Shown piece after piece: positions 1-64,000 of a DNA stretch of 64,000 nt (positions are counted from its first letter, which is position 1; every line of letters begins with the position of its first letter). The position numbers were made by a program, and so were the translations under genes. Where the stretch lies: assembly GCA_040255845.1 (NCBI GenBank), contig JBDZVU010000005.1, forward strand, positions 9,301 to 73,300, in the 5' to 3' direction. The notes below the pieces were generated by a model. That model searched no databases. It was not told the origin of the DNA and saw nothing but the letters and a program-made list of their open reading frames with translations. This DNA is from Nitrospiraceae bacterium (GTDB taxonomy: Bacteria; Nitrospirota; Nitrospiria; Nitrospirales; Nitrospiraceae).

Positions 1-567
1 CCGCAGCATACGCACGTCGTCATCACGTTCGAAGGCGAACCCCATGCCACCTTGCGGTATTGGAATCCTCGCCGGTTTGGACGGCTTTCCCTCCTGGACG
101 AGGCTGCGCTCGGTCGCTACGTCCAGCGGCGGTTTGGGTACGATCCGCTCACGATCAAACGAGATGAGTTCGTGGCGCTTCTGCAGCGCAGCCGCAGGCG
201 CCTCAAACCTCTCCTGATGCATCAGCAGACGCTGGCCGGGATCGGGAACATCTACGCCAACGAGATCCTGTTTCGGACGCGACTCCACCCCAATGCGATC
301 GCCTCTCGCCTGAAGGGGGCCACGATGGAACGCCTGCATCAGATCATGCAAGCGGTCCTGCACGAGGCGATCGAAAGCGGCGGGTCCAGCGTAAGGGATT
401 TCTTCGCTCCGGACGGAACGGAGGGGCGCTACAAAGAACGCCATCAAGTCTACGCCAAAGCGAATCGGCCTTGCCACAATAAATGCGGCGCACTCATCCG
501 CCGTCTTGAAAGCGAGCGCAGTTCGTTCTACTGTCCTCTCTGTCAGAAGAATCGCCGATGGCCGTGA
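1..567 (+). CDS. mutM: Formamidopyrimidine-DNA glycosylase (Fpg/MutM), C-terminal part; 5' end lies outside the window
   Basis: Frame 1 is open from base 1. Contains the H2TH motif LAGIGNIYANEILFRTRLHP and a C-terminal zinc finger CHNKCG...FYCPLCQ, both typical of Fpg/Nei. Confidence 0.85.
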   Translation, partial: PQHTHVVITFEGEPHATLRYWNPRRFGRLSLLDEAALGRYVQRRFGYDPLTIKRDEFVALLQRSRRRLKPLLMHQQTLAGIGNIYANEILFRTRLHPNAIASRLKGATMERLHQIMQAVLHEAIESGGSSVRDFFAPDGTEGRYKERHQVYAKANRPCHNKCGALIRRLESERSSFYCPLCQKNRRWP

Positions 568-697
568 TTCACCCGTTTCGCATCGCTCCGTGTCGGCAGC
601 TCAAAGTGGCCGAGAATCCAGCGGAATACGATGCCCACGGGGGGAAACCCGGGCGACTAGGCCTTTTGTTCCCATCAACGTTAGTCCCTCTGGTGTA

Positions 698-726
698 TTG
701 TGTCCCCCTAGTAATTTGGCTAAAAT
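698..726 (+). promoter_or_regulatory. Candidate sigma70 promoter for the acl/rTCA gene block
   Basis: TTGTGT (698-703), 17-nt spacer, TAAAAT (721-726), about 50 nt upstream of the aclB start. Confidence 0.35.
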
Positions 727-774
727 CCGCCTTCCAATCGCGTGATTTCACTCGTCCGTCAAGGAGACACGGTT

Positions 775-1974
775 ATGGCGAAGGTGCTTGAAGGTCCGGG
801 GATGGGGCTGATGAAGAAGTGGGGCATCCAAGTCCCCAACTATGTGGTCGTCACGTCCGCCGATGAGCTTGCCAAGCTTGGACAGGTCAATGAGTGGCTG
901 AAGACGTCCAAGCTGGTGGCGAAGGCGCACGAGGCCCTCGGTTCCCGCTTCAAGCTTGGGCTGGTGAAAGTCGGCTTGGACCTGAACGGCGCCGTCGCCG
1001 CCGCGAAGGACATGATCGGCCGACAGGTCGGAAGTATCACGGTCTCCCAAGTCATCGTGTCCGAGATGGTCCCCCACAAGGAAGAATATTACTGCGCCGT
1101 CAAATCGACGCGCGAGGGCAGTGAGGTGTTGGTCGCCAATTGCGGCGGCATCGAGGTGGAGTCCAACTGGGATCGCGTCAAGCGGTTCACCGTGGACGTC
1201 GGCCAGCAGCCCACCGCGGAAGCGCTTGAAAAGCTCGCGAAGGACGCCGGGTTCACCGGGGCATTGACCAAGAAAATGGCCGACTTCGCCGGCAAGATGT
1301 TTACCTGCTTCGACAATGAAGACGCCCAGTACCTCGAAGTGAATCCCGTCGTGGCGCGGGAGAGCGACGGCGAATTGGTCGCGTTGGATGCGGTGACGCT
1401 GCTTGACGCCGACGCCAAGTTCCGCCATCCCGACTGGAATTTCGCCTTCGCCGCCGAGTTCGGCCGCGCGTACACCAAGGACGAGCTCGAAGTCATGGCG
1501 GTCGACAGCAAAATCAAGGGCTCTGTGAAGTTCATCGAGATTCCCGGAGGGGATACCGCCATGCTGCCTGCCGGCGGCGGCGCCAGCGTGTATTACTCGG
1601 ATGCCGTCGTCGCGCGCGGCGGCAAGCTGGCGAACTACGCCGAGTATTCCGGCGATCCCCCCGACTGGGCGGTGGAGGTCCTGACCGAGAAAGTGTGCTC
1701 TCTGCCCGGTATCAAGAACATCATCGTCGGCGGTGCCATTGCCAATTTTACCGACGTCAAAAAAACCTTCGGCGGCATCATTAACGGATTCCGCAAAGCC
1801 AAAGCGGACGGCAAGTTGAACGGGGTCAAAATTTGGGTGCGGCGCGGCGGCCCCCGCGAGAAGGAAGGCTTGGACGCGATGCGGGCCTTAAAAGACGAGG
1901 GATTCGACATCAACGTCTTTGACCGCTATACCCCGCTGACGGACATTGTCGATAAGGCGCTGCAAGCGAAATAA
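775..1974 (+). CDS. aclB: ATP-citrate lyase beta (small) subunit, SucC-like ATP-grasp
   Basis: N-terminus MAKVLEGPGMGLMKKWGIQVPNYVV. ATP-grasp/SucC-like architecture. AGGAG upstream of ATG 775 (the ORF track starts at GTG 742, which has no RBS). Sits directly upstream of aclA. Confidence 0.85.
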   Translation: MAKVLEGPGMGLMKKWGIQVPNYVVVTSADELAKLGQVNEWLKTSKLVAKAHEALGSRFKLGLVKVGLDLNGAVAAAKDMIGRQVGSITVSQVIVSEMVPHKEEYYCAVKSTREGSEVLVANCGGIEVESNWDRVKRFTVDVGQQPTAEALEKLAKDAGFTGALTKKMADFAGKMFTCFDNEDAQYLEVNPVVARESDGELVALDAVTLLDADAKFRHPDWNFAFAAEFGRAYTKDELEVMAVDSKIKGSVKFIEIPGGDTAMLPAGGGASVYYSDAVVARGGKLANYAEYSGDPPDWAVEVLTEKVCSLPGIKNIIVGGAIANFTDVKKTFGGIINGFRKAKADGKLNGVKIWVRRGGPREKEGLDAMRALKDEGFDINVFDRYTPLTDIVDKALQAK

Positions 1975-2077
1975 TGCGTAACGAGTGACGCGTTACGCGT
2001 GACAAGACTCCAGGGCCTCCAGCCTTCTCGTCCTTTGTCACCGGTCACTCATCACGTTTTCGAAGAGGGAGAGGTCG

Positions 2078-3898
2078 ATGAGTATTCTCGCAAACAAAGA
2101 CACCCGCGTGGTGATTCAGGGCGGGCCGGCCGGTGTGAATGCCGCTCGGCGCATGGCGGAGTTCTGTTATCTGATCAAACGACCGCTGAACGTGGAGGCG
2201 TTCGTCTATCCGCCGGATGCCGGCAAGACCAACGAAATTCCGTACGGCAGCGGCCTCATCGCCATTCCCGTCTATAGGACCATCGCCGAAGCGACGAAGA
2301 ACCACCCCTCCATCAACACCAGCCTGGTCTATATCGGAGCGGACCGCGCCATGAAGGCCGGAATGGAAGCCCTCGATGATGCCCACATCAAAGTGGTGTC
2401 CATGATCACCGAGGGGGTGCCCGAGAAGGACGCCAAGGTGCTGGGGGCGCATGCCAGGAAGCTGGGGAAGGTCTTTAACGGGCCGTCCTCGATCGGCATT
2501 ATCTCGGCGGGCTCGTGCCGGCTTGGGGTGATCGGCGGCGCATTTGATAATCTCGTCTTGTCCAAGCTCTATCGCGAAGGCTCCTTCGGCGTCATTACCA
2601 AGTCCGGCGGTCTCTCAAACGAAATCATCTGGATCTGCTCCCAATTCGCCGACGGGATCACGACGGCCATCGGCATCGGGGGCGACGCCTATCCTGGCAC
2701 CGACTACGTCAGCTATCTGGAAATGTTCGAGAACGACCCGCAGACGAAAGCGGTGGTCATTGTCGGCGAAATGGGCGGCGATCTCGAGGAGCGGGCGGCC
2801 GAATGGTACGGAGCCAAAAAGCGACGGATCAAGCTGATCGGCGTCGTCTCCGGGTTCTGCCAGGAAAGCCTGCCGAAGGGCATGAAGTTCGGCCACGCCG
2901 GCGCCAAAGAGGGCCTGAAGGGCGAAGGCTCGGCCCGCGCCAAGTCTGACGCGCTGAAGAAGGCCGGTGCCATCGTTCCGCCGACCTTCGGGGCCTTGGG
3001 CCCCGCCATCAAGGATACGTATCAAGAACTGCTGAAGTCCGGGCAGGTGAAAGAGCCGGTGGAGCCGGCCGCGCTGCCGAAGCTCCCCAAGTCGGTGGAA
3101 GAAGCCATGAAGGCCGACGAGGTCATGGTGGCTCCGCTGATCCGGACCACCATCAGCGACGATCGCGGCGACGAGCCGTGTTACGACGGGTATCCCGCCT
3201 CCGAGTTGATCAACAAAGGCTATGAGATTCCACACGTGATCGGCTTACTGTGGGACAAGCGGCTGATTTCGAAGCAGGAAGCCGAAATCATCAAGCGGAT
3301 CATCATGCTGTCGGCCGATCATGGACCCTGCGTGAGCGGCGCCTATGCCACCATTCTGGCGGCGTGCGCCGGCATCGGTCTTTCGCAATCCGTGGCCGCA
3401 GGTCTGATCATGATCGGGCCCCGCTTCGGGGGCGCCGTGACGGATGCCGGGCGGTGGTTCAAGTACGCAGTCGACAACAAGATGACGGTGGATGAGTTTC
3501 TCGCCTACATGAAGAAAAATGTAGGGCCCGTGCCCGGCATCGGACATCGCGTCAAGAGTCTGCGCAATCCGGATAAGCGGGTGAAGGAGTTGGTGGGATA
3601 CGTCAAGAGCCTGAACATCAAGACGCCCTGCCTCGACTTCGCCTTGCAAGTGGAGCAAGTGACGGCGGCGAAGAAGGATAATCTCATTCTCAACGTCGAT
3701 GGAACGATGGCTGCGGTGCTGGTCGATCTCGGATTCCCCGTCGACAGCCTCAACGGGTTCTTCATTCTTTCCCGCACCATCGGGTTGATCGGCCATTGGG
3801 TCGACCAGAAGCGGCAGGACAGCAGATTGATCCGGCTGTTCGATTACCTGGTGAACTATGCGGCGCCCAAGCGGCGGGAAGTGCCGCCGTTGAAATAA
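2078..3898 (+). CDS. aclA: ATP-citrate lyase alpha (large) subunit
   Basis: SucD-like CoA-ligase N-terminal half with phospho-His loop KFGHAGAKEG. Citrate-synthase-like C-terminal half with GIGHRVKSLRNPDKRV. 606 aa. Confidence 0.9.
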   Translation: MSILANKDTRVVIQGGPAGVNAARRMAEFCYLIKRPLNVEAFVYPPDAGKTNEIPYGSGLIAIPVYRTIAEATKNHPSINTSLVYIGADRAMKAGMEALDDAHIKVVSMITEGVPEKDAKVLGAHARKLGKVFNGPSSIGIISAGSCRLGVIGGAFDNLVLSKLYREGSFGVITKSGGLSNEIIWICSQFADGITTAIGIGGDAYPGTDYVSYLEMFENDPQTKAVVIVGEMGGDLEERAAEWYGAKKRRIKLIGVVSGFCQESLPKGMKFGHAGAKEGLKGEGSARAKSDALKKAGAIVPPTFGALGPAIKDTYQELLKSGQVKEPVEPAALPKLPKSVEEAMKADEVMVAPLIRTTISDDRGDEPCYDGYPASELINKGYEIPHVIGLLWDKRLISKQEAEIIKRIIMLSADHGPCVSGAYATILAACAGIGLSQSVAAGLIMIGPRFGGAVTDAGRWFKYAVDNKMTVDEFLAYMKKNVGPVPGIGHRVKSLRNPDKRVKELVGYVKSLNIKTPCLDFALQVEQVTAAKKDNLILNVDGTMAAVLVDLGFPVDSLNGFFILSRTIGLIGHWVDQKRQDSRLIRLFDYLVNYAAPKRREVPPLK

Positions 3899-4017
3899 CA
3901 GGGCGCGCCGCTTTCGTACCAAGCTGAGCCCCAGCGCTGTGTCGTCGGTCCGCAGCGGGGTCTTCCGCGCCTGCTGGCCCCGGATACACGCTCGGAACCA
4001 TAAAGGAGTCTTCGTCC

Positions 4018-6264
4018 ATGTCAACGGAACTCGCCAAACAACTCTATGCCGAGATGCCGGGCGTGCTTGCGAAGGCGCGCAAGCAATTCGGACGCGGGCT
4101 GACGCTCGCGGAGAAGATATTGGTGTCCCATGCCGACAACTTCGAAACCCAGACCTGGGAGCGCGGCAAGGCCATGCTGGCGCTGCGCCCCGACCGGGTG
4201 GCGATGCAGGATGCGACGGCGCAGATGGCCATGTTGCAGTTCATGCAGGCCGGCAAGAAGAAAGCCGCCGTGCCGAGCACGATTCACTGCGACCATTTGA
4301 TCCGCGCCGAAATGGGGTCGGAGAAGGACCTGCTCCGGGCCATGGACGAGAACAGGGAAGTGTACAACTTCCTGGCGTCGGCCGCGAAGAAGTACGGCAT
4401 CGGGTTTTGGAAGCCGGGCGCCGGGATCATCCACCAGGTGGTGCTCGAAAACTATGCCTTCCCTGGCGGCTTGATCATCGGGACGGATTCGCACACACCG
4501 AACGGCGGCGGGTTGGGCATGCTGGCCATCGGAGTCGGGGGCGCCGACGCCGGGGAAGTGATGGCGGGGCTTGCCTGGGAGGTCCTCCATCCCAAGCTGA
4601 TCGGCGTGCGGCTGACCGGGAAGCTGAGCGGGTGGGCTTCCCCCAAGGACGTCATCCTGTACCTCTGCGGGCTCCTCACCGTGAAGGGTGGGACCAACAA
4701 GATCGTCGAGTATTTCGGCCCCGGCGCAGAAACCATCAGCGCGACCGGGAAGGGGACCATCTGCAACATGGGCGCCGAACTGGGCGCGACGACGTCGGTG
4801 TTTCCCTTCGATCAAAAAATGGTGGCCTATTTGAATATCACCGACCGGGCGGAGTTGGCGAACCTCGCGACGGCGCACAAGGACCTGCTCGTGGCGGATC
4901 CCGAGGTGTATCAATCGCCCGAGAAATACTACGACCAGATCGTCGAGGTCGATCTGTCAACGCTGGAGCCGCATGTCGTCGGACCCCACACGCCGGACCT
5001 CGCACGGCCGATTTCGAAGCTCGCGGCCGAAGCGACAGAAAAGGGCTATCCGGTCGAATTGAAGGCCGCCTTGATCGGCAGCTGTACCAATTCGTCTTAT
5101 GAAGACATCAGCCGCTCGGCCCACGTCGCTCGGCAGGGGTTGAAGGCGGGCCTCAAAGCGAAGACGGCGTTCCTCATCTCCCCGGGATCCGAGCGCATTT
5201 ATCACACCATGAAGCGGGATGGCTTCTTGGATACCTTCGAACAACTGGGCGGTACGGTTCTCTCGAATTCCTGCGGCCCCTGCATCGGCCAGTGGAAGCG
5301 CGCCGATGGTGTCAAGGGGAGGGCCGATTCCATCGTCAGTTCGTTCAACCGCAACTTCCCCGGACGCAACGACGGAATCAATGAAACCTTATCCTTCTTG
5401 GCCAGCCCCGAAGTCGTGACGGCCTATGCCATCACCGGCGATCTGCGATTCGATCCGGTGCGGCAGACGCTAAAGGGCGCCGACGGCAAGGAGTTCAAGC
5501 TCCAGCCACCCCAGGGTGAAGAGCTTCCGGCCAAGGGATTTGCCAAGGGCGAAGAGGGTTACGTCGCCCCGGCAGAGAACGGCGATGCCTTGACGGTCGA
5601 CATTCCGCCGACCAGCGAGCGTCTGCAACTCTTGCAGCCGTTTCCGCGCTGGGACGGCAAGGACTTCGAAAAACTGCCCTTGTTGATCAAGACCAAAGGG
5701 AAGACGACCACGGACCACATCTCTCCGGCCGGCCCGTGGCTCAAGTACCGCGGCCATCTGGATAAAATCAGCGACAACATGTTCCTCGGCGCCAACAACG
5801 CGTTCTCGTCGGAGCCGGGCAAGGGCACCAACGTGCTCACCGGCGAGTCGAACCTCACCATCGCGCAGATCGCGCGCGACTACAAGGCCAAGGGGATCGG
5901 ATCGATTGTGGTCGGAGATGAGAACTATGGCGAGGGCAGCAGCCGCGAGCATGCCGCGATGTCGCCCCGGTTCCTCAACGTACGAGCGGTCATCACCAAG
6001 AGTTTCGCCCGCATTCACGAAACGAACCTCAAGAAGCAGGGCATCCTGCCGTTGACCTTCGCTGACCCCAAGGACTACGACAAGATCGAGCAGAACGACC
6101 GCATCAGCGTGACGGGTCTCAACAACCTGGCCCCCGGCAAACCGGTGACCGTCGTGCTGCACAAGGCCAATGGACAGGACATCACGATTCAGACCAATCA
6201 CAGCATGACCGTGCAGCAAATTACATGGTTTAAGGCCGGTTCGGCGCTCAACGCGCTGAACTAA
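4018..6264 (+). CDS. acn: Aconitate hydratase (about 750-aa, mitochondrial-type)
   Basis: Fe-S ligand motifs IGSCTNSSYED and NSCGPCIGQW. AAAGGAG RBS before ATG 4018. Confidence 0.9.
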   Translation: MSTELAKQLYAEMPGVLAKARKQFGRGLTLAEKILVSHADNFETQTWERGKAMLALRPDRVAMQDATAQMAMLQFMQAGKKKAAVPSTIHCDHLIRAEMGSEKDLLRAMDENREVYNFLASAAKKYGIGFWKPGAGIIHQVVLENYAFPGGLIIGTDSHTPNGGGLGMLAIGVGGADAGEVMAGLAWEVLHPKLIGVRLTGKLSGWASPKDVILYLCGLLTVKGGTNKIVEYFGPGAETISATGKGTICNMGAELGATTSVFPFDQKMVAYLNITDRAELANLATAHKDLLVADPEVYQSPEKYYDQIVEVDLSTLEPHVVGPHTPDLARPISKLAAEATEKGYPVELKAALIGSCTNSSYEDISRSAHVARQGLKAGLKAKTAFLISPGSERIYHTMKRDGFLDTFEQLGGTVLSNSCGPCIGQWKRADGVKGRADSIVSSFNRNFPGRNDGINETLSFLASPEVVTAYAITGDLRFDPVRQTLKGADGKEFKLQPPQGEELPAKGFAKGEEGYVAPAENGDALTVDIPPTSERLQLLQPFPRWDGKDFEKLPLLIKTKGKTTTDHISPAGPWLKYRGHLDKISDNMFLGANNAFSSEPGKGTNVLTGESNLTIAQIARDYKAKGIGSIVVGDENYGEGSSREHAAMSPRFLNVRAVITKSFARIHETNLKKQGILPLTFADPKDYDKIEQNDRISVTGLNNLAPGKPVTVVLHKANGQDITIQTNHSMTVQQITWFKAGSALNALN

Positions 6265-8517
<2,253 letters not shown>

Positions 8518-8605
8518 GAACAAGAGCCGTCAGTTCGTCAGCACTCAGGGCACCGACATCGGAGCCCGAACCCTGGCGGCTGAGAGCGGGAAGCGAATCG
8601 AGATT

Positions 8606-9319
8606 ATGGCGCAAGAGACGATGGAAAACATCATCGATCAACCCGAGGTGATGAAGCCTCGGATGGTGACGATCGAGATCGCCGGCAAGAAGTATGAGGT
8701 GCCCGAGGGCATCACGGTGATCAAGGCGATGTGGTACGCGGGTCAGGAAGTGGTCCGGGGAGTCGGCTGCCTGGGCGGGTTTTGCGGCGCCTGCGCGACG
8801 TACTATCGGACCAAGGACGATCCGAAGGTGAAGACCTGCCTGGCCTGTCAGACGGCCGTGCAGGACGGCATGTCGTTCACGATGATGCCGCCGTTCCCGG
8901 CCCGCAAAGCGATCTATGATATCCGGAATTTGCAGGACCCCAAGCAGGACTTGTTCAACTTGTACCCGGAGGCGCCGCTCTGCCGGAACTGCAACGCCTG
9001 CACGGAAGCCTGCCCTCAAAAGATCGACGTGCGGGAGGGGGTCTGGAAGGCGGTGTTCGGCGATTTCAAGAGCGTCTCGGACATGTTCATGGATTGCGTC
9101 ATGTGCGGGATGTGCACGCCCGTCTGCATTGCGGATATCGCGCCCAATCTGGTCGCGTTGTACGTCAGCCGTGCTCAAGGGGCGCACTTTACCGACAAGC
9201 CGGTCGGGCTTGAAACGCGCATCAAGGAAATTCAAGACGGCCGGTATGCCGATGAGTGGAACAAGGTCTTGAGCATGAGCGACAAGGAACTTGCGGAGCA
9301 CTGCGCCACCGTGAAATGA
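8606..9319 (+). CDS. SdhB/FrdB-like iron-sulfur subunit (succinate dehydrogenase/fumarate reductase family, atypical)
   Basis: 2Fe-2S pattern CLGGFCGAC...CLAC, then CRNCNACTEACP and CVMCGMCTPVC. The third cluster has four Cys, so it is not the 3Fe-4S pattern. 237 aa. Confidence 0.7.
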   Translation: MAQETMENIIDQPEVMKPRMVTIEIAGKKYEVPEGITVIKAMWYAGQEVVRGVGCLGGFCGACATYYRTKDDPKVKTCLACQTAVQDGMSFTMMPPFPARKAIYDIRNLQDPKQDLFNLYPEAPLCRNCNACTEACPQKIDVREGVWKAVFGDFKSVSDMFMDCVMCGMCTPVCIADIAPNLVALYVSRAQGAHFTDKPVGLETRIKEIQDGRYADEWNKVLSMSDKELAEHCATVK

Positions 9320-9371
9320 AGCTGACGGATCCGTCTGACGGATCACGCACGGCGGTGGACCAGCGAATACC

Positions 9372-10949
9372 ATGGACATTCACGCACTTCAGCAGATCGT
9401 GCACAAGACCCGGGACGCCCGCCGGAAGCAGACGATCCCGAAATTTTCTCCCTCCGACCGCGACACGCTGATCAAGAAATATCACCCTGATTTCCGCGAA
9501 AGCGCGTACCGCCCGATCCGGTTCGGGCCGAACGCCAACGAACGGACGGTGGTCGAACTGGCGACCCTGCTCGAGGGCGACAGCCCCATCCCGGACGACA
9601 TGGATCTGATGCCGGCGTACCAGACCGACGTCCTGGTGATCGGTGGCGGAGGGGCCGGGTGCGCGGCCGCCCTGCATGCCCATGGCGCGGGCGCGAAGGT
9701 GATTCTTGCCACCAAATTACGGCTCGGCGATTCGAACAGCGTGATGGCGCAGGGCGGGATGCAGATTTCCGTGGCCCCGGAGGACTCCCCCGTCACCCAC
9801 TTCCTGGACACGCTGAAGGGCGGCCACATGCAGAACGACCATGAGCTGCTCAAGGTCATGGTCGAGGAGGGGCCCTCCATCGCGAAGTGGCTCATCGAAC
9901 TGGGCGTGTTGTTCGACCGCCAGGCCGACGGCAACCTCCATGTCAAAAAGGGAGGCGGGAGCTCCAAGCCTCGGCTGCTCACGTGCTCCGACTACACGGG
10001 TCTCGAGATCATGCGCGTCCTCAAGGACGAGGTGATCAATCAAAAGATCCAGCTGCTCGAGTTTTGCGCGGCCGTGGAACTGCTCAGCGACGGCGGCCAG
10101 TGCACCGGCGCCGTGTTCAAGGATTTGGACAATCACCGGTACGTTGTCGTCGCGGCAAAATCCGTGATCCTGGCCACCGGCGGAATCGGCCGTCTGCACA
10201 TTCAGGGGTTCCCGACGAGCAACCACTACGGCGCCACCGGTGACGGGCTCTGTCTCGCCTATCGCATGGGGGCCAAGCTGGTCCATATCGACACGTTCCA
10301 ATATCATCCGTCCGGAGCCGTGTACCCGGAGCAGTTGGTGGGCGCCCTCGTGACCGAGGGGATCCGATCCGAGGGGGGGCAGCTGGTCAACGCCAAGGGC
10401 GAGCGCTTCGTCAACGAGCTCGATACGCGGGACGTGGTGTCCTCTTCCATCATCCGGGAATGCGAGGAAGGCCGAGGCATTCGCACGATGTCCGGGCGGG
10501 TGGGCGTCTGGTTGGATACGCCGCTGCTCGACGTGGAGCACGGGCCCGGCACAGTCGAAAAACATTTTCCTGCCATGATGCTGCAGTTCGAACGATTCGG
10601 CATCGACATCAGCAAAGATCCCGTGCTGATTTATCCGACGCTCCACTACCAGAACGGCGGGGTGAAGATCGACACCAACTCGGAGACCAATGTTCCGAAT
10701 CTCTTTGTGGCCGGGGAAGCGTCTGGCGGCCTGCACGGCCGCAATCGGTTGATGGGCAATTCCCTCTTGGATCTGATGGTATTCGGCAAGCGATCCGGGG
10801 TGACCGCCGCGGGTCGCGCGGCGACGATGAAGCAGGGCAAGTTGACGCTGGCGCATCTGCGCCAGTTTCGGGCGGACGCCAGGAAGCACGGCAATCCCAG
10901 CGGGGTCATCTCCCCCATGATTCTGCCGGCCTACACAAGGAAAGCATAA
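9372..10949 (+). CDS. SdhA/FrdA/NadB-superfamily flavoprotein (putative soluble fumarate reductase flavoprotein, atypical)
   Basis: FAD fold DVLVIGGGGAGCAAAL starts only at about residue 86. Also has FQYHPSG, VTEGIRSEGG, HYQNGG and GEASGGLHGRNRLMGNSLLDLMVFG. The covalent-FAD His position reads DSNSVMAQGG (Asn). The C-terminus is short. Confidence 0.7.
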   Translation: MDIHALQQIVHKTRDARRKQTIPKFSPSDRDTLIKKYHPDFRESAYRPIRFGPNANERTVVELATLLEGDSPIPDDMDLMPAYQTDVLVIGGGGAGCAAALHAHGAGAKVILATKLRLGDSNSVMAQGGMQISVAPEDSPVTHFLDTLKGGHMQNDHELLKVMVEEGPSIAKWLIELGVLFDRQADGNLHVKKGGGSSKPRLLTCSDYTGLEIMRVLKDEVINQKIQLLEFCAAVELLSDGGQCTGAVFKDLDNHRYVVVAAKSVILATGGIGRLHIQGFPTSNHYGATGDGLCLAYRMGAKLVHIDTFQYHPSGAVYPEQLVGALVTEGIRSEGGQLVNAKGERFVNELDTRDVVSSSIIRECEEGRGIRTMSGRVGVWLDTPLLDVEHGPGTVEKHFPAMMLQFERFGIDISKDPVLIYPTLHYQNGGVKIDTNSETNVPNLFVAGEASGGLHGRNRLMGNSLLDLMVFGKRSGVTAAGRAATMKQGKLTLAHLRQFRADARKHGNPSGVISPMILPAYTRKA

Positions 10950-11047
10950 ACCTACACGGATTGCCCATGGGGCCAGCCCGACGAGGATGCGGCTTTTCGG
11001 CCGTGCTGGGGTTCATCGGCATCCATTCCACTCTCTTGAGGTAACGC

Positions 11048-12226
11048 ATGAACGTGCATGAATTTCAGGCCAAGTCGTTGTTTGCGCAGTTCGGGGTGCC
11101 GGTGCCGCGCGGGAAGGAGATCACCTCACCGCAGGCCGCCACGGCTTGGGCTGAGGAGCTGAATACGCCGGTGTTCGTCGTCAAGGCCCAGATTCATGCC
11201 GGCGGGCGGGGCAAGGCGGGTGGGGTCAAGATCACCAAGGACAAGACCGCGGTGGCCGGGCTCGCCAAGGAATTGCTGGGGAAGACGCTCGTCACCCATC
11301 AGACCGGTCCCAAGGGGCGGACCGTGAATCGCCTGTTGGTGGAGGAAGGGGCCAACATCGCGAAGGAACTGTATTTGTCCATCCTGGTCGATCGAGATAC
11401 CGGCTGGCCCACCTTCATTGCGAGCACCGAAGGCGGGATGGAAATCGAGGAAGTGGCGGAAAAGACGCCTGAGAAGATCATCAAAGAGGCCGTCGATCCG
11501 GCGGTGGGCTTCCAAGGACACAACGGCCGAAACGTGGCGTTTGGATTGGGGTTGCAGCTCATCGAACCCGCCGTCATCAATCCCTTCGTGAAAATGCTGG
11601 AAAACTTGTACCGCCTCTTTATGGAAAAGAACGCGGCGCTGGTGGAGATCAATCCGTTGATCATCACCAAGGAGAAGACGCTCGTGGCGCTGGACGGCAA
11701 AGTATCGTTCGACGACAACGGCCTGTTCAAGCACGAGGACGTACAGAAGATGCGGGATCTCGACGAAGAAGAGCCGTTGGAAATCGAGGCGACCGCCAAC
11801 AATCTCAACTATGTCAAACTGGACGGCAACATCGGTTGCATGGTCAATGGCGCCGGCTTGGCGATGGCGACGATGGACGTCATCAAATTGGCTGGCAGCG
11901 AACCGGCGAACTTTCTGGACGTCGGAGGCGGTGCCACCAAGGACACGGTGGCCGCGGGGTTTCGCATCCTGCTGAAGGACCCGAACGTGAAGGGCATCTT
12001 CATCAATATTTTCGGGGGCATCGTCCGGTGCGAACGTATCGCCCATGGCGTCATCGAGGCCGCCAAGGAAGTGAAGATTACGGTGCCTCTCGTGGTACGT
12101 CTGCAAGGCACCAATGCGGAGGAAGGGCGGAAGCTCCTCGCCGACTCCGGATTGAAGCTTGAGGTCGCGAACGACCTCTGGGAAGCGGCGCAGAAGATCG
12201 TGAATCTGACGGGGAAGGCGGCGTGA
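11048..12226 (+). CDS. sucC: Succinyl-CoA synthetase beta subunit
   Basis: MNVHEFQAKSLFAQFGVPVP N-terminus and ATP-grasp fold; 392 aa. Confidence 0.9.
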   Translation: MNVHEFQAKSLFAQFGVPVPRGKEITSPQAATAWAEELNTPVFVVKAQIHAGGRGKAGGVKITKDKTAVAGLAKELLGKTLVTHQTGPKGRTVNRLLVEEGANIAKELYLSILVDRDTGWPTFIASTEGGMEIEEVAEKTPEKIIKEAVDPAVGFQGHNGRNVAFGLGLQLIEPAVINPFVKMLENLYRLFMEKNAALVEINPLIITKEKTLVALDGKVSFDDNGLFKHEDVQKMRDLDEEEPLEIEATANNLNYVKLDGNIGCMVNGAGLAMATMDVIKLAGSEPANFLDVGGGATKDTVAAGFRILLKDPNVKGIFINIFGGIVRCERIAHGVIEAAKEVKITVPLVVRLQGTNAEEGRKLLADSGLKLEVANDLWEAAQKIVNLTGKAA

Positions 12227-12378
12227 CAGAGAAGGTGCCGGCTCGAGCCGCAGTGCTCGCCCACCGGCGCTTCTGTGTCCAAAGATTCGATCAGAACGGA
12301 CGGTGCTTGGTGGACGCGCGCAGTACGAGGCTCAAGCCAGCACCCTTTGATGGTGACGTGTAAGAAAAGAGGTTCATC

Positions 12379-13251
12379 GTGAGCATTCTCGTCAATAAGC
12401 AGACGCGCGTGGTCGTGCAAGGCATCACCGGGAAAGAAGGCTCCTTTCATGCGACGCAGTGTAAGGCCTACGGCACGAAAGTCGTCGCGGGGGTGACGCC
12501 CGGAAAGGCAGGCCAGGAGGTGGAAGGCATTCCGGTGTTCAACACCGTCGCGGACGCGGTGCGTAAGACCGAATGCGACACGTCGTTGATCTTCGTGCCG
12601 CCCCCCTTTTGCGCCGACGCCATTCTGGAGGCCGCCGATGCCGGCATCAAGCTGATCATCTGTATTACGGAAGGGATCCCGGTCAACGACATGGTGAAGG
12701 TCAAGCGCGCGTTGCGCGGACGAGACGTGCGCTTGATTGGACCCAATTGCCCGGGCGTCATTACGGTCGATGAGGCCAAGATCGGCATCATGCCGGGATT
12801 CATTCACAAACGAGGGGTGGTGGGAGTCGTCTCGCGCAGCGGCACCCTGACATATGAGGCGGTTCACCAGCTTTCGACGCTCGGGCTGGGTGAGACGACG
12901 TGCGTAGGTATCGGCGGAGATCCCGTGAATGGGACCGGCTTTGTCGACGTGCTGCCGTTGTTTGAAAAGGACCCCGAAACACAGGCCGTCGTCATGATCG
13001 GTGAGATCGGCGGCGATGCGGAAGAGAAAGCCGCCGAGTACATCAAGAAAAACGTCAAGAAGCCGGTGATCAGCTTCATCGCCGGCATCACCGCACCTCC
13101 CGGAAGACGAATGGGCCATGCGGGGGCCATCATCTCGGGCGGCAAAGGGACCGCGGCGGAAAAGATGAAGGCGCTCGAAGCCGCCGGGGTCAAGGTCGTG
13201 AAAAACCCAGCCGAAATCGGACTTGCAGTACAGAAGGCGTTGGGTCGCTGA
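12379..13251 (+). CDS. sucD: Succinyl-CoA synthetase alpha subunit
   Basis: [21 protein letters not shown] (GTG start with AAGAGG RBS). Phospho-His loop [10 protein letters not shown]. 290 aa. Confidence 0.9.
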
Positions 13252-13274
13252 CAGGCTTTCCAAAGCCGCGCGAC

Positions 13275-13312
13275 CGGGGGTGTCGGCGTCGGCCGGCACC
13301 CCCGCGTTGTTT
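13275..13312 (+). terminator. Intrinsic terminator candidate after sucD
   Basis: 13-bp GC-rich stem (13275-13287 / 13292-13304, one G-U pair), 4-nt loop, then TTGTTT. Confidence 0.5.
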
Positions 13313-13341
13313 CGGGAGGGTCTAAGCACAAGGAGGCGACG

Positions 13342-14202
13342 ATGCAATCCTGGATGGCAGCACTCTGCACGGCATTCGCTGCGGCATTGCTAGCGGCACC
13401 GGCTCTCGCTGAGCCGCGCACGACGCTGACCTGGCACGGCCACGCGGCTTTTGAAATCACGATTCCTTCCGGCAAAATTCTTCTGATCGACCCTTGGCTG
13501 AACAATCCCATGAATCCGCATGTAAAGGAGAAGCAGGACCCGATCGAGCATATCGCCAAGGCGGACTACATTCTCGTGACGCACGGGCATTTCGACCACG
13601 TTGGGGACGCGGTCGCCATCGCGAAAAAGACCGGCGCCCGATTGATTGCGAATTACGAACTGGGGACGAATCTCGTCAAGCTGCAAGGCTTTCCAAAGGA
13701 GCAGGTGGGCTTCGACACGCTGATGAATCCCGGTGGAGAAATTTCCATCGCAGACGGTGAAGTGCTCGTCGCCATGACGCCCGCCATTCATTCAAGCGGC
13801 ATGAACAATCCGTTGGCGACCGAACATGACGCCGACTTGGCCTACGGCGGAAACCCAGGCGGGTTCGTCTTGAAGATCAAAAACGGTCCGACCATTTATC
13901 ACTCCGGAGACACGGCCTACTTCAAAGACATGGAGCTGATTGGGGAGCAGTACGCGCCGGACGTGGCACTGCTGAACATTGGCGGTCACTTCGGCATGGA
14001 GCCCGCCATGGCGGCCCGGGCGGCGGCGAGCGTGAAGGCCAAGCTCGCCATCCCGCACCATTTCGGCACCTTTCCCGTCCTCACGCAGGACCCTCAGTCA
14101 TTCGCCGCTGCGTTGAAAGCCCGCAAGATCGGATTTCGCGCGATGACGCCGGGATCAACCTTGGTGTTCGAAGGGAAGAAGGTGAAGTCCGAGGGACATT
14201 GA
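13342..14202 (+). CDS. Secreted metallo-beta-lactamase-fold hydrolase (UPF0173-like)
   Basis: Signal peptide ...LLAAPALA-EP. Motif THGHFDHVGD. AAGGAGG RBS. Confidence 0.7.
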   Translation: MQSWMAALCTAFAAALLAAPALAEPRTTLTWHGHAAFEITIPSGKILLIDPWLNNPMNPHVKEKQDPIEHIAKADYILVTHGHFDHVGDAVAIAKKTGARLIANYELGTNLVKLQGFPKEQVGFDTLMNPGGEISIADGEVLVAMTPAIHSSGMNNPLATEHDADLAYGGNPGGFVLKIKNGPTIYHSGDTAYFKDMELIGEQYAPDVALLNIGGHFGMEPAMAARAAASVKAKLAIPHHFGTFPVLTQDPQSFAAALKARKIGFRAMTPGSTLVFEGKKVKSEGH

Positions 14203-14203
14203 T

Positions 14204-14959
14204 TCACGCGACTTCGGAAGCCGCGTTCCGTTCCTCGCCCGATTCCAAAGACTTCAGGATTTCATCGGCCCAGAGCCAGGGCGATCCTTCGTCCTCATGT
14301 TTGCAATAGACGAAGCAGTCCTGACCTCGGCCTGTCAGTTCTGCGAATCGCCTTGCCCACCGTCGGAGCTCCTCTTGGTCGTAGGTACTCTTCCGCAGGC
14401 GGGTATAGCGAAATGGTGCGGTGTCCCGATCTTCCGCCGGATGCTCATCCGTCTCCACGGCCGCCCAGGCCACGCCGTGGCGTTGCAGCAAGTGTTCGAT
14501 CGACGAGTCGTGCCAGCTGTCATGGCGGAATTCGATGGCCCACGAATAACCGGTCGGCAACTGGTCAAGAAAAGCCGCGAGCCGGCCATCGTCGCGCGGA
14601 AGGTTAGGGGGAAGCTGGAGGAGAATGGGACCTAACCTCCCGGCCTGGCGAAGAGGTTCCAGCCGTTCGAGCATGGCGGTGAGGGTCGGCCATCCTTCGG
14701 GTTTCAGGCGCTGGATATGGGTAATTTGCCGGTGAGCCTTCGGTGCGAATACAAAGTGAGCAGGGGAATGGTCGAGCCAGGCCTGGACGGCTTTCGCGGT
14801 GGGCAGACGGTACCACAATCCGTCCAGTTCAACCGTGGAGTAGCGGCCGGCGTAGTGCCGAAGAAATGCGTCGGGCTTTAGGCCGACCGGATAGAACCGG
14901 TCGGGTCCTTGCCAGGCTTTGTAGGAATACCCCGAGAGACCGACGTAGCAGCGCGCCAT
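14204..14959 (-). CDS. DUF72 (YecE-like) family protein
   Basis: N-terminus YVGLSGYSYKAWQGPDRFYP...YSTVELDGLWYRLP is typical of DUF72. 32 nt downstream of the VIT1 gene on the same strand. Confidence 0.7.
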   Translation of the reverse strand: MARCYVGLSGYSYKAWQGPDRFYPVGLKPDAFLRHYAGRYSTVELDGLWYRLPTAKAVQAWLDHSPAHFVFAPKAHRQITHIQRLKPEGWPTLTAMLERLEPLRQAGRLGPILLQLPPNLPRDDGRLAAFLDQLPTGYSWAIEFRHDSWHDSSIEHLLQRHGVAWAAVETDEHPAEDRDTAPFRYTRLRKSTYDQEELRRWARRFAELTGRGQDCFVYCKHEDEGSPWLWADEILKSLESGEERNAASEVA

Positions 14960-14991
14960 GGCACCAGCCTACGCGAGGGCCGCGGCCTCGC

Positions 14992-15957
14992 TTACAGGGA
15001 AATGCCCCAGACCTGCTTTGCGAGCAGGCCGATGCCGTAGGTGACGCACACGGCAAGGGCGAGGATGATGAGGTTTAAAGCAATCCGGCGCTTGATATCC
15101 ATCCCGGAGAGGAAGGATAGGACAGTCGACACGGCGATGACCATCAGACCAGCTGTGACGATTGAATAGATAGCGGTCGTGGCTCCGAAGAGGACCGGCA
15201 AGACGGGAATGACCGCCCCGGTCAGATAGGCCGATCCGACGACGATCGCGGAGGCGAGCGGAGGTTCTTCCATAAAACTCAACTCGCTGTCCTCGCCAAG
15301 AAAAATCTTCTTAGCCGTCTCGGTTGACTTCACCTCCTTTTCGGAATTGAGCGCCAAAAATGCGCCGGCGCCCATCGAGAGCGCGCCGGCGACGGCAGTG
15401 GTCGTGGCCGCAATGAGGACCATCGTGGCGCTCCCAAAGGCACCGAAGAATCCGCTCACGGCGCCAAGGATTTCCACCAGCCCGTCATTTAAGCCCAAAA
15501 AGATATTGCGAATTTGTTCGGCGTTGATCTTCCGTTGGGTGAGGGCCGTGACCAGCGTATCTTCGTGCTTGAACTCGTCCAGCAAGATGCCCCGTAATGC
15601 TTTTCCAAGGGGCTGGTGTTGATAGTCTCTCCACAGGGCCAAATACTTTCTGACGCCGTGGACTTCGATCGCCTCCAACGCCAAATGAATGCCGGTCGTG
15701 CCGAGAAATCGACAGGCCAGCAGCATGACGAAGAGCTTCACGCGGCGTCCGATATCGAGCCGGTCGATGGGGTATCCAAAAAACTTTTGCCAGAAGGCGA
15801 AATGCTCCGTCTCAACCGTGATCAATTCGCGGAGGGTCGCTCTGGACTCGTCATCGACGGAGATGTCGTGCAGGGCTTTGTAGAGCGAGAGGTCGAACAG
15901 TTCGTCGAGTATGAGCGCGCGGGCCAGAGAAGGGTCGTATTGATAGGGAGCCGCCAT
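14992..15957 (-). CDS. Ferritin-like domain fused to a VIT1/CCC1 iron/manganese transporter
   Basis: N-terminal rubrerythrin/ferritin-like helices (ETEHFAFWQKF). C-terminal VIT1 motif FLGLNDGLVEILGAVSGF followed by TM helices. Confidence 0.75.
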   Translation of the reverse strand: MAAPYQYDPSLARALILDELFDLSLYKALHDISVDDESRATLRELITVETEHFAFWQKFFGYPIDRLDIGRRVKLFVMLLACRFLGTTGIHLALEAIEVHGVRKYLALWRDYQHQPLGKALRGILLDEFKHEDTLVTALTQRKINAEQIRNIFLGLNDGLVEILGAVSGFFGAFGSATMVLIAATTTAVAGALSMGAGAFLALNSEKEVKSTETAKKIFLGEDSELSFMEEPPLASAIVVGSAYLTGAVIPVLPVLFGATTAIYSIVTAGLMVIAVSTVLSFLSGMDIKRRIALNLIILALAVCVTYGIGLLAKQVWGISL

Positions 15958-15980
15958 CGATATCCTGTGCTTCAGGAACG

Positions 15981-16009
15981 ATGATACTCTCCGCCAACAC
16001 CCTCCTCAA
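15981..16009 (-). promoter_or_regulatory. Candidate sigma70 promoter of the VIT1-DUF72 unit
   Basis: Minus strand: TTGAGG (16009-16004), 17 nt, TATCAT (15986-15981), about 25 nt upstream of ATG 15957. Confidence 0.45.
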
Positions 16010-16264
16010 GCCACGCGATAGACCGTCCCCTGGTCTTATTATGATGTCGTTGGGAACCGTTCTTTGTCAGCCGGTTGGAAGCGCGTCGACAGCTGCAGCC
16101 CTTGAAGCGTTGGACTCTTGGTGTGGTACCGTTTCCCATCCGGATTCAAGGCGGTTGCGGGCAGGGATTCGAGCAACGAGTCTCAAGCGGGCTGGTACGG
16201 GCTCTGGGCACAAGCAACCACTCCACGATCACCAACGAGCAAACCGGTGTCGCTCAAGACTCGC

Positions 16265-16390
16265 CTAACCCAGCATGAAATAGACGCTCAGGCCGACCAC
16301 GGCGACGAATGCTGCGCCGAACATCACCTTTTCGTGTCCGCAGAGCCCTTCCTGGGCTTTACAGGCTGCGAGCGAGCACATCAGTGACAT
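16265..16390 (-). CDS. Untracked 41-aa micro-protein: Cys/His-rich N-terminus plus one TM helix (MSLMCSLAACKAQEGLCGHEKVMFGAAFVAVVGLSVYFMLG)
   Basis: ATG 16390 is preceded by GGAGG (16400-16396) with a 5-nt spacer, and by its own TTGACT-17-TATCGT promoter. Stop is TAG at 16267-16265. Below the 60-aa cut-off of the ORF track. Confidence 0.55.
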   Translation of the reverse strand: MSLMCSLAACKAQEGLCGHEKVMFGAAFVAVVGLSVYFMLG

Positions 16391-16417
16391 CGCGACCTCC
16401 ATTTGAAGCGTTGAAGA

Positions 16418-16446
16418 ACGATACTCTTCCTTCGCTGTTCAGTCAA
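16418..16446 (-). promoter_or_regulatory. Candidate sigma70 promoter of the 41-aa micro-ORF
   Basis: Minus strand: TTGACT (16446-16441), 17 nt, TATCGT (16423-16418). Confidence 0.45.
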
Positions 16447-16522
16447 CGCTGGGGCCCTCGAGAGGGGGTCAGGAATCGTCTGCAAGGGAACGATAACGCA
16501 TCAAACCTGTAAGGAGCGGCTT

Positions 16523-17365
16523 ATGCAGTACCGACATGAGAACTCGGTCACAGGGGCAGCGGGCCCTGTCGTAGCCCTACTCATCATCGTGGTTGCCGTG
16601 GCATGCTTGGCCTGCGCGGCACCACATGTCCGACCAGCACAGCAGCAAGTCCGGTACATCGACCTGACGCATGCCTTCGGGAAAGACACGATTGTATGGC
16701 CGACGGAAGAGCCGTTTGTGCTCATCCCTCAATATGCCGGCGACATGCCAGCCGGGTATTTTTATGCCTCCAATCGTCTCCGGATGCCGGAGCACGGGGG
16801 CACCCATATCGATGCCCCCATCCACTTTGCCCACGGTGGCCACACGCTGGATCAGGTGCCGCTCGACCGTCTCATGGGGCCCGGCGTCCGGATCGATGTG
16901 GTTGCGCCATGCAGCCAAGATCGCGACTACCGCATCACGATCCAGGATTTCCAACGGTGGGAGGCTGCGCACGGCCGTATCCCGGACGCCGCCATCGTGC
17001 TTCTGCAGACGGGATTTGCCAGGCACTGGCCGGTGCGAAAAGACTATCTGGGGACCGAATTGACGGGATCTGAAGGGGTAGGGGCACTGAGGTTTCCCGG
17101 CCTGCATCCGGACGCGGCCAACTGGCTCATCCGCGAGCGCCGCGTGAAAGCGGTGGGCATCGACACGGCCTCGATTGATTACGGGCGTTCAACGAAGTTC
17201 GAGGCGCATGTCGCCTTGCTGTCCCAGAGTGTGCCCGTGTTCGAGAATCTCGATGATCTGAGCACCGTGCCGATGCGCGGCTTTGACGTGATCGCGCTTC
17301 CCATGAAGATCCTGGGCGGCACCGGCGGTCCGCTGCGCATCATCGCGGTCGCGGCGTCGGAGTAG
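16523..17365 (+). CDS. Cyclase-family protein (arylformamidase/kynurenine formamidase-like), N-terminally membrane anchored or secreted
   Basis: Motif EHGGTHIDAPIHF. N-terminal hydrophobic segment VVALLIIVVAVACLACAA. AAGGAG RBS. Confidence 0.7.
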   Translation: MQYRHENSVTGAAGPVVALLIIVVAVACLACAAPHVRPAQQQVRYIDLTHAFGKDTIVWPTEEPFVLIPQYAGDMPAGYFYASNRLRMPEHGGTHIDAPIHFAHGGHTLDQVPLDRLMGPGVRIDVVAPCSQDRDYRITIQDFQRWEAAHGRIPDAAIVLLQTGFARHWPVRKDYLGTELTGSEGVGALRFPGLHPDAANWLIRERRVKAVGIDTASIDYGRSTKFEAHVALLSQSVPVFENLDDLSTVPMRGFDVIALPMKILGGTGGPLRIIAVAASE

Positions 17366-17370
17366 GATCC

Positions 17371-17403
17371 CAAAAATGCAAAGGCCGCCACATGGCGGCC
17401 TTT
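17371..17403 (-). terminator. Intrinsic terminator after ahcY, between convergent genes
   Basis: Perfect 10-bp stem AAAGGCCGCC/GGCGGCCTTT (17380-17403) with a 4-nt loop. On the minus strand a T5 run follows 3 nt later. Confidence 0.7.
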
Positions 17404-17438
17404 GGAGGGGTGATGGATGCCGAACGGGGCCGTGTGAG

Positions 17439-18737
<1,299 letters not shown>

Positions 18738-18740
18738 TCA

Positions 18741-18770
18741 CAAAAAAGGGGCGGGTCACTCACCCGCCCC
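18741..18770 (-). terminator. Intrinsic terminator/attenuator between metK and ahcY
   Basis: 9-bp stem GGGGCGGGT/ACCCGCCCC (18748-18756 / 18762-18770), 5-nt loop, then T6 on the minus strand (18747-18742). Confidence 0.7.
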
Positions 18771-18794
18771 TGAGTCTTTCGGCCTCACCGGCGA

Positions 18795-19943
18795 CTACAG
18801 GCCTGCGTCCTTGCGGAGCGCGCGGGCCTTGTCCGTCTTTTCCCAGGTGAACTCCGTTTCGTTGCGGCCGAAGTGCCCATAGGCCGCTGTCTTGCGGAAG
18901 ATCGGCCGGCGAAGCTTGAGGTGTTCGATAATGCCGCGCGGCGTCATGGGGAAATGCTTCCGCACCAGCTTGTCAAGATTGTCCACCGACACGGTTTCGG
19001 TGTTCTTCGTGTCCACCAGGACCGAAACGGGGTCCGCCACGCCGATCGCGTAGGCCAGCTGGACCTCGCACTTCTCAGCCAGCCCGGCCGCGACGATGTT
19101 CTTGGCGATGTAGCGCGCCATGTAGGAGGCCGACCGGTCCACCTTCGTGGGATCCTTGCCGGAAAAGGCCCCGCCTCCGTGGCTCCCGTGACCGCCGTAA
19201 GTGTCGACGATGATTTTGCGCCCCGTGAGCCCCGTGTCGCCCATCGGCCCGCCGACCACGAACCGGCCGGTGGGGTTGATATGGTGCTTTACGCTGGTGG
19301 GGTCGTACAAGCCCTTCGGCATGACGGGCCGAATGACCTTTTCCATGATGTCGCGTTCGATCTGCCGGCTGGTCACGTCGGGGCTGTGCTGGGTGGACAC
19401 GACGATGGTGTCGATCCGCACCGGCTTGCCGTTCTTGTATTCCACCGTCACCTGAGACTTCCCGTCAGGGCGAACCCACTTCAAGATGTTCTTCTTCCGG
19501 ACCTCCGCCAACCGCCGAGTGAGCCGATGGGCCAGGACGATCGGCATGGGCATCAGCTCCGCTGTTTCATTGGTGGCGTACCCGAACATCAGCCCCTGGT
19601 CGCCCGCGCCGCCGGAATCCACCCCCATGGCGATGTCACCGGATTGTTGATGGATCGACGTCAGGACCGAGCAGGTATGGTAGTCAAATCCCCAGGACGC
19701 ATCGCAGTAGCCCACGTCCTTAATGACATCGCGAATGATGTCCGGAATCTCCACATAGGCTTTGGTGCTAATCTCACCGGCGACGAAGGCAATGCCGGTG
19801 GTGAGGATGGTTTCGCAGGCGACGCGGGAGTACTTGTCTTGGGCGATGATGGCATCCAGAATGCCGTCCGAGATTTGGTCGGCGATCTTGTCCGGATGCC
19901 CTTCGGTGACGGATTCGGACGTAAAGAGATAGTGATTTCTCAT
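18795..19943 (-). CDS. metK: S-adenosylmethionine synthetase
   Basis: [26 protein letters not shown]. The internal ATG at 19943 with a GAGGG RBS is chosen over the 426-aa ORF-track start. Confidence 0.92.
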
Positions 19944-20068
19944 TCGCTGCCCTCTATGTTCAGGGTTATGCTCGCCGGGGACTCTAATGTTCAGGTTGCG
20001 GTTAGAATAGCGGAGTCCGCCGCCATTGTCTATCACTCCTCTCGTAGGGGTTGCTCCGGGACATCGGC

Positions 20069-20098
20069 TTGACACTGGTTTTCAGCCGCTTGTAAGAT
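20069..20098 (+). promoter_or_regulatory. Candidate sigma70 promoter for the cytochrome c maturation operon
   Basis: TTGACA (20069-20074), 18 nt, TAAGAT (20093-20098). Confidence 0.5.
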
Positions 20099-20240
20099 GA
20101 TCAAATTTTCGCGGCCTTACGATTCCCCGCAATCCACGACTCCTAACAGGACGTAGTACAGGAGAGAGTCGGCGCTCTCTCGGGTGGGGTGTGAGATCTC
20201 GCCAGCGCGCCCTGTTCAGATCGATGGAACGCAAGCCACA

Positions 20241-21677
20241 ATGAACGGACAACCAGACGCTCTTCCGGAAGAACCGGCCGTCCGTCCCTCCGCCCCTCGA
20301 TTAGGGTGGGAGGAGTTCTCACGTGAACTGGTCGATTTCTTTGCGTCCATCAAGCTCGCCATCTTTCTGTTTCTATTCTTGGCCGTCACGGCCACGATCG
20401 GCACGGTCATTCAGCAGGGGGAGCGGCCGGAAGTCTACATCCAAGAGTACGGCGAACAGGCCTACCGCTGGTTCCTCCGGCTGGGATTTACCGACGTGTA
20501 CCACACCTGGTGGTTTACCAGCCTGCTGGGCTTGCTGTGCGTCAATTCCCTCACCTGCTTTTACAAGCGCTTCCCGGCAGTGTGGCGATCCATGAAGCAG
20601 GACAAGGTCGGCGTCACCCTGGCCTTTATTCAAAACCTCAAGCAGCACGCCGCAGTGCCGGTCTCAAACACGAAGGAAACCGTGGCGCAGCGCCTGCTGG
20701 AACACTTGGTTTCAAAAGGGTATCGGGTGCTCGCGAAGAACGAGCAGAGCGAGGTCACCGTCTACGCGACCAAGGGCGTACTGGGGCGGGTCGGTGCCCA
20801 CATGGCGCACCTGAGCGCGACGGTCATCGTGTTCGGCGGGCTCCTGGGGACCTACTACGGGTTCCAAGAATTCGGCGTCTGCCTGGAAGGGCAAACGTAC
20901 CATATCCCGCGTGGGAACTTTGATTTGAAGGTGGAAAAGTTCTGGATCGATTACCACGAGAACGGTTCGGTGAAGTCGTACAACAGCACGCTGACGGTGT
21001 TGGAAAGCGGGCAGCCCACGGTCACCAAAACCATCACCGTGAACGATCCACTGGTCTACAAAGGCATCTGGTTCTATCAGTCGAGCTATGGCGACTCCTG
21101 GGACCAAATCGAGATCGCCAGGGTCAACATCAAGGACAAAATCTCTGACAAGGTGTTGAAGACCATTGATTTGGAGTGGCAAAAGGAGCAAACGGTCCCT
21201 GATCTTCAACTCAAGTTGGCCGTCACCGACTTCGTTGCCGATTTCGCCTTCAACTCAACCGAGAAGAAGGTCTACTCAAAGACGGTCGAGCATGCCAATC
21301 CGGCGGTCAAACTGGCGATTCATGAAGGAAGCGCAGTGCAAGCCACTCCGTGGATCTTCCAGCAGTTCCCCGATCTCTTCGAAATCAAGGATTCCAAGTA
21401 TCAGTTCGAATTGGTGGGGTATAAGCCCAAGAAATTCACCGGACTCCAAATTGCCAAGAATCCCGGTATCAACATCGTCTGGACCGGTTGCACGATGATC
21501 GTGGTTGGCATTACTCTGTCGTCCGTGATTTACCATCGCCGGTTGTGGGCCAAAATTCTTCCAGCATCGGACGGCGGGGTGACCGTCCATGTCGGCGGGA
21601 CGACCCACAAGAGCCAGATTGATTTTCAAAAGGAATTCCGAAAGCTTACGGAGAAAATTCAGACGTTCGGCACATAG
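20241..21677 (+). CDS. ccsB: Cytochrome c biogenesis protein CcsB/ResB (System II)
   Basis: ResB architecture: N-terminal TM pair (FFASIKLAIFLFLFLAVTATIGTVIQQ), large periplasmic domain, C-terminal TM. Start ATG 20241 preferred; GTG 20184 is possible. Confidence 0.8.
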   Translation: MNGQPDALPEEPAVRPSAPRLGWEEFSRELVDFFASIKLAIFLFLFLAVTATIGTVIQQGERPEVYIQEYGEQAYRWFLRLGFTDVYHTWWFTSLLGLLCVNSLTCFYKRFPAVWRSMKQDKVGVTLAFIQNLKQHAAVPVSNTKETVAQRLLEHLVSKGYRVLAKNEQSEVTVYATKGVLGRVGAHMAHLSATVIVFGGLLGTYYGFQEFGVCLEGQTYHIPRGNFDLKVEKFWIDYHENGSVKSYNSTLTVLESGQPTVTKTITVNDPLVYKGIWFYQSSYGDSWDQIEIARVNIKDKISDKVLKTIDLEWQKEQTVPDLQLKLAVTDFVADFAFNSTEKKVYSKTVEHANPAVKLAIHEGSAVQATPWIFQQFPDLFEIKDSKYQFELVGYKPKKFTGLQIAKNPGINIVWTGCTMIVVGITLSSVIYHRRLWAKILPASDGGVTVHVGGTTHKSQIDFQKEFRKLTEKIQTFGT

Positions 21678-21703
21678 TTCGACCCTCCTGCGTGGCGATG
21701 CCT

Positions 21704-21727
21704 GGAGTATGATGAGGAGTATGATAA
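21704..21727 (+). repeat. Tandem 12-mer GGAGTATGATGA/GGAGTATGATAA that copies the ccsA initiation region
   Basis: Direct reading. A third copy, AGTATGATG, sits at the ccsA start (21765-21773). Confidence 0.8.
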
Positions 21728-21767
21728 AAAGAAGGCCCTGCGGAGACCATAGACGGAGGACGGCAGT

Positions 21768-22682
21768 ATGATGCGATCACTCTTCTTGTTCGATATGACG
21801 TTCTGGCTGTACCTGGCCGCTCTCGCATTGTATATCGCCTATCTCTTTGCCAGACGGCCCTCCATGGCGCTTGCGCCGGCCGGGCATCCGGCGGACAGCT
21901 TCGACGAGCGGGACGGTGCATGGGCGACTCAGCTCGGGCAGGTCGCCACGCTCGTCACTGTGTTCGGCTGGATCGTCAATACGGCGGCCCTCTTCACCCG
22001 CGCCTTTGAGCGGATGCAGCATTCTGGCACCTTTGCCCCTTGGTCCAACCAATTCGAGGCCATGGCCTATGTCTCGTGGGCCATCATTCTGGGCTATGTC
22101 CTGTTGGAACTCCGGTATAAGATCAAGGCCATCGGCGCCTTCGTGGTCGGGATCGGGTTCATTGCCATGGGTGCGGCCTCCCTGTTGCCGTACCGTTATC
22201 AGACCGCGGAGCCGTTGGTGCCGGCCCTGAACAGCTATTGGATCTACATCCACGTGTCGGTCACGCTGACCAGCTACGCCGCGTTTGCCATGGCAGGCGG
22301 GCTTGGCCTGATGTATCTGTTCAAGGAGCGAGCCGAGCAACGGGGGAGCCAATCTCGTTTCTATGCGGCGTTTCCCGACCTGGAAACGATCGACGAGCTC
22401 GGGTACAAAGCCATTATGATCGGATTCCCGCTCCTCGCCTTCGGCATCATTCTCGGGGCCATGTGGGCGAATTATGCATGGGGTGGCTACTGGAGCTGGG
22501 ATCCCAAGGAAACGTGGTCGTTGATTGTGTGGCTGATTTACGGAGCATACATCCACGCCAGAATGACGCGGGGATGGGAAGGGCGAAAAGCGGCCATCTA
22601 CGCCGTCTTCGGTTTCTTAATGGTAATTTTCTGCTTCTGGGGAGTGAATTTCCTACTGTCCGGCCTTCATGCATACGCCTAG
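21768..22682 (+). CDS. ccsA: Cytochrome c biogenesis protein CcsA/ResC (System II heme handling)
   Basis: WWD-type motif WGGYWSWDPKETWSL. Polytopic. GGAGGA RBS. Confidence 0.88.
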   Translation: MMRSLFLFDMTFWLYLAALALYIAYLFARRPSMALAPAGHPADSFDERDGAWATQLGQVATLVTVFGWIVNTAALFTRAFERMQHSGTFAPWSNQFEAMAYVSWAIILGYVLLELRYKIKAIGAFVVGIGFIAMGAASLLPYRYQTAEPLVPALNSYWIYIHVSVTLTSYAAFAMAGGLGLMYLFKERAEQRGSQSRFYAAFPDLETIDELGYKAIMIGFPLLAFGIILGAMWANYAWGGYWSWDPKETWSLIVWLIYGAYIHARMTRGWEGRKAAIYAVFGFLMVIFCFWGVNFLLSGLHAYA

Positions 22683-22713
22683 CCGGCTGTGACCTGCTGT
22701 CGACGAGGTCACC

Positions 22714-23358
22714 ATGCCTGATTCCAATCCTGTCGTTCCACCCACCGCCGCACCACGGCCCGCGAGTGGTTCCCGCACCCTCATTTTGGCTGCCGCGGCT
22801 TTGATAGCGATCGCCACCTTCGGCATTGTCTGGCTTCAAAGTGCCAAGTACGAGCCGTTGGCCGTGGGCAAAGAGGCGCCCGATTTTGCGCTGACCGACC
22901 TCAATGACAAGCCGCACCGGCTGTCGGACTTTCGGGGCAAAGTGGTGTTCTTAAACTTCTGGGCCACCTGGTGCGCGCCGTGCCGCGAGGAAATGCCGTC
23001 CATGGAGGTGTTGCATAAGAACTTTGAAAAAGACGGGTTGGTCATCCTGGCGGTGAGCATCGACCGCGTCACGACCGCGAAGGATATTCCGCCGTTCGTC
23101 AAAGGCATGAACCTCACCTTCCCCGTTTTGATCGATTCCTGGGGGAAGACGGACAAGCCCTACAAGCGAATGGGCGTCCCCGAAACGTTCATCATCGATC
23201 AACAGGGCATCATCCGCGAGATCATCATCGGTCCACGAGATTGGACGAGGTTGGATAACCTCACAACCCTGACGTCACTGCTGAAGGTGACCCCCAAGAC
23301 CGTGTCACCCGCCGGCGCGGCTGCCGCTGGTCACGATAAATCGGAGGACCGGTCGTGA
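22714..23358 (+). CDS. Membrane-anchored TlpA/ResA-like thiol:disulfide oxidoreductase
   Basis: Thioredoxin fold with FWATWCAPC. N-terminal TM anchor. Confidence 0.8.
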   Translation: MPDSNPVVPPTAAPRPASGSRTLILAAAALIAIATFGIVWLQSAKYEPLAVGKEAPDFALTDLNDKPHRLSDFRGKVVFLNFWATWCAPCREEMPSMEVLHKNFEKDGLVILAVSIDRVTTAKDIPPFVKGMNLTFPVLIDSWGKTDKPYKRMGVPETFIIDQQGIIREIIIGPRDWTRLDNLTTLTSLLKVTPKTVSPAGAAAAGHDKSEDRS

Positions 23359-23915
23359 GCGCGGCGGGATGGATGGTGCTCGGTGGAATGCTGCTGATGC
23401 CGGCGGCCATGCCGGTGGATGCGGGCCTCAGCGGGAACCCGCTGGCTCAGGCCGTTCCTGCGGCCGAACGCGGGATCGTCAAGGTCGGCGATGAAGCGCC
23501 CAACTTTCAGTTGCGCGACCTGAACGGCAATCTGGTGAGTCTGTCCCAGTTGCGGGGCAAGGTGGTGCTCTTGAACTTCTGGGCCACCTGGTGTGGTCCG
23601 TGCCGAGTCGAAATGCCGGCGATGGAGCAGTTGTACCGGACGTTCCCGAGGAAAGAATTCGAGATCCTCGCCGTGTCCACCGACCCGCAAGGAGCTGTCG
23701 TCACGAGGCCGTTTCAACAGGAAATGGGCTTCACCTTTCCCATTTTGCATGACTCCGAATACCGCGTTGGGCTGACGTACGGCGCCAGGACGCTGCCCAT
23801 GACGTTCATGGTGGACCGCCAAGGCGTGATCCGCCAGAAAATCTTCGGGGCCAGGGACTGGGCATCAACGGAAGCTCGCGAGCTGGTCCATATGCTGGTG
23901 AAAGGTGCCTCATGA
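23355..23915 (+). CDS. Second TlpA/ResA-like thiol:disulfide oxidoreductase (secreted)
   Basis: FWATWCGPC. Signal peptide. GTGA start/stop overlap with the preceding paralog. Confidence 0.8.
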   Translation: MSAAGWMVLGGMLLMPAAMPVDAGLSGNPLAQAVPAAERGIVKVGDEAPNFQLRDLNGNLVSLSQLRGKVVLLNFWATWCGPCRVEMPAMEQLYRTFPRKEFEILAVSTDPQGAVVTRPFQQEMGFTFPILHDSEYRVGLTYGARTLPMTFMVDRQGVIRQKIFGARDWASTEARELVHMLVKGAS

Positions 23916-24658
23916 CGCAATCCCTTCCGCAGATCTCCTTGATTGCGGCGTTCTCGGCGGGCTTGCTCTCCTTCGTGTCCCCGTGCGTGCTCCCGCTCGT
24001 GCCGTCGTACATTTCCTATATCACCGGGCTCTCGGTCGAACAGCTGACCGACGCCGGTGAGCGTAGCAAGTTCAAGAAGGCCATCGTCGTCAACGCCCTG
24101 TTGTTCATTGCCGGGTTCTCTTCTGTATTCGTCGCGTTCGGGGCGTCGGCCAGCTTCCTGGGTCAGCTGCTGATCACCTATCAGGACCATATTCGGCGTA
24201 TCGGCGGCATTCTCATCATCATCTTCGGGCTCTACCTTCTGGGCATCCTCAACCTCAATTTTCTCAAAATGGAGCACCGGTATCAGTTTCGCAACAGGCC
24301 AGCGGGGTATGTCGGCTCGTTTTTGGTCGGCGTGGCGTTCGCCGCAGGCTGGACCCCCTGCGTCGGCCCTGTACTGGGATCCATCTTGCTGTATGCCAGC
24401 ACCACGGAATCCCTGATGAGTGGCGTGGTGCTGCTCTCCTCCTATTCCTTAGGCTTGGGACTGCCCCTGTTCCTCACGGCGCTCGGCGTGGACCGCTTCT
24501 TAGCTTATTTCAAGGAAGTGCGCGCTTATTTGTGGGGAGTGTCGACTGTGAGCGGGGTGTTACTGCTCGTCGTCGGGGTGATGATCTACGCCAACTCGCT
24601 CACGATGATCACCAGCTTTCTCGAGCGGTACGGGATCGGCTGGTACCTCGGGCAGTAG
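23912..24658 (+). CDS. ccdA: Cytochrome c-type biogenesis protein CcdA (DsbD-like transmembrane reductant transfer)
   Basis: Conserved Cys motifs FVSPCVLPLVP and GWTPCVGPVLG. ATGA overlap with the upstream gene. Confidence 0.85.
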   Translation: MTQSLPQISLIAAFSAGLLSFVSPCVLPLVPSYISYITGLSVEQLTDAGERSKFKKAIVVNALLFIAGFSSVFVAFGASASFLGQLLITYQDHIRRIGGILIIIFGLYLLGILNLNFLKMEHRYQFRNRPAGYVGSFLVGVAFAAGWTPCVGPVLGSILLYASTTESLMSGVVLLSSYSLGLGLPLFLTALGVDRFLAYFKEVRAYLWGVSTVSGVLLLVVGVMIYANSLTMITSFLERYGIGWYLGQ

Positions 24659-24782
24659 CAACGCCTGAAAAAGGCATTCACATCGGTCTTCCAGGCTCGG
24701 CGCAACGGAATCCGGGACCGAGGTGTACGGGCGGTTGGGAGACGAGGAGAGAACGACGCGAGCGATCGGAGTGAATGGCCCG

Positions 24783-25718
24783 CTAGCACCAGGCGCCGAT
24801 GCGGCACGGAATGAAGGATTGACCCAGGGCATTGGCCGACGGCAGGCGCAACGTGCCGCTAGCAGAGGGTGTCGGCAGGTCGGGCAACGATTGACCGTTG
24901 GCAGAACCGGCTGCCGAGCCGGTGTCGGAAACGGCCGCGGCCGACTCCGATTGCTTGGCAACCATGACGCCTTTCTGCGGGCCGCCCAGCTTGGCCAGCA
25001 GGCGCTTCCCATCGCCGGCCACACTGCTGTTGGGGTACCGTTCCGCCAGCAGCACTAAGTTTTCCCTCGCCCAATCGTCAGCCCCCATCTCATGATAGCT
25101 CTTGGCCAGGAAGTATAACGCATCAGGCGCGACTGGTTTGTCCGGATAGAGCTTCATGATCTGCTCGAACCGATGGGCCGCAGCCAAATAGGATCCACGG
25201 CGATAATAGAACTGACCGACAAACAGGTGAGTCTGGGCCAACCAGTCGTGGCATTCCTGGATCTTCTGCTCCGCCTGAGTATCGTAACGACTGCCGGGGA
25301 AATCTTTGCGCATCCGCTCCAAGGCTGCGATGGCGCGGTGCATAGGTTCCGGGTCTCGATCGATACCCTTGGCCATTCGAAAATGCGTTTCTCCGATTCG
25401 AAAGGCGGCATACGGCGCAAGTACGTGCGAACGGTGGAGGTCGAGGAAATGGTTATACTCCACGAGGGCTTCCGCATATTCTTCCTTCTCGAAGAAGGCC
25501 TCGCCCCGCTTCATGATCACATTCGGGTCATAATTCTTTTCAATCGTATCGCCGAGGAAGATCTGCTCGTCCGTCCCGCTCACGGTCTTCGTGGCCCCGG
25601 ACTCGCCCTTCGGTGTACTGGAGCAGGCCCCCAACACCATCGTGGCGGCGACGGCTACGATCAGGAGACGAGACGGCCGGAAACCCAACGCCGATGCTGC
25701 TGAAACACAGGTGCGCAT
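24783..25718 (-). CDS. bamD: TPR lipoprotein, BamD/YfiO-like outer membrane assembly factor, with a low-complexity C-terminal tail
   Basis: Lipobox MVLGAC. TPR-like helices (YAEALVEYNHFLDLH..., YYRRGSYLAAAHRFEQIMKLYP). About 70-aa Ser/Ala/Gly-rich tail. Confidence 0.6.
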   Translation of the reverse strand: MRTCVSAASALGFRPSRLLIVAVAATMVLGACSSTPKGESGATKTVSGTDEQIFLGDTIEKNYDPNVIMKRGEAFFEKEEYAEALVEYNHFLDLHRSHVLAPYAAFRIGETHFRMAKGIDRDPEPMHRAIAALERMRKDFPGSRYDTQAEQKIQECHDWLAQTHLFVGQFYYRRGSYLAAAHRFEQIMKLYPDKPVAPDALYFLAKSYHEMGADDWARENLVLLAERYPNSSVAGDGKRLLAKLGGPQKGVMVAKQSESAAAVSDTGSAAGSANGQSLPDLPTPSASGTLRLPSANALGQSFIPCRIGAWC

Positions 25719-25770
25719 GTGCCATTGATAGCAAGATCGTCCCTTAAAAGCAACGCAGACAACACTTTAG

Positions 25771-25800
25771 TTGACCCGCCTGCAGCCCCGTCCCTATAAT
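25771..25800 (+). promoter_or_regulatory. Candidate sigma70 promoter of fabH
   Basis: TTGACC (25771-25776), 18 nt, consensus TATAAT (25795-25800). Confidence 0.6.
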
Positions 25801-25843
25801 TCCCCCGCACCAACTCGTCCTCGGCACTCCCCTTTGGCGTCGC

Positions 25844-26836
25844 ATGATACAGAGCAGGATCGTCGGCACAGGCAGCTATCTCCCGGAACGTGTGGTTTCC
25901 AATGAGGAACTGGCCGGCCCCCTGGGGATCGATCCTGAGCACGTCTATCGATTGACCGGGATTCGAGAGCGGCGTTGGGCGGCCTCCGGAGAGGCGGCCT
26001 CCGATTTGGCGACGATGGCCGGAAGGAGGGCATTGGAGATGGCCCGGCTTCAGCCTTCCGCGATCGATGCGATCATCCTCTCAAGCACTTCCCCCGACAT
26101 GAGTTTCCCTTCCACCGCCTGTCTGGTCCAGAGAAACTTGGGCTGCGCCCGCGTCGGAGCCTTCGACGTCGCAGCGTCCTGCTCGGGATTCCTGTATGCC
26201 CTCTCCATGGCGGATGCCATGATTCGAAGTGGTCAGGCTCGGACCTGTCTGGTCGCGGCCGCCGAGGTGAAATCCCGATTCCTGGACCGGCGCGACGAAG
26301 CGACGGCGGTGTTATTCGGTGACGGAGCCGCGGCTGCGGTGGTGCATGCTGAACCGCGCGAGTCCCCTCAGGCCTCCGGCGTGCTAGGCATCCGCCTGTA
26401 CGCCGACGGATCACAGCATGCCCTCATACATGTGCCGGCCGGCGGCTCCCGCCGTCCCGCGTCCGGCGAGACGCTTTCGGCGGGCCAACACACGCTTCGG
26501 TTGCAAGGGGCTCCCCTATTTCGTGCGGCAGTCCGGCGGATTGAGCGGGCCGTGCGTGATGTGCTCAAGGAGTTTGGCGTGCGAATCGAGGAGCTCGGGC
26601 AGGTCGTGTTCCATCAGGCCAACGGCCGTATTCTGGCGCAGGTCGCCGAGCGGCTCGGCGTCCCGGCGCAGCGGCTTGCTTCGGTCATCGAGCGCTACGG
26701 GAATACGTCCTCCGCGTCGCTGCCGATTGCTCTGGATGCGGCAGCCCGGGAAGGCAGAATTACTTCCGGAGATTTGGTGCTCCTCGGGTCGTTCGGAGGA
26801 GGGCTGACCTGGGGTGCGGGGCTGCTGCGATGGTAG
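25844..26836 (+). CDS. fabH: 3-oxoacyl-ACP synthase III
   Basis: Catalytic triad contexts AASCSGF, FHQANGRI and YGNTSSAS. 330 aa. Confidence 0.88.
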   Translation: MIQSRIVGTGSYLPERVVSNEELAGPLGIDPEHVYRLTGIRERRWAASGEAASDLATMAGRRALEMARLQPSAIDAIILSSTSPDMSFPSTACLVQRNLGCARVGAFDVAASCSGFLYALSMADAMIRSGQARTCLVAAAEVKSRFLDRRDEATAVLFGDGAAAAVVHAEPRESPQASGVLGIRLYADGSQHALIHVPAGGSRRPASGETLSAGQHTLRLQGAPLFRAAVRRIERAVRDVLKEFGVRIEELGQVVFHQANGRILAQVAERLGVPAQRLASVIERYGNTSSASLPIALDAAAREGRITSGDLVLLGSFGGGLTWGAGLLRW

Positions 26837-26844
26837 CGAGCAGG

Positions 26845-26873
26845 TTGTAACGCGGCTGTAACATGCCTGTGCA
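26845..26873 (+). promoter_or_regulatory. Pho-box-like element: three 7-bp direct repeats at 11-bp phasing
   Basis: TTGTAAC (26845-26851) gcgg CTGTAAC (26856-26862) atgc CTGTGCA (26867-26873). Lies 37 nt upstream of the DUF47-pit start. The PhoR/PhoB pair is encoded next to it. Confidence 0.5.
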
Positions 26874-26909
26874 AGAAGAGGGCCCATTCACTAGGAAGGA
26901 GTCGCGATC

Positions 26910-27530
26910 GTGATGTTCGGCTTGATTCCGAAAGAAGAGGCGTTCTTCGATCTGTTCAAAAAGGCGGCCCACAATATGATCGAAGGCAGCCGCCTGCTGA
27001 AGGACATGCTGGAGGACTTTCACGACACCGCCGGCAAGGCCAAGCGGATCAAGGAAGTCGAGCATATCGGGGATGGCATCACGCACGATATTGCGACACG
27101 GTTGAACCAGACGTTCATCACGCCGATCGATCGCGAAGACATCCATGATCTGGCCAGTGCGTTGGACGACATTCTGGACGCCGTGGAAGACGTGGCGGAT
27201 CGGTTCGTGACCTACAAGATCGGCCGTCCGACCGAAGCGGCCATCCGGCTGGCCGACATTCTGTATCGCGCCTCGGTAGCGGTCGGCTTCGCAGTCGACC
27301 GCGTCGGCTCGTCCCATGCGCAAGTGAATGAATTCGCGGTCGAGGTCAACAGCCTTGAAAATGAAGCGGACCGGGTGTCGCGCGATGCGATCTCCGACCT
27401 GTTCGAGCGGGAGACCGATCCGATTGCCGTCATCAAATGGAAGGAAATTTACGAAAACTTGGAGGCGGGGACGGATCGGTGCGAAGACGTGGCCAACATC
27501 CTGGAACGTATCACCCTCAAGCACCACTGA
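26910..27530 (+). CDS. DUF47 / PhoU-like phosphate transport regulator (Pit accessory protein)
   Basis: Helical DUF47 pattern (KRIKEVEHIGDGITHDI..., LENEADRVSRDAI). Immediately upstream of pit. Confidence 0.75.
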   Translation: MMFGLIPKEEAFFDLFKKAAHNMIEGSRLLKDMLEDFHDTAGKAKRIKEVEHIGDGITHDIATRLNQTFITPIDREDIHDLASALDDILDAVEDVADRFVTYKIGRPTEAAIRLADILYRASVAVGFAVDRVGSSHAQVNEFAVEVNSLENEADRVSRDAISDLFERETDPIAVIKWKEIYENLEAGTDRCEDVANILERITLKHH

Positions 27531-27572
27531 TGCCGTTGCGGAGCCTTCCCTTCAAAACCGCCCTCGCCAAGC

Positions 27573-28565
27573 ATGCATGATCTGAGCGGATTGCTTCTCC
27601 TGACCGTCGCCCTCGCTCTGCTGTTCGATTTTTCCAACGGCTGGCACGACTGCGCCAATGCGGTCGCCACAGTGGTATCGACCCGGGTGCTCAGCCCCTT
27701 GGCAGCGGTGCTCCTCGCCGGCGTGCTGAATGTGGCGGGGGCCTTCTTCTCGACCGCCGTGGCGAAGATGATCGGCGGGGGGATTGTGTTCCCTGATGCG
27801 GTCACGAACGCCGTCGTGGCGTCCGCGTTGGCGGGCGCCATCCTGTGGAACCTGTTCACGCTCATACTTGGCTTGCCGACCAGTTCGTCGCACGCCTTGA
27901 TCGGCGGGTTGGTCGGCGCGGCCGTGGCGCATGGCGGGTGGGCGGTGGTTCAGTTCAAGGGGTTGCGGGCGATTCTTGAGGCCATGGTGCTGTCGCCGCT
28001 GTTTGGCTTTGGAGTCGGCTTCCTGGTGATGGTGGCGATCAGCTGGGCCTTCTTCCGCGTCACCCGGGGAATAGCCACGAAAATCTTCAGCCGGCTGCAA
28101 CTCGTCTCCGCGAGTTTCATGGCCTTCAGCCACGGCGCAAACGACGCGCAAAAGGCCATGGGCATCATCACGCTGGCCCTCGTCTCCTCCGGTCAGCTCT
28201 CCTCGACCGAGGTGCCGACGTGGGTGATCGTGTCTTGCGCCCTGGCCATGGGGCTGGGGACGGTGGTCGGCGGCTGGCGCATCATGCGCACGCTGGGGAT
28301 GCGCATCGTCAAACTCGAACCGGTGCACGGGTTCGCTGCGGAAACCGGAGCGGCATCCGTGCTGCTATTCACCGCGCACTTCGGGCTTCCTGTCAGCACG
28401 ACCCATACCATTACGTCTTCTATTCTGGGCGTCGGTGCGACCAACCGGCTTTCCGCCGTACGATGGGGCGTCACCACGAAAATTCTGTCGGCCTGGATCT
28501 TCACGTTTCCGGGGGCAGGATTGCTGGGGGGCGCGGCGTATGCCGTGCTCTCGCTGTTCGAGTAG
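27573..28565 (+). CDS. pit: Inorganic phosphate transporter, PiT family
   Basis: PHO4 signatures GWHDCANAVATVV and FSHGANDAQKAMGII. Polytopic. Confidence 0.88.
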   Translation: MHDLSGLLLLTVALALLFDFSNGWHDCANAVATVVSTRVLSPLAAVLLAGVLNVAGAFFSTAVAKMIGGGIVFPDAVTNAVVASALAGAILWNLFTLILGLPTSSSHALIGGLVGAAVAHGGWAVVQFKGLRAILEAMVLSPLFGFGVGFLVMVAISWAFFRVTRGIATKIFSRLQLVSASFMAFSHGANDAQKAMGIITLALVSSGQLSSTEVPTWVIVSCALAMGLGTVVGGWRIMRTLGMRIVKLEPVHGFAAETGAASVLLFTAHFGLPVSTTHTITSSILGVGATNRLSAVRWGVTTKILSAWIFTFPGAGLLGGAAYAVLSLFE

Positions 28566-28576
28566 GGCAGCGTCTG

Positions 28577-30454
28577 CTATTCGCGAAGCGGCAAGCGCAC
28601 CACGAATCGGCTGCCGGTCGGCACGTTCCCCTCGACCCACACCTGCCCGCCATGTCCTTCCACGATGTGTTTGACGATGGCCAGCCCCAGGCCGGTGCCC
28701 CCAAGCTCCCGTGAACGGGCTTTATCCACCCGGTAGAAGCGCTCGAAGACCCGAGGGCGGTCCGGCTCGGGAATGCCGATCCCCGTGTCGGTGACGGTGA
28801 GCTCCAGCGTGGGTCCGCCCGCAAACAGACTCTTGTCGGCAGGTAGACGGCGAGCCGCGACGGTGATGGTGCCCTGCTCCGGCGTATATTTGACCGCGTT
28901 GTCGAGGAGGTTGGTGAGGACTTGGACCAGGCGGTCTTCATCGCCCGCCAGCCGCGGAAGCGGCTCCTCAAGATGCGTGAGGAGGCGATGCCCTTTTTTG
29001 TCCGCCAGGGGCTTGATCATCGACAGCGTGCGGTCGATGACGGCGCGAAGGTCCATGTGCTCCTGTTTGAAGCTGACGCGGCCGGATTCGATCTTTGACA
29101 GCTCCAAGAGATCTTCGATGATCAAGTTGAGTCGATTGCTTTGGGCCAGGATGATGCGCAGAAATTTCTCGGCGTCGGTCGGATCGTCCTTGGCGCCGTC
29201 GAGGAGCGCTTCGACATAGCCTTTGATGGAGGTCAACGGCGTTCGCAGTTCGTGCGAGACGTTGGCGACGAAATCTTTTCGGATTTTCTCCAGGCGCCGC
29301 AACTCGGTGATGTCGTGAAAGACCAGCACGGCGCATGCTTCGTTCTCCCGCTCACCGCCCGCCACGGACGCTTCCACATGCAGGCACCGTCCGGTCGACG
29401 GCAGGACGATCTCATTCTCGCGGTTGGCGCGTGTTGCGAGCACGCCCGACACCAGTTCGTTCAGCTGCCGATGCGGAAACACTTCGGCGCAGGCTCGGCC
29501 CCGGGCTTCCTCGCGGGAGATGCCGAACATCTTCTCCGACGCGGGGTTCACCTGAAGCACGTGACCCCGATAATCCAGGACGATCACGCCCTCGACCATG
29601 GACGTCAGCATGGCGAGGAGCTGCGCGCGATCCTCTGAGAGCTCGGCGATCTTCGCGTGCAGTTGCTCCGCCATATGGTTCAGCGTGTGGGCCAGCAGGC
29701 CGACTTCGTCGTGCGAGGTCGTGTGGATGGGGACCGGCTGGCTGCCGGCCGCCAGCCGCTGCGCTGCGGCCGCGATGTCGCTCAACGGCCGAGTGACGCT
29801 GCGCGACAGCCAGAGACTCAATCCGACGGCGAGGGCGAAGGCGGCTCCGAAGGCCAGCAGGAGTTGCCGCTGCAGCGTGGCGATCTCCTGATCGAGAATG
29901 ACCATCGGCAGCCCGACGCGCACGAAGATCGGCGCGGCCCCAGGCCGAGGCATGGCGACGGCGCGGTACATGGTGCGCTCGCCGGTCGTCTGGCTGGCGC
30001 GGATATCCTGGCCGGTGCCGGACGACTGCGCCTGCTGGATTTCTGGTCGGGACAGATGGTTTTCGACCGCCGCAAGATCGCGTTCTTGGACGGCGCTGTC
30101 AGCCAGGACCGTGCCATCGGCGCCGATCAGGGTGACGCGGGTGGCGGATCGGCCGCTCAATTCACGAACCACTCGGGACAGCGTCGACGACGAGGGCCAG
30201 GCGGAAGAGTCCTCGAACAGCGGGCGAACGCTGTATTCGACCAGCTGGGTGTTTGCCTGGAGCGCGTTGGAGAGCTGTGCGATTTCCTGCTGCTCGATCG
30301 ATCGGACGGTCAGCATCCCGGCGGTCACCAGACCACAGGCCACGGCCGACAGCGTGGCGAGGGTCACCTTCCAGCGGATCGATCGGGTCATGGCCAGAGG
30401 GAACGACGACGCGCGGCGCGGGAAGGGACCGGCCCGTCCTGCGTCATGCCTCAC
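28577..30454 (-). CDS. phoR: Sensor histidine kinase, PhoR-like (TM-sensor-HAMP-PAS-HisKA-HATPase)
   Basis: H-box SHELRTPLTSIKGY. N, G1 and G2 boxes (NLLDNAVKYT, DTGIGI, GGTGLGLAIV). The GTG start overlaps the phoB stop; alternative ATG at 30391. Confidence 0.75.
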   Translation of the reverse strand: MRHDAGRAGPFPRRASSFPLAMTRSIRWKVTLATLSAVACGLVTAGMLTVRSIEQQEIAQLSNALQANTQLVEYSVRPLFEDSSAWPSSSTLSRVVRELSGRSATRVTLIGADGTVLADSAVQERDLAAVENHLSRPEIQQAQSSGTGQDIRASQTTGERTMYRAVAMPRPGAAPIFVRVGLPMVILDQEIATLQRQLLLAFGAAFALAVGLSLWLSRSVTRPLSDIAAAAQRLAAGSQPVPIHTTSHDEVGLLAHTLNHMAEQLHAKIAELSEDRAQLLAMLTSMVEGVIVLDYRGHVLQVNPASEKMFGISREEARGRACAEVFPHRQLNELVSGVLATRANRENEIVLPSTGRCLHVEASVAGGERENEACAVLVFHDITELRRLEKIRKDFVANVSHELRTPLTSIKGYVEALLDGAKDDPTDAEKFLRIILAQSNRLNLIIEDLLELSKIESGRVSFKQEHMDLRAVIDRTLSMIKPLADKKGHRLLTHLEEPLPRLAGDEDRLVQVLTNLLDNAVKYTPEQGTITVAARRLPADKSLFAGGPTLELTVTDTGIGIPEPDRPRVFERFYRVDKARSRELGGTGLGLAIVKHIVEGHGGQVWVEGNVPTGSRFVVRLPLRE

Positions 30455-31154
30455 CCGCCGGGTCTCGGAGTTTGTAGCCGAGGGATTTGACGGAGACGAT
30501 CGCGTCTTCCAGGAGCGGCACTTTTTGCTTCAACCGGCGGATGTGCACGTCCACGGTCCGGGTCGTTCCGTAGTAGTCATAGCCCCACACCGCGTTGAGC
30601 AGAACTTCCCGCGTCAGCACGCGCCCGGGATGTTTGAGCAGATGCTCGAGCAGCCCAAACTCCTTCGCCGTCAGGACCAGTTCCTGCTTCCCCACGCTGA
30701 CTTCGTGCCGCGCGAGGTCCATGGTGAGGGGACCATACTGGTATCGGCCTCCCTCCGCCGCCGGGGTCCGGTCCAGCCGCCGGATGAGCGCTTTCACCCG
30801 GGCCACCAACGCCTTCGGGCTGAACGGCTTGGTGACGTAGTCGTCCGCCCCCAGCTCGAGTCCGATGATGGTGTCGGACTCTTCGGCCTTGGCGGTCAAC
30901 ATGATGATGGGCAGCATGGCGGTATCCGGCTGGGAGCGGAGCTGCTTACACACTTCGAGCCCGTCCAGTTCGGGGAGCATCAGATCCAGCACGAGCAAAT
31001 CGGGTTTTTCCACCTTCACCTGAGCGAGGGCTTCCTTGCCCGTCACGGCCGATACCGTTTTGAAGCCCTCCTTTTCCAGGTATAGTTTGACGAGTTGAAG
31101 GATGTCCTTTTCATCCTCCACGATGAGGATTTTCTTCTGGCTGGAGGCCGACAT
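30444..31154 (-). CDS. phoB: OmpR-family response regulator, PhoB-like
   Basis: Receiver domain KKILIVEDE...DLLVLDLMLPELDG and a winged-helix C-terminus. ATG 31154 is chosen because the ORF-track start at 31193 is a TTG lying inside a TTGACA -35 box. Confidence 0.8.
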   Translation of the reverse strand: MSASSQKKILIVEDEKDILQLVKLYLEKEGFKTVSAVTGKEALAQVKVEKPDLLVLDLMLPELDGLEVCKQLRSQPDTAMLPIIMLTAKAEESDTIIGLELGADDYVTKPFSPKALVARVKALIRRLDRTPAAEGGRYQYGPLTMDLARHEVSVGKQELVLTAKEFGLLEHLLKHPGRVLTREVLLNAVWGYDYYGTTRTVDVHIRRLKQKVPLLEDAIVSVKSLGYKLRDPAGEA

Positions 31155-31227
31155 GGATGGCGCCAGCCTACGGCGGGGGCGGAAACGTGTCAAGCATGCC
31201 GCCGCGCGGGGGCGGCGGCCAATTCTG

Positions 31228-31257
31228 TTGACGAGCCCGGCCGCCCTGACGTAAGGT
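31228..31257 (+). promoter_or_regulatory. Candidate sigma70 promoter of ispH
   Basis: TTGACG (31228-31233), 18 nt, TAAGGT (31252-31257). Confidence 0.3.
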
Positions 31258-31311
31258 GAAACACGGTTCAGAGTCTGACGCCCCTACTCGAGTCAAGGAG
31301 CAACGATACGC

Positions 31312-32268
31312 ATGAAGATCTACCTTGCCAATCCTCGCGGCTTCTGCGCCGGTGTGGACCGCGCGATCGATATCGTCGATTTGTCGCTGAAGAAGTACGG
31401 GGCGCCGATTTACGTGCGTCACGAAATCGTGCACAGCCGGCACGTGGTCAACTCCTTGCGACAAAAGGGGGCCGTGTTCGTGGAGGAATTGAGCGAAGTG
31501 CCGGAAGGGTCGGTGGTGATCTTCAGCGCCCATGGCGTCGCCAAATCGGTCTGGGAGGAAGCCAACCGCCGGCGCCTGCACGTCATCGACGCGACCTGCC
31601 CCCTCGTCATCAAAGTGCACAACGAAGTGAACCGGGATTACAACCAGGGGTACGAGCTGATCTTGATCGGCCATGCCGGGCATCCGGAGGTCATCGGCAC
31701 GCTGGGTCAGATTCCCGACAAGTTCCACCTGGTCTCGTCGGTGGAAGACGTGGAGAAGCTGCACGTCGACAACACGCTCAACCTGTCCTACGTCACCCAA
31801 ACTACCCTGAGCGTCGATGAGTGCCGCGACATCGTGGGTGCGCTGCACCGCCGATTCCCCAACATCAAGGGCCCGCATCAGGAAGACATTTGCTATGCCA
31901 CGCAGAACCGCCAAAACGCGGTGAAAGAATTATCCCGCCTCGTGGACGTGATTCTGGTCATCGGATCGCCGAACAGCTCGAACTCCAACCGGCTGCGTGA
32001 ATTGGGCGAACAGTGCGGGATCCCGTCCTATCTCATCGACTCAGCCAACGACATCAACCCTGCCTGGTTGAAGGACGCCAAAGCCGTCGGCATCGCAGCC
32101 GGGGCTTCTGCGCCCGAAATACTCGTCACGGAGGTCGTCGCCTTCCTCGAAAATTCCGGTCCCTCTGAAGTGGAAGAGCTGACCGTCATTGAAGAGGACG
32201 TCGAATTCCTGCTCCCTAAGGAACTGGTCCAAATCGACTCCCCGGGCAAGGCGCCTAGCCTCGCATAA
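31312..32268 (+). CDS. ispH: 4-hydroxy-3-methylbut-2-enyl diphosphate reductase
   Basis: [19 protein letters not shown]... with the conserved Cys contexts of LytB/IspH. 318 aa. Confidence 0.9.
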
Positions 32269-32423
32269 TGGACGCCTTCACCCCATAGATGTTGTAGGCG
32301 TAATCCTCCACTCCCCCCACAGGCTGTATTTTCTTTTGATTTCGTTCATTCCTTGTGCTACAAGGGCCCAGCCGTTTTCAGCCCCGTGGTTCGTACCGCA
32401 TTCCAAGCCAAGAGGATGGATCT

Positions 32424-35400
32424 ATGTACTTGAAATCTCTCGACATGCTCGGGTTCAAGTCGTTTGCCGAGGCCAAGATCGAATTTCCTCAAGGGGTCAC
32501 GGCCATCGTCGGGCCGAACGGAAGCGGCAAGAGCAATGTTGTGGATGCGATCCTGTGGGTGTTGGGCGAGCAGAGCACCAAGACACTCCGAAGCGAAAAG
32601 ATGGAGGACGTCATCTTCAATGGCACCGAGCTCCGCAAGCCGCTGGGCATGGCCGAAGTGTCCCTCGTGATCGGCGGATTGGACCATTCCTCCGTTAAAT
32701 TCGACGGGGGGGCGGGCTTGCCGAGCCAACTGACGGAGTTTCAGGAGCTGATGATCACCCGCCGGTTGTATCGTAACGGCGACAGTGAATATCTCATCAA
32801 CAAGACCCCCTGCCGTTTGAAAGACATCCGCAGCCTTCTCCTTGACACCCGCGCGGGCAGCCGCGGCCACACCATCATCGCGCAGGGGCAGATCGATCAA
32901 ATTTTGAATGCTTCCCCCCAGGACCGCCGCGAACTGATCGAGGAAACAGCCGGCATCGTCCGGTACAAGAAACAGAAAGCCGAGGCGTTGCGGAAGCTGG
33001 ATGCCACCCAACAAAACCTCCTTCGGGTGCGGGACATCATTGCGGAAGTGAAAAAGCAGCTGAATTCGCTGGAGCGGCAGGCGCGCCAGGCCCGTACGTA
33101 CCAGACGCTTCAACAGGAGGCGCGCGGCGTAGAGATTGAGCTGCTGACACGGGAGTACCGCTCGTTGCGCCGGGCGTTGGAGGAGGCGGACGTTGAGGCC
33201 GCGGTGTTGGATCAGCAGGAAGCGGGCACGACGGCCGATCAGGCTCGTTTGGCTGCCGATCTGGAACAGGCGCGCCTCAAGGCGATGGCGATGGGGGACG
33301 CCATGGGTGAAATCCGGACCGCCTTGGCGTCGGTCGAGCAGCAGCAAGCCCAGGCGCTGACGGCGGCGGAGGTTGAACGCAACCGCAGCCAACTCTTCGA
33401 ACAGCAGCAGGTTCAGGAATCGGCGGAGCTGGATGGGCTCGTCCGCGCTCAGGAGGAGCTGGCGGCGGCCGTGGCGGCGGCTGATGCTGCGCTCGCCTCC
33501 ATGGAAGCAGAGATGGAGACGCGGGAGCAGGCGCTCCGGACCCTAGACCATGACATGGAGCGGCTCCTACGGCAGCGAGCGGCCGCGGTGGAAGAGGAAG
33601 AGCGGGGACGGAAGGATATTCTCCAACTCGCGGTCCTCGTGGCCAACACCGAGCAGGGATTGGTACAGCTGACGTCGAAGATAGACGACCTCTTTCGCCG
33701 CGGGGAACGCCTGTCCGGCGAACAACAGGATCTCGCGGCGCAACGGACCGAGGCGGTTGCCCGCCATGAGGCCTTGCGGGATGAATACGGCGCCGCCGAT
33801 CGGCTGGTGGGGGAGCTGCAAGCTACCAGCCGGTCGGTTCAGGAGGAAGCGGGCCGTGTGACGGCCGACAGTCAGTCACTGGATCAACTGATCCTCCGCC
33901 GGTCGGAGGAGTTAGCGGGCGTCGATTCACGATTGGGAGCGTTGGAGAGCCTCGTGCGTGAAGAGATGGGATATGGGCGCGGCGGGTCCGATGATGGAAC
34001 GGCCCTCAAGTCTTGTGAAGGCGTGCGCGACGCCGTCGCCGAATGGCTGACGATCCCCCCCGGCATGGATCGCGCCGTGGAAGCAGTGCTCGGAGAACGG
34101 GTGCGGGGCTGGTTCGTGGACGGCCCGTCCGTGGGGCACAAGGTCCTCGGATTCTTGCAGGAGCAGTCGCTCGGCCGAGGGACGTTCATCCCCCAGCAGC
34201 CACGTTGGGGACGCAGTAGTAGCGAGGCGTGGTGGCCTCAGCTGGCCGATCAAGCCGGGGTCGTGGGCCGCGCCGTCGATCTGGTGCAGACCGACGCGGA
34301 CCGCGTCGCCGCGCGCGATTGTCTATTCGACCGTGTGGTCATTGTGGAAACGCTGAGCGATGCGCTCCGCCTGTGGGACCGCCACACCTGGACGGCGCCC
34401 GACGGGCCGATTCTCGTGACGTTGGCCGGCGAAGTGCTGGATGCCTCCGGTGTTTTGACCGGCGGGCAAATCCAAGGCAGCCAAGGGTTGCTGGAGCGGC
34501 GGCGCGAAGTGCTCGAACTGGAAGCCCGCCGCCGATCGCTCATGGAGGCGCTCGAGCAGGACAAGCAACGGCGGGATGCCTTGCAAGCCCACGCTCACCA
34601 ACTGGCTCAACAGGGAAAACAAGTGGCCGAGTCACTGCGTGCCGCGGAGATGCAGAATCTTTCGCTGCGCAAGGACGAGGAAAAGCTTCAGCAGTTGCTG
34701 GCCGATCTGGATGCCCGATTGGCCGGCATCGCCGCCGAGATCGAAGGTGGAGTCGTGGAGGGCCGGAAGCTGGAACAGGAAAAGCAATCCCTGCGGGGCC
34801 AGCTGGAGCAATGGACCGCCGAGAAACAAGGACAGGAAGCGTCCATGGCCCGGGTGCGGGAACGGTTGGAGCAGATTGACCAGGACGTGCGTGCCCTCCA
34901 GGAGCGCGTCACTGACGCGCGGCTGAGCGTCGAGGGGCTGCGGGCCAAGCGCGAACATGACCAAGCCGATCGCACCCGGATGATCCAGCAAGCACAGGAG
35001 ATGGCCCAGCGACGAGAGTCGTTGCATGCGCACCTTGCCGGTTTGGGAGAGGCCATTGAGCGCAGCCGGGCGGAGCAGCTCCGGCAAGAGGCGTTGTGTG
35101 CCGAGTTAGGGGCCGAGGCAGCGGGCATCAAGGCCAAGCTTGTGGCGGCTCAAGAGGAACAGGTTCAGCAACTGGCCGCGAGCCAAGCGTTGGAATCCGG
35201 CTTGGACGAGCTGCGACGAGCCGTCTCGTCCTTGCGTGAGACGCGCATGGCGGTGGAAGTGCGCCGCGCCGAACTGCGGACACAGCTCGGGTCGGTGGAG
35301 GGGACGTTGTCCGGCACCTATCAACTGGACCCCGCCACGCTGATGGCGTCTGACGACGCCGCGCCGGCGCTTCCGCTGGAGCAGGATTCGGTGCCGCAGG

Positions 35401-36101
35401 AAGCGGCCGACGAGCGATCGGATGCCGAATTGAAGGAGCAATTGCAGAAACTGCGCGACCGCCTCGACCGTATGGGGCCCATCAACCTGGCGGCCATCAG
35501 CGAGCACCAGGAGCTGGAGCAGCGGTACACGTTCCTCACGGCCCAGGAGCAGGACTTGTCCAACTCCATCGCGTCGCTGAAGGAAATCATTCATAGGATC
35601 AACCGGACCACGAAGGAGATGTTTACCGAGACGTTCAACGAACTGCAGCAGAAGTTCACGGAGGTCTTCGGCCAGTTCTTTCCCGGTGGTCGGGCGGAGC
35701 TGCAGCTCGTGGATGAACCGGTCGGGGAAGGAGACAACGCCGCTAATCAAGAGCCGGGTGTCGAGATCGTCGCCCAACCTCCCGGGAAACGGCTCAAGAG
35801 CATTACGATGCTCTCAGGCGGGGAGAAGACCCTCACGGCGATGGCGCTGTTGTTCGCCAGCTTCCTGATCAGACCAACTCCGTTCTGCCTGCTGGACGAG
35901 ATTGACGCGCCGTTGGACGAGGAGAACATCGGACGGTTTACCGGTGTCCTACGGGACCTTTCGCAGAACGCCCAGTTTCTGGTGATCACCCACAACAAGC
36001 GGACGATGGCGATAGCCGACTCGCTCTTCGGCGTGACCATGGAAGAGCCGGGGGTGTCCAAATTGGTGTCCGTGCGGCTGGCGGATCTGCAGCCGGCCTG
36101 A
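32424..36101 (+). CDS. smc: Chromosome partition protein Smc
   Basis: Walker [10 protein letters not shown], long coiled coils, signature [16 protein letters not shown], Walker [14 protein letters not shown] 32424 ([14 protein letters not shown]) chosen. Confidence 0.9.
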
Positions 36102-36215
36102 CGCCCGTGTTTCTGGGCTGACCGGGGAATGGTATCCACGTAGTCAAGCCGGGGTGTCTTGTCGCTCCGTACGGTAAAACGCCTGAATATTACAGGGGTC
36201 TTCCCTCTCCCTTGC

Positions 36216-36244
36216 TTGACTCCCCTAGATCGCTCTGTTATAAG
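36216..36244 (+). promoter_or_regulatory. Candidate sigma70 promoter (extended -10) of the shc operon
   Basis: TTGACT (36216-36221), 17 nt ending in TGT, TATAAG (36239-36244). Confidence 0.5.
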
Positions 36245-36347
36245 CCGTGCGATGGGCAGCTCTCCGATCGTGCGGTGAGGGGTGTGGATCAGACCCACCC
36301 CCGGCACGCCAGCGTATTCGTCCATCTCATTCGCATCCAAGGAACCG

Positions 36348-38522
36348 ATGAAACTACTCAGGGCGTTGTTCAACCGCCTGTCCGATAGCCTGCTTTCCAA
36401 TGGCGGCGTGAAGCTCAGCCCTGCACCGGAATTGTCGCCCGTCCCGCCGCTTCGATTGGTTTCCGATAAGCCGACGGTGCTGCCGTCTCTGGATGGCACG
36501 TCGCGCCGCGCGGCTCCGCATGCAGTCAGCCAACCGGATGCGATCGATGACGCGATCCGTCGAAGCCAGGCCTGGTTTCTGAGCCGGCAGCATCCCGAAG
36601 GGTACTGGGTCGCCGAGCTCGAAGCCGACACGACGCTCACGTCCGAATACGTGATGCTTCGCCGGTTCTTGGATTGCGTTGATCCGGAGCGCGAGCGGAA
36701 GGCGATCCAATACATCAAGAGCATGCAATTGCCTGACGGCGGCTGGCCGATCTACTACGGGGGCCCGGCCGAGATCAGCGCATCGGTCAAGGCCTATTTT
36801 GCCCTCAAACTCACCGGGGTCTCAGCCGACGAACCCTTCATGGTGCGGGCAAAAGAGCGCATCCTAGCCATGGGCGGGGTCGTCCAAGCCAATGTCTTCA
36901 CGAAAATCGCGCTGGCATTGTTCGACCAGTACGACTGGGAGGGCATCCCACATATGCCGGTAGAGCTGATGCTCCTGCCCAAGAAATTCTATTTCAGCAT
37001 CTACGCCATCTCGTACTGGTCGCGAGCGGTGCTCATTCCGCTGCTCATCGTCTTCGCACATCAGCCTGTGTGCAGGATTTCGAAGGAACAGGGGATCGAC
37101 GAACTCTATCCGATGCCCCGCCACGAGATTCGGTATTGGCGGTTCCCGCCATTCAACAAGGATCAGGCGTGGTTCACCGCCCATAACTTTTTCGTGGCCT
37201 TGGACGCGCTCTTGAAAATCTACGATCGCATGCCGCTCACGTTGTTACGCGAAAAGGCCCTTCACAAGGCGGCGACCTGGATGTTGGAGCGGCTCAAAGG
37301 AAGCGGCGGGTTGGGTGCCATCTATCCCGCGATGGCGAACTCCATCATGGCGCTGCGGTGCCTGGGCTACGAAATGGACGACCCGCTGATCAAAAAGGCG
37401 CTCCGTGAGATCGAAGACCTTGAAGTGTACGATTCCGTCGCGGTGGACGGGCAACGTGTGCCGACGCTGCATCTGCAACCGTGCTTCTCTCCGATCTGGG
37501 ACACAGCGCTGTTGATCAATGCCCTGATTGAAGGGGGCGTACAGGCCGATCATCCGGCTCTCGTGCGGGCCGGGACGTATCTCATGTCACGCCAGACGCA
37601 GATCGTCGGGGATTGGAAAATCTCCTCTCCTCATGCCGAACCCGGCGGCTGGTATTTTCAGTTCGAGAACGAGTTTTATCCGGACGTGGACGATTCGGCC
37701 GTGGTACTGATGGCCCTGTCGAAGCTCAAAATGCCCGACCTGGCCCTGCAAATGGAGTCGATCCGCCGCGGCATGAAATGGGTGCTGGCCATGCAAGGGA
37801 CAGACGGCGGATGGGGCGCCTACGATAAAGACAACAACCGTATCGTCTTCAACTATATTCCCTTTGCGGACCACAAGGCGCTGCTCGATCCCAGCACGTC
37901 CGATTTAACCGGACGGTGCCTCGAAATGCTCGGCGCGCTCGGCTATGATCGGACGCATCCGGCCGTCAAGCCGGCGCTCACCTTTCTCAAACGGGAGCAG
38001 GAGCCCGACGGCAGCTGGTACGGCCGATGGGGCGTCAACTATATCTATGGCACCTGGTCCGTCCTGGCCGGTCTGCGGGCCATTGGGGAAGATCTCTCCG
38101 CTCCGTACATCCGCCGTGCGGTGGCATGGCTCGAGTCCAAGCAAAATCCGGACGGAGGATGGGGCGAGTCGTGCCTGTCCTATGCCGATGAGGCCTACAG
38201 CGGGAAGGGTGAGAGCACGCCGTCACAGACCGCATGGGCGCTCATGGCATTGATGTCCGCCGGGATGACGGATTCGTTCAGCGTCGCGCGTGGGATCCAA
38301 TACCTGCTGCGTCATCAGATGAAGGACGGCTCGTGGGAGGAGGTGCGCCACACGGGCACTGGATTTCCGCGCGTGTTCTACCTTCGCTACCACTGGTACT
38401 GTCAGTACTTCCCGCTCTGGGCCTTGGCGATGTACCGCAACCTCCGCTCACGGGGCAAGATGCGCGCGGACGAAGTGCGCCAACAGGTGCAGGGAACTGG
38501 ATCGTACCGGTTTGAGCATTGA
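36348..38522 (+). CDS. shc: Squalene-hopene cyclase
   Basis: Catalytic DxDD motif YPDVDDSAVV. Repeated QW motifs (QNPDGGWGE, QEPDGSWYGRWG, QMKDGSWEE). Start uncertain: 36282 or 36348. Confidence 0.9.
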   Translation: MKLLRALFNRLSDSLLSNGGVKLSPAPELSPVPPLRLVSDKPTVLPSLDGTSRRAAPHAVSQPDAIDDAIRRSQAWFLSRQHPEGYWVAELEADTTLTSEYVMLRRFLDCVDPERERKAIQYIKSMQLPDGGWPIYYGGPAEISASVKAYFALKLTGVSADEPFMVRAKERILAMGGVVQANVFTKIALALFDQYDWEGIPHMPVELMLLPKKFYFSIYAISYWSRAVLIPLLIVFAHQPVCRISKEQGIDELYPMPRHEIRYWRFPPFNKDQAWFTAHNFFVALDALLKIYDRMPLTLLREKALHKAATWMLERLKGSGGLGAIYPAMANSIMALRCLGYEMDDPLIKKALREIEDLEVYDSVAVDGQRVPTLHLQPCFSPIWDTALLINALIEGGVQADHPALVRAGTYLMSRQTQIVGDWKISSPHAEPGGWYFQFENEFYPDVDDSAVVLMALSKLKMPDLALQMESIRRGMKWVLAMQGTDGGWGAYDKDNNRIVFNYIPFADHKALLDPSTSDLTGRCLEMLGALGYDRTHPAVKPALTFLKREQEPDGSWYGRWGVNYIYGTWSVLAGLRAIGEDLSAPYIRRAVAWLESKQNPDGGWGESCLSYADEAYSGKGESTPSQTAWALMALMSAGMTDSFSVARGIQYLLRHQMKDGSWEEVRHTGTGFPRVFYLRYHWYCQYFPLWALAMYRNLRSRGKMRADEVRQQVQGTGSYRFEH

Positions 38523-39352
38523 CCGGCGCGGTCCTCTCTCCGGTGATGCCCGCCGCCTGCGGTATGCCGCCTCCCATGCGCATCGCTCTCTTTGCCGCCA
38601 CCGTGTGGGAAGTGTCCGCCGTCCGCGACGCCTTCCCGTCGATGAGGCGCCGGAGCGTCGATGGGCATCGGGTCTATGTCGGCTCCGTCGGCAGCCGAGA
38701 ATACTGGTTGATACAGACCGGGGTCGGTGGCCGCAAGGCCGCCGAGTCGGCGGCGTGGTTATTGCAGCAACGCGTGTTCAACTTGGCCGTCTCGACCGGA
38801 TTTGCCTGCGCCTTGATCCCGGCCGAGATCGGGATGCTGCTGGTCGCAAGCGAAGTCGTGTCGATGGGGCCGGAGGTATCCAGCCCGGTTCAGGTGCCGG
38901 GCGCCGAACGTGACGCCTTTCTGGCGTATGTCGGCGAACGCGAGCGCGGAGCCCGGTACGGGACATTTCTTTCGGTCGATCAGATTGTCGGGCAGGCGTC
39001 GGAGAAGCATCGTTATGCGGAAGCGACGGCGGCCGTCGGGCTGGACATGGAAAGCGGAGCGCTGGCTCGGGAAGCCCGGCACCACGGGGTGCCCTTCGTG
39101 ATCGCTCGGACGGTGTCCGATTTGCTCGACGAGAACCTCCCGCTGGACTTCAACTTGTTTCTTGTGCCCTCGAGCTGGGCGAGGGGGCTGGTGGTGTTCT
39201 TGACCGACGTCCCGCGCAGCGTGCGCGGGTTGATCCGCCTGCGCCGGCAGAGTGCGCGCGCGGCGGCTCGCTTGACGGACTTTTTTCACACCTATATGCA
39301 CGCCGCCGGCGCGCTCCTGCCCCTTCCCACCGCCACGAGGGAACCCGCATGA
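38519..39352 (+). CDS. hpnG: Hopanoid-associated phosphorylase/nucleosidase HpnG (PNP_UDP family)
   Basis: MRIALFAATVWE...LIQTGVGGRKAAESA nucleosidase fold. Directly follows shc. Start uncertain: TTG 38519 overlapping the shc stop, or ATG 38576. Confidence 0.65.
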   Translation: MTGAVLSPVMPAACGMPPPMRIALFAATVWEVSAVRDAFPSMRRRSVDGHRVYVGSVGSREYWLIQTGVGGRKAAESAAWLLQQRVFNLAVSTGFACALIPAEIGMLLVASEVVSMGPEVSSPVQVPGAERDAFLAYVGERERGARYGTFLSVDQIVGQASEKHRYAEATAAVGLDMESGALAREARHHGVPFVIARTVSDLLDENLPLDFNLFLVPSSWARGLVVFLTDVPRSVRGLIRLRRQSARAAARLTDFFHTYMHAAGALLPLPTATREPA

Positions 39353-40119
39353 CGCATCTGCTGACGATCATCGGCGGCCTGGTCTTGAAGTACGTCGCCG
39401 AAATGGGTCGCATGCTGATGTTCGTGCTGGCGTCCTTCGCCTGGCTCCTGCGGCCGCCGCTCCGGTTCATGCAAATCCTGAAACAAGTGCATTTCATCGG
39501 CTACAAGTCCACGTTCGTCGTGGTGCTCACAGCGGGGTTTACCGGGATGGTGTTGGGGCTCCAGGGCTATTACACGCTGCGCAAGTTTGGGTCCGAAGGG
39601 TTGCTGGGCTCTGCCGTGGCGCTCAGCATGATCCGGGAGCTCGGTCCCGTGCTGGCGGCGCTCATGGTCACGGCGCGGGCAGGGTCCGCCATGACGGCGG
39701 AAATCGGGATCATGCGTATTACGGAGCAGATCGACGCGTTGGATACGATGGCCATCAATCCGCTGCAGTATCTGATTGCTCCCAAGCTGGTGGCGGCCTT
39801 GGTCGGCGTGCCGCTGCTCGTGGCGATCTTCGACGTCGTCGGCATCTACGGCGGATACCTGGTCGGCGTGGAACTGCTCGGCGTGAGCGCCGGCTCGTAC
39901 TGGACGTCGATCGAATCGGCGGTGGAGTGGAAGGACGTCTACGGCGGCATCCTGAAATCCATCAGTTTCGGGCTGATCGTGAGTTGGGTGTGTTGCTACA
40001 AGGGATTCTACACCCGCATGAGCGCCGAAGGCCTCGGGACCGCGACGACCGAAGCGGTGGTGCTCTCTTCCGTGCTCATCCTCGTCTGGGATTATTTCTT
40101 GACGTCGGTGCTGCTCTAG
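39349..40119 (+). CDS. mlaE: MlaE-like ABC transporter permease
   Basis: MlaE/Ttg2B pattern (ELGPVLAALMVTARAGSAMTAEIGIMRITEQIDAL). ATGA overlap with the hpnG stop. Confidence 0.85.
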   Translation: MTHLLTIIGGLVLKYVAEMGRMLMFVLASFAWLLRPPLRFMQILKQVHFIGYKSTFVVVLTAGFTGMVLGLQGYYTLRKFGSEGLLGSAVALSMIRELGPVLAALMVTARAGSAMTAEIGIMRITEQIDALDTMAINPLQYLIAPKLVAALVGVPLLVAIFDVVGIYGGYLVGVELLGVSAGSYWTSIESAVEWKDVYGGILKSISFGLIVSWVCCYKGFYTRMSAEGLGTATTEAVVLSSVLILVWDYFLTSVLL

Positions 40120-40121
40120 CG

Positions 40122-40874
40122 ATGCTCAAGTTGGTCGGGGTCAAGAAGCGCTTGGGCGGTCAACCGGTGTTGCAGGGTATCGACCTGACGATCCCGGAAG
40201 GAAAACTGACGACCATCATCGGTCGGAGCGGAGAAGGCAAGAGCGTTCTCCTCAAGCATATGATCGGGCTGCTGCAACCTGACGAAGGACAAGTCTGGGT
40301 GGACGACGTGGAAATATCCCGGCTGCGCGGACACGCCCTGAACGAGGTGCGGAAGCGCTTCGCCATGCTGTTTCAGGGCGCAGCGCTGTTCGATTCGATG
40401 ACCGTGTTCGAAAACGTCGCGTTTCCGCTGCGGGAGCGGCTGCGCATGAAGGGTGCGGCGGTCACGGAGCGTGTCGAGGAAAAACTGTCGCAGGTCGGCT
40501 TGGCCGGCATGGGGCACAAGTTTCCTTCCGAACTCAGTGGGGGCATGCGGAAACGGGCGGGACTGGCTCGGGCGTTGGTGATGCAGCCCGAAATCATTTT
40601 ATTCGACGAGCCCACCACCGGGCTGGATCCGCTCATGGCCAAGTCCATCCACGATTTGATCACGACCACGCAACGCAGGTTCGGGTTTACGGCTGTCATG
40701 GTCAGCCACGAGATCCCGGAGATTTTCGGCATCTCGGACTATGTCGCCATGTTGAAGCACGGTACAATCGCCGCCATGGCGCCTCCTGCCGAGTTTCAAC
40801 GCACGACCGATCCGGAGATCAAGGAATTCATTACCGTCGGGGGCACGTATGCGGCCCCTCCTGGAGGCGGGTGA
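40122..40874 (+). CDS. mlaF: MlaF-like ABC transporter ATP-binding protein
   Basis: Walker A GRSGEGKS, signature LSGGMRKRAGLARA, Walker B IILFDEPTTGLD. The start is 2 nt after the mlaE stop. Confidence 0.88.
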   Translation: MLKLVGVKKRLGGQPVLQGIDLTIPEGKLTTIIGRSGEGKSVLLKHMIGLLQPDEGQVWVDDVEISRLRGHALNEVRKRFAMLFQGAALFDSMTVFENVAFPLRERLRMKGAAVTERVEEKLSQVGLAGMGHKFPSELSGGMRKRAGLARALVMQPEIILFDEPTTGLDPLMAKSIHDLITTTQRRFGFTAVMVSHEIPEIFGISDYVAMLKHGTIAAMAPPAEFQRTTDPEIKEFITVGGTYAAPPGGG

Positions 40875-40884
40875 AGGAGCAGCC

Positions 40885-41328
40885 ATGCAGAATACGAAAT
40901 TGGAGCTGATCGTCGGCGTCTTCGTGCTGGTCGGGCTTGTGTGCCTGGGATACCTGTCCATTAAGTTGGGTAAGCTGGAAGTGATCGGCGGGAATCTGTA
41001 CGAGGTCGAGGCCCAATTCACGTCCGCGTCCGGCCTCAAGCCGGGGGCTCCGGTGGAAATCGCCGGTGTCGAAGTGGGTCGCGTCAAGTCGATCACCCTC
41101 AAAGACGACCGCGCCATGGTTCGATTGGGGCTCGACAACGGCACGAAGCTGTACACGGACACCATCGCGTCCATCAAGACGCGCGGCATCATCGGAGAAA
41201 AATACTTGGCCCTCTCACCGGGCGGGGGAGGGGATCCGTTGAAACCGGGAGATCTGATCCGGGACACGGAATCTGGATTGGACCTGGAGGAGTTGGTCAG
41301 CCAGTACGTGCATGGCAAGGTCAACTGA
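40885..41328 (+). CDS. mlaD: MlaD-like MCE-domain substrate-binding protein
   Basis: N-terminal TM (LELIVGVFVLVGLVCLGYL) and MCE domain (GLKPGAPVEIAGVEVGRV). Confidence 0.8.
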   Translation: MQNTKLELIVGVFVLVGLVCLGYLSIKLGKLEVIGGNLYEVEAQFTSASGLKPGAPVEIAGVEVGRVKSITLKDDRAMVRLGLDNGTKLYTDTIASIKTRGIIGEKYLALSPGGGGDPLKPGDLIRDTESGLDLEELVSQYVHGKVN

Positions 41329-41367
41329 CAGCGGATTCATGCGGCAGGAAAATACAACCAGGAGAGC

Positions 41368-42027
41368 ATGAGGATGATCGTCACATCGACCAATGGCATG
41401 CAATGCCCACCGGGGAACGGCGCATTGCGATGGAAGCGACTCGTGACAGGACTGCTGTTATCCATGGCGCTCGCCGTGCCCGCGTATGCCGGCCCCCCGA
41501 CCGACGCCATGAAGGCGACGATCGACGAAGTGTTGAGGATTCTGCGAGAAAAGGAACTGAAGCAGCCGGAGAAGGCCAACGAGCGGCGTCAGCTGTTGGA
41601 GAAGGTGGTGGGATCCCGGTTCGACTATCAGGAAATGTCACGCCGGGCGCTCGGGGCTCCCTGGAACCGGCTGTCCGATCAGGAGAAGCAGGAATTCGTC
41701 GGTTTGTTTCAGACCTTGCTGACCAACACCTACGCCGACAAGATCGAGACCTATTCCGGCGAGGGCGTGCAGTATCTCAACGAGCGCATGGAAAAGAATG
41801 AGTACGCCGAAGTGCGGACGAAAGTGCTGTCCGGGAAGACGGAAATTCCGCTGGACTACCGCCTCATCAACAAGTCCGATGATTGGCGCGTGTATGACGT
41901 GGTGGTGGACGGCGTCAGCCTTGTCAACAATTACCGCGGGCAGTTCACGAAGATTTTGCAGGCGTCATCCTATTCCGATTTGGTCGACCAGCTTCGTAAG
42001 AAGTCCGATAAACTCAAAGCTCCCTGA
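41368..42027 (+). CDS. mlaC: MlaC/Ttg2D-like periplasmic lipid-binding protein
   Basis: Signal peptide LLLSMALAVPAYA. Toluene-tolerance Ttg2D pattern (FDYQEMSRRALGAPWNRLSDQEKQEF...DWRVYDVVVDGVSLV). Confidence 0.8.
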   Translation: MRMIVTSTNGMQCPPGNGALRWKRLVTGLLLSMALAVPAYAGPPTDAMKATIDEVLRILREKELKQPEKANERRQLLEKVVGSRFDYQEMSRRALGAPWNRLSDQEKQEFVGLFQTLLTNTYADKIETYSGEGVQYLNERMEKNEYAEVRTKVLSGKTEIPLDYRLINKSDDWRVYDVVVDGVSLVNNYRGQFTKILQASSYSDLVDQLRKKSDKLKAP

Positions 42028-42047
42028 GAGCCTCTTGCCCCTGCGCC

Positions 42048-43250
42048 ATGACCATCCTGCGCAGCCTTGTTGTACGCCTGCTGTGCCTGCTCGCGGGATC
42101 GGTGATTGCGTGGGAGGGTCCTGCCGGAGCGGACACCCAGGTCTTTCCGGTGCCGTCCGTGTCGACCACGCGCAACGACGGCAACGACGTCGGGCTGATT
42201 GTGCCGATCCTCGTGACCGACCCCGACGGCGAGTTGAAATACCTCATGGCGCCGATGCTGATTCAAAACTCCATCGTCGGCACGCGAGGGACGTTCAACC
42301 TGTTTCGCTACGATCCCGGCGGCCGACAAATGCAATTCATCGCGTCGCTGACCGAGCGAATCGAGCGCAAGCTGCTGTTCAACTACACCGACCCGGCCTT
42401 CAGCAGCGGCCGCTATTTCCTGAACTTCGGGGGCGGGTTTTTCAAGAACGCCACCGCCCGTTTCTGGGGGATCGGCCAAACCACCATGGAGGGCGACGAA
42501 ACCAACTACACCGCCCGCGAATACCGCGCCAATTGGCGTTTTGGCCTGTATGCCAACGAAGTGACACAGATCGCCGTGTCACAGCGCTTCCGGGACGTGC
42601 GCCTGCAGCCCGGTGCCACGGATCTGCCGTTTACCGGCGACCGCTTCGCCTCGGTGCCGGGCGTCGTCGGAGAGACGATGATTCTCGGTACCCGGGCGAG
42701 TTTTCATTACGACACGCGCAACAATTTGATCACGCCGACCGACGGGATGTCGATCAACGCCTATGCGGAAGTGAATAACAATATTCGCAATAGCACGTAT
42801 CCGGTCTACAGCCGGTACGAGCTGGAGATCAAAAAGATGTTTCCCAGCGAATCGAAACGGGCGATTCTCGTCGTCCGGGCGGATCTCCAGGCCACGCTGG
42901 GCGATCAGGTCCCGTTCTTCGAGCAAAGCTCCCTCGGAGGGCAGAACAACCTCCGCGGGTACGGCGCGGACCGGTACATTGACAAGCATCTGATCGCCGC
43001 CAGCATCGAAGAGCGCATCCACTTGATCCGGACGCGGATCGCGGGGGTGACGGCGGATTTCGAAGTGGCTCCTTTTCTGGACACCGGTCAGGTGTTCAGC
43101 GACTACAGAGACGTCACCTTCAAGGACTATCGCATGACGCCAGGGATCGGATTCCGCGGTATTGTGCGGCCGAACGTCGTCGGTCGGATCGACTATGGGT
43201 TCAGTCGGGAGGGCGGTGCAGTGTTTGCTGGATTGGATTTCCCCTATTAG
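42048..43250 (+). CDS. Omp85/BamA-family outer membrane beta-barrel without POTRA repeats
   Basis: Signal peptide. C-terminal surface-antigen (D15) barrel pattern (GGQNNLRGYGADRY...GRIDYGFSREGGAVFAGLDFPY). Confidence 0.6.
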   Translation: MTILRSLVVRLLCLLAGSVIAWEGPAGADTQVFPVPSVSTTRNDGNDVGLIVPILVTDPDGELKYLMAPMLIQNSIVGTRGTFNLFRYDPGGRQMQFIASLTERIERKLLFNYTDPAFSSGRYFLNFGGGFFKNATARFWGIGQTTMEGDETNYTAREYRANWRFGLYANEVTQIAVSQRFRDVRLQPGATDLPFTGDRFASVPGVVGETMILGTRASFHYDTRNNLITPTDGMSINAYAEVNNNIRNSTYPVYSRYELEIKKMFPSESKRAILVVRADLQATLGDQVPFFEQSSLGGQNNLRGYGADRYIDKHLIAASIEERIHLIRTRIAGVTADFEVAPFLDTGQVFSDYRDVTFKDYRMTPGIGFRGIVRPNVVGRIDYGFSREGGAVFAGLDFPY

Positions 43251-43416
43251 CGTTCCGCTGGGGGATCCGTCAGGCCCCGGGAGGCAGGGGATTCTCCTAA
43301 CCGCTTGACACGATGGGGGTTCTATGTGAGACTCGAGCACTGCTCAACGGACCTATCCCTTTCGTCGTTCCAGACGACAGTGCCTTGAGAAGCCGGCATA
43401 ACAAGGAGAGTCTACG

Positions 43417-45366
43417 ATGTCGATCTTGAAGAATATCCACACCCCTGCGGACCTGAAGCGATTGTCTCCCCAGCAATTTCCCGCGCTGTGCCAGGAGATT
43501 CGGGAGCAGATCCTCGGAGCGGTCTCCAGTGTCGGAGGCCATTTGGCGTCCAATCTGGGGGTGGTGGAACTGACGGTGGCCTTGCACTACCTGCTGGATA
43601 CCCCGACCGATAAGATCGTCTGGGACACGAGCAATCAAGCCTATACCCATAAACTGTTGACCGGTCGACGGGAGCGGTTCCACACGCTGCGCCAATACGG
43701 GGGACTGAGCGGCTTTTGTAAACGGGAAGAGAGCATCTACGATACGTTCAATGCCGGGCATGCCGGCACGGGGGTGTCGGCCGCTTTCGGCATGGTGGAA
43801 GCCCGGGAGCAGCTGGGGCAGCGGCACAAGGTCGTCTGCGTCGTGGGCGATGGGGCGATGACGGCCGGGATGACCCTCGAAGGTCTGCATCATGCCGGCG
43901 GTCTGGGCAAGGACTTCCTGGTGATCCTGAACGACAACCAGATGTCCATTTCAAAGAATGTCGGCGCCATTTCCGCCTACCTGAACCGGACCATCACCGG
44001 CGAGTTCTACGGCAAGGTGCGCGAGGAAACCGGACAATTGCTTGCCAAGATTCCCCACATCGGGCCCGACATGCAGAAGTTGGCTCGCCGGGCGGAGGAG
44101 TTGGCCAAAGGCGCCATCCTCCCCGGCCTGCTTTTCGAAGAATTGGGGTTCCAGTACAGCGGCCCCATCGACGGGCACAATTTCGATCATTTGCTGCCGA
44201 CCCTCGAGAACGTGCTGCGAATGAAGGGACCGGTGCTCCTCCATGTCATCACGAAGAAGGGCCTGGGCTACGAACCGGCCATGAAGAACCCCGTGTGGTT
44301 CCATGCCTGCCCGCCCTTCATCCGCGAAACCGGCGCGCCGGCCAAGAAGGCCGCACGGCCTTCGTACACGCAGTACGCCATGGATACCCTCGTGAAGCTG
44401 GCTCGGGAAGACCGACGGATCGTCGCCATCACCGCGGCCATGTGCGAAGGCACCGGCCTGACGGCGTTCGAAAAGGAATTCCCCGACCGGTTGTACGACG
44501 TCGGCATCGCGGAGCAGCACGCCGTCACGTTCGCGGCGGGGCTGGCCACGCAGGGGCTGAAGCCCGTCGTGGCGATGTACGCGACGTTCCTGCAGCGGGC
44601 CTATGACCAGGTGGTCCATGATGTGGCGACGCAAAATCTGCCCGTGGTGTTTTGCATTGACCGGGGCGGCTTGGTCGCGGAGGACGGCACGACGCATCAC
44701 GGGGCCTTCGACTACGCCTTTCTGAGGCATGTTCCCAACATGACCGTCATGGCGCCCAAGGACGAAAATGAACTCCAGCATATGGTCAAGACGGCCGTCG
44801 AGCACGACGGGCCCATTTCGGTCCGATATCCGCGGGGCGTCAGCCTGGGGGTGACCATGGATCCGAAGCCTGTTGCGTTGCCCATCGGCAAAGGGGAGTT
44901 GCTCAAGGACGGGACGGACGTGGCGGTCGTCGCCATCGGCGTGTCGGTGTGGCCGACCATGCAGGCGGCCGAGCGGCTAAGTCAGGAAGGGATTTCGACG
45001 GCGGTCGTCAATGCCCGGTTCGCCAAGCCCCTTGACGCTGACTTAATCGTCAAAGTGGCCAAGCGCGTGCGCTACGTGGTGACGGTGGAGGAAGGCTGCA
45101 AGATGGGCGGGTTCGGGTCGGCGGTGCTGGAAGCACTGTCCGAGGCCCGAGTGACCGGCGTGACGACGAAGGTGCTCGGCCTTCCGGACTGGTACATCGA
45201 GCAAGGACCGCAGGATTTGCTGCGGGAGCGCTACGGATTGACGTCCGAGGGCATCTATCAGAGCATCAAAGAACTGGTTGGAAGCGCGCCGGCGGGGACC
45301 GAACGAGATTTCGCCGACGCCGCGCTGCTGCCTCACCACCCCTACGGGGACGAGCAGGGGAGCTGA
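43417..45366 (+). CDS. dxs: 1-deoxy-D-xylulose-5-phosphate synthase
   Basis: ThDP motif GDGAMTAGM...NDN. N-terminus LKNIHTPADLKRLS. 649 aa. Confidence 0.92.
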   Translation: MSILKNIHTPADLKRLSPQQFPALCQEIREQILGAVSSVGGHLASNLGVVELTVALHYLLDTPTDKIVWDTSNQAYTHKLLTGRRERFHTLRQYGGLSGFCKREESIYDTFNAGHAGTGVSAAFGMVEAREQLGQRHKVVCVVGDGAMTAGMTLEGLHHAGGLGKDFLVILNDNQMSISKNVGAISAYLNRTITGEFYGKVREETGQLLAKIPHIGPDMQKLARRAEELAKGAILPGLLFEELGFQYSGPIDGHNFDHLLPTLENVLRMKGPVLLHVITKKGLGYEPAMKNPVWFHACPPFIRETGAPAKKAARPSYTQYAMDTLVKLAREDRRIVAITAAMCEGTGLTAFEKEFPDRLYDVGIAEQHAVTFAAGLATQGLKPVVAMYATFLQRAYDQVVHDVATQNLPVVFCIDRGGLVAEDGTTHHGAFDYAFLRHVPNMTVMAPKDENELQHMVKTAVEHDGPISVRYPRGVSLGVTMDPKPVALPIGKGELLKDGTDVAVVAIGVSVWPTMQAAERLSQEGISTAVVNARFAKPLDADLIVKVAKRVRYVVTVEEGCKMGGFGSAVLEALSEARVTGVTTKVLGLPDWYIEQGPQDLLRERYGLTSEGIYQSIKELVGSAPAGTERDFADAALLPHHPYGDEQGS

Positions 45367-45375
45367 CGGGTTCAC

Positions 45376-46560
45376 GTGCACATTACGAGGCGCAAGACCA
45401 GGCAGATCAGCGTCGGCACGGTGAAGATCGGCGGCGATGCGCCGATCGCCGTCCAATCGATGTGCTCCACGGACACGCGCGACGTCAAGGCGACGATCGA
45501 GCAGATCAGGCAGCTCGAAGCCGTGGGCTGCGAACTGATCCGCGTTGCGGTGCCGGACGACGAAGCGGCCGCGGCGTTGCCTGCGATCAAGGCGGCGATG
45601 ACCGTGCCGTTGATCGCCGACATTCATTTCGACCATCGACTGGCGCTCAAGGCCGCCCAAGTCGTCGATTGCGTCCGGATCAACCCCGGGAACATCGGCG
45701 CGTGGTGGAAGGTCGAAGAGGTGTTGAAAGCGGTCAATGACCGTGGCATCCCCCTTCGTGTCGGAGTCAACGGCGGATCATTGGAGCGGCCTCTGCTCGA
45801 GAAATATGGCTGGCCGTCACCGGAAGCCCTGGCCGAATCCGCCCTCAATGCCGTCCGGGCGCTGGAAGACGTCGGGTTCACCAATCTGAAAGTCTCCCTC
45901 AAGGCCTCCGACGTGCACCATGCGATCGACGCCTATTGGCTGTTTTCCCGGCAATCCGACTATCCGCTGCACATCGGCATCACCGAAGCGGGCACGGCGA
46001 TGACGGGGGCGGTCAAGTCGTCCATTGGACTCGGGTGGCTGCTGTCGCAGGGCATCGGCGACACCTTGCGGGTCTCGCTGGCCGCCGACCCGGTGGAGGA
46101 AGTGAAGGTCGGGTTCGAGATTTTGAAGTCGCTCGAGCTGCGCCATCGGGGAATCAACGTCATTGCCTGCCCGACCTGCGGGCGCGTGGAGATTGACGTG
46201 GTGCGGATGGCCAACGAGCTTGAAAAGAAACTGGGCCATGTCAAAACGCCGCTCAACGTCTCGGTGCTCGGATGCGTGGTCAATGGAATCGGTGAAGGCA
46301 AAGAGGCCGATATCGGCATTGCGGGCGGCGAAGGCAAAGGGATCCTCTTCAAAAAGGGCAAGCTGGTTCGGAAGGTGCCGATGGACCAGTTGATGGAGAC
46401 GTTGATCCAGGAAGTCGAACAGCTCGCGAAGGAAAAGGAAGCCGAAGGGACGAGCGCTTCGGCGACCGACGACTCGCAGGCAGGCTGGGAACCGCTCACC
46501 GTCGAGAGCGGCCAGCCCACCACGCTCGGGCGCCACATTCCCGTCTTGCCGAACCGCTAG
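45376..46560 (+). CDS. ispG: 4-hydroxy-3-methylbut-2-en-1-yl diphosphate synthase
   Basis: TRQISVGTVKIGGDAPIAVQSM, CPTCGR and LGCVVNG Fe-S ligand contexts. GTG start 9 nt after the dxs stop. Confidence 0.9.
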   Translation: MHITRRKTRQISVGTVKIGGDAPIAVQSMCSTDTRDVKATIEQIRQLEAVGCELIRVAVPDDEAAAALPAIKAAMTVPLIADIHFDHRLALKAAQVVDCVRINPGNIGAWWKVEEVLKAVNDRGIPLRVGVNGGSLERPLLEKYGWPSPEALAESALNAVRALEDVGFTNLKVSLKASDVHHAIDAYWLFSRQSDYPLHIGITEAGTAMTGAVKSSIGLGWLLSQGIGDTLRVSLAADPVEEVKVGFEILKSLELRHRGINVIACPTCGRVEIDVVRMANELEKKLGHVKTPLNVSVLGCVVNGIGEGKEADIGIAGGEGKGILFKKGKLVRKVPMDQLMETLIQEVEQLAKEKEAEGTSASATDDSQAGWEPLTVESGQPTTLGRHIPVLPNR

Positions 46561-46598
46561 GCGTTTCCCTCTTGCCCCCGGGGTATCGGTTCTTTCTA

Positions 46599-46628
46599 TT
46601 GAGAACCCTTAAGCAAGGCCGCTATAAT
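46599..46628 (+). promoter_or_regulatory. sigma70 promoter of tRNA-Cys
   Basis: TTGAGA (46599-46604), 18 nt, consensus TATAAT (46623-46628), 12 nt before the tRNA 5' end. Confidence 0.6.
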
Positions 46629-46640
46629 CCATGATCTCGC

Positions 46641-46715
46641 GGCGCCGTACCCAAGTGGTAAGGGAGCAGTCTGCAAAACTGCGATGCGGCGGTTCGAACC
46701 CGCCCGGCGCCTCCA
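46641..46715 (+). tRNA. tRNA-Cys (anticodon GCA), CCA encoded
   Basis: Hand-folded cloverleaf. Acceptor GGCGCCG/CGGCGCC. D stem CCCA/AGGG with an A13-A22 mismatch. Anticodon stem GCAGT/ACTGC with loop CTGCAAA. T arm GGCGG-TTCGAAC-CCGCC. Discriminator U73, then CCA. Confidence 0.93.
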
Positions 46716-46802
46716 CTCCTCCTCGCCTGCCGAACCCTCCTGCCATCCGCCGAACAGTGCAACGGCACGGGCGTGACCTAGGTGGTCCGTCCTGCGGTAA
46801 AA

Positions 46803-46831
46803 TTGACCGCGGTTCAACGCGGTGTTAGAAT
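46803..46831 (+). promoter_or_regulatory. sigma70 promoter (extended -10) of hpnH
   Basis: TTGACC (46803-46808), 17 nt ending in TGT, TAGAAT (46826-46831). The 5' UTR carries a 7-bp hairpin CGGCTGC-cga-GCAGCCG. Confidence 0.55.
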
Positions 46832-46921
46832 CCGTCAAATTTTTACCAGCTTCAGGTTCGGCTGCCGAGCAGCCGCTCGATATAGTTCTCAGCCCACAGA
46901 TTAGCCAGGAAGGAGACCGGG

Positions 46922-47938
46922 ATGGCCGTACCGCTTTCCCAGATGTATACAGTGACGAAGTATGTGCTCACGCAGAAACTCAAGGGCGTACAGCGCTACC
47001 CCCTCGTGCTGATGCTCGAGCCCCTCTTCCGGTGCAACCTAGCCTGCGCGGGGTGCGGCAAGATCCAATACCCTGATCACGTCTTGGATCGCCGCTTGAC
47101 GCCGGAACAATGCTGGGCCGCAGCCGAGGAATGCGGCGCCCCGATCGTCAGCATTCCAGGAGGCGAACCGCTGATTCATCCCGACATGGCGACCATCGTC
47201 AAAGGCTTGGTGGCCCGCAAGCGGTACGTTTACCTCTGCACCAACGCCATCCTGCTCGAGCGCAAGCTGGATGAGTACGAACCCTCGAAATATCTGACCT
47301 TCAGCGTGCACATGGACGGATTGCGCGACGAGCATGATCTGGCCGTGTGCCGGGACGGCGTCTACGACATCGCGGTCCGGGCCATCAAGGTGGCGCTCAA
47401 GCGCGGGCACCGCGTCACGACGAACACGACGTTGTTCGACGACGCGAACCCAGAGCGGGTCCGGGCCTTTTTCGACGAAATGATGGCGTTGGGCGTCGAA
47501 GGCATGATGATTTCTCCGGGATACAGCTATCAAAAGGCGCCTGATCAACAGCATTTTTTGAAGCGCGAGCGGACTCGGGAGCTCTTCTCCAGAATCTTGA
47601 GCCGGCCCAAGCGATCCTGGCAGTTCAATCAGTCTCCTCTGTTCCTTGATTTTCTGATGGGGCGACGGGACTATCAGTGCACGCCGTGGGGCAATCCCAC
47701 CTACAACGTCTTCGGCTGGCAGAAGCCGTGCTATCTGCTGCAGGAAGGGTACGCCAAGACCTTCAAGGAATTGATGGACACCACACCGTGGGACCGCTAC
47801 GGAAGCAGCAAGAACGAGAAGTGCGCGGATTGCATGGTGCACTGCGGCTACGAGGCGTCCGCGGTGGAAGATACCTTCGGCACCCTGTCCGGCTTCAGCC
47901 GGACCGTGAAGCTGACCCTCCTTCCCACTTCCCGGTAG
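46922..47938 (+). CDS. hpnH: Adenosyl-hopene transferase HpnH (radical SAM)
   Basis: Radical-SAM motif CNLACAGCGKIQYP. 338 aa. AGGAAGGAG RBS. Confidence 0.85.
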   Translation: MAVPLSQMYTVTKYVLTQKLKGVQRYPLVLMLEPLFRCNLACAGCGKIQYPDHVLDRRLTPEQCWAAAEECGAPIVSIPGGEPLIHPDMATIVKGLVARKRYVYLCTNAILLERKLDEYEPSKYLTFSVHMDGLRDEHDLAVCRDGVYDIAVRAIKVALKRGHRVTTNTTLFDDANPERVRAFFDEMMALGVEGMMISPGYSYQKAPDQQHFLKRERTRELFSRILSRPKRSWQFNQSPLFLDFLMGRRDYQCTPWGNPTYNVFGWQKPCYLLQEGYAKTFKELMDTTPWDRYGSSKNEKCADCMVHCGYEASAVEDTFGTLSGFSRTVKLTLLPTSR

Positions 47939-47954
47939 CCGGAGGGCGCTGCCA

Positions 47955-48341
47955 ATGACCGATACCAAGAACCACACCGGCACTGTCCAGCCCTCCCTTC
48001 AGGGGCGTCGGTTCACCGCTCGCTCGCGCCAGGAGCTGATTGAGGCGGTGGACTTGGCCTTCGATTACCGGGGCGACGTGACGGTGGAACTGCGAACCGG
48101 CGAGGTGCTGTCCGGGTATTTGTTCAATCGGGACGTGCACGGCGCCTGGCTCGAAATCTTTCCCGCCAATCAAGATGAAATACGACGCCTCTCCTATGAT
48201 GAGGTCGTGGCCATCGCCTTTACCGGTGAGGATACGGCATCAGGGAAGTCATGGGAGCAATGGGTCGCCAAGAAGGAATCGGAACGTCGACAAGAAGCGG
48301 CCCGCATCGCTGCCGAGGCTCGGGCGCGGGGCCACCTCTGA
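47955..48341 (+). CDS. Hypothetical protein (128 aa), basic helical C-terminus
   Basis: Open frame 17 nt after hpnH with consistent codon usage. I recognise no motif. Confidence 0.5.
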   Translation: MTDTKNHTGTVQPSLQGRRFTARSRQELIEAVDLAFDYRGDVTVELRTGEVLSGYLFNRDVHGAWLEIFPANQDEIRRLSYDEVVAIAFTGEDTASGKSWEQWVAKKESERRQEAARIAAEARARGHL

Positions 48342-48555
48342 CCCGCGCACACCCGATCCAAGGCCCCACACCTTGGTCCCACCGGTCTTTTCCCTTTTCC
48401 CGGACACCGCTGTTTCCGCCGTCCGCTGATTGACAAAGCATAGGGGCTGTGTTAATTAGGTCGGCCTTAAAATCGGGCGGCCACAGGCGTGAACGGGGCT
48501 TGTGCGGCGGCAATGCACTTATTGGCTTGGCTGAGTGAGATGGGAATTCATAAGG

Positions 48556-49080
48556 ATGTTCGGTCTTCGGGGGGCCGCTGCGGCGGCGTCCATCGGAGCC
48601 TTCGTCGCACTCTTCATTCCCGCCCCGTTGTTCGCCACGCACGAGGCTGATCACCGATTCACGGTCGAGGGCTTTGTCTGCGGCCCGGATGGTCGAGGCA
48701 GGCCTAACGTCGAAGTGCTTGTGAAGGATACGCGCATCTCCTACGGTCAGACCGTCAAGACCGATGGAGATGGTTATTACAAGGCGACCTTTCATTTGCA
48801 TAACGACAACCTGGGTGATCCGCTGTACGTCGAGGCAGAGGGGGCGCAGCAGCAGCATAAAGTCCAATTCGATCCGAAAGACCTGGAGAGCGAGCGGAAG
48901 ATTCAGGTCAATTTCGGGAGCGGCTGTGTCCATGATCCCAGCGCGCCTCCGATGTGGGCCTGGTCGATGCTTGGAGCCGTGGCTGTTGGCGTTGGAGGAT
49001 TCGTCGGAGCGAAGGTGCTGCGAGCCCGGAGGAAACACGCTGCGAAACGGGAGAAGGGGCACGGAAAGAAAAGGAAGTAA
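48556..49080 (+). CDS. Hypothetical exported protein: signal peptide, beta-sandwich (carboxypeptidase-regulatory-like) domain, C-terminal TM anchor and Lys/Arg tail
   Basis: Signal peptide ...IPAPLFA-THEADH. Pattern GFVCGPDGRGRPNVEVLVKD...TDGDGYYKATF. TM WAWSMLGAVAVGVGGFVGA. Start ATG 48556 or GTG 48535. Confidence 0.55.
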   Translation: MFGLRGAAAAASIGAFVALFIPAPLFATHEADHRFTVEGFVCGPDGRGRPNVEVLVKDTRISYGQTVKTDGDGYYKATFHLHNDNLGDPLYVEAEGAQQQHKVQFDPKDLESERKIQVNFGSGCVHDPSAPPMWAWSMLGAVAVGVGGFVGAKVLRARRKHAAKREKGHGKKRK

Positions 49081-49188
49081 ACACAGCGGTCCGTGGGGCA
49101 AAGCGGAGCAAGCACCTCGCCGGATCCGTGGGTCGATCGAGAAGGCGTGGGAGCACAGTCTGTGGCCTCATGGGACGAATCAATCTCG

Positions 49189-49234
49189 GCGCTTTTGCAT
49201 AGAGGGGCGGCCCTCTGGCAAAAGCGTCTTTTTT
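49189..49234 (+). terminator. Strong intrinsic terminator separating the upstream gene from the respiratory cluster
   Basis: Outer stem CGCTTTTGC/GCAAAAGCG, inner stem AGAGGG-gcgg-CCCTCT, followed by T6 (49229-49234). Confidence 0.75.
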
Positions 49235-49314
49235 CTGCCTGCGGCCTGACAGTCGAATCAGGAGCAGCAGAGTAGTCGGCGCGGCTTACGATCAAGAAAG
49301 GACGGAGACTTTTT

Positions 49315-49872
49315 ATGAAGCGGATGAACGTGCAAGGGCTGGTGTCGGCGTTGGGAATGCTCGGTATGGGATGCGTTCTGGCGGCCTGCGGCGGCGAGGG
49401 TGGAGGAGAAGGGCCGGTGGTGCCCCCGCCCCCGGCTCCTGCGGAATACGCCGACAAGCATATGCCGGCCGGCTGGTGGACGGACGCCGGGAAGATGGAA
49501 GAAGGCCGAAAGTTGTTCATCGGCGAAACGAACCCCGACGTCAACTGCGCCAGCTGCCACGGCAAGGATGGCAAGCCGGTGAAGGCCGGCGCGCGCGACT
49601 TCCGGGTGTCCGAGCGGATGAAGCTCTATAGCGATTCGGTGTGGTTCTGGCGCATATCGGAAGGCGTGCCCAACACCAAGATGAAGGCATGGAAGACCAA
49701 GCTGTCCGAGGAGGACCGCTGGAAGCTGGTGCTGTTCGAGCGCAGTTTTGGGCTGGCCGGCAAAGGATACGACCCGGCCAAGAAGGAATGGGTCGATGCC
49801 GCCAGTGTCGCGGCCGCTCCTGCGGCGACTCCGGCTGCGGCGCCCACCGCTTCGGCCGAAGCTGGCAAGTAA
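49315..49872 (+). CDS. Monoheme c-type cytochrome lipoprotein
   Basis: Lipobox VLAACG, heme site CASCH, Met-ligand region NTKMKAW, Ala/Pro-rich C-terminal tail. Confidence 0.8.
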   Translation: MKRMNVQGLVSALGMLGMGCVLAACGGEGGGEGPVVPPPPAPAEYADKHMPAGWWTDAGKMEEGRKLFIGETNPDVNCASCHGKDGKPVKAGARDFRVSERMKLYSDSVWFWRISEGVPNTKMKAWKTKLSEEDRWKLVLFERSFGLAGKGYDPAKKEWVDAASVAAAPAATPAAAPTASAEAGK

Positions 49873-49911
49873 GCGGGTTCACATCACTGTGAGGAGGGGC
49901 GGCGAAACATC

Positions 49912-51615
49912 ATGAAAACCTGGCAGCGCAGTCTCTTGACTCTCTGTGCGCTTCTCGCGGTCTGCGGAGGGGTCGCCTACGCGCAGGCGCCCGGTGCTCC
50001 TCCTGTCGAGTTCCCCTACACGGGAAACCGGACCGCGGTGTGGATCGTCGCCCAGCTGCACATTCTGTTCGCGGGATTCATCCTCGGCGCGCCGATTTTC
50101 GTCGTCATCTCGGAGTGGCTGGGATACCGCAAGCAGGATCCGCGGTACGACCGTCTGGCGAAGGAAGTCACCAAAGTGACCGTCATTCTTTACAGCATGA
50201 CGGCGCTGACGGGGGGCCTCTTCATTTTCGTCCTGCTCGCCACCTATCCGCAGTTTACCACCTGGCTCATCAATCACTTTTTCCTGGTGTTCGCGGTCGT
50301 GTACCCGCTGCTGTTCATCGGCGAAACGATCGTGCTGTACATGTATTTCTATACGTGGGATGCGTGGAAAGGCGCAAAGAAGGCCCGCCACATCGCGCTC
50401 GGCGTGCTACTCAACCTTATCGGCACCATCACGCTGTTCGTGATCGACGGCCCGACCTCCTTCATGAACACCCCAGTGAAGGCCGAAGGCATCTCTCCTG
50501 CAGAATTTCTTGCCACTGCCACGCTCTGGGACAAGATCTTCAACTATAGCTGGATGCCGCTCAACCTCCATCGGCTGGTGGGCAACGTCACCTTCGGCGG
50601 GTTCGTGGCCGGGCTGATCGCCGCCTACATGTACATGGGCTCGAGCAAGGAGGAAGAGCGGTCGTACTACGACTGGATGGGTTTCGTCGGCAACATGATC
50701 GGAGTCGGGGCGCTGCTGTTCCTACCGTTCATGGGCTACCTGCTCGCCTACGAGCTCTGTGACTACGATGCCTCCATCTGCCCTTACATGATGGCGGACC
50801 AGCTGTCGATGTTCTTCGAAATGCAGGGGGCGATGATCGGCCTGATCTTCCTCGCCAGCAACTACTACATCTGGCTGAGCATGAAACGGATCGAGGGGGT
50901 CGAGAAGGTCCGAATGACGATTCTCGCCCCGATCGTCATGGTGCTGCTGCCGATCGTCATGACGAAGGTCCTGACCGACTACCCGGCGCCTGATCCCACC
51001 TCGCTGGTCTTCCTGCTCCCAATGCTGTTGGCGCCAGTGCTCCTGGGCCGCTTTATCCCGGTCACTGTTTCCTCCAGCACGGTCATCAAGATCGGCTTTC
51101 TCATGGTGGTCGTGGGTAACGCGATTTGGATGACGCCTCACGGCTTCGTCCCGACGGGCGCCAAGCTGGTGGCGGAGTTGGAGCTTCCGTCGGACTGGAA
51201 CTGGCTTGCGCTGATGCCGGCCAAAAATTCAGCCGCCTTCACGCTGGTCTTCGTGACGGTGGTGAACTATGTCATTTACAACCGGGCCGTCACGCAAGGG
51301 ACCATCGTGTGGGGCAAGATCGATTTCGCCTCTCAATTCGTGCTGATCTTCCTGGCGTTCAGCGCCATTTGGACCATGGGCCTCATGGGAGCGGTCCGGT
51401 CGCTGCTGCGGAAGTACTTCCATACGTACAATTTGCTCCCGGACTTCACGGCCGAATCGTTCACGCCGACTCTGGCCTATTCCGCCTGGTGGATTACAGC
51501 GATTACCGTCATTTTCTACGCGGTGGTCAGCTTCGCCATTTTGGTCACGCTGCGCGCCGCGTATCCGAAGGACCATGCGCCGGAGGGCAGCCCGGTTCCC
51601 GCCGGAGCCAAGTAG
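49912..51615 (+). CDS. Cytochrome bd-like protein, paralog 1 (CydA-related polytopic heme protein; no CydB partner)
   Basis: Signal-peptide-like N-terminus (LLAVCGGVAYAQA). CydA-like helix 1 VWIVAQLHILFAGFILGAPIF. About 14 predicted TM segments. Confidence 0.7.
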   Translation: MKTWQRSLLTLCALLAVCGGVAYAQAPGAPPVEFPYTGNRTAVWIVAQLHILFAGFILGAPIFVVISEWLGYRKQDPRYDRLAKEVTKVTVILYSMTALTGGLFIFVLLATYPQFTTWLINHFFLVFAVVYPLLFIGETIVLYMYFYTWDAWKGAKKARHIALGVLLNLIGTITLFVIDGPTSFMNTPVKAEGISPAEFLATATLWDKIFNYSWMPLNLHRLVGNVTFGGFVAGLIAAYMYMGSSKEEERSYYDWMGFVGNMIGVGALLFLPFMGYLLAYELCDYDASICPYMMADQLSMFFEMQGAMIGLIFLASNYYIWLSMKRIEGVEKVRMTILAPIVMVLLPIVMTKVLTDYPAPDPTSLVFLLPMLLAPVLLGRFIPVTVSSSTVIKIGFLMVVVGNAIWMTPHGFVPTGAKLVAELELPSDWNWLALMPAKNSAAFTLVFVTVVNYVIYNRAVTQGTIVWGKIDFASQFVLIFLAFSAIWTMGLMGAVRSLLRKYFHTYNLLPDFTAESFTPTLAYSAWWITAITVIFYAVVSFAILVTLRAAYPKDHAPEGSPVPAGAK

Positions 51616-51664
51616 GAACGAACCAGCGCACGCCTGGGGCGTGGACGAGAACAGAGGGAGTGTC

Positions 51665-52468
51665 ATGGGCAAAGCAATGCTAAAGATCGTGGTGGGGTTG
51701 GCCGTCGGGGCCGGTCTGTGGGTCCTCACGATGGCGCTTGAGTTTCCGCCCGTGTTCCGGTGGCTCTTCTTCGCATACGCCATCCTGGGCACCGCCGTGT
51801 TCCTCATGCTCGATGCACCAAGCATGAAGCCGCTCAGCGGCGTCAAGGCGCTCACCGCCTTGTTGGCCTTTTACGTCGTCCTCTGTACGGTGTACATCGC
51901 CGGGGCGTCGCTCTGGCCGCAGTACGATCCCGAGGACGAGAAGGAAAAAATCGAAAAGATTCTGGCGCCCAAACGGAAGGCCACCGAACAGGGAAAAGCC
52001 GAAGAGCTGCTCGCCCGTGCCAAGGCCCTCGACGAACAAGCCAAGGCTCTGGCCGAGCGCATCAAGGCCCTGGGCGGTGATCAGGCTCCCGCAGCCCAAG
52101 CGGCAGGAGGCGCAGGTGCCCCTCCCGCCACGACGGCGGCCGGGGGCGACATTCTCAAAATCGGCGAGGATCAGTGGCAGCTTCAGGAGTGCTACAACTG
52201 TCACAAGCTGCGGGGTGAAGGTGGCAAAAAGCGGGGTCCGGAGCTCGACAACATCGGCAATCTCCTCTCTCCGGAGGAAATCGCCCGGAAGATCCTCGAC
52301 CCGAAATCGTACAAGGCCGAGGGGTTCGATACGGAGTATGAGAAGGGCAAAATGCCCGACAAGTACAAGGATCTGATGGAGCCGAAGGACGTCGAAGCGT
52401 TGGCCGTCTGGCTCGCCACCTTCAAAAACACGTCGGTGAATACGCCCAAGCCCATCAAGATGAAATAG
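51665..52468 (+). CDS. Membrane-anchored monoheme cytochrome c (3 TM, coiled coil, cyt c domain)
   Basis: Three N-terminal hydrophobic helices, Glu/Lys/Ala-rich linker, heme site CYNCH, Met ligand region KGKMPDKY. GAGGGAG RBS before ATG 51665. Confidence 0.75.
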   Translation: MGKAMLKIVVGLAVGAGLWVLTMALEFPPVFRWLFFAYAILGTAVFLMLDAPSMKPLSGVKALTALLAFYVVLCTVYIAGASLWPQYDPEDEKEKIEKILAPKRKATEQGKAEELLARAKALDEQAKALAERIKALGGDQAPAAQAAGGAGAPPATTAAGGDILKIGEDQWQLQECYNCHKLRGEGGKKRGPELDNIGNLLSPEEIARKILDPKSYKAEGFDTEYEKGKMPDKYKDLMEPKDVEALAVWLATFKNTSVNTPKPIKMK

Positions 52469-53407
52469 ATGATGACGCAGCCCAAGTTGAAATCCAAGGT
52501 CCGCTGCAAGGACCGCGAAATCGGCGAAGTATCCAAGGTCATCGTCGACCCGTTGTCGCACGAGATCAGCCATATCGTCGTCTCGATGAACGGCAGCGGA
52601 GAGCGCCAGGTTCCGATGGGCCAGGTGGAGTCCGTGACGGACGATCTCGTGGCCTTGCGCACCCTCTCGGCCGAGCTGCTGGCCCTTCCTCCGTTCAAGC
52701 GCGACGACTACGTCACGACCCATGAGGTCGAAATCGCGCACCTGGAGGAAAAGGTTCACGTAGCTCCGGGCGAAGTGCTCGTGCCGCTGCCCGAGCTGGA
52801 GAAGTCCGTGAAGCGGCGGACCTTCTTCATGAATCTCACCCATGTGATCGGCTTCCTCATCGGCCTTCCCATTGCCTTCCCGGTTCTGCGGTACCTCATG
52901 AAGCCGATGTACGCGCCGTTCGACAACAGCTGGCTGAAGATCGGCAACGTCAGCAAGATCAAGCAGGAAGATGTCGGCGTCCAGTTCAAGTACAAGCGCA
53001 CAGTCAAGGAAGCCTACATGCCGGAGGCCGAGATCGAGAAGAACGTCTGGATCCTCAAGGCCACGCCGGCCGTGCTGGACAAGGTGTACCAGGGAAAGGA
53101 CATGGAGTTTCGCGACGCCGCCGGCAAGACCGTGTGGACCAACAAGAAGGACATGCCGTACGTGGCGTTCAGCGGAAAGTGCCCGCATCTGGGCTGCGGC
53201 TACAAGTGGCGTCAGCATAAGCTGCTGGGCCAGGTATTCCTGTGCCCCTGCCATCTGAGCATCTACGACGCCGCCGGGAAGGTGCTGGACGGGCCTGCGC
53301 CGCGCCCCCTCGACGCCCTGCCTATTAAGGTATCGGCGGGCGGCGACGTGGAAATCATCGATATGGAATTCAAGGCCGGTACAAAAACCCAAATCCGGAT
53401 CATCTGA
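52469..53407 (+). CDS. Rieske 2Fe-2S protein with an N-terminal PRC-barrel-like extension
   Basis: Rieske boxes CPHLGCG and CPCHLSIYD. Internal twin-arginine KRRTFFMNL plus TM at about residue 114. N-terminal 110 aa resemble a PRC barrel (DREIGEVSKVIVDPLSHEISHIVVS). Confidence 0.8.
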   Translation: MMTQPKLKSKVRCKDREIGEVSKVIVDPLSHEISHIVVSMNGSGERQVPMGQVESVTDDLVALRTLSAELLALPPFKRDDYVTTHEVEIAHLEEKVHVAPGEVLVPLPELEKSVKRRTFFMNLTHVIGFLIGLPIAFPVLRYLMKPMYAPFDNSWLKIGNVSKIKQEDVGVQFKYKRTVKEAYMPEAEIEKNVWILKATPAVLDKVYQGKDMEFRDAAGKTVWTNKKDMPYVAFSGKCPHLGCGYKWRQHKLLGQVFLCPCHLSIYDAAGKVLDGPAPRPLDALPIKVSAGGDVEIIDMEFKAGTKTQIRII

Positions 53408-53412
53408 TCACC

Positions 53413-54525
53413 ATGCAACCAGCGCCCACGACCAGTCCCGAACCGACCGTCCTCGAAAAAGTCATTGCATTCGTCGACGAGCGCGTCGGCCTTAAAACGA
53501 TCCAAGCCAAGATGCTGAACGAGCCGGTGCCTGGCGGCTCGCGCTGGGCCTATATCTTCGGCTCGGTCCTGCTGTTCATCTTCATCATGCAGGCGGTGAC
53601 GGGCATCCTGCTGATGTTCTACTACGTGCCCACGGCCGATCACGCGTATGCCAGCACGCAATACATCATCCACGACGTCGATTACGGCTGGTTCCTGCTG
53701 AGCTATCACTTCTGGGGATCGTCCGCGATGGTGGTCTGCGTGTTCGCCCACATGTCGCAGGTGTTTTTGTGGGGGGCGTACAAGAAGCCCCGGGAAATGA
53801 TCTGGCTCGTCGGGCTCGCCTTGTTCGGCATCGTCATGGGTTTCGGCTTCACCGGCTATCTGCTCCCCTGGGATCAGCGGGCCTATTGGGCCACCACGGT
53901 CGGTGTGGAGATCATGGACAAGACCCCGCTTCTCGGGGATTTCATGGCGCGGTTCCTCAAGGGCGGTCCCACGCCCGGGCAAATGACGCTGAGCCGGTTT
54001 TTCGTCATCCACGTCATGATTTTGCCGGCGGCCCTCATGGGGTTGGCCGGGCTACACCTGTTCCTGTTCCGTACGGCCGGACCGGCCGGTCCCTTTCGTG
54101 GGACTCCGGAGGAACTCAAGGCCAAGACGGACTATTTCTTCCCCCGTCAAGTCTGGAAGGACATCGTCGGCATGGTCACCGTCTTTCTGGGCATCTGCAC
54201 CCTTGCCTTTTGGGAGCCGGTGGTGCTGCTGGAGGAAGCGACGCCCGATCCTGGCGATTACCATCCCGAGCCGGAATGGTACTTTCTCTTCCTCTTCCAG
54301 TTGCTGCGGCTGAAGATTTTCTCCGGTGAGTTCGGGCAGTTTCTTGGGGCGATCGCGCTGCCCGGGGCTTTCATGGCCCTCCTCGCGGCGCTGCCCTTCA
54401 TCGACCGCGACCCTGAACGCAATATTTTCAAGCGCCCGGTCGCCCTCATAGGCTGGATCGTGGTCATGACGACGATTCTCATCTTTACCGTGTCCGCCAT
54501 TATCAACCGGGAATTCTTGGATTGA
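53413..54525 (+). CDS. Cytochrome b (unsplit b6 plus subunit IV type)
   Basis: Helix B His pair 13 residues apart (YHFWG...FAHM). Helix D pair 14 residues apart (VIHVM...GLHLF). Qo motif PEWYFLFLFQLLR. Confidence 0.85.
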   Translation: MQPAPTTSPEPTVLEKVIAFVDERVGLKTIQAKMLNEPVPGGSRWAYIFGSVLLFIFIMQAVTGILLMFYYVPTADHAYASTQYIIHDVDYGWFLLSYHFWGSSAMVVCVFAHMSQVFLWGAYKKPREMIWLVGLALFGIVMGFGFTGYLLPWDQRAYWATTVGVEIMDKTPLLGDFMARFLKGGPTPGQMTLSRFFVIHVMILPAALMGLAGLHLFLFRTAGPAGPFRGTPEELKAKTDYFFPRQVWKDIVGMVTVFLGICTLAFWEPVVLLEEATPDPGDYHPEPEWYFLFLFQLLRLKIFSGEFGQFLGAIALPGAFMALLAALPFIDRDPERNIFKRPVALIGWIVVMTTILIFTVSAIINREFLD

Positions 54526-54559
54526 CGCGCCTGAGGCGCCGGCAGGAACACTGACTATC

Positions 54560-55522
54560 ATGACGGATCGCGCACCTCTCTCGCCCCTGAAACTCGGCCT
54601 GAACGTCCTGTGGTCCGCCTTTTGGACCGGATTCCCGATCAAGCTCGCATTTGCCCTCCTCTTTATGGCGCTGGGCATGATCCACTTCGAGGCTCGGCTG
54701 GGCCTCGGGTTTGTGATGGTCCTGGCCAGTCCCATCACCGTCTTTGCCATGCCGATTCTGATGATGCTCGGCTCGCATTTCGGCGAAGGCGCGGGGCTGG
54801 GGTTGCTGTTCCTGCTGTGCATCCCCATCGACATCTGGGCCATGGGGGTCGTCGCGAAAACGTTGTTCCTCGAACGGCTGCACCTGGAGCCTCCGGACGG
54901 GATCGGCTTTTCCCTGTGGTGGAAGAGCGCCGTGACCGGCGCCCTCTACTTGCCCGTCCTGTGGATGATCGTAAGCACCGTCACGGAAACCGCCATTGCC
55001 ATCAGCCATTCGATCTTCGAGTTGGAGATTTTTCACGGCCTACCCGTTGCCGAAAAAATCAGCATAGAACTGACCTTGTGGGGCGGCGTCTCCGCCACCG
55101 TGCTTATCATCCTGCTGGTGGTCGGCGTGTCACTGATCGGGCGTCTCGTGCGAAGCGCCGCTCAGAACGCCGCCCCGGCTTCCGATAATTATCAACGTCT
55201 CGTGACGCGCTGGGATCTCATGCGCGTCCCGGCGGACCAGGGGCTGATGCTGACCGCGATGACGGGCGCCGGCGTGGTGCTCTCGGTGTTGTTCTGGGCC
55301 GCCTTGCCTGCCAGTACGCCGCATCCGCACGAGTGCTGCAAGCCCCTGGAAGTGAAGCGGCAGCCGCCGTTCAAACCGATCGATGCGTTGAACCGGGGAG
55401 AACGGACCCTCGCGCAGCTGGCGGCGCAAGTGGAGGCCATCGAAAAGCAACGGGCCGAAGAGGAAGCCGCCAAGGACAAGCACAAATCGGGAAAAGGGAA
55501 ATCCGCCGAACCGAAGCCTTGA
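54560..55522 (+). CDS. Orphan polytopic membrane protein with an HPHECC motif and a charged C-terminal tail
   Basis: About 6 hydrophobic helices. STPHPHECCKP at residues 252-262 (nt 55322-55339). Coiled, Lys-rich C-terminus. I recognise no family. Confidence 0.55.
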   Translation: MTDRAPLSPLKLGLNVLWSAFWTGFPIKLAFALLFMALGMIHFEARLGLGFVMVLASPITVFAMPILMMLGSHFGEGAGLGLLFLLCIPIDIWAMGVVAKTLFLERLHLEPPDGIGFSLWWKSAVTGALYLPVLWMIVSTVTETAIAISHSIFELEIFHGLPVAEKISIELTLWGGVSATVLIILLVVGVSLIGRLVRSAAQNAAPASDNYQRLVTRWDLMRVPADQGLMLTAMTGAGVVLSVLFWAALPASTPHPHECCKPLEVKRQPPFKPIDALNRGERTLAQLAAQVEAIEKQRAEEEAAKDKHKSGKGKSAEPKP

Positions 55523-55655
55523 CGCGCGCCGATTCGTCCGGCCGCGGGTGACGCGCACTGTCTTGGAGAATCGGCAGGCGACTGAAACAGATGGCCATGA
55601 CACCCGCAGGAGACGACAGCGGGCGGCCCGGCATCCTGATGAAGGGGTGAGATTC

Positions 55656-57500
55656 ATGATGCACCAGACCAATCAAGGACGTATTCGCGGAGCCGCGGCG
55701 ACGCCGCTCGCTGTTCTCGCGTTGACCGCCGCCGCTCTGCTGGCCCTGCCCTCGCTGGGCCTCGCCGCCGACGCCGGTTCCGGCACCGCGACTGCCTACC
55801 GGGACATTCCCGGGATCGGCAGCCGCAACCTGGTGTGGATCATCGCGCAGTTGCATCTCCTGCTCGCCGGGTTTGTTCTGGGCGTGCCGATCTTTGCGTG
55901 GCTGTGCGAAGTCGTGGGGTGGAAAACAGGCGAAAAGCGCTACGACAAGCTCGCGAAGGAATTCACCAAGCTGCTGAGCTCCTCATACGCGACGACGGCC
56001 TTATTCGGCGGCATCCTCCTCTTCCTCCTGATCGGCTTTTATCCCAAGCTGATGGCCTATCTGACGGACATCTTCTTTCCGTCTTTCCTCGTGTATTGTC
56101 TGCTCTTCCTGCTCGAGACCGCCACGCTGTACCTCTATTGGTACGGATGGGACGCCATGCAGGACGGCGGCAAAAAGACCTTCCACATTTTCCTGGGCTT
56201 TCTCCTCAACGTGTTTGCCTTCTTTATCATGATCGTCCCGAACAGTTGGGCGACGTTCCAAGCGAGTCCCGTCGTCATCGCGGAGGGGACCGATCTGCAG
56301 CGGGCCTGGGCGGCGACATGGAATCCCACGTGGTGGCCGGTCAATATTCACCGGTTGATCGCCAACGTGGTGCTCGGCGGGTACATCTGCGGCGCCTATG
56401 CCGGCATTCGGTACCTGTCCGCCAGGGCGGCGGAAGAGCGCGAGCACTACGATTGGATGGGGTACGTCGGCAATTTCATCGGGGTGTTCGGGTTGTTGCC
56501 GCTGCCGTTCGCCGGCTATTGGCTGATGCGTGAGATCTACCAGTACAACCAGCAGATGGGGATCACGCTGATGGGCGGCTTCCTGTCCTGGCTGTTCATT
56601 CTGCAAGCCATGCTGATCGGGGTGCTGTTCCTCGGCTCGAACTACTATTTCTGGCTGGGCATCACGCACCGCATTCCCGGCAGTGAGATCAAGTACCGAC
56701 GGCCCATCCTCGCCATGCTGGTCATTCTGCTCCTTTGTTTAGGGGTCTGGATGACGCCGCACTCACTGGTGGCGAGCTTGGAAGAAGCCCGGAAGATGGG
56801 CGGCACGCACCATCCGCTGCTCGGCGTCTTTGGCGTCATGTCGGCCAAGATGACGGTGTCCAACCTCATGATTTTGGTCACGTTCATGAGCTTCATTATG
56901 TACTGGCGCGCGGGCAAGGAAGAGACCGCAACCTGGGCGCGCCTGGCGAAAGCCGTGATGGGCGGCGTGCTGGTGATCGCCGGGATCGTAGTCGTGGTTC
57001 TGGGCGTCTGGGGGTACTTCGTTCCAGCCATCATCCGGATCAATTACTTCTCCACCTCGCAAGTCGGCATCGTGCTGTTCGTCATGCTGACCATCACGCC
57101 GTTGACGGCCCTGTTGCTGAAGAGTGCCCGGACGACGACAGAAATGGTGTGGGGCCGGATGCCGCCGCGTGCGGGCTATGCCCTCGTGCTGAACGCCATC
57201 ATGGTCATTTTGCTCATGACGCTGATGGGCTATGCCCGGTCCTCGTCCCGCGTGCACTGGCATATCTACGGCGTGATGCGCGATTCGTCCCAGTACGCGT
57301 TTTCTCCCGCGCTCGGCTACGCGGCCGCCTTTATGGCGCTGAACACCTTCTTCTTCTGTTTGCTCGTGGCGTTCATCTTCTGGGTGGCCACGATGGGCGA
57401 CAAGGGGAAGGCCGGCCATGGGGCTCCGGTCAAGGGAGACCTCGGAACGGCGGCGTTGCCGGCCATGGCGGGCGGCGCACCTGAGCAGGGCGCAAAGTAA
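55656..57500 (+). CDS. Cytochrome bd-like protein, paralog 2 (His-enriched; candidate non-canonical terminal oxidase)
   Basis: Paralogous to 49912-51615 (VWIIAQLHLLLAGFVLGVPIF). Signal-peptide-like N-terminus. Has extra His motifs (THRIPG, GGTHHPLLG, VHWHIYG) that paralog 1 lacks. ATG 55656 chosen. Confidence 0.7.
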   Translation: MMHQTNQGRIRGAAATPLAVLALTAAALLALPSLGLAADAGSGTATAYRDIPGIGSRNLVWIIAQLHLLLAGFVLGVPIFAWLCEVVGWKTGEKRYDKLAKEFTKLLSSSYATTALFGGILLFLLIGFYPKLMAYLTDIFFPSFLVYCLLFLLETATLYLYWYGWDAMQDGGKKTFHIFLGFLLNVFAFFIMIVPNSWATFQASPVVIAEGTDLQRAWAATWNPTWWPVNIHRLIANVVLGGYICGAYAGIRYLSARAAEEREHYDWMGYVGNFIGVFGLLPLPFAGYWLMREIYQYNQQMGITLMGGFLSWLFILQAMLIGVLFLGSNYYFWLGITHRIPGSEIKYRRPILAMLVILLLCLGVWMTPHSLVASLEEARKMGGTHHPLLGVFGVMSAKMTVSNLMILVTFMSFIMYWRAGKEETATWARLAKAVMGGVLVIAGIVVVVLGVWGYFVPAIIRINYFSTSQVGIVLFVMLTITPLTALLLKSARTTTEMVWGRMPPRAGYALVLNAIMVILLMTLMGYARSSSRVHWHIYGVMRDSSQYAFSPALGYAAAFMALNTFFFCLLVAFIFWVATMGDKGKAGHGAPVKGDLGTAALPAMAGGAPEQGAK

Positions 57501-57578
57501 AGGATCGAATGTTGAGCTTGTAGTGTTGAGTTGGCGGCACACCAACACTAAACACCAATCACTACACACCGGGGTCTT

Positions 57579-58208
57579 ATGAGTGAAGTCGTCAAGCTGC
57601 AGTTGATCGGCCTTTCGGTCGTCGGCACCGGAGTCATTATCCTGCTCTTCATTAGGGCGCAATTCGTTCGTGTCATCGGGTTCGTCGCCATCGTGCTCGG
57701 TCTATTTTCCTTGGTGGCGCTCGCGGTGCCGCAGATGGCGTCGCTTCCCCCGGCAGAGGAGAGCATCGACATCGCCAGCATCAAGACGCCGGCCGACATG
57801 GCGGCCATCGGTCAGAAGATCTTCTTCAGCAAGGGACAATGCGCCCTCTGCCACTCCATCGGGCCGAGTGAGTCCGCACGGTGTCCGGATCTGAAAGGTA
57901 TCGGCGCCAAACTCCGGCGGGAATTCATCTTCGAGAGCCTGACGCAGCCTCAGGCCTACATTTACCTGGACTATCGGCATGAGGGCCCGCCCAAGGAGTA
58001 TCCGGCCCGCATGCCCTACATCAACAAGAACCCGATCGGTCTCTCCAAGAACGAAATCTTGTCCGTGATCGCCTTCTTGCAGCAGATGAGCGGAGAGCCG
58101 ATTTCAGTCAGCCCGTCTGAGCTGGAGATGCCATCGCAACCGCCGGCGCCGCCGGTGAAGGCCGCGGACGCGGAGTCTGGCCCCGTCGCTGTGGCGCACG
58201 CGCGCTGA
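57579..58208 (+). CDS. Membrane-anchored monoheme cytochrome c (2 TM)
   Basis: Two N-terminal TM helices, heme site CALCH, Met ligand region ARMPYI. Confidence 0.75.
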   Translation: MSEVVKLQLIGLSVVGTGVIILLFIRAQFVRVIGFVAIVLGLFSLVALAVPQMASLPPAEESIDIASIKTPADMAAIGQKIFFSKGQCALCHSIGPSESARCPDLKGIGAKLRREFIFESLTQPQAYIYLDYRHEGPPKEYPARMPYINKNPIGLSKNEILSVIAFLQQMSGEPISVSPSELEMPSQPPAPPVKAADAESGPVAVAHAR

Positions 58209-58217
58209 GGAGGAACT

Positions 58218-58937
58218 ATGGGTGGGCCGTTAGTCAAACCGGTTATCTTGATGGTCGTTATCTATTTGATTCTGAAATTCATCGTGCCCAATATCCCCGG
58301 GTCTGCACCGCTCCCATCCAGCCTCATTTTCCTGTACCTCATGCTGACGGCCACGGGGATCGTTATTTTTGCCACTCTCAGTGGAGAATCCAAAGATGCC
58401 TTTTGGGGACCGATCCAGCGATTTCTAACCGGCGAAGGCATCGGCGCCCTGCAAACCGCGCGGTATGCCGTTCTCCTGTTGTTCCCGATTCTGGTGGGGT
58501 GGCAGACCTTTGGCAGCACGGCGCCCAGCGATCAGCCGCCAGCTGAAAACCGAACGATCCACCCCGCTCCTCCGGGGGAATATACCGGCCTGGCCAATCC
58601 CGTCCCGAAGACGCCCGAAAATATCATGCAGGGCAAGGGATTCTATGCGGCGTTTTGCTCGCCCTGCCATGGCGGAAATTTCGACGGCAAAGGACCGGCG
58701 GCCCGCGGATTCAATCCGCCGCCGGCGAACTTCGCCGATCCCACGACGATTGCGATGTTGCAGGAGAGCTACCTCTTCTGGCGCATCAAGAAAGGCGGGG
58801 TCGGGTTGCCGATCGAAGGCATGCCATGGAAGTCCGCGATGCCGCGGTGGGAAGTTGAGCTGCCGGACGAGTGGATCTGGAAAATCATCATGGGTGAGTA
58901 CGACGGAGCCCACCAGTCGCCGCGAACCTGGGAATAG
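58218..58937 (+). CDS. Membrane-anchored monoheme cytochrome c (3 TM)
   Basis: Three TM helices, heme site CSPCH, SAMPRW. The cytochrome domain is homologous to the lipoprotein cytochrome at 49315 (FWRIKKGG versus FWRISEG). Confidence 0.75.
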   Translation: MGGPLVKPVILMVVIYLILKFIVPNIPGSAPLPSSLIFLYLMLTATGIVIFATLSGESKDAFWGPIQRFLTGEGIGALQTARYAVLLLFPILVGWQTFGSTAPSDQPPAENRTIHPAPPGEYTGLANPVPKTPENIMQGKGFYAAFCSPCHGGNFDGKGPAARGFNPPPANFADPTTIAMLQESYLFWRIKKGGVGLPIEGMPWKSAMPRWEVELPDEWIWKIIMGEYDGAHQSPRTWE

Positions 58938-58996
58938 GTCTGAGCGGCGCGGAAGGCAACGAGCCCTGCGCTTTGCGAGAAAGTGAAGAGGCAACT

Positions 58997-59821
58997 ATGG
59001 CGTACTGCAGACAACGGTCTCTAAACACGGCGGTCGGTGCCGTGCTGGTCCTTGGGCTGGCCACCGTGATGCCCGCACAGGCGCAGGAAAGCGTATCGGT
59101 GAGGGCCAATCTGGTGACCGGAACCTTGCCGGCCGACGATCCCAATGCCGCCGCCTGGAGCAGCGTTCCGCCTGCCCAGTTCCCGCTCTCGCCGCAAGTG
59201 CACTGGCAGAATCGCATTCAAGAAGTCACGGTGAAGGACGTCAAGGTGCGCGCCCTCCACGACGGGACGCAGGTCGCGATCATGCTCGAATATGAAGACC
59301 CCACCGAGGATCCCGACGATGCGGCGGCGCTTGAATTCATGGTCGGGGACAAGAAGGCGCACTTTGCGCATGGGCAGCCGATGCTCCAGGTGGAAGGCGG
59401 CCCGGTGAATATTTGGTACTGGAAAAATAAAGAGAGCAAGGCGGTCGACATGAATGCCCAGGGCTTCGGTACCTTGAAAGTCCAGGAGCACCAGGACGTG
59501 AAAGCCAAGGGAGCGTACGCGAACGGGACGTGGAAGGTCGTATTCAGCCGTCCGCTCGCGACCGAGCATCCGGAGGCCGACACGCAGATCAAGCCCGGCG
59601 AGTTCATCAACATCGCGTTCGCCATCTGGGACGGAAAGAAGGATGCGAGCGGGGAGCTCCGGGAGAAGGGATCGCAAAAGGCGGTCTCCTCCTGGTGGTA
59701 TTTCCGCGCCGAACCGCCTCCCGACTATTCGCCCTACCTCTATGCGGTGCTGGCCGTCGGGTTGGCCGCGGGCTTTCAGTTCGTGTTGATCCGCAAGCTG
59801 AAGAAAGGGCAGACAGCATGA
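58997..59821 (+). CDS. EbdC/NxrC-like (EB_dh, DOMON-like) heme b domain protein with signal peptide and C-terminal TM anchor
   Basis: Signal peptide ...VMPAQA-QE. Pattern VKVRALHDGTQVAIMLEYEDPTED...IWYWK...WKVVFSRPL...IAFAIWDG. C-terminal TM YLYAVLAVGLAAGFQFVLI. Confidence 0.6.
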   Translation: MAYCRQRSLNTAVGAVLVLGLATVMPAQAQESVSVRANLVTGTLPADDPNAAAWSSVPPAQFPLSPQVHWQNRIQEVTVKDVKVRALHDGTQVAIMLEYEDPTEDPDDAAALEFMVGDKKAHFAHGQPMLQVEGGPVNIWYWKNKESKAVDMNAQGFGTLKVQEHQDVKAKGAYANGTWKVVFSRPLATEHPEADTQIKPGEFINIAFAIWDGKKDASGELREKGSQKAVSSWWYFRAEPPPDYSPYLYAVLAVGLAAGFQFVLIRKLKKGQTA

Positions 59822-60819
59822 AGGCGGCGAGGCTTCAGGTATGGGGTGCCGTCACCGGCCTGATCGGGCTCTGGGCCATGGCGGCGGGCGGATGCGCCAG
59901 CGAGCAGCAGAAGAAGGGCCAAGAGCTGTACACCCACTACTGCATGCATTGCCATGGCGAAAGCGGGCGGCAAAACGAGGGCTTCAATTGGTCTTCGATG
60001 CCTGATCCGAAGCCCAAAGATCTGTCCAACAAGTCCGAGATGGGCACCTTCAATGATGAGGAAATCTTCAATACCATCTCGCGCGACATGAAGGATACCA
60101 GCCCCGACGGGGACAAGATTGGCGACGACGAATTCGCCGTTCCCACCATGCCGACCTTTAAGTACACCCTGTCAGAAGAGGAGATCTGGGCCATCGTCGC
60201 GCATGTGCGCAGCCTGCATGGGATGAAGCTCCAGTTCAACGTCGAAGGCCGAAAGAAGGAGCTGGAAGAAGCGCACCAGGCGGCGCAACGAAAGTTCGAG
60301 GAAGCGAAGCAGGCCTACGAAGCCGCCGAAAAGAAAGCCAGCGATGAAGCCGATGCGAAAGGCGTCGAAGTGGATGAGTCCGTCTATGCCAAGGAGCAGG
60401 CGACGATGGTCGCGGCCAAGAAAGAGCTGGATGCGTCCCAAGCGGCACTCGTGAATTTCTCCACGCGTCCCGGCAAGGGCGTGACCGTGCCGAGACCCGA
60501 ACTCACGTTGGCGGCCGACCAGGTGGCGAAGCAGGCGGAGTTGGGGAAGCGTCTCTACACCAACAAATATGGGTGCAACGGGTGCCATGCGATCGGGGGA
60601 GAAGGCGGCAAAGTCGGGCCGGCCTTGGACCGCGCGGGTTTCCGGCTCAACCCCACCTGGGTCTATCGCTGGATCAAGAATCCTCAAGCCATGAAACCGG
60701 AGACCCGCATGCCAGCCTTGGGGCTGAGCGACGCCGATGCGAAGGCCGTCACCATGTATCTGGGCACCCTGAACGCGGTGAAGACCGAGGAAGCGGCCGT
60801 CGACCAGCCGGCCAGCTGA
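59818..60819 (+). CDS. Diheme c-type cytochrome lipoprotein with a central coiled coil
   Basis: Lipobox MAAGGC. Heme sites CMHCH and CNGCH. ATGA overlap with the preceding gene. The ORF-track N-terminal extension (from 59530) is rejected. Confidence 0.8.
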   Translation: MKAARLQVWGAVTGLIGLWAMAAGGCASEQQKKGQELYTHYCMHCHGESGRQNEGFNWSSMPDPKPKDLSNKSEMGTFNDEEIFNTISRDMKDTSPDGDKIGDDEFAVPTMPTFKYTLSEEEIWAIVAHVRSLHGMKLQFNVEGRKKELEEAHQAAQRKFEEAKQAYEAAEKKASDEADAKGVEVDESVYAKEQATMVAAKKELDASQAALVNFSTRPGKGVTVPRPELTLAADQVAKQAELGKRLYTNKYGCNGCHAIGGEGGKVGPALDRAGFRLNPTWVYRWIKNPQAMKPETRMPALGLSDADAKAVTMYLGTLNAVKTEEAAVDQPAS

Positions 60820-60844
60820 CAACTCTTCCTCTTTCTGTGCTGTC

Positions 60845-60875
60845 CGCCCGGCCGGCCCCCCTCGCTGGCCGGGCG
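60845..60875. other. GC-rich hairpin between convergent genes (possible T-tract-less bidirectional terminator)
   Basis: 9-bp stem CGCCCGGCC/GGCCGGGCG (60845-60853 / 60867-60875) with a 13-nt loop. Confidence 0.4.
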
Positions 60876-60889
60876 TGACGTGGCCGACC

Positions 60890-61777
60890 TCACCAATACC
60901 CTGCAATCACCCCCAGCAAGATCGCGCACCCATACCAGACGTGGGATCGGAACATCGTAAAGGCCTGGGTGGCATCGACAGGCCGTCGCAGTCGTAGGCT
61001 TTGCCGGGCGAAAAGGACGGCAACGGCCGACAGCATCGCGTAAAAGGGCCACCCGATTTCCATTTGCCGTCCGGCTTCGGTCAGCAAGACCAGCATGGCG
61101 GTGAGCGCGGCCAAGACGGCCAGCCACGTCCAGGACCCGAAGAGCAGGGCCGAAGATTTCACGCCGATCCGGCGATCATCTTCCCGATCCTGGAGCGCGT
61201 AGATCGTATCGTATGCCACCGCCCACAGGACGGTCGCGCCGAACAGGAGCCAGGCCGGTGTCTCCAGCCTGCCCCGGACCGCAGTCCACGCCATCACCGT
61301 GCCCCATCCAAACGCCAGACCGAGCATGGCTTGTGGAATATCGAGCCACCGTTTCGAAAACGGATAGAGCCAGGCAAGAACGACCGCAACGGGAGCCAAC
61401 ATCCACACGGAGCGGTCAAGCAACAGCACCAGACCCGCAGCCGCAACGAGCAGGACGGCCAGCAGAGCGGCTGCCAGCCTGGCTGATACGGCTCCGGATG
61501 CCAACGGGCGTGATTTGGTTCGTGAGACTTGACGATCGAAGGATCGGTCGGCAAGGTCGTTCACGATCACCCCGGCGCTCCGCATGAGGAAGGACCCGAC
61601 CAGGAAAATGGCGATGAGCGACGGCGCCGGAGTGCCCTGTGCCGCGAGGCTCAATGCCCAGAGCGAGGGCAGCAAGAGCAGCGCGGTGCCGGTTTGGCTC
61701 CGAAGCCGAATGAGGTCGGCGAGCGCGGTCCAGGGGATGCCTCCCTCCCGGCCTCTCGCCGATGGAGAAATCGCCAT
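60890..61777 (-). CDS. ubiA: UbiA-family aromatic prenyltransferase (4-hydroxybenzoate polyprenyltransferase-like; a quinone-pathway MqnP-type role is possible)
   Basis: Motif NDLADRSFDRQVSRTKSRPLASG and a second Asp-rich motif YALQDREDDRRIG. Eight to nine TM helices. ATG 61777 chosen over the 384-aa ORF. Confidence 0.75.
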   Translation of the reverse strand: MAISPSARGREGGIPWTALADLIRLRSQTGTALLLLPSLWALSLAAQGTPAPSLIAIFLVGSFLMRSAGVIVNDLADRSFDRQVSRTKSRPLASGAVSARLAAALLAVLLVAAAGLVLLLDRSVWMLAPVAVVLAWLYPFSKRWLDIPQAMLGLAFGWGTVMAWTAVRGRLETPAWLLFGATVLWAVAYDTIYALQDREDDRRIGVKSSALLFGSWTWLAVLAALTAMLVLLTEAGRQMEIGWPFYAMLSAVAVLFARQSLRLRRPVDATQAFTMFRSHVWYGCAILLGVIAGYW

Positions 61778-61826
61778 TGGCGTGTGACCATAGCGAAGGG
61801 GGTCTCTGCTGTCAAATTCGCGCGTT

Positions 61827-63890
61827 GTGCTGCCTTTCGGTATTCGGTATAACCTGAACGTGCAAGCAGTTGCTTCAGCCTGCGTTCGTAATGCGACTCC
61901 GCGCGTTCTCCTGTGTGCGGCGGGCGTTTTGGCTGTCGTGCTTGGTGGGTGCGCGGTATGGAAGCGTGGCGACCCTCTGGCTCGCGAGACCCCTCTGCCT
62001 CTGGCACCGGTGCTTCGCCTGGCGCCGTCCGTCACGAATGGCACGGTGCCTTACCAAAATGCCTGTGGACAACCGGCGGACTTTCCCGTGGCCGGCCCCC
62101 TGTCTGAGGCCCTTCCCAAGAAACTGGGGCGGGTTCTGACCGGCCTGTCTTTAGAAACCGGACCGTCCGCCCCCGTCCCGCCGGACGGCGTCGTCGAGGT
62201 TGCGCTTGGCGTCGGGCAGATCGATCTGGCCATTCCCCGTCAGGTGGCGAGGAGCTATCCCGTCAGCGTGGCCATCGGGTTGGACCTGACCTATCGAGCT
62301 GAGGACGGGACCGTTCTCTTCAGCAAGAAATTGCAGAGTGTAGGTCGTGGCGAAGTCCAGGTGACTCAACAGACCTGCGACGTGACGGGACTCGAGCCGG
62401 TCGTCCGCGAAGCGGTCGACTTGGCCAGCGAAGGTCTTGCCAAACATGTCGCCGAATCCGTCAAGCTGCGCGAATACGCCGAGCGGCGCCCTTCCATGCC
62501 CGCGGGGCCGGCCGCTCCGACCGAAGGTGCGGCGGCGCCTGCTGCGAGTGCCGCGCCAGTCCCAGTTCCAGTCCCTGTTCCACCGGCGTCCGCTTCCGTC
62601 GCGACGGCGGCCGAACAGGAGGCGGCCACCGCGCTGAGCTTCCGCGCCATCATTCGGGACGAGAATCGAGATCAGATCATCCAGCAGGGCGAATCGCTGA
62701 CGATCGAAGTGGAAGTGAAGAATGAGGGCGCTGTGGGGGCCAAAGGCGTGGAAGTCGACGTAAGCGGAACGGCCGCGCTTGTGGGGCAACTCCCGCCGGT
62801 CTTGTCTTTCGGCGATCTCGCGGCAGGGGAACTCAAACGAGTGACCAGCACGGCGCAGGCGTCGGCGATCAACGAGCCGGTCCAGGCTGAACTCACGCTG
62901 GCGCTGCGCAGCACGACGCCCGTCGCGGCCCTCCCCCCGCCTAAAAAGTTCACCATGGCCATGAAGCCTGAACGGGCCTCGGTCGACGATGCCGCGCCGG
63001 ACGTCGACCTTCCGCCCAAGTCGGCCGGGCTCAAACAACCCAAAGCGCTGATTGTTTCGATCGGAGTCGGCCGGTACCGCGACGGCGACGTGCCCTCGGT
63101 CAAGTACGCGGGCCGCGACGCCGAAATTATGGCCGGCTACCTGCGCGCCATCAGTGGCGTGTCTGAGGACCGCACCCGGGTGTTGATCGACAACTATGCG
63201 TTGAAGGACGACGTGGCCGAGACGTTCGAAGAGTGGCTGCCCAAGCGGGTCGATCCTGCGACGGTGGTCTATGTGTTCTTCTCGGGCCGCGCCGTCGTGG
63301 ACGGCGTCACAGGGGCGGTCTCACTGGTGCCGTTCGACGGCTCCACTGGAGCGGTCCATCGTCTGTATTCGGTCCGGCGCCTCCAGGAGAGTCTGGTGCG
63401 CGCCTCGGTGCGGCGGGCCATTCTCATGTTCGACGTGTCACTCGAGCCTTCGCCTGGAGTGACCCCGGAGGCGAGTGCGCGACCGGTATGGGATTCCACC
63501 AACGGCGAGCGCAAAGATCAAATTATGTGGATGGTGGCCCACAAGGGGCTACAGGAAGCCCATGCGTATGAACCGGGCCGGCACGGACTGTTCACCTATC
63601 ATCTCCTGCGAGGCCTGCAGGGCTTGGCTGACGTGGATCACGACGGCACGGTCGTCGCCGGCGAGCTCTGCACCTATGCCCGCAACCATACCAATCGCGT
63701 CGCCAGGGAACAGTTCGGCAATGAGCAGGATCCGATCTGCCTACCGCCGACGGGACAAGGGGCGATGGTGCGAATCCATCCGATGGCGAAGGGCAACAAT
63801 CCGAAGCCGGCGGTCACGAAGAAGGAAGAGCCCAGCTCCCGGGCATCCACGTCTGCACCGGCCGGTGTCGGCCCCGGCCCGACGCCGTAG
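61827..63890 (+). CDS. Lipoprotein with CARDB-like Ig domain and a caspase (peptidase C14) fold lacking the His/Cys dyad
   Basis: Lipobox VLGGC, PVPVPVPVPP linker, CARDB-like LTIEVEVKNEGAVGAKGVEVDV, caspase p20 pattern ALIVSIGVGRY...VYVFFSGRAV...ILMFDVSLEP, EF-hand-like DVDHDGTVVAGEL. Confidence 0.7.
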   Translation: MLPFGIRYNLNVQAVASACVRNATPRVLLCAAGVLAVVLGGCAVWKRGDPLARETPLPLAPVLRLAPSVTNGTVPYQNACGQPADFPVAGPLSEALPKKLGRVLTGLSLETGPSAPVPPDGVVEVALGVGQIDLAIPRQVARSYPVSVAIGLDLTYRAEDGTVLFSKKLQSVGRGEVQVTQQTCDVTGLEPVVREAVDLASEGLAKHVAESVKLREYAERRPSMPAGPAAPTEGAAAPAASAAPVPVPVPVPPASASVATAAEQEAATALSFRAIIRDENRDQIIQQGESLTIEVEVKNEGAVGAKGVEVDVSGTAALVGQLPPVLSFGDLAAGELKRVTSTAQASAINEPVQAELTLALRSTTPVAALPPPKKFTMAMKPERASVDDAAPDVDLPPKSAGLKQPKALIVSIGVGRYRDGDVPSVKYAGRDAEIMAGYLRAISGVSEDRTRVLIDNYALKDDVAETFEEWLPKRVDPATVVYVFFSGRAVVDGVTGAVSLVPFDGSTGAVHRLYSVRRLQESLVRASVRRAILMFDVSLEPSPGVTPEASARPVWDSTNGERKDQIMWMVAHKGLQEAHAYEPGRHGLFTYHLLRGLQGLADVDHDGTVVAGELCTYARNHTNRVAREQFGNEQDPICLPPTGQGAMVRIHPMAKGNNPKPAVTKKEEPSSRASTSAPAGVGPGPTP

Positions 63891-64000
63891 GCGTCAACGC
63901 TTCGTTGACAGTCAACACAGCGGCCGGTATCATGGCCCCCTGGCGCAGTAACGGTCCCTCCAGAAACTGCTCCATTCCCGCCAAGAGGATGCCGGCGTAG

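Follow-up and report, generated by a model that had tools for sequence, protein, structure and literature searches.

A conserved eleven-gene respiratory cluster in a Nitrospiraceae genome and its proposed role at the branch point of nitrite-oxidising electron transport

Do the eleven neighbouring respiratory genes of a Nitrospiraceae bacterium contig, analysed here as a window of 64,000 nucleotides, encode a single machine, and where in the electron transport chain would their products act? The locus represents, in this genome, the conserved Nitrospira respiratory cluster 'CIII_1 / bd-like_1 / bd-like_2 / alt_NxrC_1', which has been published before, and corresponds by gene content and numbering to NITMOv2_0731-0741 of N. 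moscoviensis. Its genes (g1 to g11) and boundaries are:

49188..49235, plus strand: intrinsic terminator that ends the upstream gene (48535-49080) and bounds the cluster on its 5' side
49315..49872, plus strand: g1, monohaem cytochrome c with a class A haem domain (CcoP/Cytochrome_CBB3-like; PF13442, E 5.5e-8), probably a lipoprotein
49912..51615, plus strand: g2, cytochrome bd-like protein 1 (PF01654, Cyt_bd_oxida_I, E 3.8e-22)
51665..52468, plus strand: g3, 3-TM cytochrome c with a single haem in a class B domain and a coiled-coil linker (PF00034, E 1.8e-8)
52469..53407, plus strand: g4, Rieske 2Fe-2S protein (PF00355, E 4e-9)
53413..54525, plus strand: g5, cytochrome b of the fused b6 + subunit IV type (PF00033, E 1.5e-48; PF00032, E 1.5e-8)
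54560..55522, plus strand: g6, orphan membrane protein with about 6 helices and a C-terminal coiled coil; conserved
55656..57500, plus strand: g7, cytochrome bd-like protein 2 (PF01654, E 1.4e-19)
57579..58208, plus strand: g8, membrane-anchored monohaem cytochrome c, class B (PF00034, E 3.2e-7)
58218..58937, plus strand: g9, 3-TM monohaem cytochrome c, class A (PF13442, E 2.4e-7)
58997..59821, plus strand: g10, EB_dh/NxrC-like periplasmic haem b protein, alt_NxrC_1 (PF09459, E 8.5e-26)
59818..60819, plus strand: g11, dihaem cytochrome c, probably a lipoprotein (PF00034 and PF13442, E about 5e-20, two stretches)
60839..60881, no strand assigned: GC-rich hairpin where g11 and the minus-strand UbiA gene converge, 3' boundary of the cluster

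All eleven plus-strand reading frames at 49315-60819 are present with a GC3 of 0.72-0.85; the long antisense frames have a GC3 of 0.56-0.69 and, in four of five, a raised GC1 (0.77-0.82), as expected for shadows of the plus-strand genes. Reading frames, GC3 and folding thus agree with the eleven same-strand genes between a terminator and a GC hairpin described in the first-pass annotation, and its spacing is also correct, with gaps of 0-133 nt and a single ATGA overlap at 59818 (g10 stop, g11 start) once starts are set behind Shine-Dalgarno-like sequences (g3 51665, g7 55656, g10 58997). The stop codon of g3 abuts the start of g4. The upstream terminator is an 18-pair interrupted hairpin (stem 49188-49228, -31.9 kcal/mol, z -3.8) followed by TTTTTT; GCGCTTTTG...CAAAAGCG and the T-run recur in 12 further Nitrospira loci, where sequence changes affect the inner stem but not the outer stem or the T-run. 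For the downstream hairpin the folding energy is -33.9 kcal/mol on the plus strand (z -5.3) and -30.7 on the minus strand, and neither strand has a T-run. Within the cluster no significant hairpin was found, nor, in comparison with relatives, any long conserved spacer, the 133 nt between g6 and g7 being only about 25 nt in most of them. In N. moscoviensis the region is highly transcribed (Mundinger et al. 2019, PMC6606698), five of its genes reaching 691-2077 RPKM (within about 3-fold) and all lying in the top ~240 by expression rank. The short gaps and overlap, the lack of a significant internal hairpin, the conserved upstream terminator, the short g6-g7 spacer of most relatives and this high expression together indicate that the cluster is probably transcribed as one operon.

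The identical eleven-gene order, with HpnH upstream and UbiA downstream, is found in Ca. N. defluvii and in every Nitrospirales locus examined that had enough flank, even though orthologs of the faster-evolving genes fall to about 35-60% protein identity across lineages. The published N. moscoviensis cluster matches in having a CIII_1 of Rieske protein and cytochrome b only, bd-like_1 and bd-like_2, and, as here, two cytochrome c genes that separate bd-like_2 from alt_nxrC_1, with locus tags running from 0731 to 0740. Pfam and NCBIfam agree with the domain content first assigned gene by gene, the PRC domain being weak and g6 giving no match. The absence of cydB, haem-copper oxidase and cytochrome c1/f holds as well, these families having no match in the cluster (Pfam, NCBIfam) or among the 44 scanned ORFs of the window.

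The residues expected of a complex III are retained in g4 and g5. The Rieske protein g4 carries C238/H240/C243 and C259/C261/H262, invariant in 58/58 orthologs, together with an internal twin-arginine motif (RR-x-F at 116-119, invariant) and an N-terminal cytoplasmic PRC-barrel-like extension whose match (PF05239, E 6e-4, 20.1 bits) lies just under the cut-off of 21.2. In g5, for which cytochrome b6 is the top NCBIfam match, H99/H113 and H200/H215 (13 and 14 residues between them) and PEWY at 287-290 are invariant in 61/61 orthologs.

The cluster holds exactly six CxxCH motifs, the number of haem c sites originally counted: one each in g1 (CASCH at residue 78, with a LAAC lipobox-like motif), g3 (CYNCH, three hydrophobic segments and a FixO/CcoO-like CxxCH...GGxxGPxL), g8 (CALCH at residue 88) and g9 (CSPCH at residue 147, three hydrophobic segments), and two in g11 (CMHCH at 42, CNGCH at 253). 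By hhalign comparison the haem c domains fall into two classes, with g1, g9 and the g11 N-domain in class A (g1 to g9 97.8%, g1 to g11 98.1%, g9 to g11 97.0%) and g3, g8 and the g11 C-domain in class B (g3 to g8 89.6%, g3 to g11 95.2%, g8 to g11 95.8%), g3 giving about 1.5% to class A domains. The order is A-bd1-B and bd2-B-A, plus the dihaem g11, where a class A and a class B domain are fused via a coiled-coil linker; this arrangement is an addition of the present analysis to the known cluster. The N. moscoviensis counterpart of g1, NITMOv2_0731 (2077 RPKM), carries the annotation 'putative monohaem cytochrome c', and g3 could serve as the c subunit either of bd-like 1 or of the Rieske/cytochrome b complex.

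The bd-like proteins, g2 and g7, are 35% identical over their full length and match Cyt_bd_oxida_I only at profile positions 3-240 and 3-241, respectively, of 418. Murali et al. 2021 classed such proteins as OR-N1/OR-N2; g2 is probably of the OR-N1 type (bd-like_1 of N. moscoviensis) and g7 of the NIDE0901/OR-N2 type (bd-like_2, the putative complex IV). Equivalents of CydA His19, His186 and Glu107 are present in both, whereas at the position of Glu99, which in CydA belongs to the proton and oxygen-site region, both have Tyr; among 33 diverse family representatives the His19 equivalent occurs in 28 and the Glu107 equivalent in 22. A further contrast, added here, is that g7 has nine conserved His (67, 177, 232, 264, 369, 385, 386, 534, 536; 79/80 orthologs) and g2 only four (H50, H160, H220, H504), with E154 of g7 present in 77/80 orthologs and E138 of g2 in 48/54. 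The g7 protein shares 85% identity with its syntenic counterpart in Ca. N. defluvii, has CydA 9r2g_A (E 5.6e-6) as its sole PDB relative and gave an AF2 model of low quality (pLDDT 51.5). A quinol site is probably absent from g7, since the Pfam match ends near position 240 and the paralogous Nitrospina protein has its Q-loop replaced by membrane helices (Lucker et al. 2013). O2 reduction by the bd-like proteins is proposed by elimination, because certain cultured Nitrospirales have no other oxygen reductase gene and the canonical cydAB genes are barely transcribed during growth on nitrite. A literature search found no biochemical or structural data for any OR-N protein, and papers from 2024 and 2025 still describe composition and function as lacking biochemical demonstration, as the earlier reading had it.

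The g10 protein has a signal peptide and, at its C-terminus, a TM anchor, the same architecture as N. moscoviensis alt_nxrC_1 (signal peptide, one TM helix, 30.5 kDa). The PDB relatives of g10 are Kuenenia NxrC (7b04_C, E 2.9e-16) and EbdC (2ivf_C, E 5.7e-15), it scores 116 bits against TIGR03477 (cut-off 169.85), and its Met/Lys pair is M129 (67/67 orthologs) and K228 (66/67). Transcription of alt_nxrC_1 lies ~25-fold below that of the main soluble nxrC, which argues that it is not a stoichiometric NXR subunit.

On balance, and with moderate confidence, we take the cluster to encode the point at which the electron transport chain of nitrite oxidation branches. From the gene content, cofactor-binding residues, strict synteny and module structure observed here, we infer every electron-transfer step that follows, O2 reduction and any physical association. 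Electrons from periplasmic NXR would enter via the membrane-anchored g10 and/or the tethered c-type cytochromes. Downhill, class B g8 and class A g9 may pass them to the nine-His g7, proposed to reduce O2; uphill, the b6-type complex of g4 and g5, to which g3 may contribute the c subunit and g6 an accessory subunit, would run in reverse into the methyl-plastoquinone pool, which would feed reverse electron transport for CO2 fixation. Reverse flow is supported in that no quinones other than methyl-plastoquinones were detected in two cultured Nitrospira species, and in that nitrite oxidisers require reverse electron transport. With its own g1 (class A) and g3 (class B), g2 could be a non-catalytic partner of g7 in a CydAA'-like pair or a separate second bd-like unit; an obligate heterodimer is weakened because the two genes lie four genes apart, each with its own cytochrome c pair, and because g7-type genes occur elsewhere without g2-type ones (in loci examined here; Murali et al.). 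In favour of a branch point, cofactor sites are intact and invariant in g4, g5, g10, the six CxxCH motifs and both bd-like proteins; against it stand the Tyr at the Glu99 position, the low alt_nxrC_1 transcription and the anammox modules considered below.

The first-pass annotation went further and proposed one membrane supercomplex, an idea already put forward in 2019, when Mundinger et al. (PMC6606698) suggested this CIII-CIV supercomplex, in which NXR would dock through alt_NxrC_1, and also proposed that electrons flow in reverse through a paralogous module. Its co-encoding stands on the comparative synteny; the single physical supercomplex was overstated. A stable CIII-OR-N-NxrC assembly of all eleven products, docking NXR and splitting nitrite-derived electrons between O2 and quinone, would fit the co-linearity across Nitrospirales lineages, the tight spacing with translational coupling, the similar N. 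moscoviensis transcript levels, the place of g6 exactly between complex III and oxidase genes and the tethering or lipid anchoring of every c-type cytochrome, which suits fixed wiring rather than a diffusible pool. Gene clustering, however, is no proof of physical association, and complexome or structural data were not found in the literature. In known obligate III-IV supercomplexes, moreover, a dihaem c link suffices, and two oxidase-like subunits are not needed. In six Manganitrophaceae/Troglogloeales loci (three under 10 kb), the g7-g8-g9-g10(-g11) module stands without adjacent complex III genes, g2 or g6, and g7-g10 is sometimes tandemly duplicated; this stand-alone bd2-c-c-EB_dh(-dihaem) module is newly reported here. 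As a paralogous module is also reported elsewhere in Nitrospira, Nitrospina and anammox genomes, the parts of the cluster are separable, the single supercomplex is unsupported, and we regard it as rather unlikely.

Less probable still, and in our judgement quite improbable, is that the bd-like proteins are haem b modules coupling NXR/cytochrome c to quinone, an 'alternative complex III' raised explicitly by Lucker et al. 2013, or NXR anchors, with O2 reduced by another, unrecognised enzyme. Related bd-like, NxrC-like and cytochrome c modules, linked to NXR, are reported in the literature as conserved in strictly anaerobic anammox bacteria, which argues against O2 reduction as the ancestral role, and the conservation of only the N-terminal third of CydA, the Tyr in place of Glu99 and the four His of g2 point the same way. 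The canonical quinol-binding residues are all missing, however, along with the Q-loop, and g4 and g5 with PEWY form a genuine quinone-reactive complex that would make a second quinone reductase redundant. The lack of any other candidate oxidase in some cultured Nitrospirales, the frequent His19 and Glu107 equivalents and the very strong constraint on the nine-His pattern likewise favour the branch point with g7 as proposed oxidase.

The orphan g6 matches nothing in Pfam, NCBIfam or PDB sequences, and its AF2 model (pLDDT 73) has no Foldseek match in the PDB below E 0.97. Its homologs (1027 and 471) are all unnamed or 'hypothetical', restricted to Nitrospirales and always encoded between cytochrome b and bd-like 2. 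This restriction, the lack of a family or fold match and three invariant His are further additions of the present analysis, the invariant residues being H73, E76, D91, E165, D219, R222, D226, H255 and H257, while only 56% carry the CC that follows TPHPHE.

Nitrospira are, by published accounts, the nitrite oxidisers with the widest distribution in natural and engineered ecosystems (Mundinger et al. 2019 and others), and a canonical haem-copper terminal oxidase is missing from all Nitrospira genomes analysed (Mundinger et al. 2019). How O2 is reduced, and how electrons are pushed uphill from nitrite (+430 mV) for CO2 fixation, is therefore a real question, and the cluster of eleven genes described here (g1-g11) is the leading candidate for both tasks. 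It encodes a cytochrome c lipoprotein (g1), two bd-like proteins (bd-like 1, g2; bd-like 2, g7), three membrane-anchored cytochromes c (g3, g8, g9), a PRC-Rieske protein (g4), a cytochrome b (g5), an orphan membrane protein (g6), an EB_dh/NxrC-like protein (g10), and a dihaem cytochrome c (g11). The candidate oxidase cluster was first identified in 2010 (Lucker 2010, as cited in later papers), the bd-like proteins were classified in 2021 (Murali et al.), and experimental confirmation is still lacking according to a 2024 Nitrospinota paper and a 2025 quinone paper, the latter noting that Nitrospira membrane complexes have been neither heterologously expressed nor genetically addressed. A structural or complexome study of the cluster's complexes was not found in the literature. 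As cluster, hypothesis, and classification have all been published, the present finding correctly re-discovers a known module that is still uncharacterised. The window adds one more ortholog of the published cluster, and with it details of haem-domain classes, His patterns, oxidase-module autonomy, and g6 features that could guide construct design and subunit assignment in cryo-EM or complexome work.

The counterpart in N. moscoviensis, NITMOv2_0731-0741, comprises the complex III genes termed CIII_1 (Rieske and cytochrome b only), bd-like_1, bd-like_2 (the putative complex IV), alt_nxrC_1 with two cytochrome c genes separating it from bd-like_2, and other cytochromes c, and is strongly transcribed throughout (Mundinger et al. 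2019), with RPKM values of 2077, 1166, 691, 815, and 725 for NITMOv2_0731, 0732, 0735, 0737, and 0740, respectively (Mundinger et al. 2019, supplement). The Nitrospira species carrying the present cluster differs from both N. moscoviensis and Ca. N. defluvii. When all eleven proteins and their neighbours were compared by tblastn with 80 fetched loci, the order and orientation of g1-g11 proved to be kept in every Nitrospirales locus with enough flank, including that of Ca. N. defluvii (FP929003), where the same eleven genes lie in the same order on the same strand at 50-92% protein identity, between the same HpnH gene upstream and UbiA gene downstream. Across these Nitrospirales loci HpnH is found upstream in all, UbiA downstream in nearly all, and a small gene ahead of g1 in most. 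Among the loci, the nearest are those of uncultured Nitrospira sp. and N. lenta-like MAGs; close relatives of g7 number in the thousands, annotated from Nitrospira/Nitrospirota, with 576 in a scan of one genome per species, and bd-like 2 finds its best match, at 92% identity, in a MAG protein labelled 'Nitrospiraceae bacterium'.

The features of the cluster and its borders are as follows.

49188-49235: upstream terminator, hairpin and T-run, -31.9 kcal/mol
49315-60819, + strand: the eleven genes g1-g11
52469-53407, + strand: g4, PRC-Rieske protein
54560-55522, + strand: g6, orphan membrane protein without family, PDB sequence, or fold match
55523-55655: g6-g7 spacer
60839-60881: downstream GC hairpin, -33.9 kcal/mol
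60890-61756 (ORF to 62044), - strand: UbiA-family 4-hydroxybenzoate polyprenyltransferase (TIGR01474, 284.9 bits vs a cut-off of 275.45)

The gene set proposed by the first-pass annotation held up: all eleven genes were found as + strand ORFs, with a third-position GC content (GC3) of 0.72-0.85. Long antisense ORFs in the cluster have a GC3 of 0.56-0.69 and, in four of five, a GC1 raised to 0.77-0.82, and are therefore taken as shadows of the + strand genes. Pfam and NCBIfam bore out the domain assignment of each gene, g6 having no match to either; they identify g1, g3, g8, and g9 as monohaem cytochromes c and g11 as dihaem, and six CxxCH motifs account for the six haem c sites that had been counted. 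With starts set behind Shine-Dalgarno-like sequences (g3 at 51665, g7 at 55656, g10 at 58997), the gaps are indeed 0-133 nt, and an ATGA at 59818 joins the g10 stop to the g11 start. Both flanking hairpins fold as had been described. The upstream terminator is kept in twelve other Nitrospira loci, its outer stem and T-run fixed and its inner stem variable, and most of these have AAAGGAG as the Shine-Dalgarno sequence ahead of g1. No sigma-70-type promoter was detected on the + strand 5' of g1, nor did the upstream alignment show an obvious conserved promoter motif beyond the terminator and the Shine-Dalgarno sequence. Within the cluster, the five largest intergenic gaps fold no better than shuffled controls, and the terminator-like scanner matches inside genes are weak (21 found vs 11.9 expected from shuffles). 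The g6-g7 spacer of 133 nt, shared with one close relative (locus L003) and replaced by about 25 nt in most Nitrospira, likewise folds no better than shuffled sequence. The terminator, gap, spacer, and folding data fit a single transcription unit of eleven genes, short of proof.

Upstream of the cluster lies a small protein (48535-49080) with a signal/anchor sequence, a weak CarboxypepD_reg-like domain, and a C-terminal TM helix with a basic tail; it is found at 30-71% identity in most Nitrospirales loci, and the conserved terminator stands at its end. Ahead of it is an isoprenoid/hopanoid block (31312-47938) of IspH, an interposed SMC gene, squalene-hopene cyclase, PNP_UDP_1 (HpnG-like), MlaE, MlaC, Omp85, DXS, IspG, and a radical-SAM/DUF3463 (HpnH-like) gene, the last of which ends the block just upstream of the cluster in an adjacency kept across Nitrospirales.

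The bd-like proteins g2 and g7 both match Cyt_bd_oxida_I (PF01654; E 3.8e-22 and 1.4e-19, respectively) above the gathering score, over profile positions 3-240 of 418 only, and share homology with the N-terminal CydA helices that hold the O2-reduction site; they are 35% identical to each other over their full length. The sole PDB sequence relative of g7 found with phmmer is the mycobacterial CydA 9r2g_A (E 5.6e-6, g7 residues 64-251). The alignment with 9r2g_A gives the equivalent positions, numbered here after E. coli CydA. On this mapping, the equivalent of His19 is H67 in g7 (79/80 orthologs) and H50 in g2 (53/54), present also in 28 of 33 diverse family representatives; that of His186, a haem b558 ligand, is H232 in g7 (79/80) and H220 in g2 (53/54); and that of Glu107 is E154 in g7 (77/80) and E138 in g2 (48/54). 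Glu99 and Glu107 are proton-channel glutamates, typical of 'a'-type subunits. The two corresponding positions have six residues between them, as in the aligned 9r2g CydA, and the Glu99 equivalent is a Tyr in both paralogs (Y147 in g7, Y131 in g2). The His19-equivalent haem ligand is kept in all cydA paralogs (Murali et al.).

Neither protein matches PF01654 at positions 241-418, that is, the Q-loop and quinol-binding site are absent, in agreement with what was reported for a paralog (Lucker 2013); this absence sets OR-N and OR-C apart from qOR. Past the His186 equivalent the sequence is hydrophobic and helical, as judged from hydropathy and a low-confidence AF2 model of g7; hydropathy gives 11-12 hydrophobic segments in the bd-like proteins and the secondary structure of the model about 14-15 long helices. 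This model (pLDDT 51.5, pTM 0.50), built from an alignment of 24 sequences at least 78% identical plus the paralog, was judged unusable for a fold search or for the geometry of the His residues of a putative Cu site. Compared with canonical CydAB (M. smegmatis 9r2g, E. coli bd-I), g7 shows homology over the ~190 residues that follow the signal sequence and has the haem-ligand His equivalents; unlike CydAB, however, the cluster lacks a cydB or cydX gene, and g7 has no Q-loop, a Met393 region that cannot be aligned, additional invariant His, about 14 TM helices in the low-confidence model vs nine in canonical CydA, and presumably cytochrome c rather than quinol as electron donor.

Such proteins have been placed in the OR-N family of the cytochrome bd superfamily, whose subfamilies OR-N1 and OR-N2 have 14 TM helices, are at most 40% identical to each other, and are in some cases encoded in a shared operon (Murali, Gennis and Hemp 2021). 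Like these, g2 and g7 combine the CydA N-terminal core, with its His19, His186, and Glu107 equivalents, with the lack of a quinol site and many more predicted TM helices than CydA, and they are two ~35% identical paralogs in one probable operon that also encodes alternative electron donors; the Tyr in place of Glu99 was noted as a difference. An OR-N2 subunit resembling NIDE0901 and an OR-N1 CydA probably form a CydAA' terminal oxidase (2025 Nitrospirales comparison), and from this literature and synteny with Ca. N. defluvii we infer an OR-N1/OR-N2 placement for g2 and g7. Nine His of g7 (67, 177, 232, 264, 369, 385, 386, 534, 536) are conserved in 79/80 orthologs, a set that includes the 59-65% identical homologs from Troglogloeales and Manganitrophaceae loci, and g2 orthologs retain only four of the nine. 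H177 and H232 are found in nearly all of the 33 diverse full-length family representatives, H67 in 28, H536 and H386 in 26 each, and H369 in 22; the complete set is found in only two, which are presumably of the NIDE0901 type. An additional metal (Cu) site has been suggested in the literature, and the extra His of g7 are in keeping with such a site, here putative.

The cytochromes c surrounding these proteins fall into two haem c domain classes when ortholog alignments are compared profile against profile. Class A (CcoP/Cytochrome_CBB3-like) includes g1, g9, and the N-terminal domain of g11, matched at 97-98% probability, and class B (FixO/CcoO-like, with CxxCH...GGxxGPxL) includes g3, g8, and the C-terminal domain of g11 at 90-96%; the cross-class pairs g1-g3, g3-g9, and g8-g9 score about 1.5%. 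A cross-class match between g1 and g8 (79%), which covers the N-terminal anchor and the CxxCH region, was regarded as spurious. Read along the cluster, the order is A-bd1-B, Rieske, cytochrome b, g6, bd2-B-A, EB_dh, and a fused A+B, an arrangement which suggests that an ancestral [cyt c - bd-like - cyt c] unit may have been duplicated. The flanking of each oxidase-like gene by membrane-anchored class B and class A cytochromes c resembles CcoO (FixO) and CcoP of cbb3 oxidases, and a c-type cytochrome gene directly ahead of Rieske and cytochrome b matches the gene order of actinobacterial qcrCAB. Unlike in cbb3 oxidases and obligate III-IV supercomplexes, however, the catalytic subunit would be bd-like and not a haem-copper oxidase, and the domain matches lie far below family cut-offs, so that the resemblance is one of wiring logic only. 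The literature met on the cluster makes no mention of the two-class haem c arrangement or of the properties of g6.

Outside Nitrospirales, the Manganitrophaceae and Troglogloeales loci contain only g7-g8-g9-g10(-g11), sometimes with a g1-like gene ahead of the module. The published TO_1 terminal-oxidase cluster of Ca. Manganitrophus, made up of a clade I bd-like protein, a pair of cytochromes c, and a periplasmic cytochrome b, is the same four-gene module as g7-g8-g9-g10, with g7 at 59-65% identity in loci of this type; unlike the cluster, the fetched loci, some of them short, are without adjacent Rieske/cytochrome b, g6, and bd-like 1, none of which was seen in six Manganitrophaceae/Troglogloeales loci, three of these being shorter than 10 kb. 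In two Nitrospirota/Troglogloeales MAG contigs (L074, L075) the bd-like/cyt c/cyt c/EB_dh module occurs twice in tandem. The oxidase-like module can thus be encoded apart from complex III.

Complex III itself is represented by g4 and g5. The Rieske protein g4 (PF00355, E 4e-9; weak N-terminal PRC-barrel match), 310-314 residues long in 57/58 orthologs, has its CxHxGC and CxCH boxes (C238/H240/C243 and C259/C261/H262) invariant in 58/58, and an invariant internal RR-x-F twin-arginine motif follows a PRC-barrel-like N-terminal domain of about 110 residues, predicted to be cytoplasmic. The cytochrome b g5 is of the fused b6 plus subunit IV type; its haem bL/bH His pairs, H99/H113 (x13) and H200/H215 (x14, the b6-type spacing), and its Qo-site PEWY at 287-290 are invariant in 61/61 orthologs. 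Given these invariant Rieske ligands, His pairs, and PEWY, a quinol-reactive g4/g5 complex looks functional. The absence of a cytochrome c1/f gene had been pointed out, and the cluster indeed has no match to a c1 or f family and no dedicated dihaem c subunit for this complex, QcrC-like scores reaching only 15-28 bits vs a cut-off of 200. The g3 stop codon directly abuts the g4 start, and g3 is a candidate functional substitute for the c1/f subunit.

The EB_dh haem b domain of g10 scores 91.9 bits against PF09459 (cut-off 33.3) and 116 bits against TIGR03477, below its cut-off of 169.85, and its PDB relatives are Kuenenia NxrC (7b04_C, E 2.9e-16) and EbdC (2ivf_C, E 5.7e-15). M129 (67/67 orthologs) and K228 (66/67) are at or near the haem b axial ligand positions: K228 pairs with the lysine of 'GQK' in Kuenenia NxrC, and the Met falls within three residues of EbdC Met108 in a phmmer alignment whose gap placement is ambiguous. 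Met and Lys are the axial haem b ligands of EbdC. A signal peptide and a C-terminal TM helix give g10 the same predicted architecture as alt_NxrC_1 of N. moscoviensis, which has a signal peptide and one TM helix. The scan of 44 ORFs in the 64-kb window found neither nxrAB nor any molybdopterin or NxrB-type gene. In N. moscoviensis the g10 counterpart is transcribed ~25-fold below the main nxrC (Mundinger et al. 2019).

Searches for homologs of the orphan g6 gave 1027 with the present sequence as query and 471 with a divergent lineage-IV ortholog; none bears a name beyond 'hypothetical', and virtually all are from Nitrospirales. Its position between cytochrome b and bd-like 2 is constant, and it evolves faster than its neighbours (34-69% identity vs 78-90% for g7); in lineage-IV orthologs the N-terminal hydrophobic region is shorter by about 30 residues. 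Invariant across 58 diverse homologs are H73, E76, D91, E165, D219, R222, D226, H255, and H257 (the last two in a TPHPH motif). A Cys-Cys pair after TPHPHE was dropped as a core copper site, being present in only 56% of orthologs. The best hit among PDB sequences (E 0.048) is a coiled-coil artefact, and an AF2 model from a 58-sequence alignment (pLDDT 73), which has about six membrane helices and a C-terminal coiled coil, found no counterpart in the PDB by Foldseek (best E 0.97, TM at most 0.21). Its position and invariant His make g6 a candidate accessory or bridging subunit.

In nitrite oxidisers most electrons pass from periplasmic NXR (nitrite oxidoreductase) to O2, and a minority is driven uphill through complex III and complex I to ferredoxin/NADH. 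We infer, and consider rather probable, that the cluster encodes the branch point of these routes, delivering NXR electrons to O2 and uphill to quinone. The membrane-anchored haem b protein g10 could take electrons from NXR, and the five tethered cytochromes c would serve as wiring. On the O2 branch, a bd-like protein without a quinol site would be the putative oxidase, such a protein being the only oxidase candidate in some cultured Nitrospirales (2025 Nitrospirales comparison); on the other, the b6-type Rieske/cytochrome b complex would exchange electrons with the methyl-plastoquinone pool. The first-pass annotation had also noted the absence of cydB and of haem-copper oxidase subunits, and neither cydAB nor haem-copper oxidase genes were found among the 44 ORFs scanned. 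That the bd-like proteins are not oxidases at all is less likely, but it is a real alternative, as homologous modules have been reported from anaerobic anammox bacteria.

The organisation of the products is a separate matter. A CIII-CIV supercomplex, perhaps interacting with NXR through an alternative gamma subunit, was proposed by Mundinger et al. (2019), and the single membrane supercomplex suggested by the first-pass annotation is a reasonable but hypothetical interpretation that matches this published proposal. Strict syntenic conservation in Nitrospirales would suit a single stable assembly of all products, and the occurrence of g7-g10 without complex III genes in other lineages would suit separate complexes; the former is possible, at perhaps one chance in a few. 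A more elaborate version seems improbable: an obligate pseudo-symmetric machine, where two paralogous [class A cyt c - bd-like - class B cyt c] units would flank a b6-type Rieske/cytochrome b core, g6 might be a Nitrospirales-specific joiner with H73, H255, and H257 as haem or metal ligands, and electrons would be partitioned within the complex between O2 and methyl-plastoquinone by a pmf-assisted or bifurcation-like coupling of downhill and uphill transfer.

The UbiA gene is convergent to the cluster, a synteny kept in nearly all Nitrospirales loci, and since no quinones other than methyl-plastoquinones were detected in two cultured Nitrospira species (2025 quinone paper), it may provide the prenylation step of the methyl-plastoquinone pathway, beside a b6-type complex that would use the quinone. 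Some 26 kb upstream of the cluster (20184-23358) are genes for System II cytochrome c biogenesis, of relevance given its six haem c sites; they encode ResB, a CcsA/ResC-like Cytochrom_C_asm protein, and a thioredoxin/AhpC-TSA-like protein. A reductive TCA cycle block (742-13251) contains two ATP-citrate lyase subunits, aconitase, monomeric isocitrate dehydrogenase, an orphan FAD-binding SdhA/NadB-like flavoprotein, and both succinyl-CoA synthetase subunits. Downstream of UbiA, a 687-residue protein (61827-63890) with a weak caspase-like domain (EACC1-associated type, E 1.5e-6, far below cut-off) is kept in lineage I/II loci only.

What the first reader, a model, noticed from the sequence alone, without database searches (positions are those of the whole stretch)
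55656..57500. bd-like paralog 2 carries extra histidine motifs that paralog 1 lacks: candidate non-canonical O2-reducing site
The two CydA-like proteins (49912-51615 and 55656-57500) align over their N-terminal halves. Shared motifs are QLH in helix 1, the HIxLG helix, HRL and MTPH. Only paralog 2 has THRIPG, GGTHHPLLG (adjacent His-His) and VHWHIYG. Paralog 1 instead has an insertion of about 50 aa containing two extra helices. Both begin with cleavable-looking signal peptides, which canonical CydA does not have, and neither has a CydB partner. Adjacent His pairs on transmembrane helices resemble CuB ligation in heme-copper oxidases. Paralog 2 could therefore be a convergent heme/copper oxidase built on a bd scaffold. 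That link is an inference.
Basis: partly seen in the sequence, partly recalled or inferred. Interest (0 to 1): 0.7.

Follow-up and report, generated by a model that had tools for sequence, protein, structure and literature searches.

The report
Nitrospira bd-like putative terminal oxidase
This gene is the Nitrospira copy of a cytochrome bd-like membrane protein that was proposed in 2010 to be a new kind of haem/copper oxygen reductase, so the finding is real but rediscovers a known idea that is still untested.

Summary
The gene at 55656-57500 is real. It is the ortholog of Nide0901 / "bd-like_2", the OR-N2 subfamily of the cytochrome bd superfamily. It is 85-92% identical to the N. defluvii and N. 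moscoviensis genes and sits in the same 11-gene order.

- **H386 and H536:** invariant in 120 homologs from other phyla. H536 is also present in paralog 1.
- **H385 and H534:** invariant in Nitrospira, but only about 70% conserved elsewhere. Position 534 alternates His/Asp.
- **H338 (THRIPG):** not conserved, and it lies in a cytoplasmic loop.

The AlphaFold2 model (pLDDT 87.6) matches only CydA folds, not haem-copper oxidases. It puts HH and HWH in periplasmic loops, not in transmembrane helices. These loops flank the positions of the canonical haem ligands M393 and E445; E445 is lost here and replaced by Ser.

Across phyla the gene travels with c-type cytochromes and an EbdC-like haem b protein, so cytochrome c is the likely electron donor. 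Whether the histidines bind copper, non-haem iron or haem cannot be decided here. The copper idea is credited to Lücker et al. 2010 by later papers, and papers from 2024-2025 state the enzyme is still uncharacterised. The finding is already known, of moderate interest.

The parts
55656..57500 (+). Paralog 2 (p2): OR-N2-type cytochrome bd-like protein, 614 aa, ortholog of Nide0901 / bd-like_2
   Evidence: ORF. Pfam PF01654 on aa 57-298. 85-92% identical and syntenic to N. defluvii and N. moscoviensis. AlphaFold2 pLDDT 87.6, and the best PDB fold matches are all CydA.
55656..55769 (+). Signal-peptide-like N-terminus (aa 1-38, ...PSLGLA/AD). It is either cleaved or serves as the 14th transmembrane helix.
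   Evidence: Variable among 121 orthologs, then conserved AYRDIPGIGSRN. Helix 18-33 followed by a low-confidence linker. Absent from E. coli CydA.
55848..55856 (+). QLH: H67, equivalent to E. coli CydA H19 (axial ligand of the O2-binding haem)
   Evidence: hhalign, probability 93%. 121/121 in close orthologs and 118/120 in the diverse set.
56094..56117 (+). Y147...E154 in transmembrane helix 3: the positions of the proton-channel residues E99 (now an invariant Tyr) and E107 (retained Glu)
   Evidence: hhalign. 120/120 each. Agrees with Suppl. Table 6 of Murali et al..
56178..56198 (+). TFHIFLG: H177, equivalent to E. coli H126 (cytoplasmic end of helix 4)
   Evidence: 120/120.
56343..56354 (+). 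NIHR: H232, equivalent to E. coli H186 (haem b558 ligand)
   Evidence: phmmer alignment to PDB 9r2g_A. The Pfam match extends to aa 298. 120/120.
56664..56681 (+). THRIPG: H338, not conserved, in the cytoplasmic loop after helix 7
   Evidence: His 50 / Tyr 71 in close orthologs. Gap or other residues in distant homologs. Loop 340-342.
56751..56762 (+). MTPH: H369 at the periplasmic end of helix 8, shared with paralog 1
   Evidence: His 79 / Arg 27 / Lys 12 of 120. T367 and P368 invariant.
56799..56825 (+). GGTHHPLLG: H385 (clade-variable) and H386 (invariant OR-N2 signature) in the periplasmic loop before helix 9
   Evidence: H386 120/120, H385 85/120. Both 121/121 in Nitrospira. Loop 381-388 in the model. 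Paralog 1 has Leu at position 386.
56838..56849 (+). MSAK: invariant M395 and K398 at the top of helix 9. M395 is the proposed equivalent of the E. coli M393 haem b558 ligand.
   Evidence: 120/120. Equivalence comes from the curated table of Murali et al.. My own hhalign agrees but is not significant.
56937..57122 (+). Helical hairpin specific to paralog 2 (helices 10-11, aa ~428-489), absent from paralog 1
   Evidence: p2 R418..W499 is 81 aa; p1 R458..W467 is 9 aa. Helices 428-455 and 458-489.
57237..57272 (+). RSSSRVHWHIYG: invariant R528, R532 and H536; S529 at the position of the lost E445 haem ligand; W535; Y538; H534 alternating His/Asp. Periplasmic loop and beta-strand after helix 12.
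   Evidence: Mapping. Beta-strand 535-537. Paralog 1 has YFH504TY.
49912..51615 (+). Paralog 1 (p1): OR-N1-type bd-like protein, 567 aa
   Evidence: Orthologs at least 90% identical throughout Nitrospira. CydA fold.
50923..51048 (+). Two extra helices specific to paralog 1 (aa 338-379)
   Evidence: AlphaFold2 helices 338-356 and 362-379, pLDDT only about 50-65.
49315..49872 (+). c-type cytochrome upstream of paralog 1
   Evidence: Pfam Cytochrome_CBB3 / Cytochrom_C.
51662..52468 (+). Membrane-anchored c-type cytochrome (start approximate)
   Evidence: Pfam.
52469..53407 (+). Rieske Fe-S protein with an N-terminal PRC-barrel-like part
   Evidence: Pfam.
53413..54525 (+). Cytochrome b (b6 plus subunit IV-like) of the complex III module
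   Evidence: Pfam.
54560..55522 (+). Membrane protein with no known family, always found between cytochrome b and paralog 2
   Evidence: No Pfam or NCBIfam hit. Present in 75/75 Nitrospira loci, median identity 62%.
57579..58208 (+). Membrane-anchored monohaem cytochrome c, candidate electron donor
   Evidence: Pfam. Conserved neighbour.
58218..58937 (+). Membrane-anchored cytochrome c, candidate electron donor
   Evidence: Pfam. Conserved neighbour.
58973..59821 (+). EbdC / NxrC-like periplasmic haem b subunit with a C-terminal anchor (called alt_NxrC_1 in N. moscoviensis)
   Evidence: Pfam EB_dh and TIGR03477. Literature.
59824..60819 (+). Dihaem cytochrome c
   Evidence: Two Cytochrom_C stretches.

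Best explanation
**What it is.** The gene encodes the OR-N2 member of the cytochrome bd superfamily. It is the Nitrospira protein known as Nide0901 or bd-like_2, the candidate catalytic subunit of the organism's main terminal oxidase.

**Shown**
- It keeps the N-terminal four-helix O2-reduction core of CydA: H67 = H19, E154 = E107, H177 = H126, H232 = H186.
- It has lost the quinol-binding Q-loop and has no CydB partner.
- It has 13 transmembrane helices plus a signal-like helix.
- In every lineage examined it is encoded with c-type cytochromes and an EbdC/NxrC-like haem b protein.

**Inferred mechanism**
1. Electrons from nitrite oxidation reach the protein from the periplasm. They come through the neighbouring cytochromes c and the NxrC-like subunit rather than from quinol.
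2. O2 is reduced at the H67-ligated haem near the periplasmic face.
3. Protons arrive from the cytoplasm through the H177 / E154 / Y147 path, which would make turnover electrogenic.

**The extra histidines.** They form one conserved periplasmic-side pocket: GG-x-x-H386-P, M395-S-A-K398, and R528-S-x-x-R532-x-[H/D]534-W-H536-x-Y538. By the published curated alignment this pocket sits at the helix ends that carry haem ligands M393 and E445 in canonical bd oxidase. E445 is replaced by Ser, so the third cofactor site (haem b595 in E. coli) must be built differently. It may hold a His-ligated haem, or a Cu or non-haem Fe bound by H386, H534 and H536. The data here cannot separate these options.
For: **Identity and synteny**
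- p2 is 85% identical to Ca. N. defluvii and 92% to N. moscoviensis over the best tblastn segment. Eleven genes are collinear.
- The same gene order is present in all 80 Nitrospira loci wherever the flank is long enough.
- It matches the published locus description: bd-like_1, CIII_1, bd-like_2, cytochromes c, alt_NxrC_1. That locus is highly transcribed in N. moscoviensis (PMC6606698).
- Nide0901 is assigned to OR-N2 in PMC12342949.

**bd scaffold**
- Pfam PF01654 match.
- hhalign to E. coli CydA, probability 93%.
- phmmer hit to 9r2g_A.
- The top 10 Foldseek hits are all CydA/AppC, E = 3e-9 to 5e-6, TM-score 0.50-0.59.

**Loss of the quinol site and of CydB**
- The Pfam match ends at aa 298. 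Only ~15 residues link helices 6 and 7.
- No CydB-like sequence was found.

**Cytochrome c as donor**
- Flanking cytochrome c and EB_dh genes occur here and in 7 loci from other phyla.
- 22 of 120 diverse homologs carry fused CxxCH domains.

**Conserved pocket**
- Y147, E154, M395, K398, R528, R532, H386 and H536 are 120/120. S529 is 116, W535 is 117, Y538 is 113.
- H385, H386, H534 and H536 are 121/121 in Nitrospira.
- All of these lie on the periplasmic side in the AlphaFold2 model and by the positive-inside rule.
- The mapping E445 -> Ser, M393 -> Met, plus the conserved Trp, comes from Suppl. Table 6 of Murali et al..
Against: - There are no biochemical data. Reviews from 2024-2025 say subunit composition, function and O2 affinity are still unknown.
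- Homologs with the complete HH..HWH set occur in anammox bacteria (Scalindua, Anammoxibacter), which are anaerobes. O2 reduction is therefore not guaranteed for the family.
- The C-terminal mapping onto canonical haem ligands rests on a published curated alignment. My own profile alignment of that half is not significant (probability <3%).
- No model coordinates were available, so His-haem or His-His distances were never measured.
- H385 and H534 do not co-vary positively. The counts are 59 both His, 26 and 29 one only, 6 neither.
- No Sco, PCuAC or Cox11 gene lies next to the locus in the window.
Confidence: 0.7

Rival explanations
1. Copper (CuB-like) or non-haem-iron site. H386, H534 and H536 (possibly with H385) bind a metal ion next to the H67 haem. 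This metal replaces haem b595, whose Glu ligand is lost. The result would be a haem/metal binuclear O2-reducing centre on a bd scaffold. 2010.
For: - H386 and H536 are invariant across phyla. H385 and H534 are invariant in Nitrospira.
- Position 534 alternates between only His (88) and Asp (28), plus rare Asn and Tyr. That pattern is typical of a metal ligand and unusual for a haem axial ligand.
- E445 is replaced by Ser.
- All these residues lie on the periplasmic side.
- Most Nitrospira lack any haem-copper oxidase (literature).
- A SCO1/SenC gene lies 5 kb from an OR-N2 module in one non-Nitrospira locus, L085.
Against: - There are no metal data.
- No copper chaperone gene is in the window locus or in 6 of 7 other contexts.
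- H536 is also present in paralog 1, which lacks H386 and H534.
- H385 and H534 are each absent in about 30% of family members.
- The residues lie in loops, not in a helix-borne HH pair as in CuB.
- The fold is unrelated to haem-copper oxidases.
Confidence: 0.2
2. All-haem site. The enzyme keeps three haems as in CydAB or CydAA'. The conserved histidines (H536, H369 and/or H386) replace Glu445 and perhaps Met393 as axial ligands, or anchor haem propionates together with R528, R532 and K398. No copper is involved.
For: - H536 and MTPH-H369 are shared with paralog 1. They are therefore general OR-N1/N2 features rather than a special site of paralog 2.
- Invariant Arg and Lys residues next to them are classic propionate partners.
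- CydAA' of Caldivirga is active with b haems only (bioRxiv 10.1101/2021.01.16.426971).
- M395 is invariant.
Against: - It does not explain why H386 is strictly OR-N2-specific.
- It does not explain why position 534 tolerates only His or Asp.
- H369 is Arg or Lys in a third of homologs.
Confidence: 0.4
3. Not an O2 reductase. OR-N2 is a membrane electron-transfer module. It would work as a cytochrome c:quinone or NXR-anchoring module for reverse electron flow, and the histidines would bind electron-transfer haems.
For: - Full-motif homologs occur in anaerobic anammox bacteria.
- In L084-L086 the gene sits directly after ActA/ActB-like genes, in the place where alternative complex III has its quinol-reactive NrfD-type subunit.
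- A role in reverse electron transport was suggested for related bd-like proteins (PMC3578206).
Against: - The O2-site residues of the N-terminal bundle (H67, E154, H177, Y147) are invariant.
- Most Nitrospira genomes lack any canonical haem-copper terminal oxidase, and some cultured species also lack cbb3 and canonical bd oxidases.
- The locus is among the most highly transcribed during aerobic nitrite oxidation.
- No quinol-binding motif is known in the protein.
Confidence: 0.15
4. Paralog 1 (OR-N1) is the missing 'CydB'. The two paralogs form a CydAA'-type heterodimer, and the paralog-2-specific histidines lie at or near that interface.
For: - This is proposed in the literature (PMC12342949; PMC10839748).
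- Both genes lie within 6 kb of each other in 56/56 Nitrospira loci with enough flank.
- Both have the CydA fold.
Against: - In 6 of 7 OR-N2 contexts from other phyla there is no second CydA-like gene within 7-8 kb. The exception, L087, has two back-to-back OR-N2-like modules.
- Paralog 1 is grouped with the Rieske/cytochrome b genes and paralog 2 with the cytochrome c/EbdC genes.
- Murali et al. note that OR-N2 often occurs without another CydA.
Confidence: 0.3

Closest known systems
Nide0901 (Ca. Nitrospira defluvii) / bd-like_2 (N. moscoviensis): the 'novel terminal oxidase' attributed to Lücker et al. 2010
   Same: - Ortholog, 85-92% amino-acid identity.
- Identical 11-gene neighbourhood.
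- Same histidine set: H67, H177, H232, H264, H369, H385, H386, H534 and H536 are all invariant in 121 orthologs.
   Different: Nothing of substance. H338 is His here and Tyr in most orthologs. The signal-like N-terminus differs in sequence.
OR-N1 bd-like protein (paralog 1 in this window; bd-like_1)
   Same: - 35% identity over the full length.
- CydA core, signal-like N-terminus, no Q-loop.
- Shares MTPH, MxAK, R..R and the WH/FH histidine.
   Different: - Lacks H386 (Leu), H385, H534 (Tyr) and H264 (Tyr).
- Its extra helical hairpin lies before the MTPH helix instead of after helix 9.
- It is encoded with the Rieske/cytochrome b genes.
Canonical cytochrome bd quinol oxidase subunit I (E. coli CydA; PDB 6rko, 6rx4, 7oy2)
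   Same: - Fold (TM-score 0.5-0.6).
- H19, E107, H126 and H186 equivalents, and probably M393.
   Different: - No Q-loop or quinol site, and no CydB or CydX.
- E99 is replaced by Tyr and E445 by Ser.
- Four additional helices plus a signal-like helix.
- Cytochrome c genes as neighbours.
Haem-copper oxidase subunit I (CuB: one His plus an adjacent His-His pair)
   Same: Only an analogy: an adjacent His-His pair and a further His near a His-ligated haem on the positive side of the membrane. There is also a nearby conserved Tyr (Y538, two residues after H536).
   Different: - Unrelated fold. Foldseek E is about 1 and TM-score 0.13-0.17 for 4xyd_A and 7vuw_N.
- No Pfam COX1 match.
- The histidines are in loops, not in helices 6 and 7.
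Nitric oxide reductase FeB site (three His plus one Glu; my own knowledge, not tested here)
   Same: A His/carboxylate-ligated non-haem metal next to a haem. The His/Asp alternation at position 534 would fit such a site.
   Different: NOR belongs to the haem-copper superfamily. There is no sequence or fold relation to p2.
CydAA' of Caldivirga maquilingensis (qOR4a/b)
   Same: A bd-family oxidase without CydB, and active with b-type haems only.
   Different: It is a quinol oxidase with a Q-loop site, has 8 helices, and retains E445.

Membership tests
Cytochrome bd superfamily, subunit I (Pfam PF01654) | Significant match to the CydA profile and the CydA fold | tested here: met
   PF01654 scores 70.4 bits against a cut-off of 26.2, on aa 57-298 only. 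hhalign probability 93%. The top 10 Foldseek hits are all CydA.
Cytochrome bd superfamily, subunit I (Pfam PF01654) | His19 and His186 haem ligands; E107 and H126 of the proton path | tested here: met
   H67, H232, E154 and H177 are aligned. Each is invariant or nearly so in 120 diverse homologs.
Canonical quinol-oxidising cytochrome bd (qOR, CydAB) | Periplasmic Q-loop with the quinol site between helices 6 and 7 | tested here: not met
   The profile match stops at aa 298. About 15 residues join helices 6 and 7 in the model. The literature agrees.
Canonical quinol-oxidising cytochrome bd (qOR, CydAB) | Glu445 ligand of haem b595 and Glu99 | tested here: not met
   The E99 position is an invariant Tyr147. 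The E445 position is Ser529 by the curated alignment of Murali et al.. My own C-terminal alignment was not significant.
Canonical quinol-oxidising cytochrome bd (qOR, CydAB) | Adjacent cydB (and cydX) gene | tested here: not met
   No PF02322-type protein is among the 20 neighbouring ORFs scanned. tblastn of E. coli CydB against the window gives only E >= 1.8.
OR-N2 subfamily (Murali, Gennis & Hemp 2021) | 14 predicted helices; no quinol site; residue pattern H/M/S/H/Y/E/H/W at the H186/M393/E445/H19/E99/E107/H126/Trp columns | tested here: met
   13 helices plus a signal-like helix. H232, M395, S529, H67, Y147, E154, H177 and W535.
OR-N2 subfamily (Murali, Gennis & Hemp 2021) | Operon with several cytochromes c and an EbdC-like haem b subunit | tested here: met
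   Genes 57579-60819. The same arrangement occurs in 7 loci from other phyla.
OR-N2 subfamily (Murali, Gennis & Hemp 2021) | Orthology to the reference Nide0901 | tested here: met
   85% identity to FP929003 at about 877.5-879.3 kb, with collinear neighbours. Nide0901 is assigned to OR-N2 in PMC12342949.
Haem-copper oxidase superfamily | Subunit I fold (12 helices) and a COX1 profile match | tested here: not met
   No COX1 hit in Pfam. Haem-copper oxidase and NOR chains appear only at E about 1, TM-score 0.13-0.17.
Haem-copper oxidase superfamily | CuB bound by three histidines about 5 Å from a high-spin haem | not testable with these tools
   No coordinates or metal-aware model were available. 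Only conservation and membrane side could be established.

The most novel reading that the evidence does not exclude
In OR-N2 proteins the haem b595 site of bd oxidase, whose Glu445 ligand is lost, has been replaced by a mononuclear Cu or non-haem Fe. This metal would be bound by H386, H/D534 and H536, possibly with H385 or Y538, next to the H67 haem. That would be a haem/metal binuclear O2-reducing centre invented independently of the haem-copper oxidases. It would be fed by cytochrome c and would serve as the main oxidase of Nitrospira.
Probability: 0.2. Interest if true: 0.85.

Novelty: already known. Interest (0 to 1): 0.35.

Why it matters
Nitrospira are the dominant nitrite oxidisers, and include complete ammonia oxidisers, in soils, waters and wastewater plants. 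Most of them lack any haem-copper oxidase, so this protein is the leading candidate for the enzyme through which they respire O2.

If it really has a haem/copper (or haem/iron) site on a bd scaffold, it would be a new class of terminal oxidase. Its O2 affinity and proton stoichiometry would then set the energy yield and low-oxygen behaviour of nitrification.

That question has been open since 2010, and this window adds no new way to test it. What this analysis adds is a sharper target list for mutagenesis and structure work:
- H386 and H536 are family-invariant.
- H385 and H534 are clade-level, with a His/Asp alternation at 534.
- H338 can be dropped.
- The pocket also contains invariant M395, K398, R528, R532, W535 and Y538.

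Tried and rejected
1. **Membership in the haem-copper oxidase family.** Rejected by fold and profile.
2. **Mapping the C-terminal half onto E. coli CydA by profile alignment.** Not significant (probability <3%). Two mutually inconsistent weak alignments appeared, one of which agrees with the published M395 = M393 equivalence. I therefore rely on the curated table of Murali et al. and say so.
3. **Measuring His-His and His-haem distances.** The structure tool returns no coordinates, and none are in /data.
4. **Contact inference from covariation.** Mean-field DCA timed out. MI-APC on 261 sequences (effective number about 70) gave weak signal: 13 of the top 100 pairs were short-range. It gave only hints that the HH loop co-varies with the periplasmic tip of helices 10/11. 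This was not used as evidence.
5. **Positive co-occurrence of H385 and H534 as a sign of a four-His site.** Not found (counts 59/26/29/6).
6. **NCBIfam.** No model for either paralog or for the 320-aa membrane protein.
7. **Lücker et al. 2010.** The paper is not in the held library. Its claim is cited through later papers.
8. **Search for a solved structure or a biochemical study of the Nitrospira oxidase.** None was found in the PDB copy or in the paper library.
9. **Exact-sequence look-up of paralog 1 to identify the source contig.** Not on record.
10. **The 181-aa protein at 48535-49080 as a possible copper chaperone or cupredoxin.** It aligns only weakly (20-24% identity) to cupredoxin-containing neighbours of OR-N2 in other phyla, and it lacks their H..C-x2-H-x2-M motif.


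Full report
**1. What is at the coordinates**

The ORF at 55656-57500 (+) encodes a 614-aa membrane protein, here called p2. An in-frame GTG at 55548 is also possible, but orthologs start like the ATG version. The ORF at 49912-51615 encodes a 567-aa paralog, p1. The two share 35% identity over their full length, E = 4e-88. In both, only the first ~240 residues after an N-terminal extension match Pfam Cyt_bd_oxida_I, at 70 and 79 bits.

**2. Which organism and locus**

A scan of one genome per species returned 80 loci, all from Nitrospira or Nitrospirales. The best matches were N. moscoviensis (92%) and Ca. N. defluvii (85%) at 867-889 kb of FP929003. Eleven genes are collinear with both genomes:

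1. cytochrome c
2. p1
3. cytochrome c
4. Rieske protein
5. cytochrome b
6. an unassigned membrane protein
7. p2
8. cytochrome c
9. cytochrome c
10. EbdC/NxrC-like haem b protein
11. dihaem cytochrome c

The same order holds in every Nitrospira locus with enough flank, from 53/53 to 80/80 depending on the gene.

This is the locus described for N. moscoviensis as bd-like_1, complex III_1, bd-like_2 (putative complex IV) and alt_NxrC_1. [quoted passage not shown] 2010. In the classification of Murali, Gennis and Hemp it is subfamily OR-N2, and p1 is OR-N1. As of 2024-2025 the literature states that composition, function and O2 affinity remain experimentally unknown. I found no solved structure and no biochemical paper.

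**3. Which histidines matter**

| Residue(s) | 121 Nitrospira orthologs, >=79% id | 120 diverse homologs |
|---|---|---|
| H67 | invariant | 118/120 |
| H177, H232 | invariant | 120/120 |
| H386, H536 | invariant | 120/120 |
| H385 | invariant | 85/120 (otherwise N/S/T/F/Y) |
| H534 | invariant | 88 His, 28 Asp |
| H369 (MTPH) | invariant | 79 His, 27 Arg, 12 Lys |
| H264 | invariant | 67 His |
| H338 | 50 His / 71 Tyr | absent |

- Invariance within Nitrospira is weak evidence, because 310 of 545 positions are invariant at that depth.
- The diverse set comes from Methylomirabilota, Rokubacteria, Acidobacteriota, Tectomicrobia, Myxococcota, Calditrichota, Chloroflexota and anammox Planctomycetota.
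- Y147, E154, M395, K398, R528 and R532 are also 120/120 in that set.
- The full HH..HWH pattern occurs in 58/120, including Scalindua and Anammoxibacter.
- H385 and H534 do not co-occur more than expected (59/26/29/6).
- In p1 and other OR-N1-like sequences the columns read as follows: 386 is Leu, 385 is variable, 534 is Tyr or Asn, and 536 is His (p1 H504). MTPH is mostly kept, with Arg replacing the His in some.
- Of the three 'paralog-2-only' motifs, only H386 (with H385 and H534 at clade level) is truly specific. THRIPG is not conserved, and half of HWH is shared.

**4. Where they sit**

The AlphaFold2 model of p2, built on a 150-sequence alignment, has pLDDT 87.6 and pTM 0.87. It shows a signal-like helix (aa 18-33), a disordered linker, and 13 long helices.

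- Using the positive-inside rule and the CydA orientation, H67, H232, H369, H385/H386 and H534/H536 are all at the periplasmic side.
- H177, H264 and H338 are at the cytoplasmic side.
- HH lies in the loop at aa 381-388, just before helix 9.
- HWH lies in a loop and short beta-strand (aa 531-542) after helix 12. Neither pair is on a transmembrane helix.
- Foldseek against the PDB returns only CydA/AppC chains as significant hits (E = 3e-9 to 5e-6, TM-score 0.50-0.59). Haem-copper oxidase and NOR chains appear only at chance level.

hhalign against E. coli CydA gives H67 = H19, Y147 = E99, E154 = E107 and H177 = H126. phmmer against 9r2g_A gives H232 = H186.

For the C-terminal half my own profile alignment is not significant. 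The curated Supplementary Table 6 of Murali et al. gives M393 -> M430/N434, E445 -> S563 and a conserved Trp -> W569 in their OR-N2 reference. These translate to M395/M399, S529 and W535 in p2. On that mapping HH is 9-10 residues before the Met ligand of haem b558. HWH brackets the conserved Trp just after the lost Glu ligand of haem b595, amid invariant R528 and R532. This is the best available argument that the histidines cap a cofactor pocket. It is an inference from alignment and topology, not a measured distance.

**5. Paralog differences**

The p1 model has pLDDT 77.7 and also a CydA fold. It confirms two extra helices (aa 338-356 and 362-379, low confidence) before the MTPH helix. Between the invariant R418 and W499 of p2 there are 81 residues, forming helices 10-11. 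Between R458 and W467 of p1 there are 9. Both proteins therefore end up with 13 helices plus one, matching the '14 helices' in the literature.

**6. Context across phyla and likely mechanism**

I examined seven OR-N2 loci outside Nitrospira.

- The gene is always followed by one to three cytochrome c genes and a multihaem cytochrome c fused to an EB_dh haem b domain.
- 22 of 120 homologs have cytochrome c domains fused to the OR-N2 protein itself.
- A second CydA-like gene is present only in L087, which has two divergent modules. No CydB was seen.
- In L084-L086 ActA/ActB-like genes precede the module.

This supports periplasmic c-type or b-type cytochromes as the electron donors. It also supports OR-N2 as a self-sufficient membrane subunit, and it weakens an obligatory OR-N1/OR-N2 heterodimer.

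With the invariant H67, E154, H177 and Y147 core, the most economical reading is a cytochrome-c-fed, electrogenic O2 reductase. Its third cofactor site has been rebuilt around H386 / H(D)534 / H536.

- **For a metal ion:** the His/Asp alternation at position 534 fits a metal ligand.
- **For haem ligation or propionate anchoring:** H536 is shared with p1, Arg and Lys residues are nearby, and no copper-chaperone genes lie in the window.
- **Caution:** anammox homologs with the full motif argue against assuming O2 reduction for the whole family.

**7. Verdict**

- **Observation:** partly confirmed.
- **Interpretation:** partly supported, but already published and still undecidable in silico with these tools.
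- **Novelty:** already known.
- **Interest:** moderate (0.35). The protein is important and unsolved, but the finding adds no new route to solving it beyond a refined residue list.

Noticed in passing
window 54560-55522 (+): A 320-aa multi-pass membrane protein with no Pfam or NCBIfam match sits between cytochrome b and paralog 2. It is present at this position in 75/75 Nitrospira loci. It evolves much faster than its neighbours (median 62% identity against about 87-91%). It could be a linker or assembly subunit of the proposed complex III-IV supercomplex.
   Followed up: partly
window 56937-57122 (p2 aa ~428-489) and 50923-51048 (p1 aa 338-379): Each paralog carries its own extra two-helix hairpin at a different place in the C-terminal half. 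Both therefore have the same helix count but not the same helices.
   Followed up: yes
P0126, P0274, P0278, P0286, P0330, P0333, P0336, P0342 and others: 22 of 120 diverse OR-N2 homologs carry one or two CxxCH cytochrome c domains fused to the protein (20 at the C-terminus, 2 near the N-terminus). These include the anammox bacteria Scalindua and Anammoxibacter. This is direct architectural evidence that cytochrome c feeds this family. It also shows that the full HH..HWH set exists in anaerobes.
   Followed up: partly
L082:1967-6796, L084:12324-15899, L085:12844-17836, L086:12991-17854, L087:13579-14490: In five of seven OR-N2 loci from other phyla, the oxidase module is flanked by a recurring gene set. 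The set comprises Usp+PCP_red, radical SAM-SPASM+PCP_red, a CbiA/ParA-like ATPase and a small PCP_red protein. It may be a maturation system. No counterpart lies next to the Nitrospira locus. Its function is unknown.
   Followed up: no
L084:2387-6162, L085:3855-7426, L086:3682-7358 (divergent in L082:1-1325): ActA-like (pentahaem) and ActB-like (Fe-S) genes of alternative complex III lie directly upstream of OR-N2. No NrfD-type ActC lies between them, so OR-N2 occupies the place of the quinol-reactive membrane subunit.
   Followed up: no
L087:6786-7562 (-), L087:12800-13546, L088:3633-4535; window 48535-49080: Proteins next to OR-N2 in a Myxococcota and a Scalindua contig combine a CarboxypepD_reg beta-sandwich with a type-1 copper (cupredoxin-like) motif, H..C-x2-H-x2-M. 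The window's 181-aa protein upstream of the locus has only a weak beta-sandwich match plus a C-terminal anchor, and it lacks that motif.
   Followed up: partly
L085:1298-2995 (-), L086:2408-3478 (-): A SCO1/SenC copper chaperone gene and ferrochelatase lie about 5 kb upstream of the OR-N2 module in one metagenomic contig. A related contig has ferrochelatase only. This is the only copper-handling gene seen near any OR-N2 module examined.
   Followed up: no
window 57237-57272 (p2 R528-G539): H536 is followed two residues later by a nearly invariant Tyr (Y538, 113/120) on a predicted beta-strand, so the two side chains should point the same way. The motif is preceded by invariant R528 and R532. 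Paralog 1 keeps H504-T-Y506. The His-Tyr pair recalls the cross-linked His-Tyr of haem-copper oxidases, but this is only a lead.
   Followed up: no
window 55548-55655: The ORF is open from an in-frame GTG 108 nt upstream of the ATG. Ortholog N-termini and a purine-rich stretch (GAAGGGG) ending 9 nt before the ATG favour 55656 as the start.
   Followed up: partly
window 43417-47938 and 60890-62044 (-): The respiratory locus is flanked by isoprenoid and quinone genes. On one side are DXP synthase, IspG/GcpE and an HpnH-like radical SAM protein (DUF3463). On the other side is a UbiA-family prenyltransferase with an NDxxDRxxD motif.
   Followed up: no
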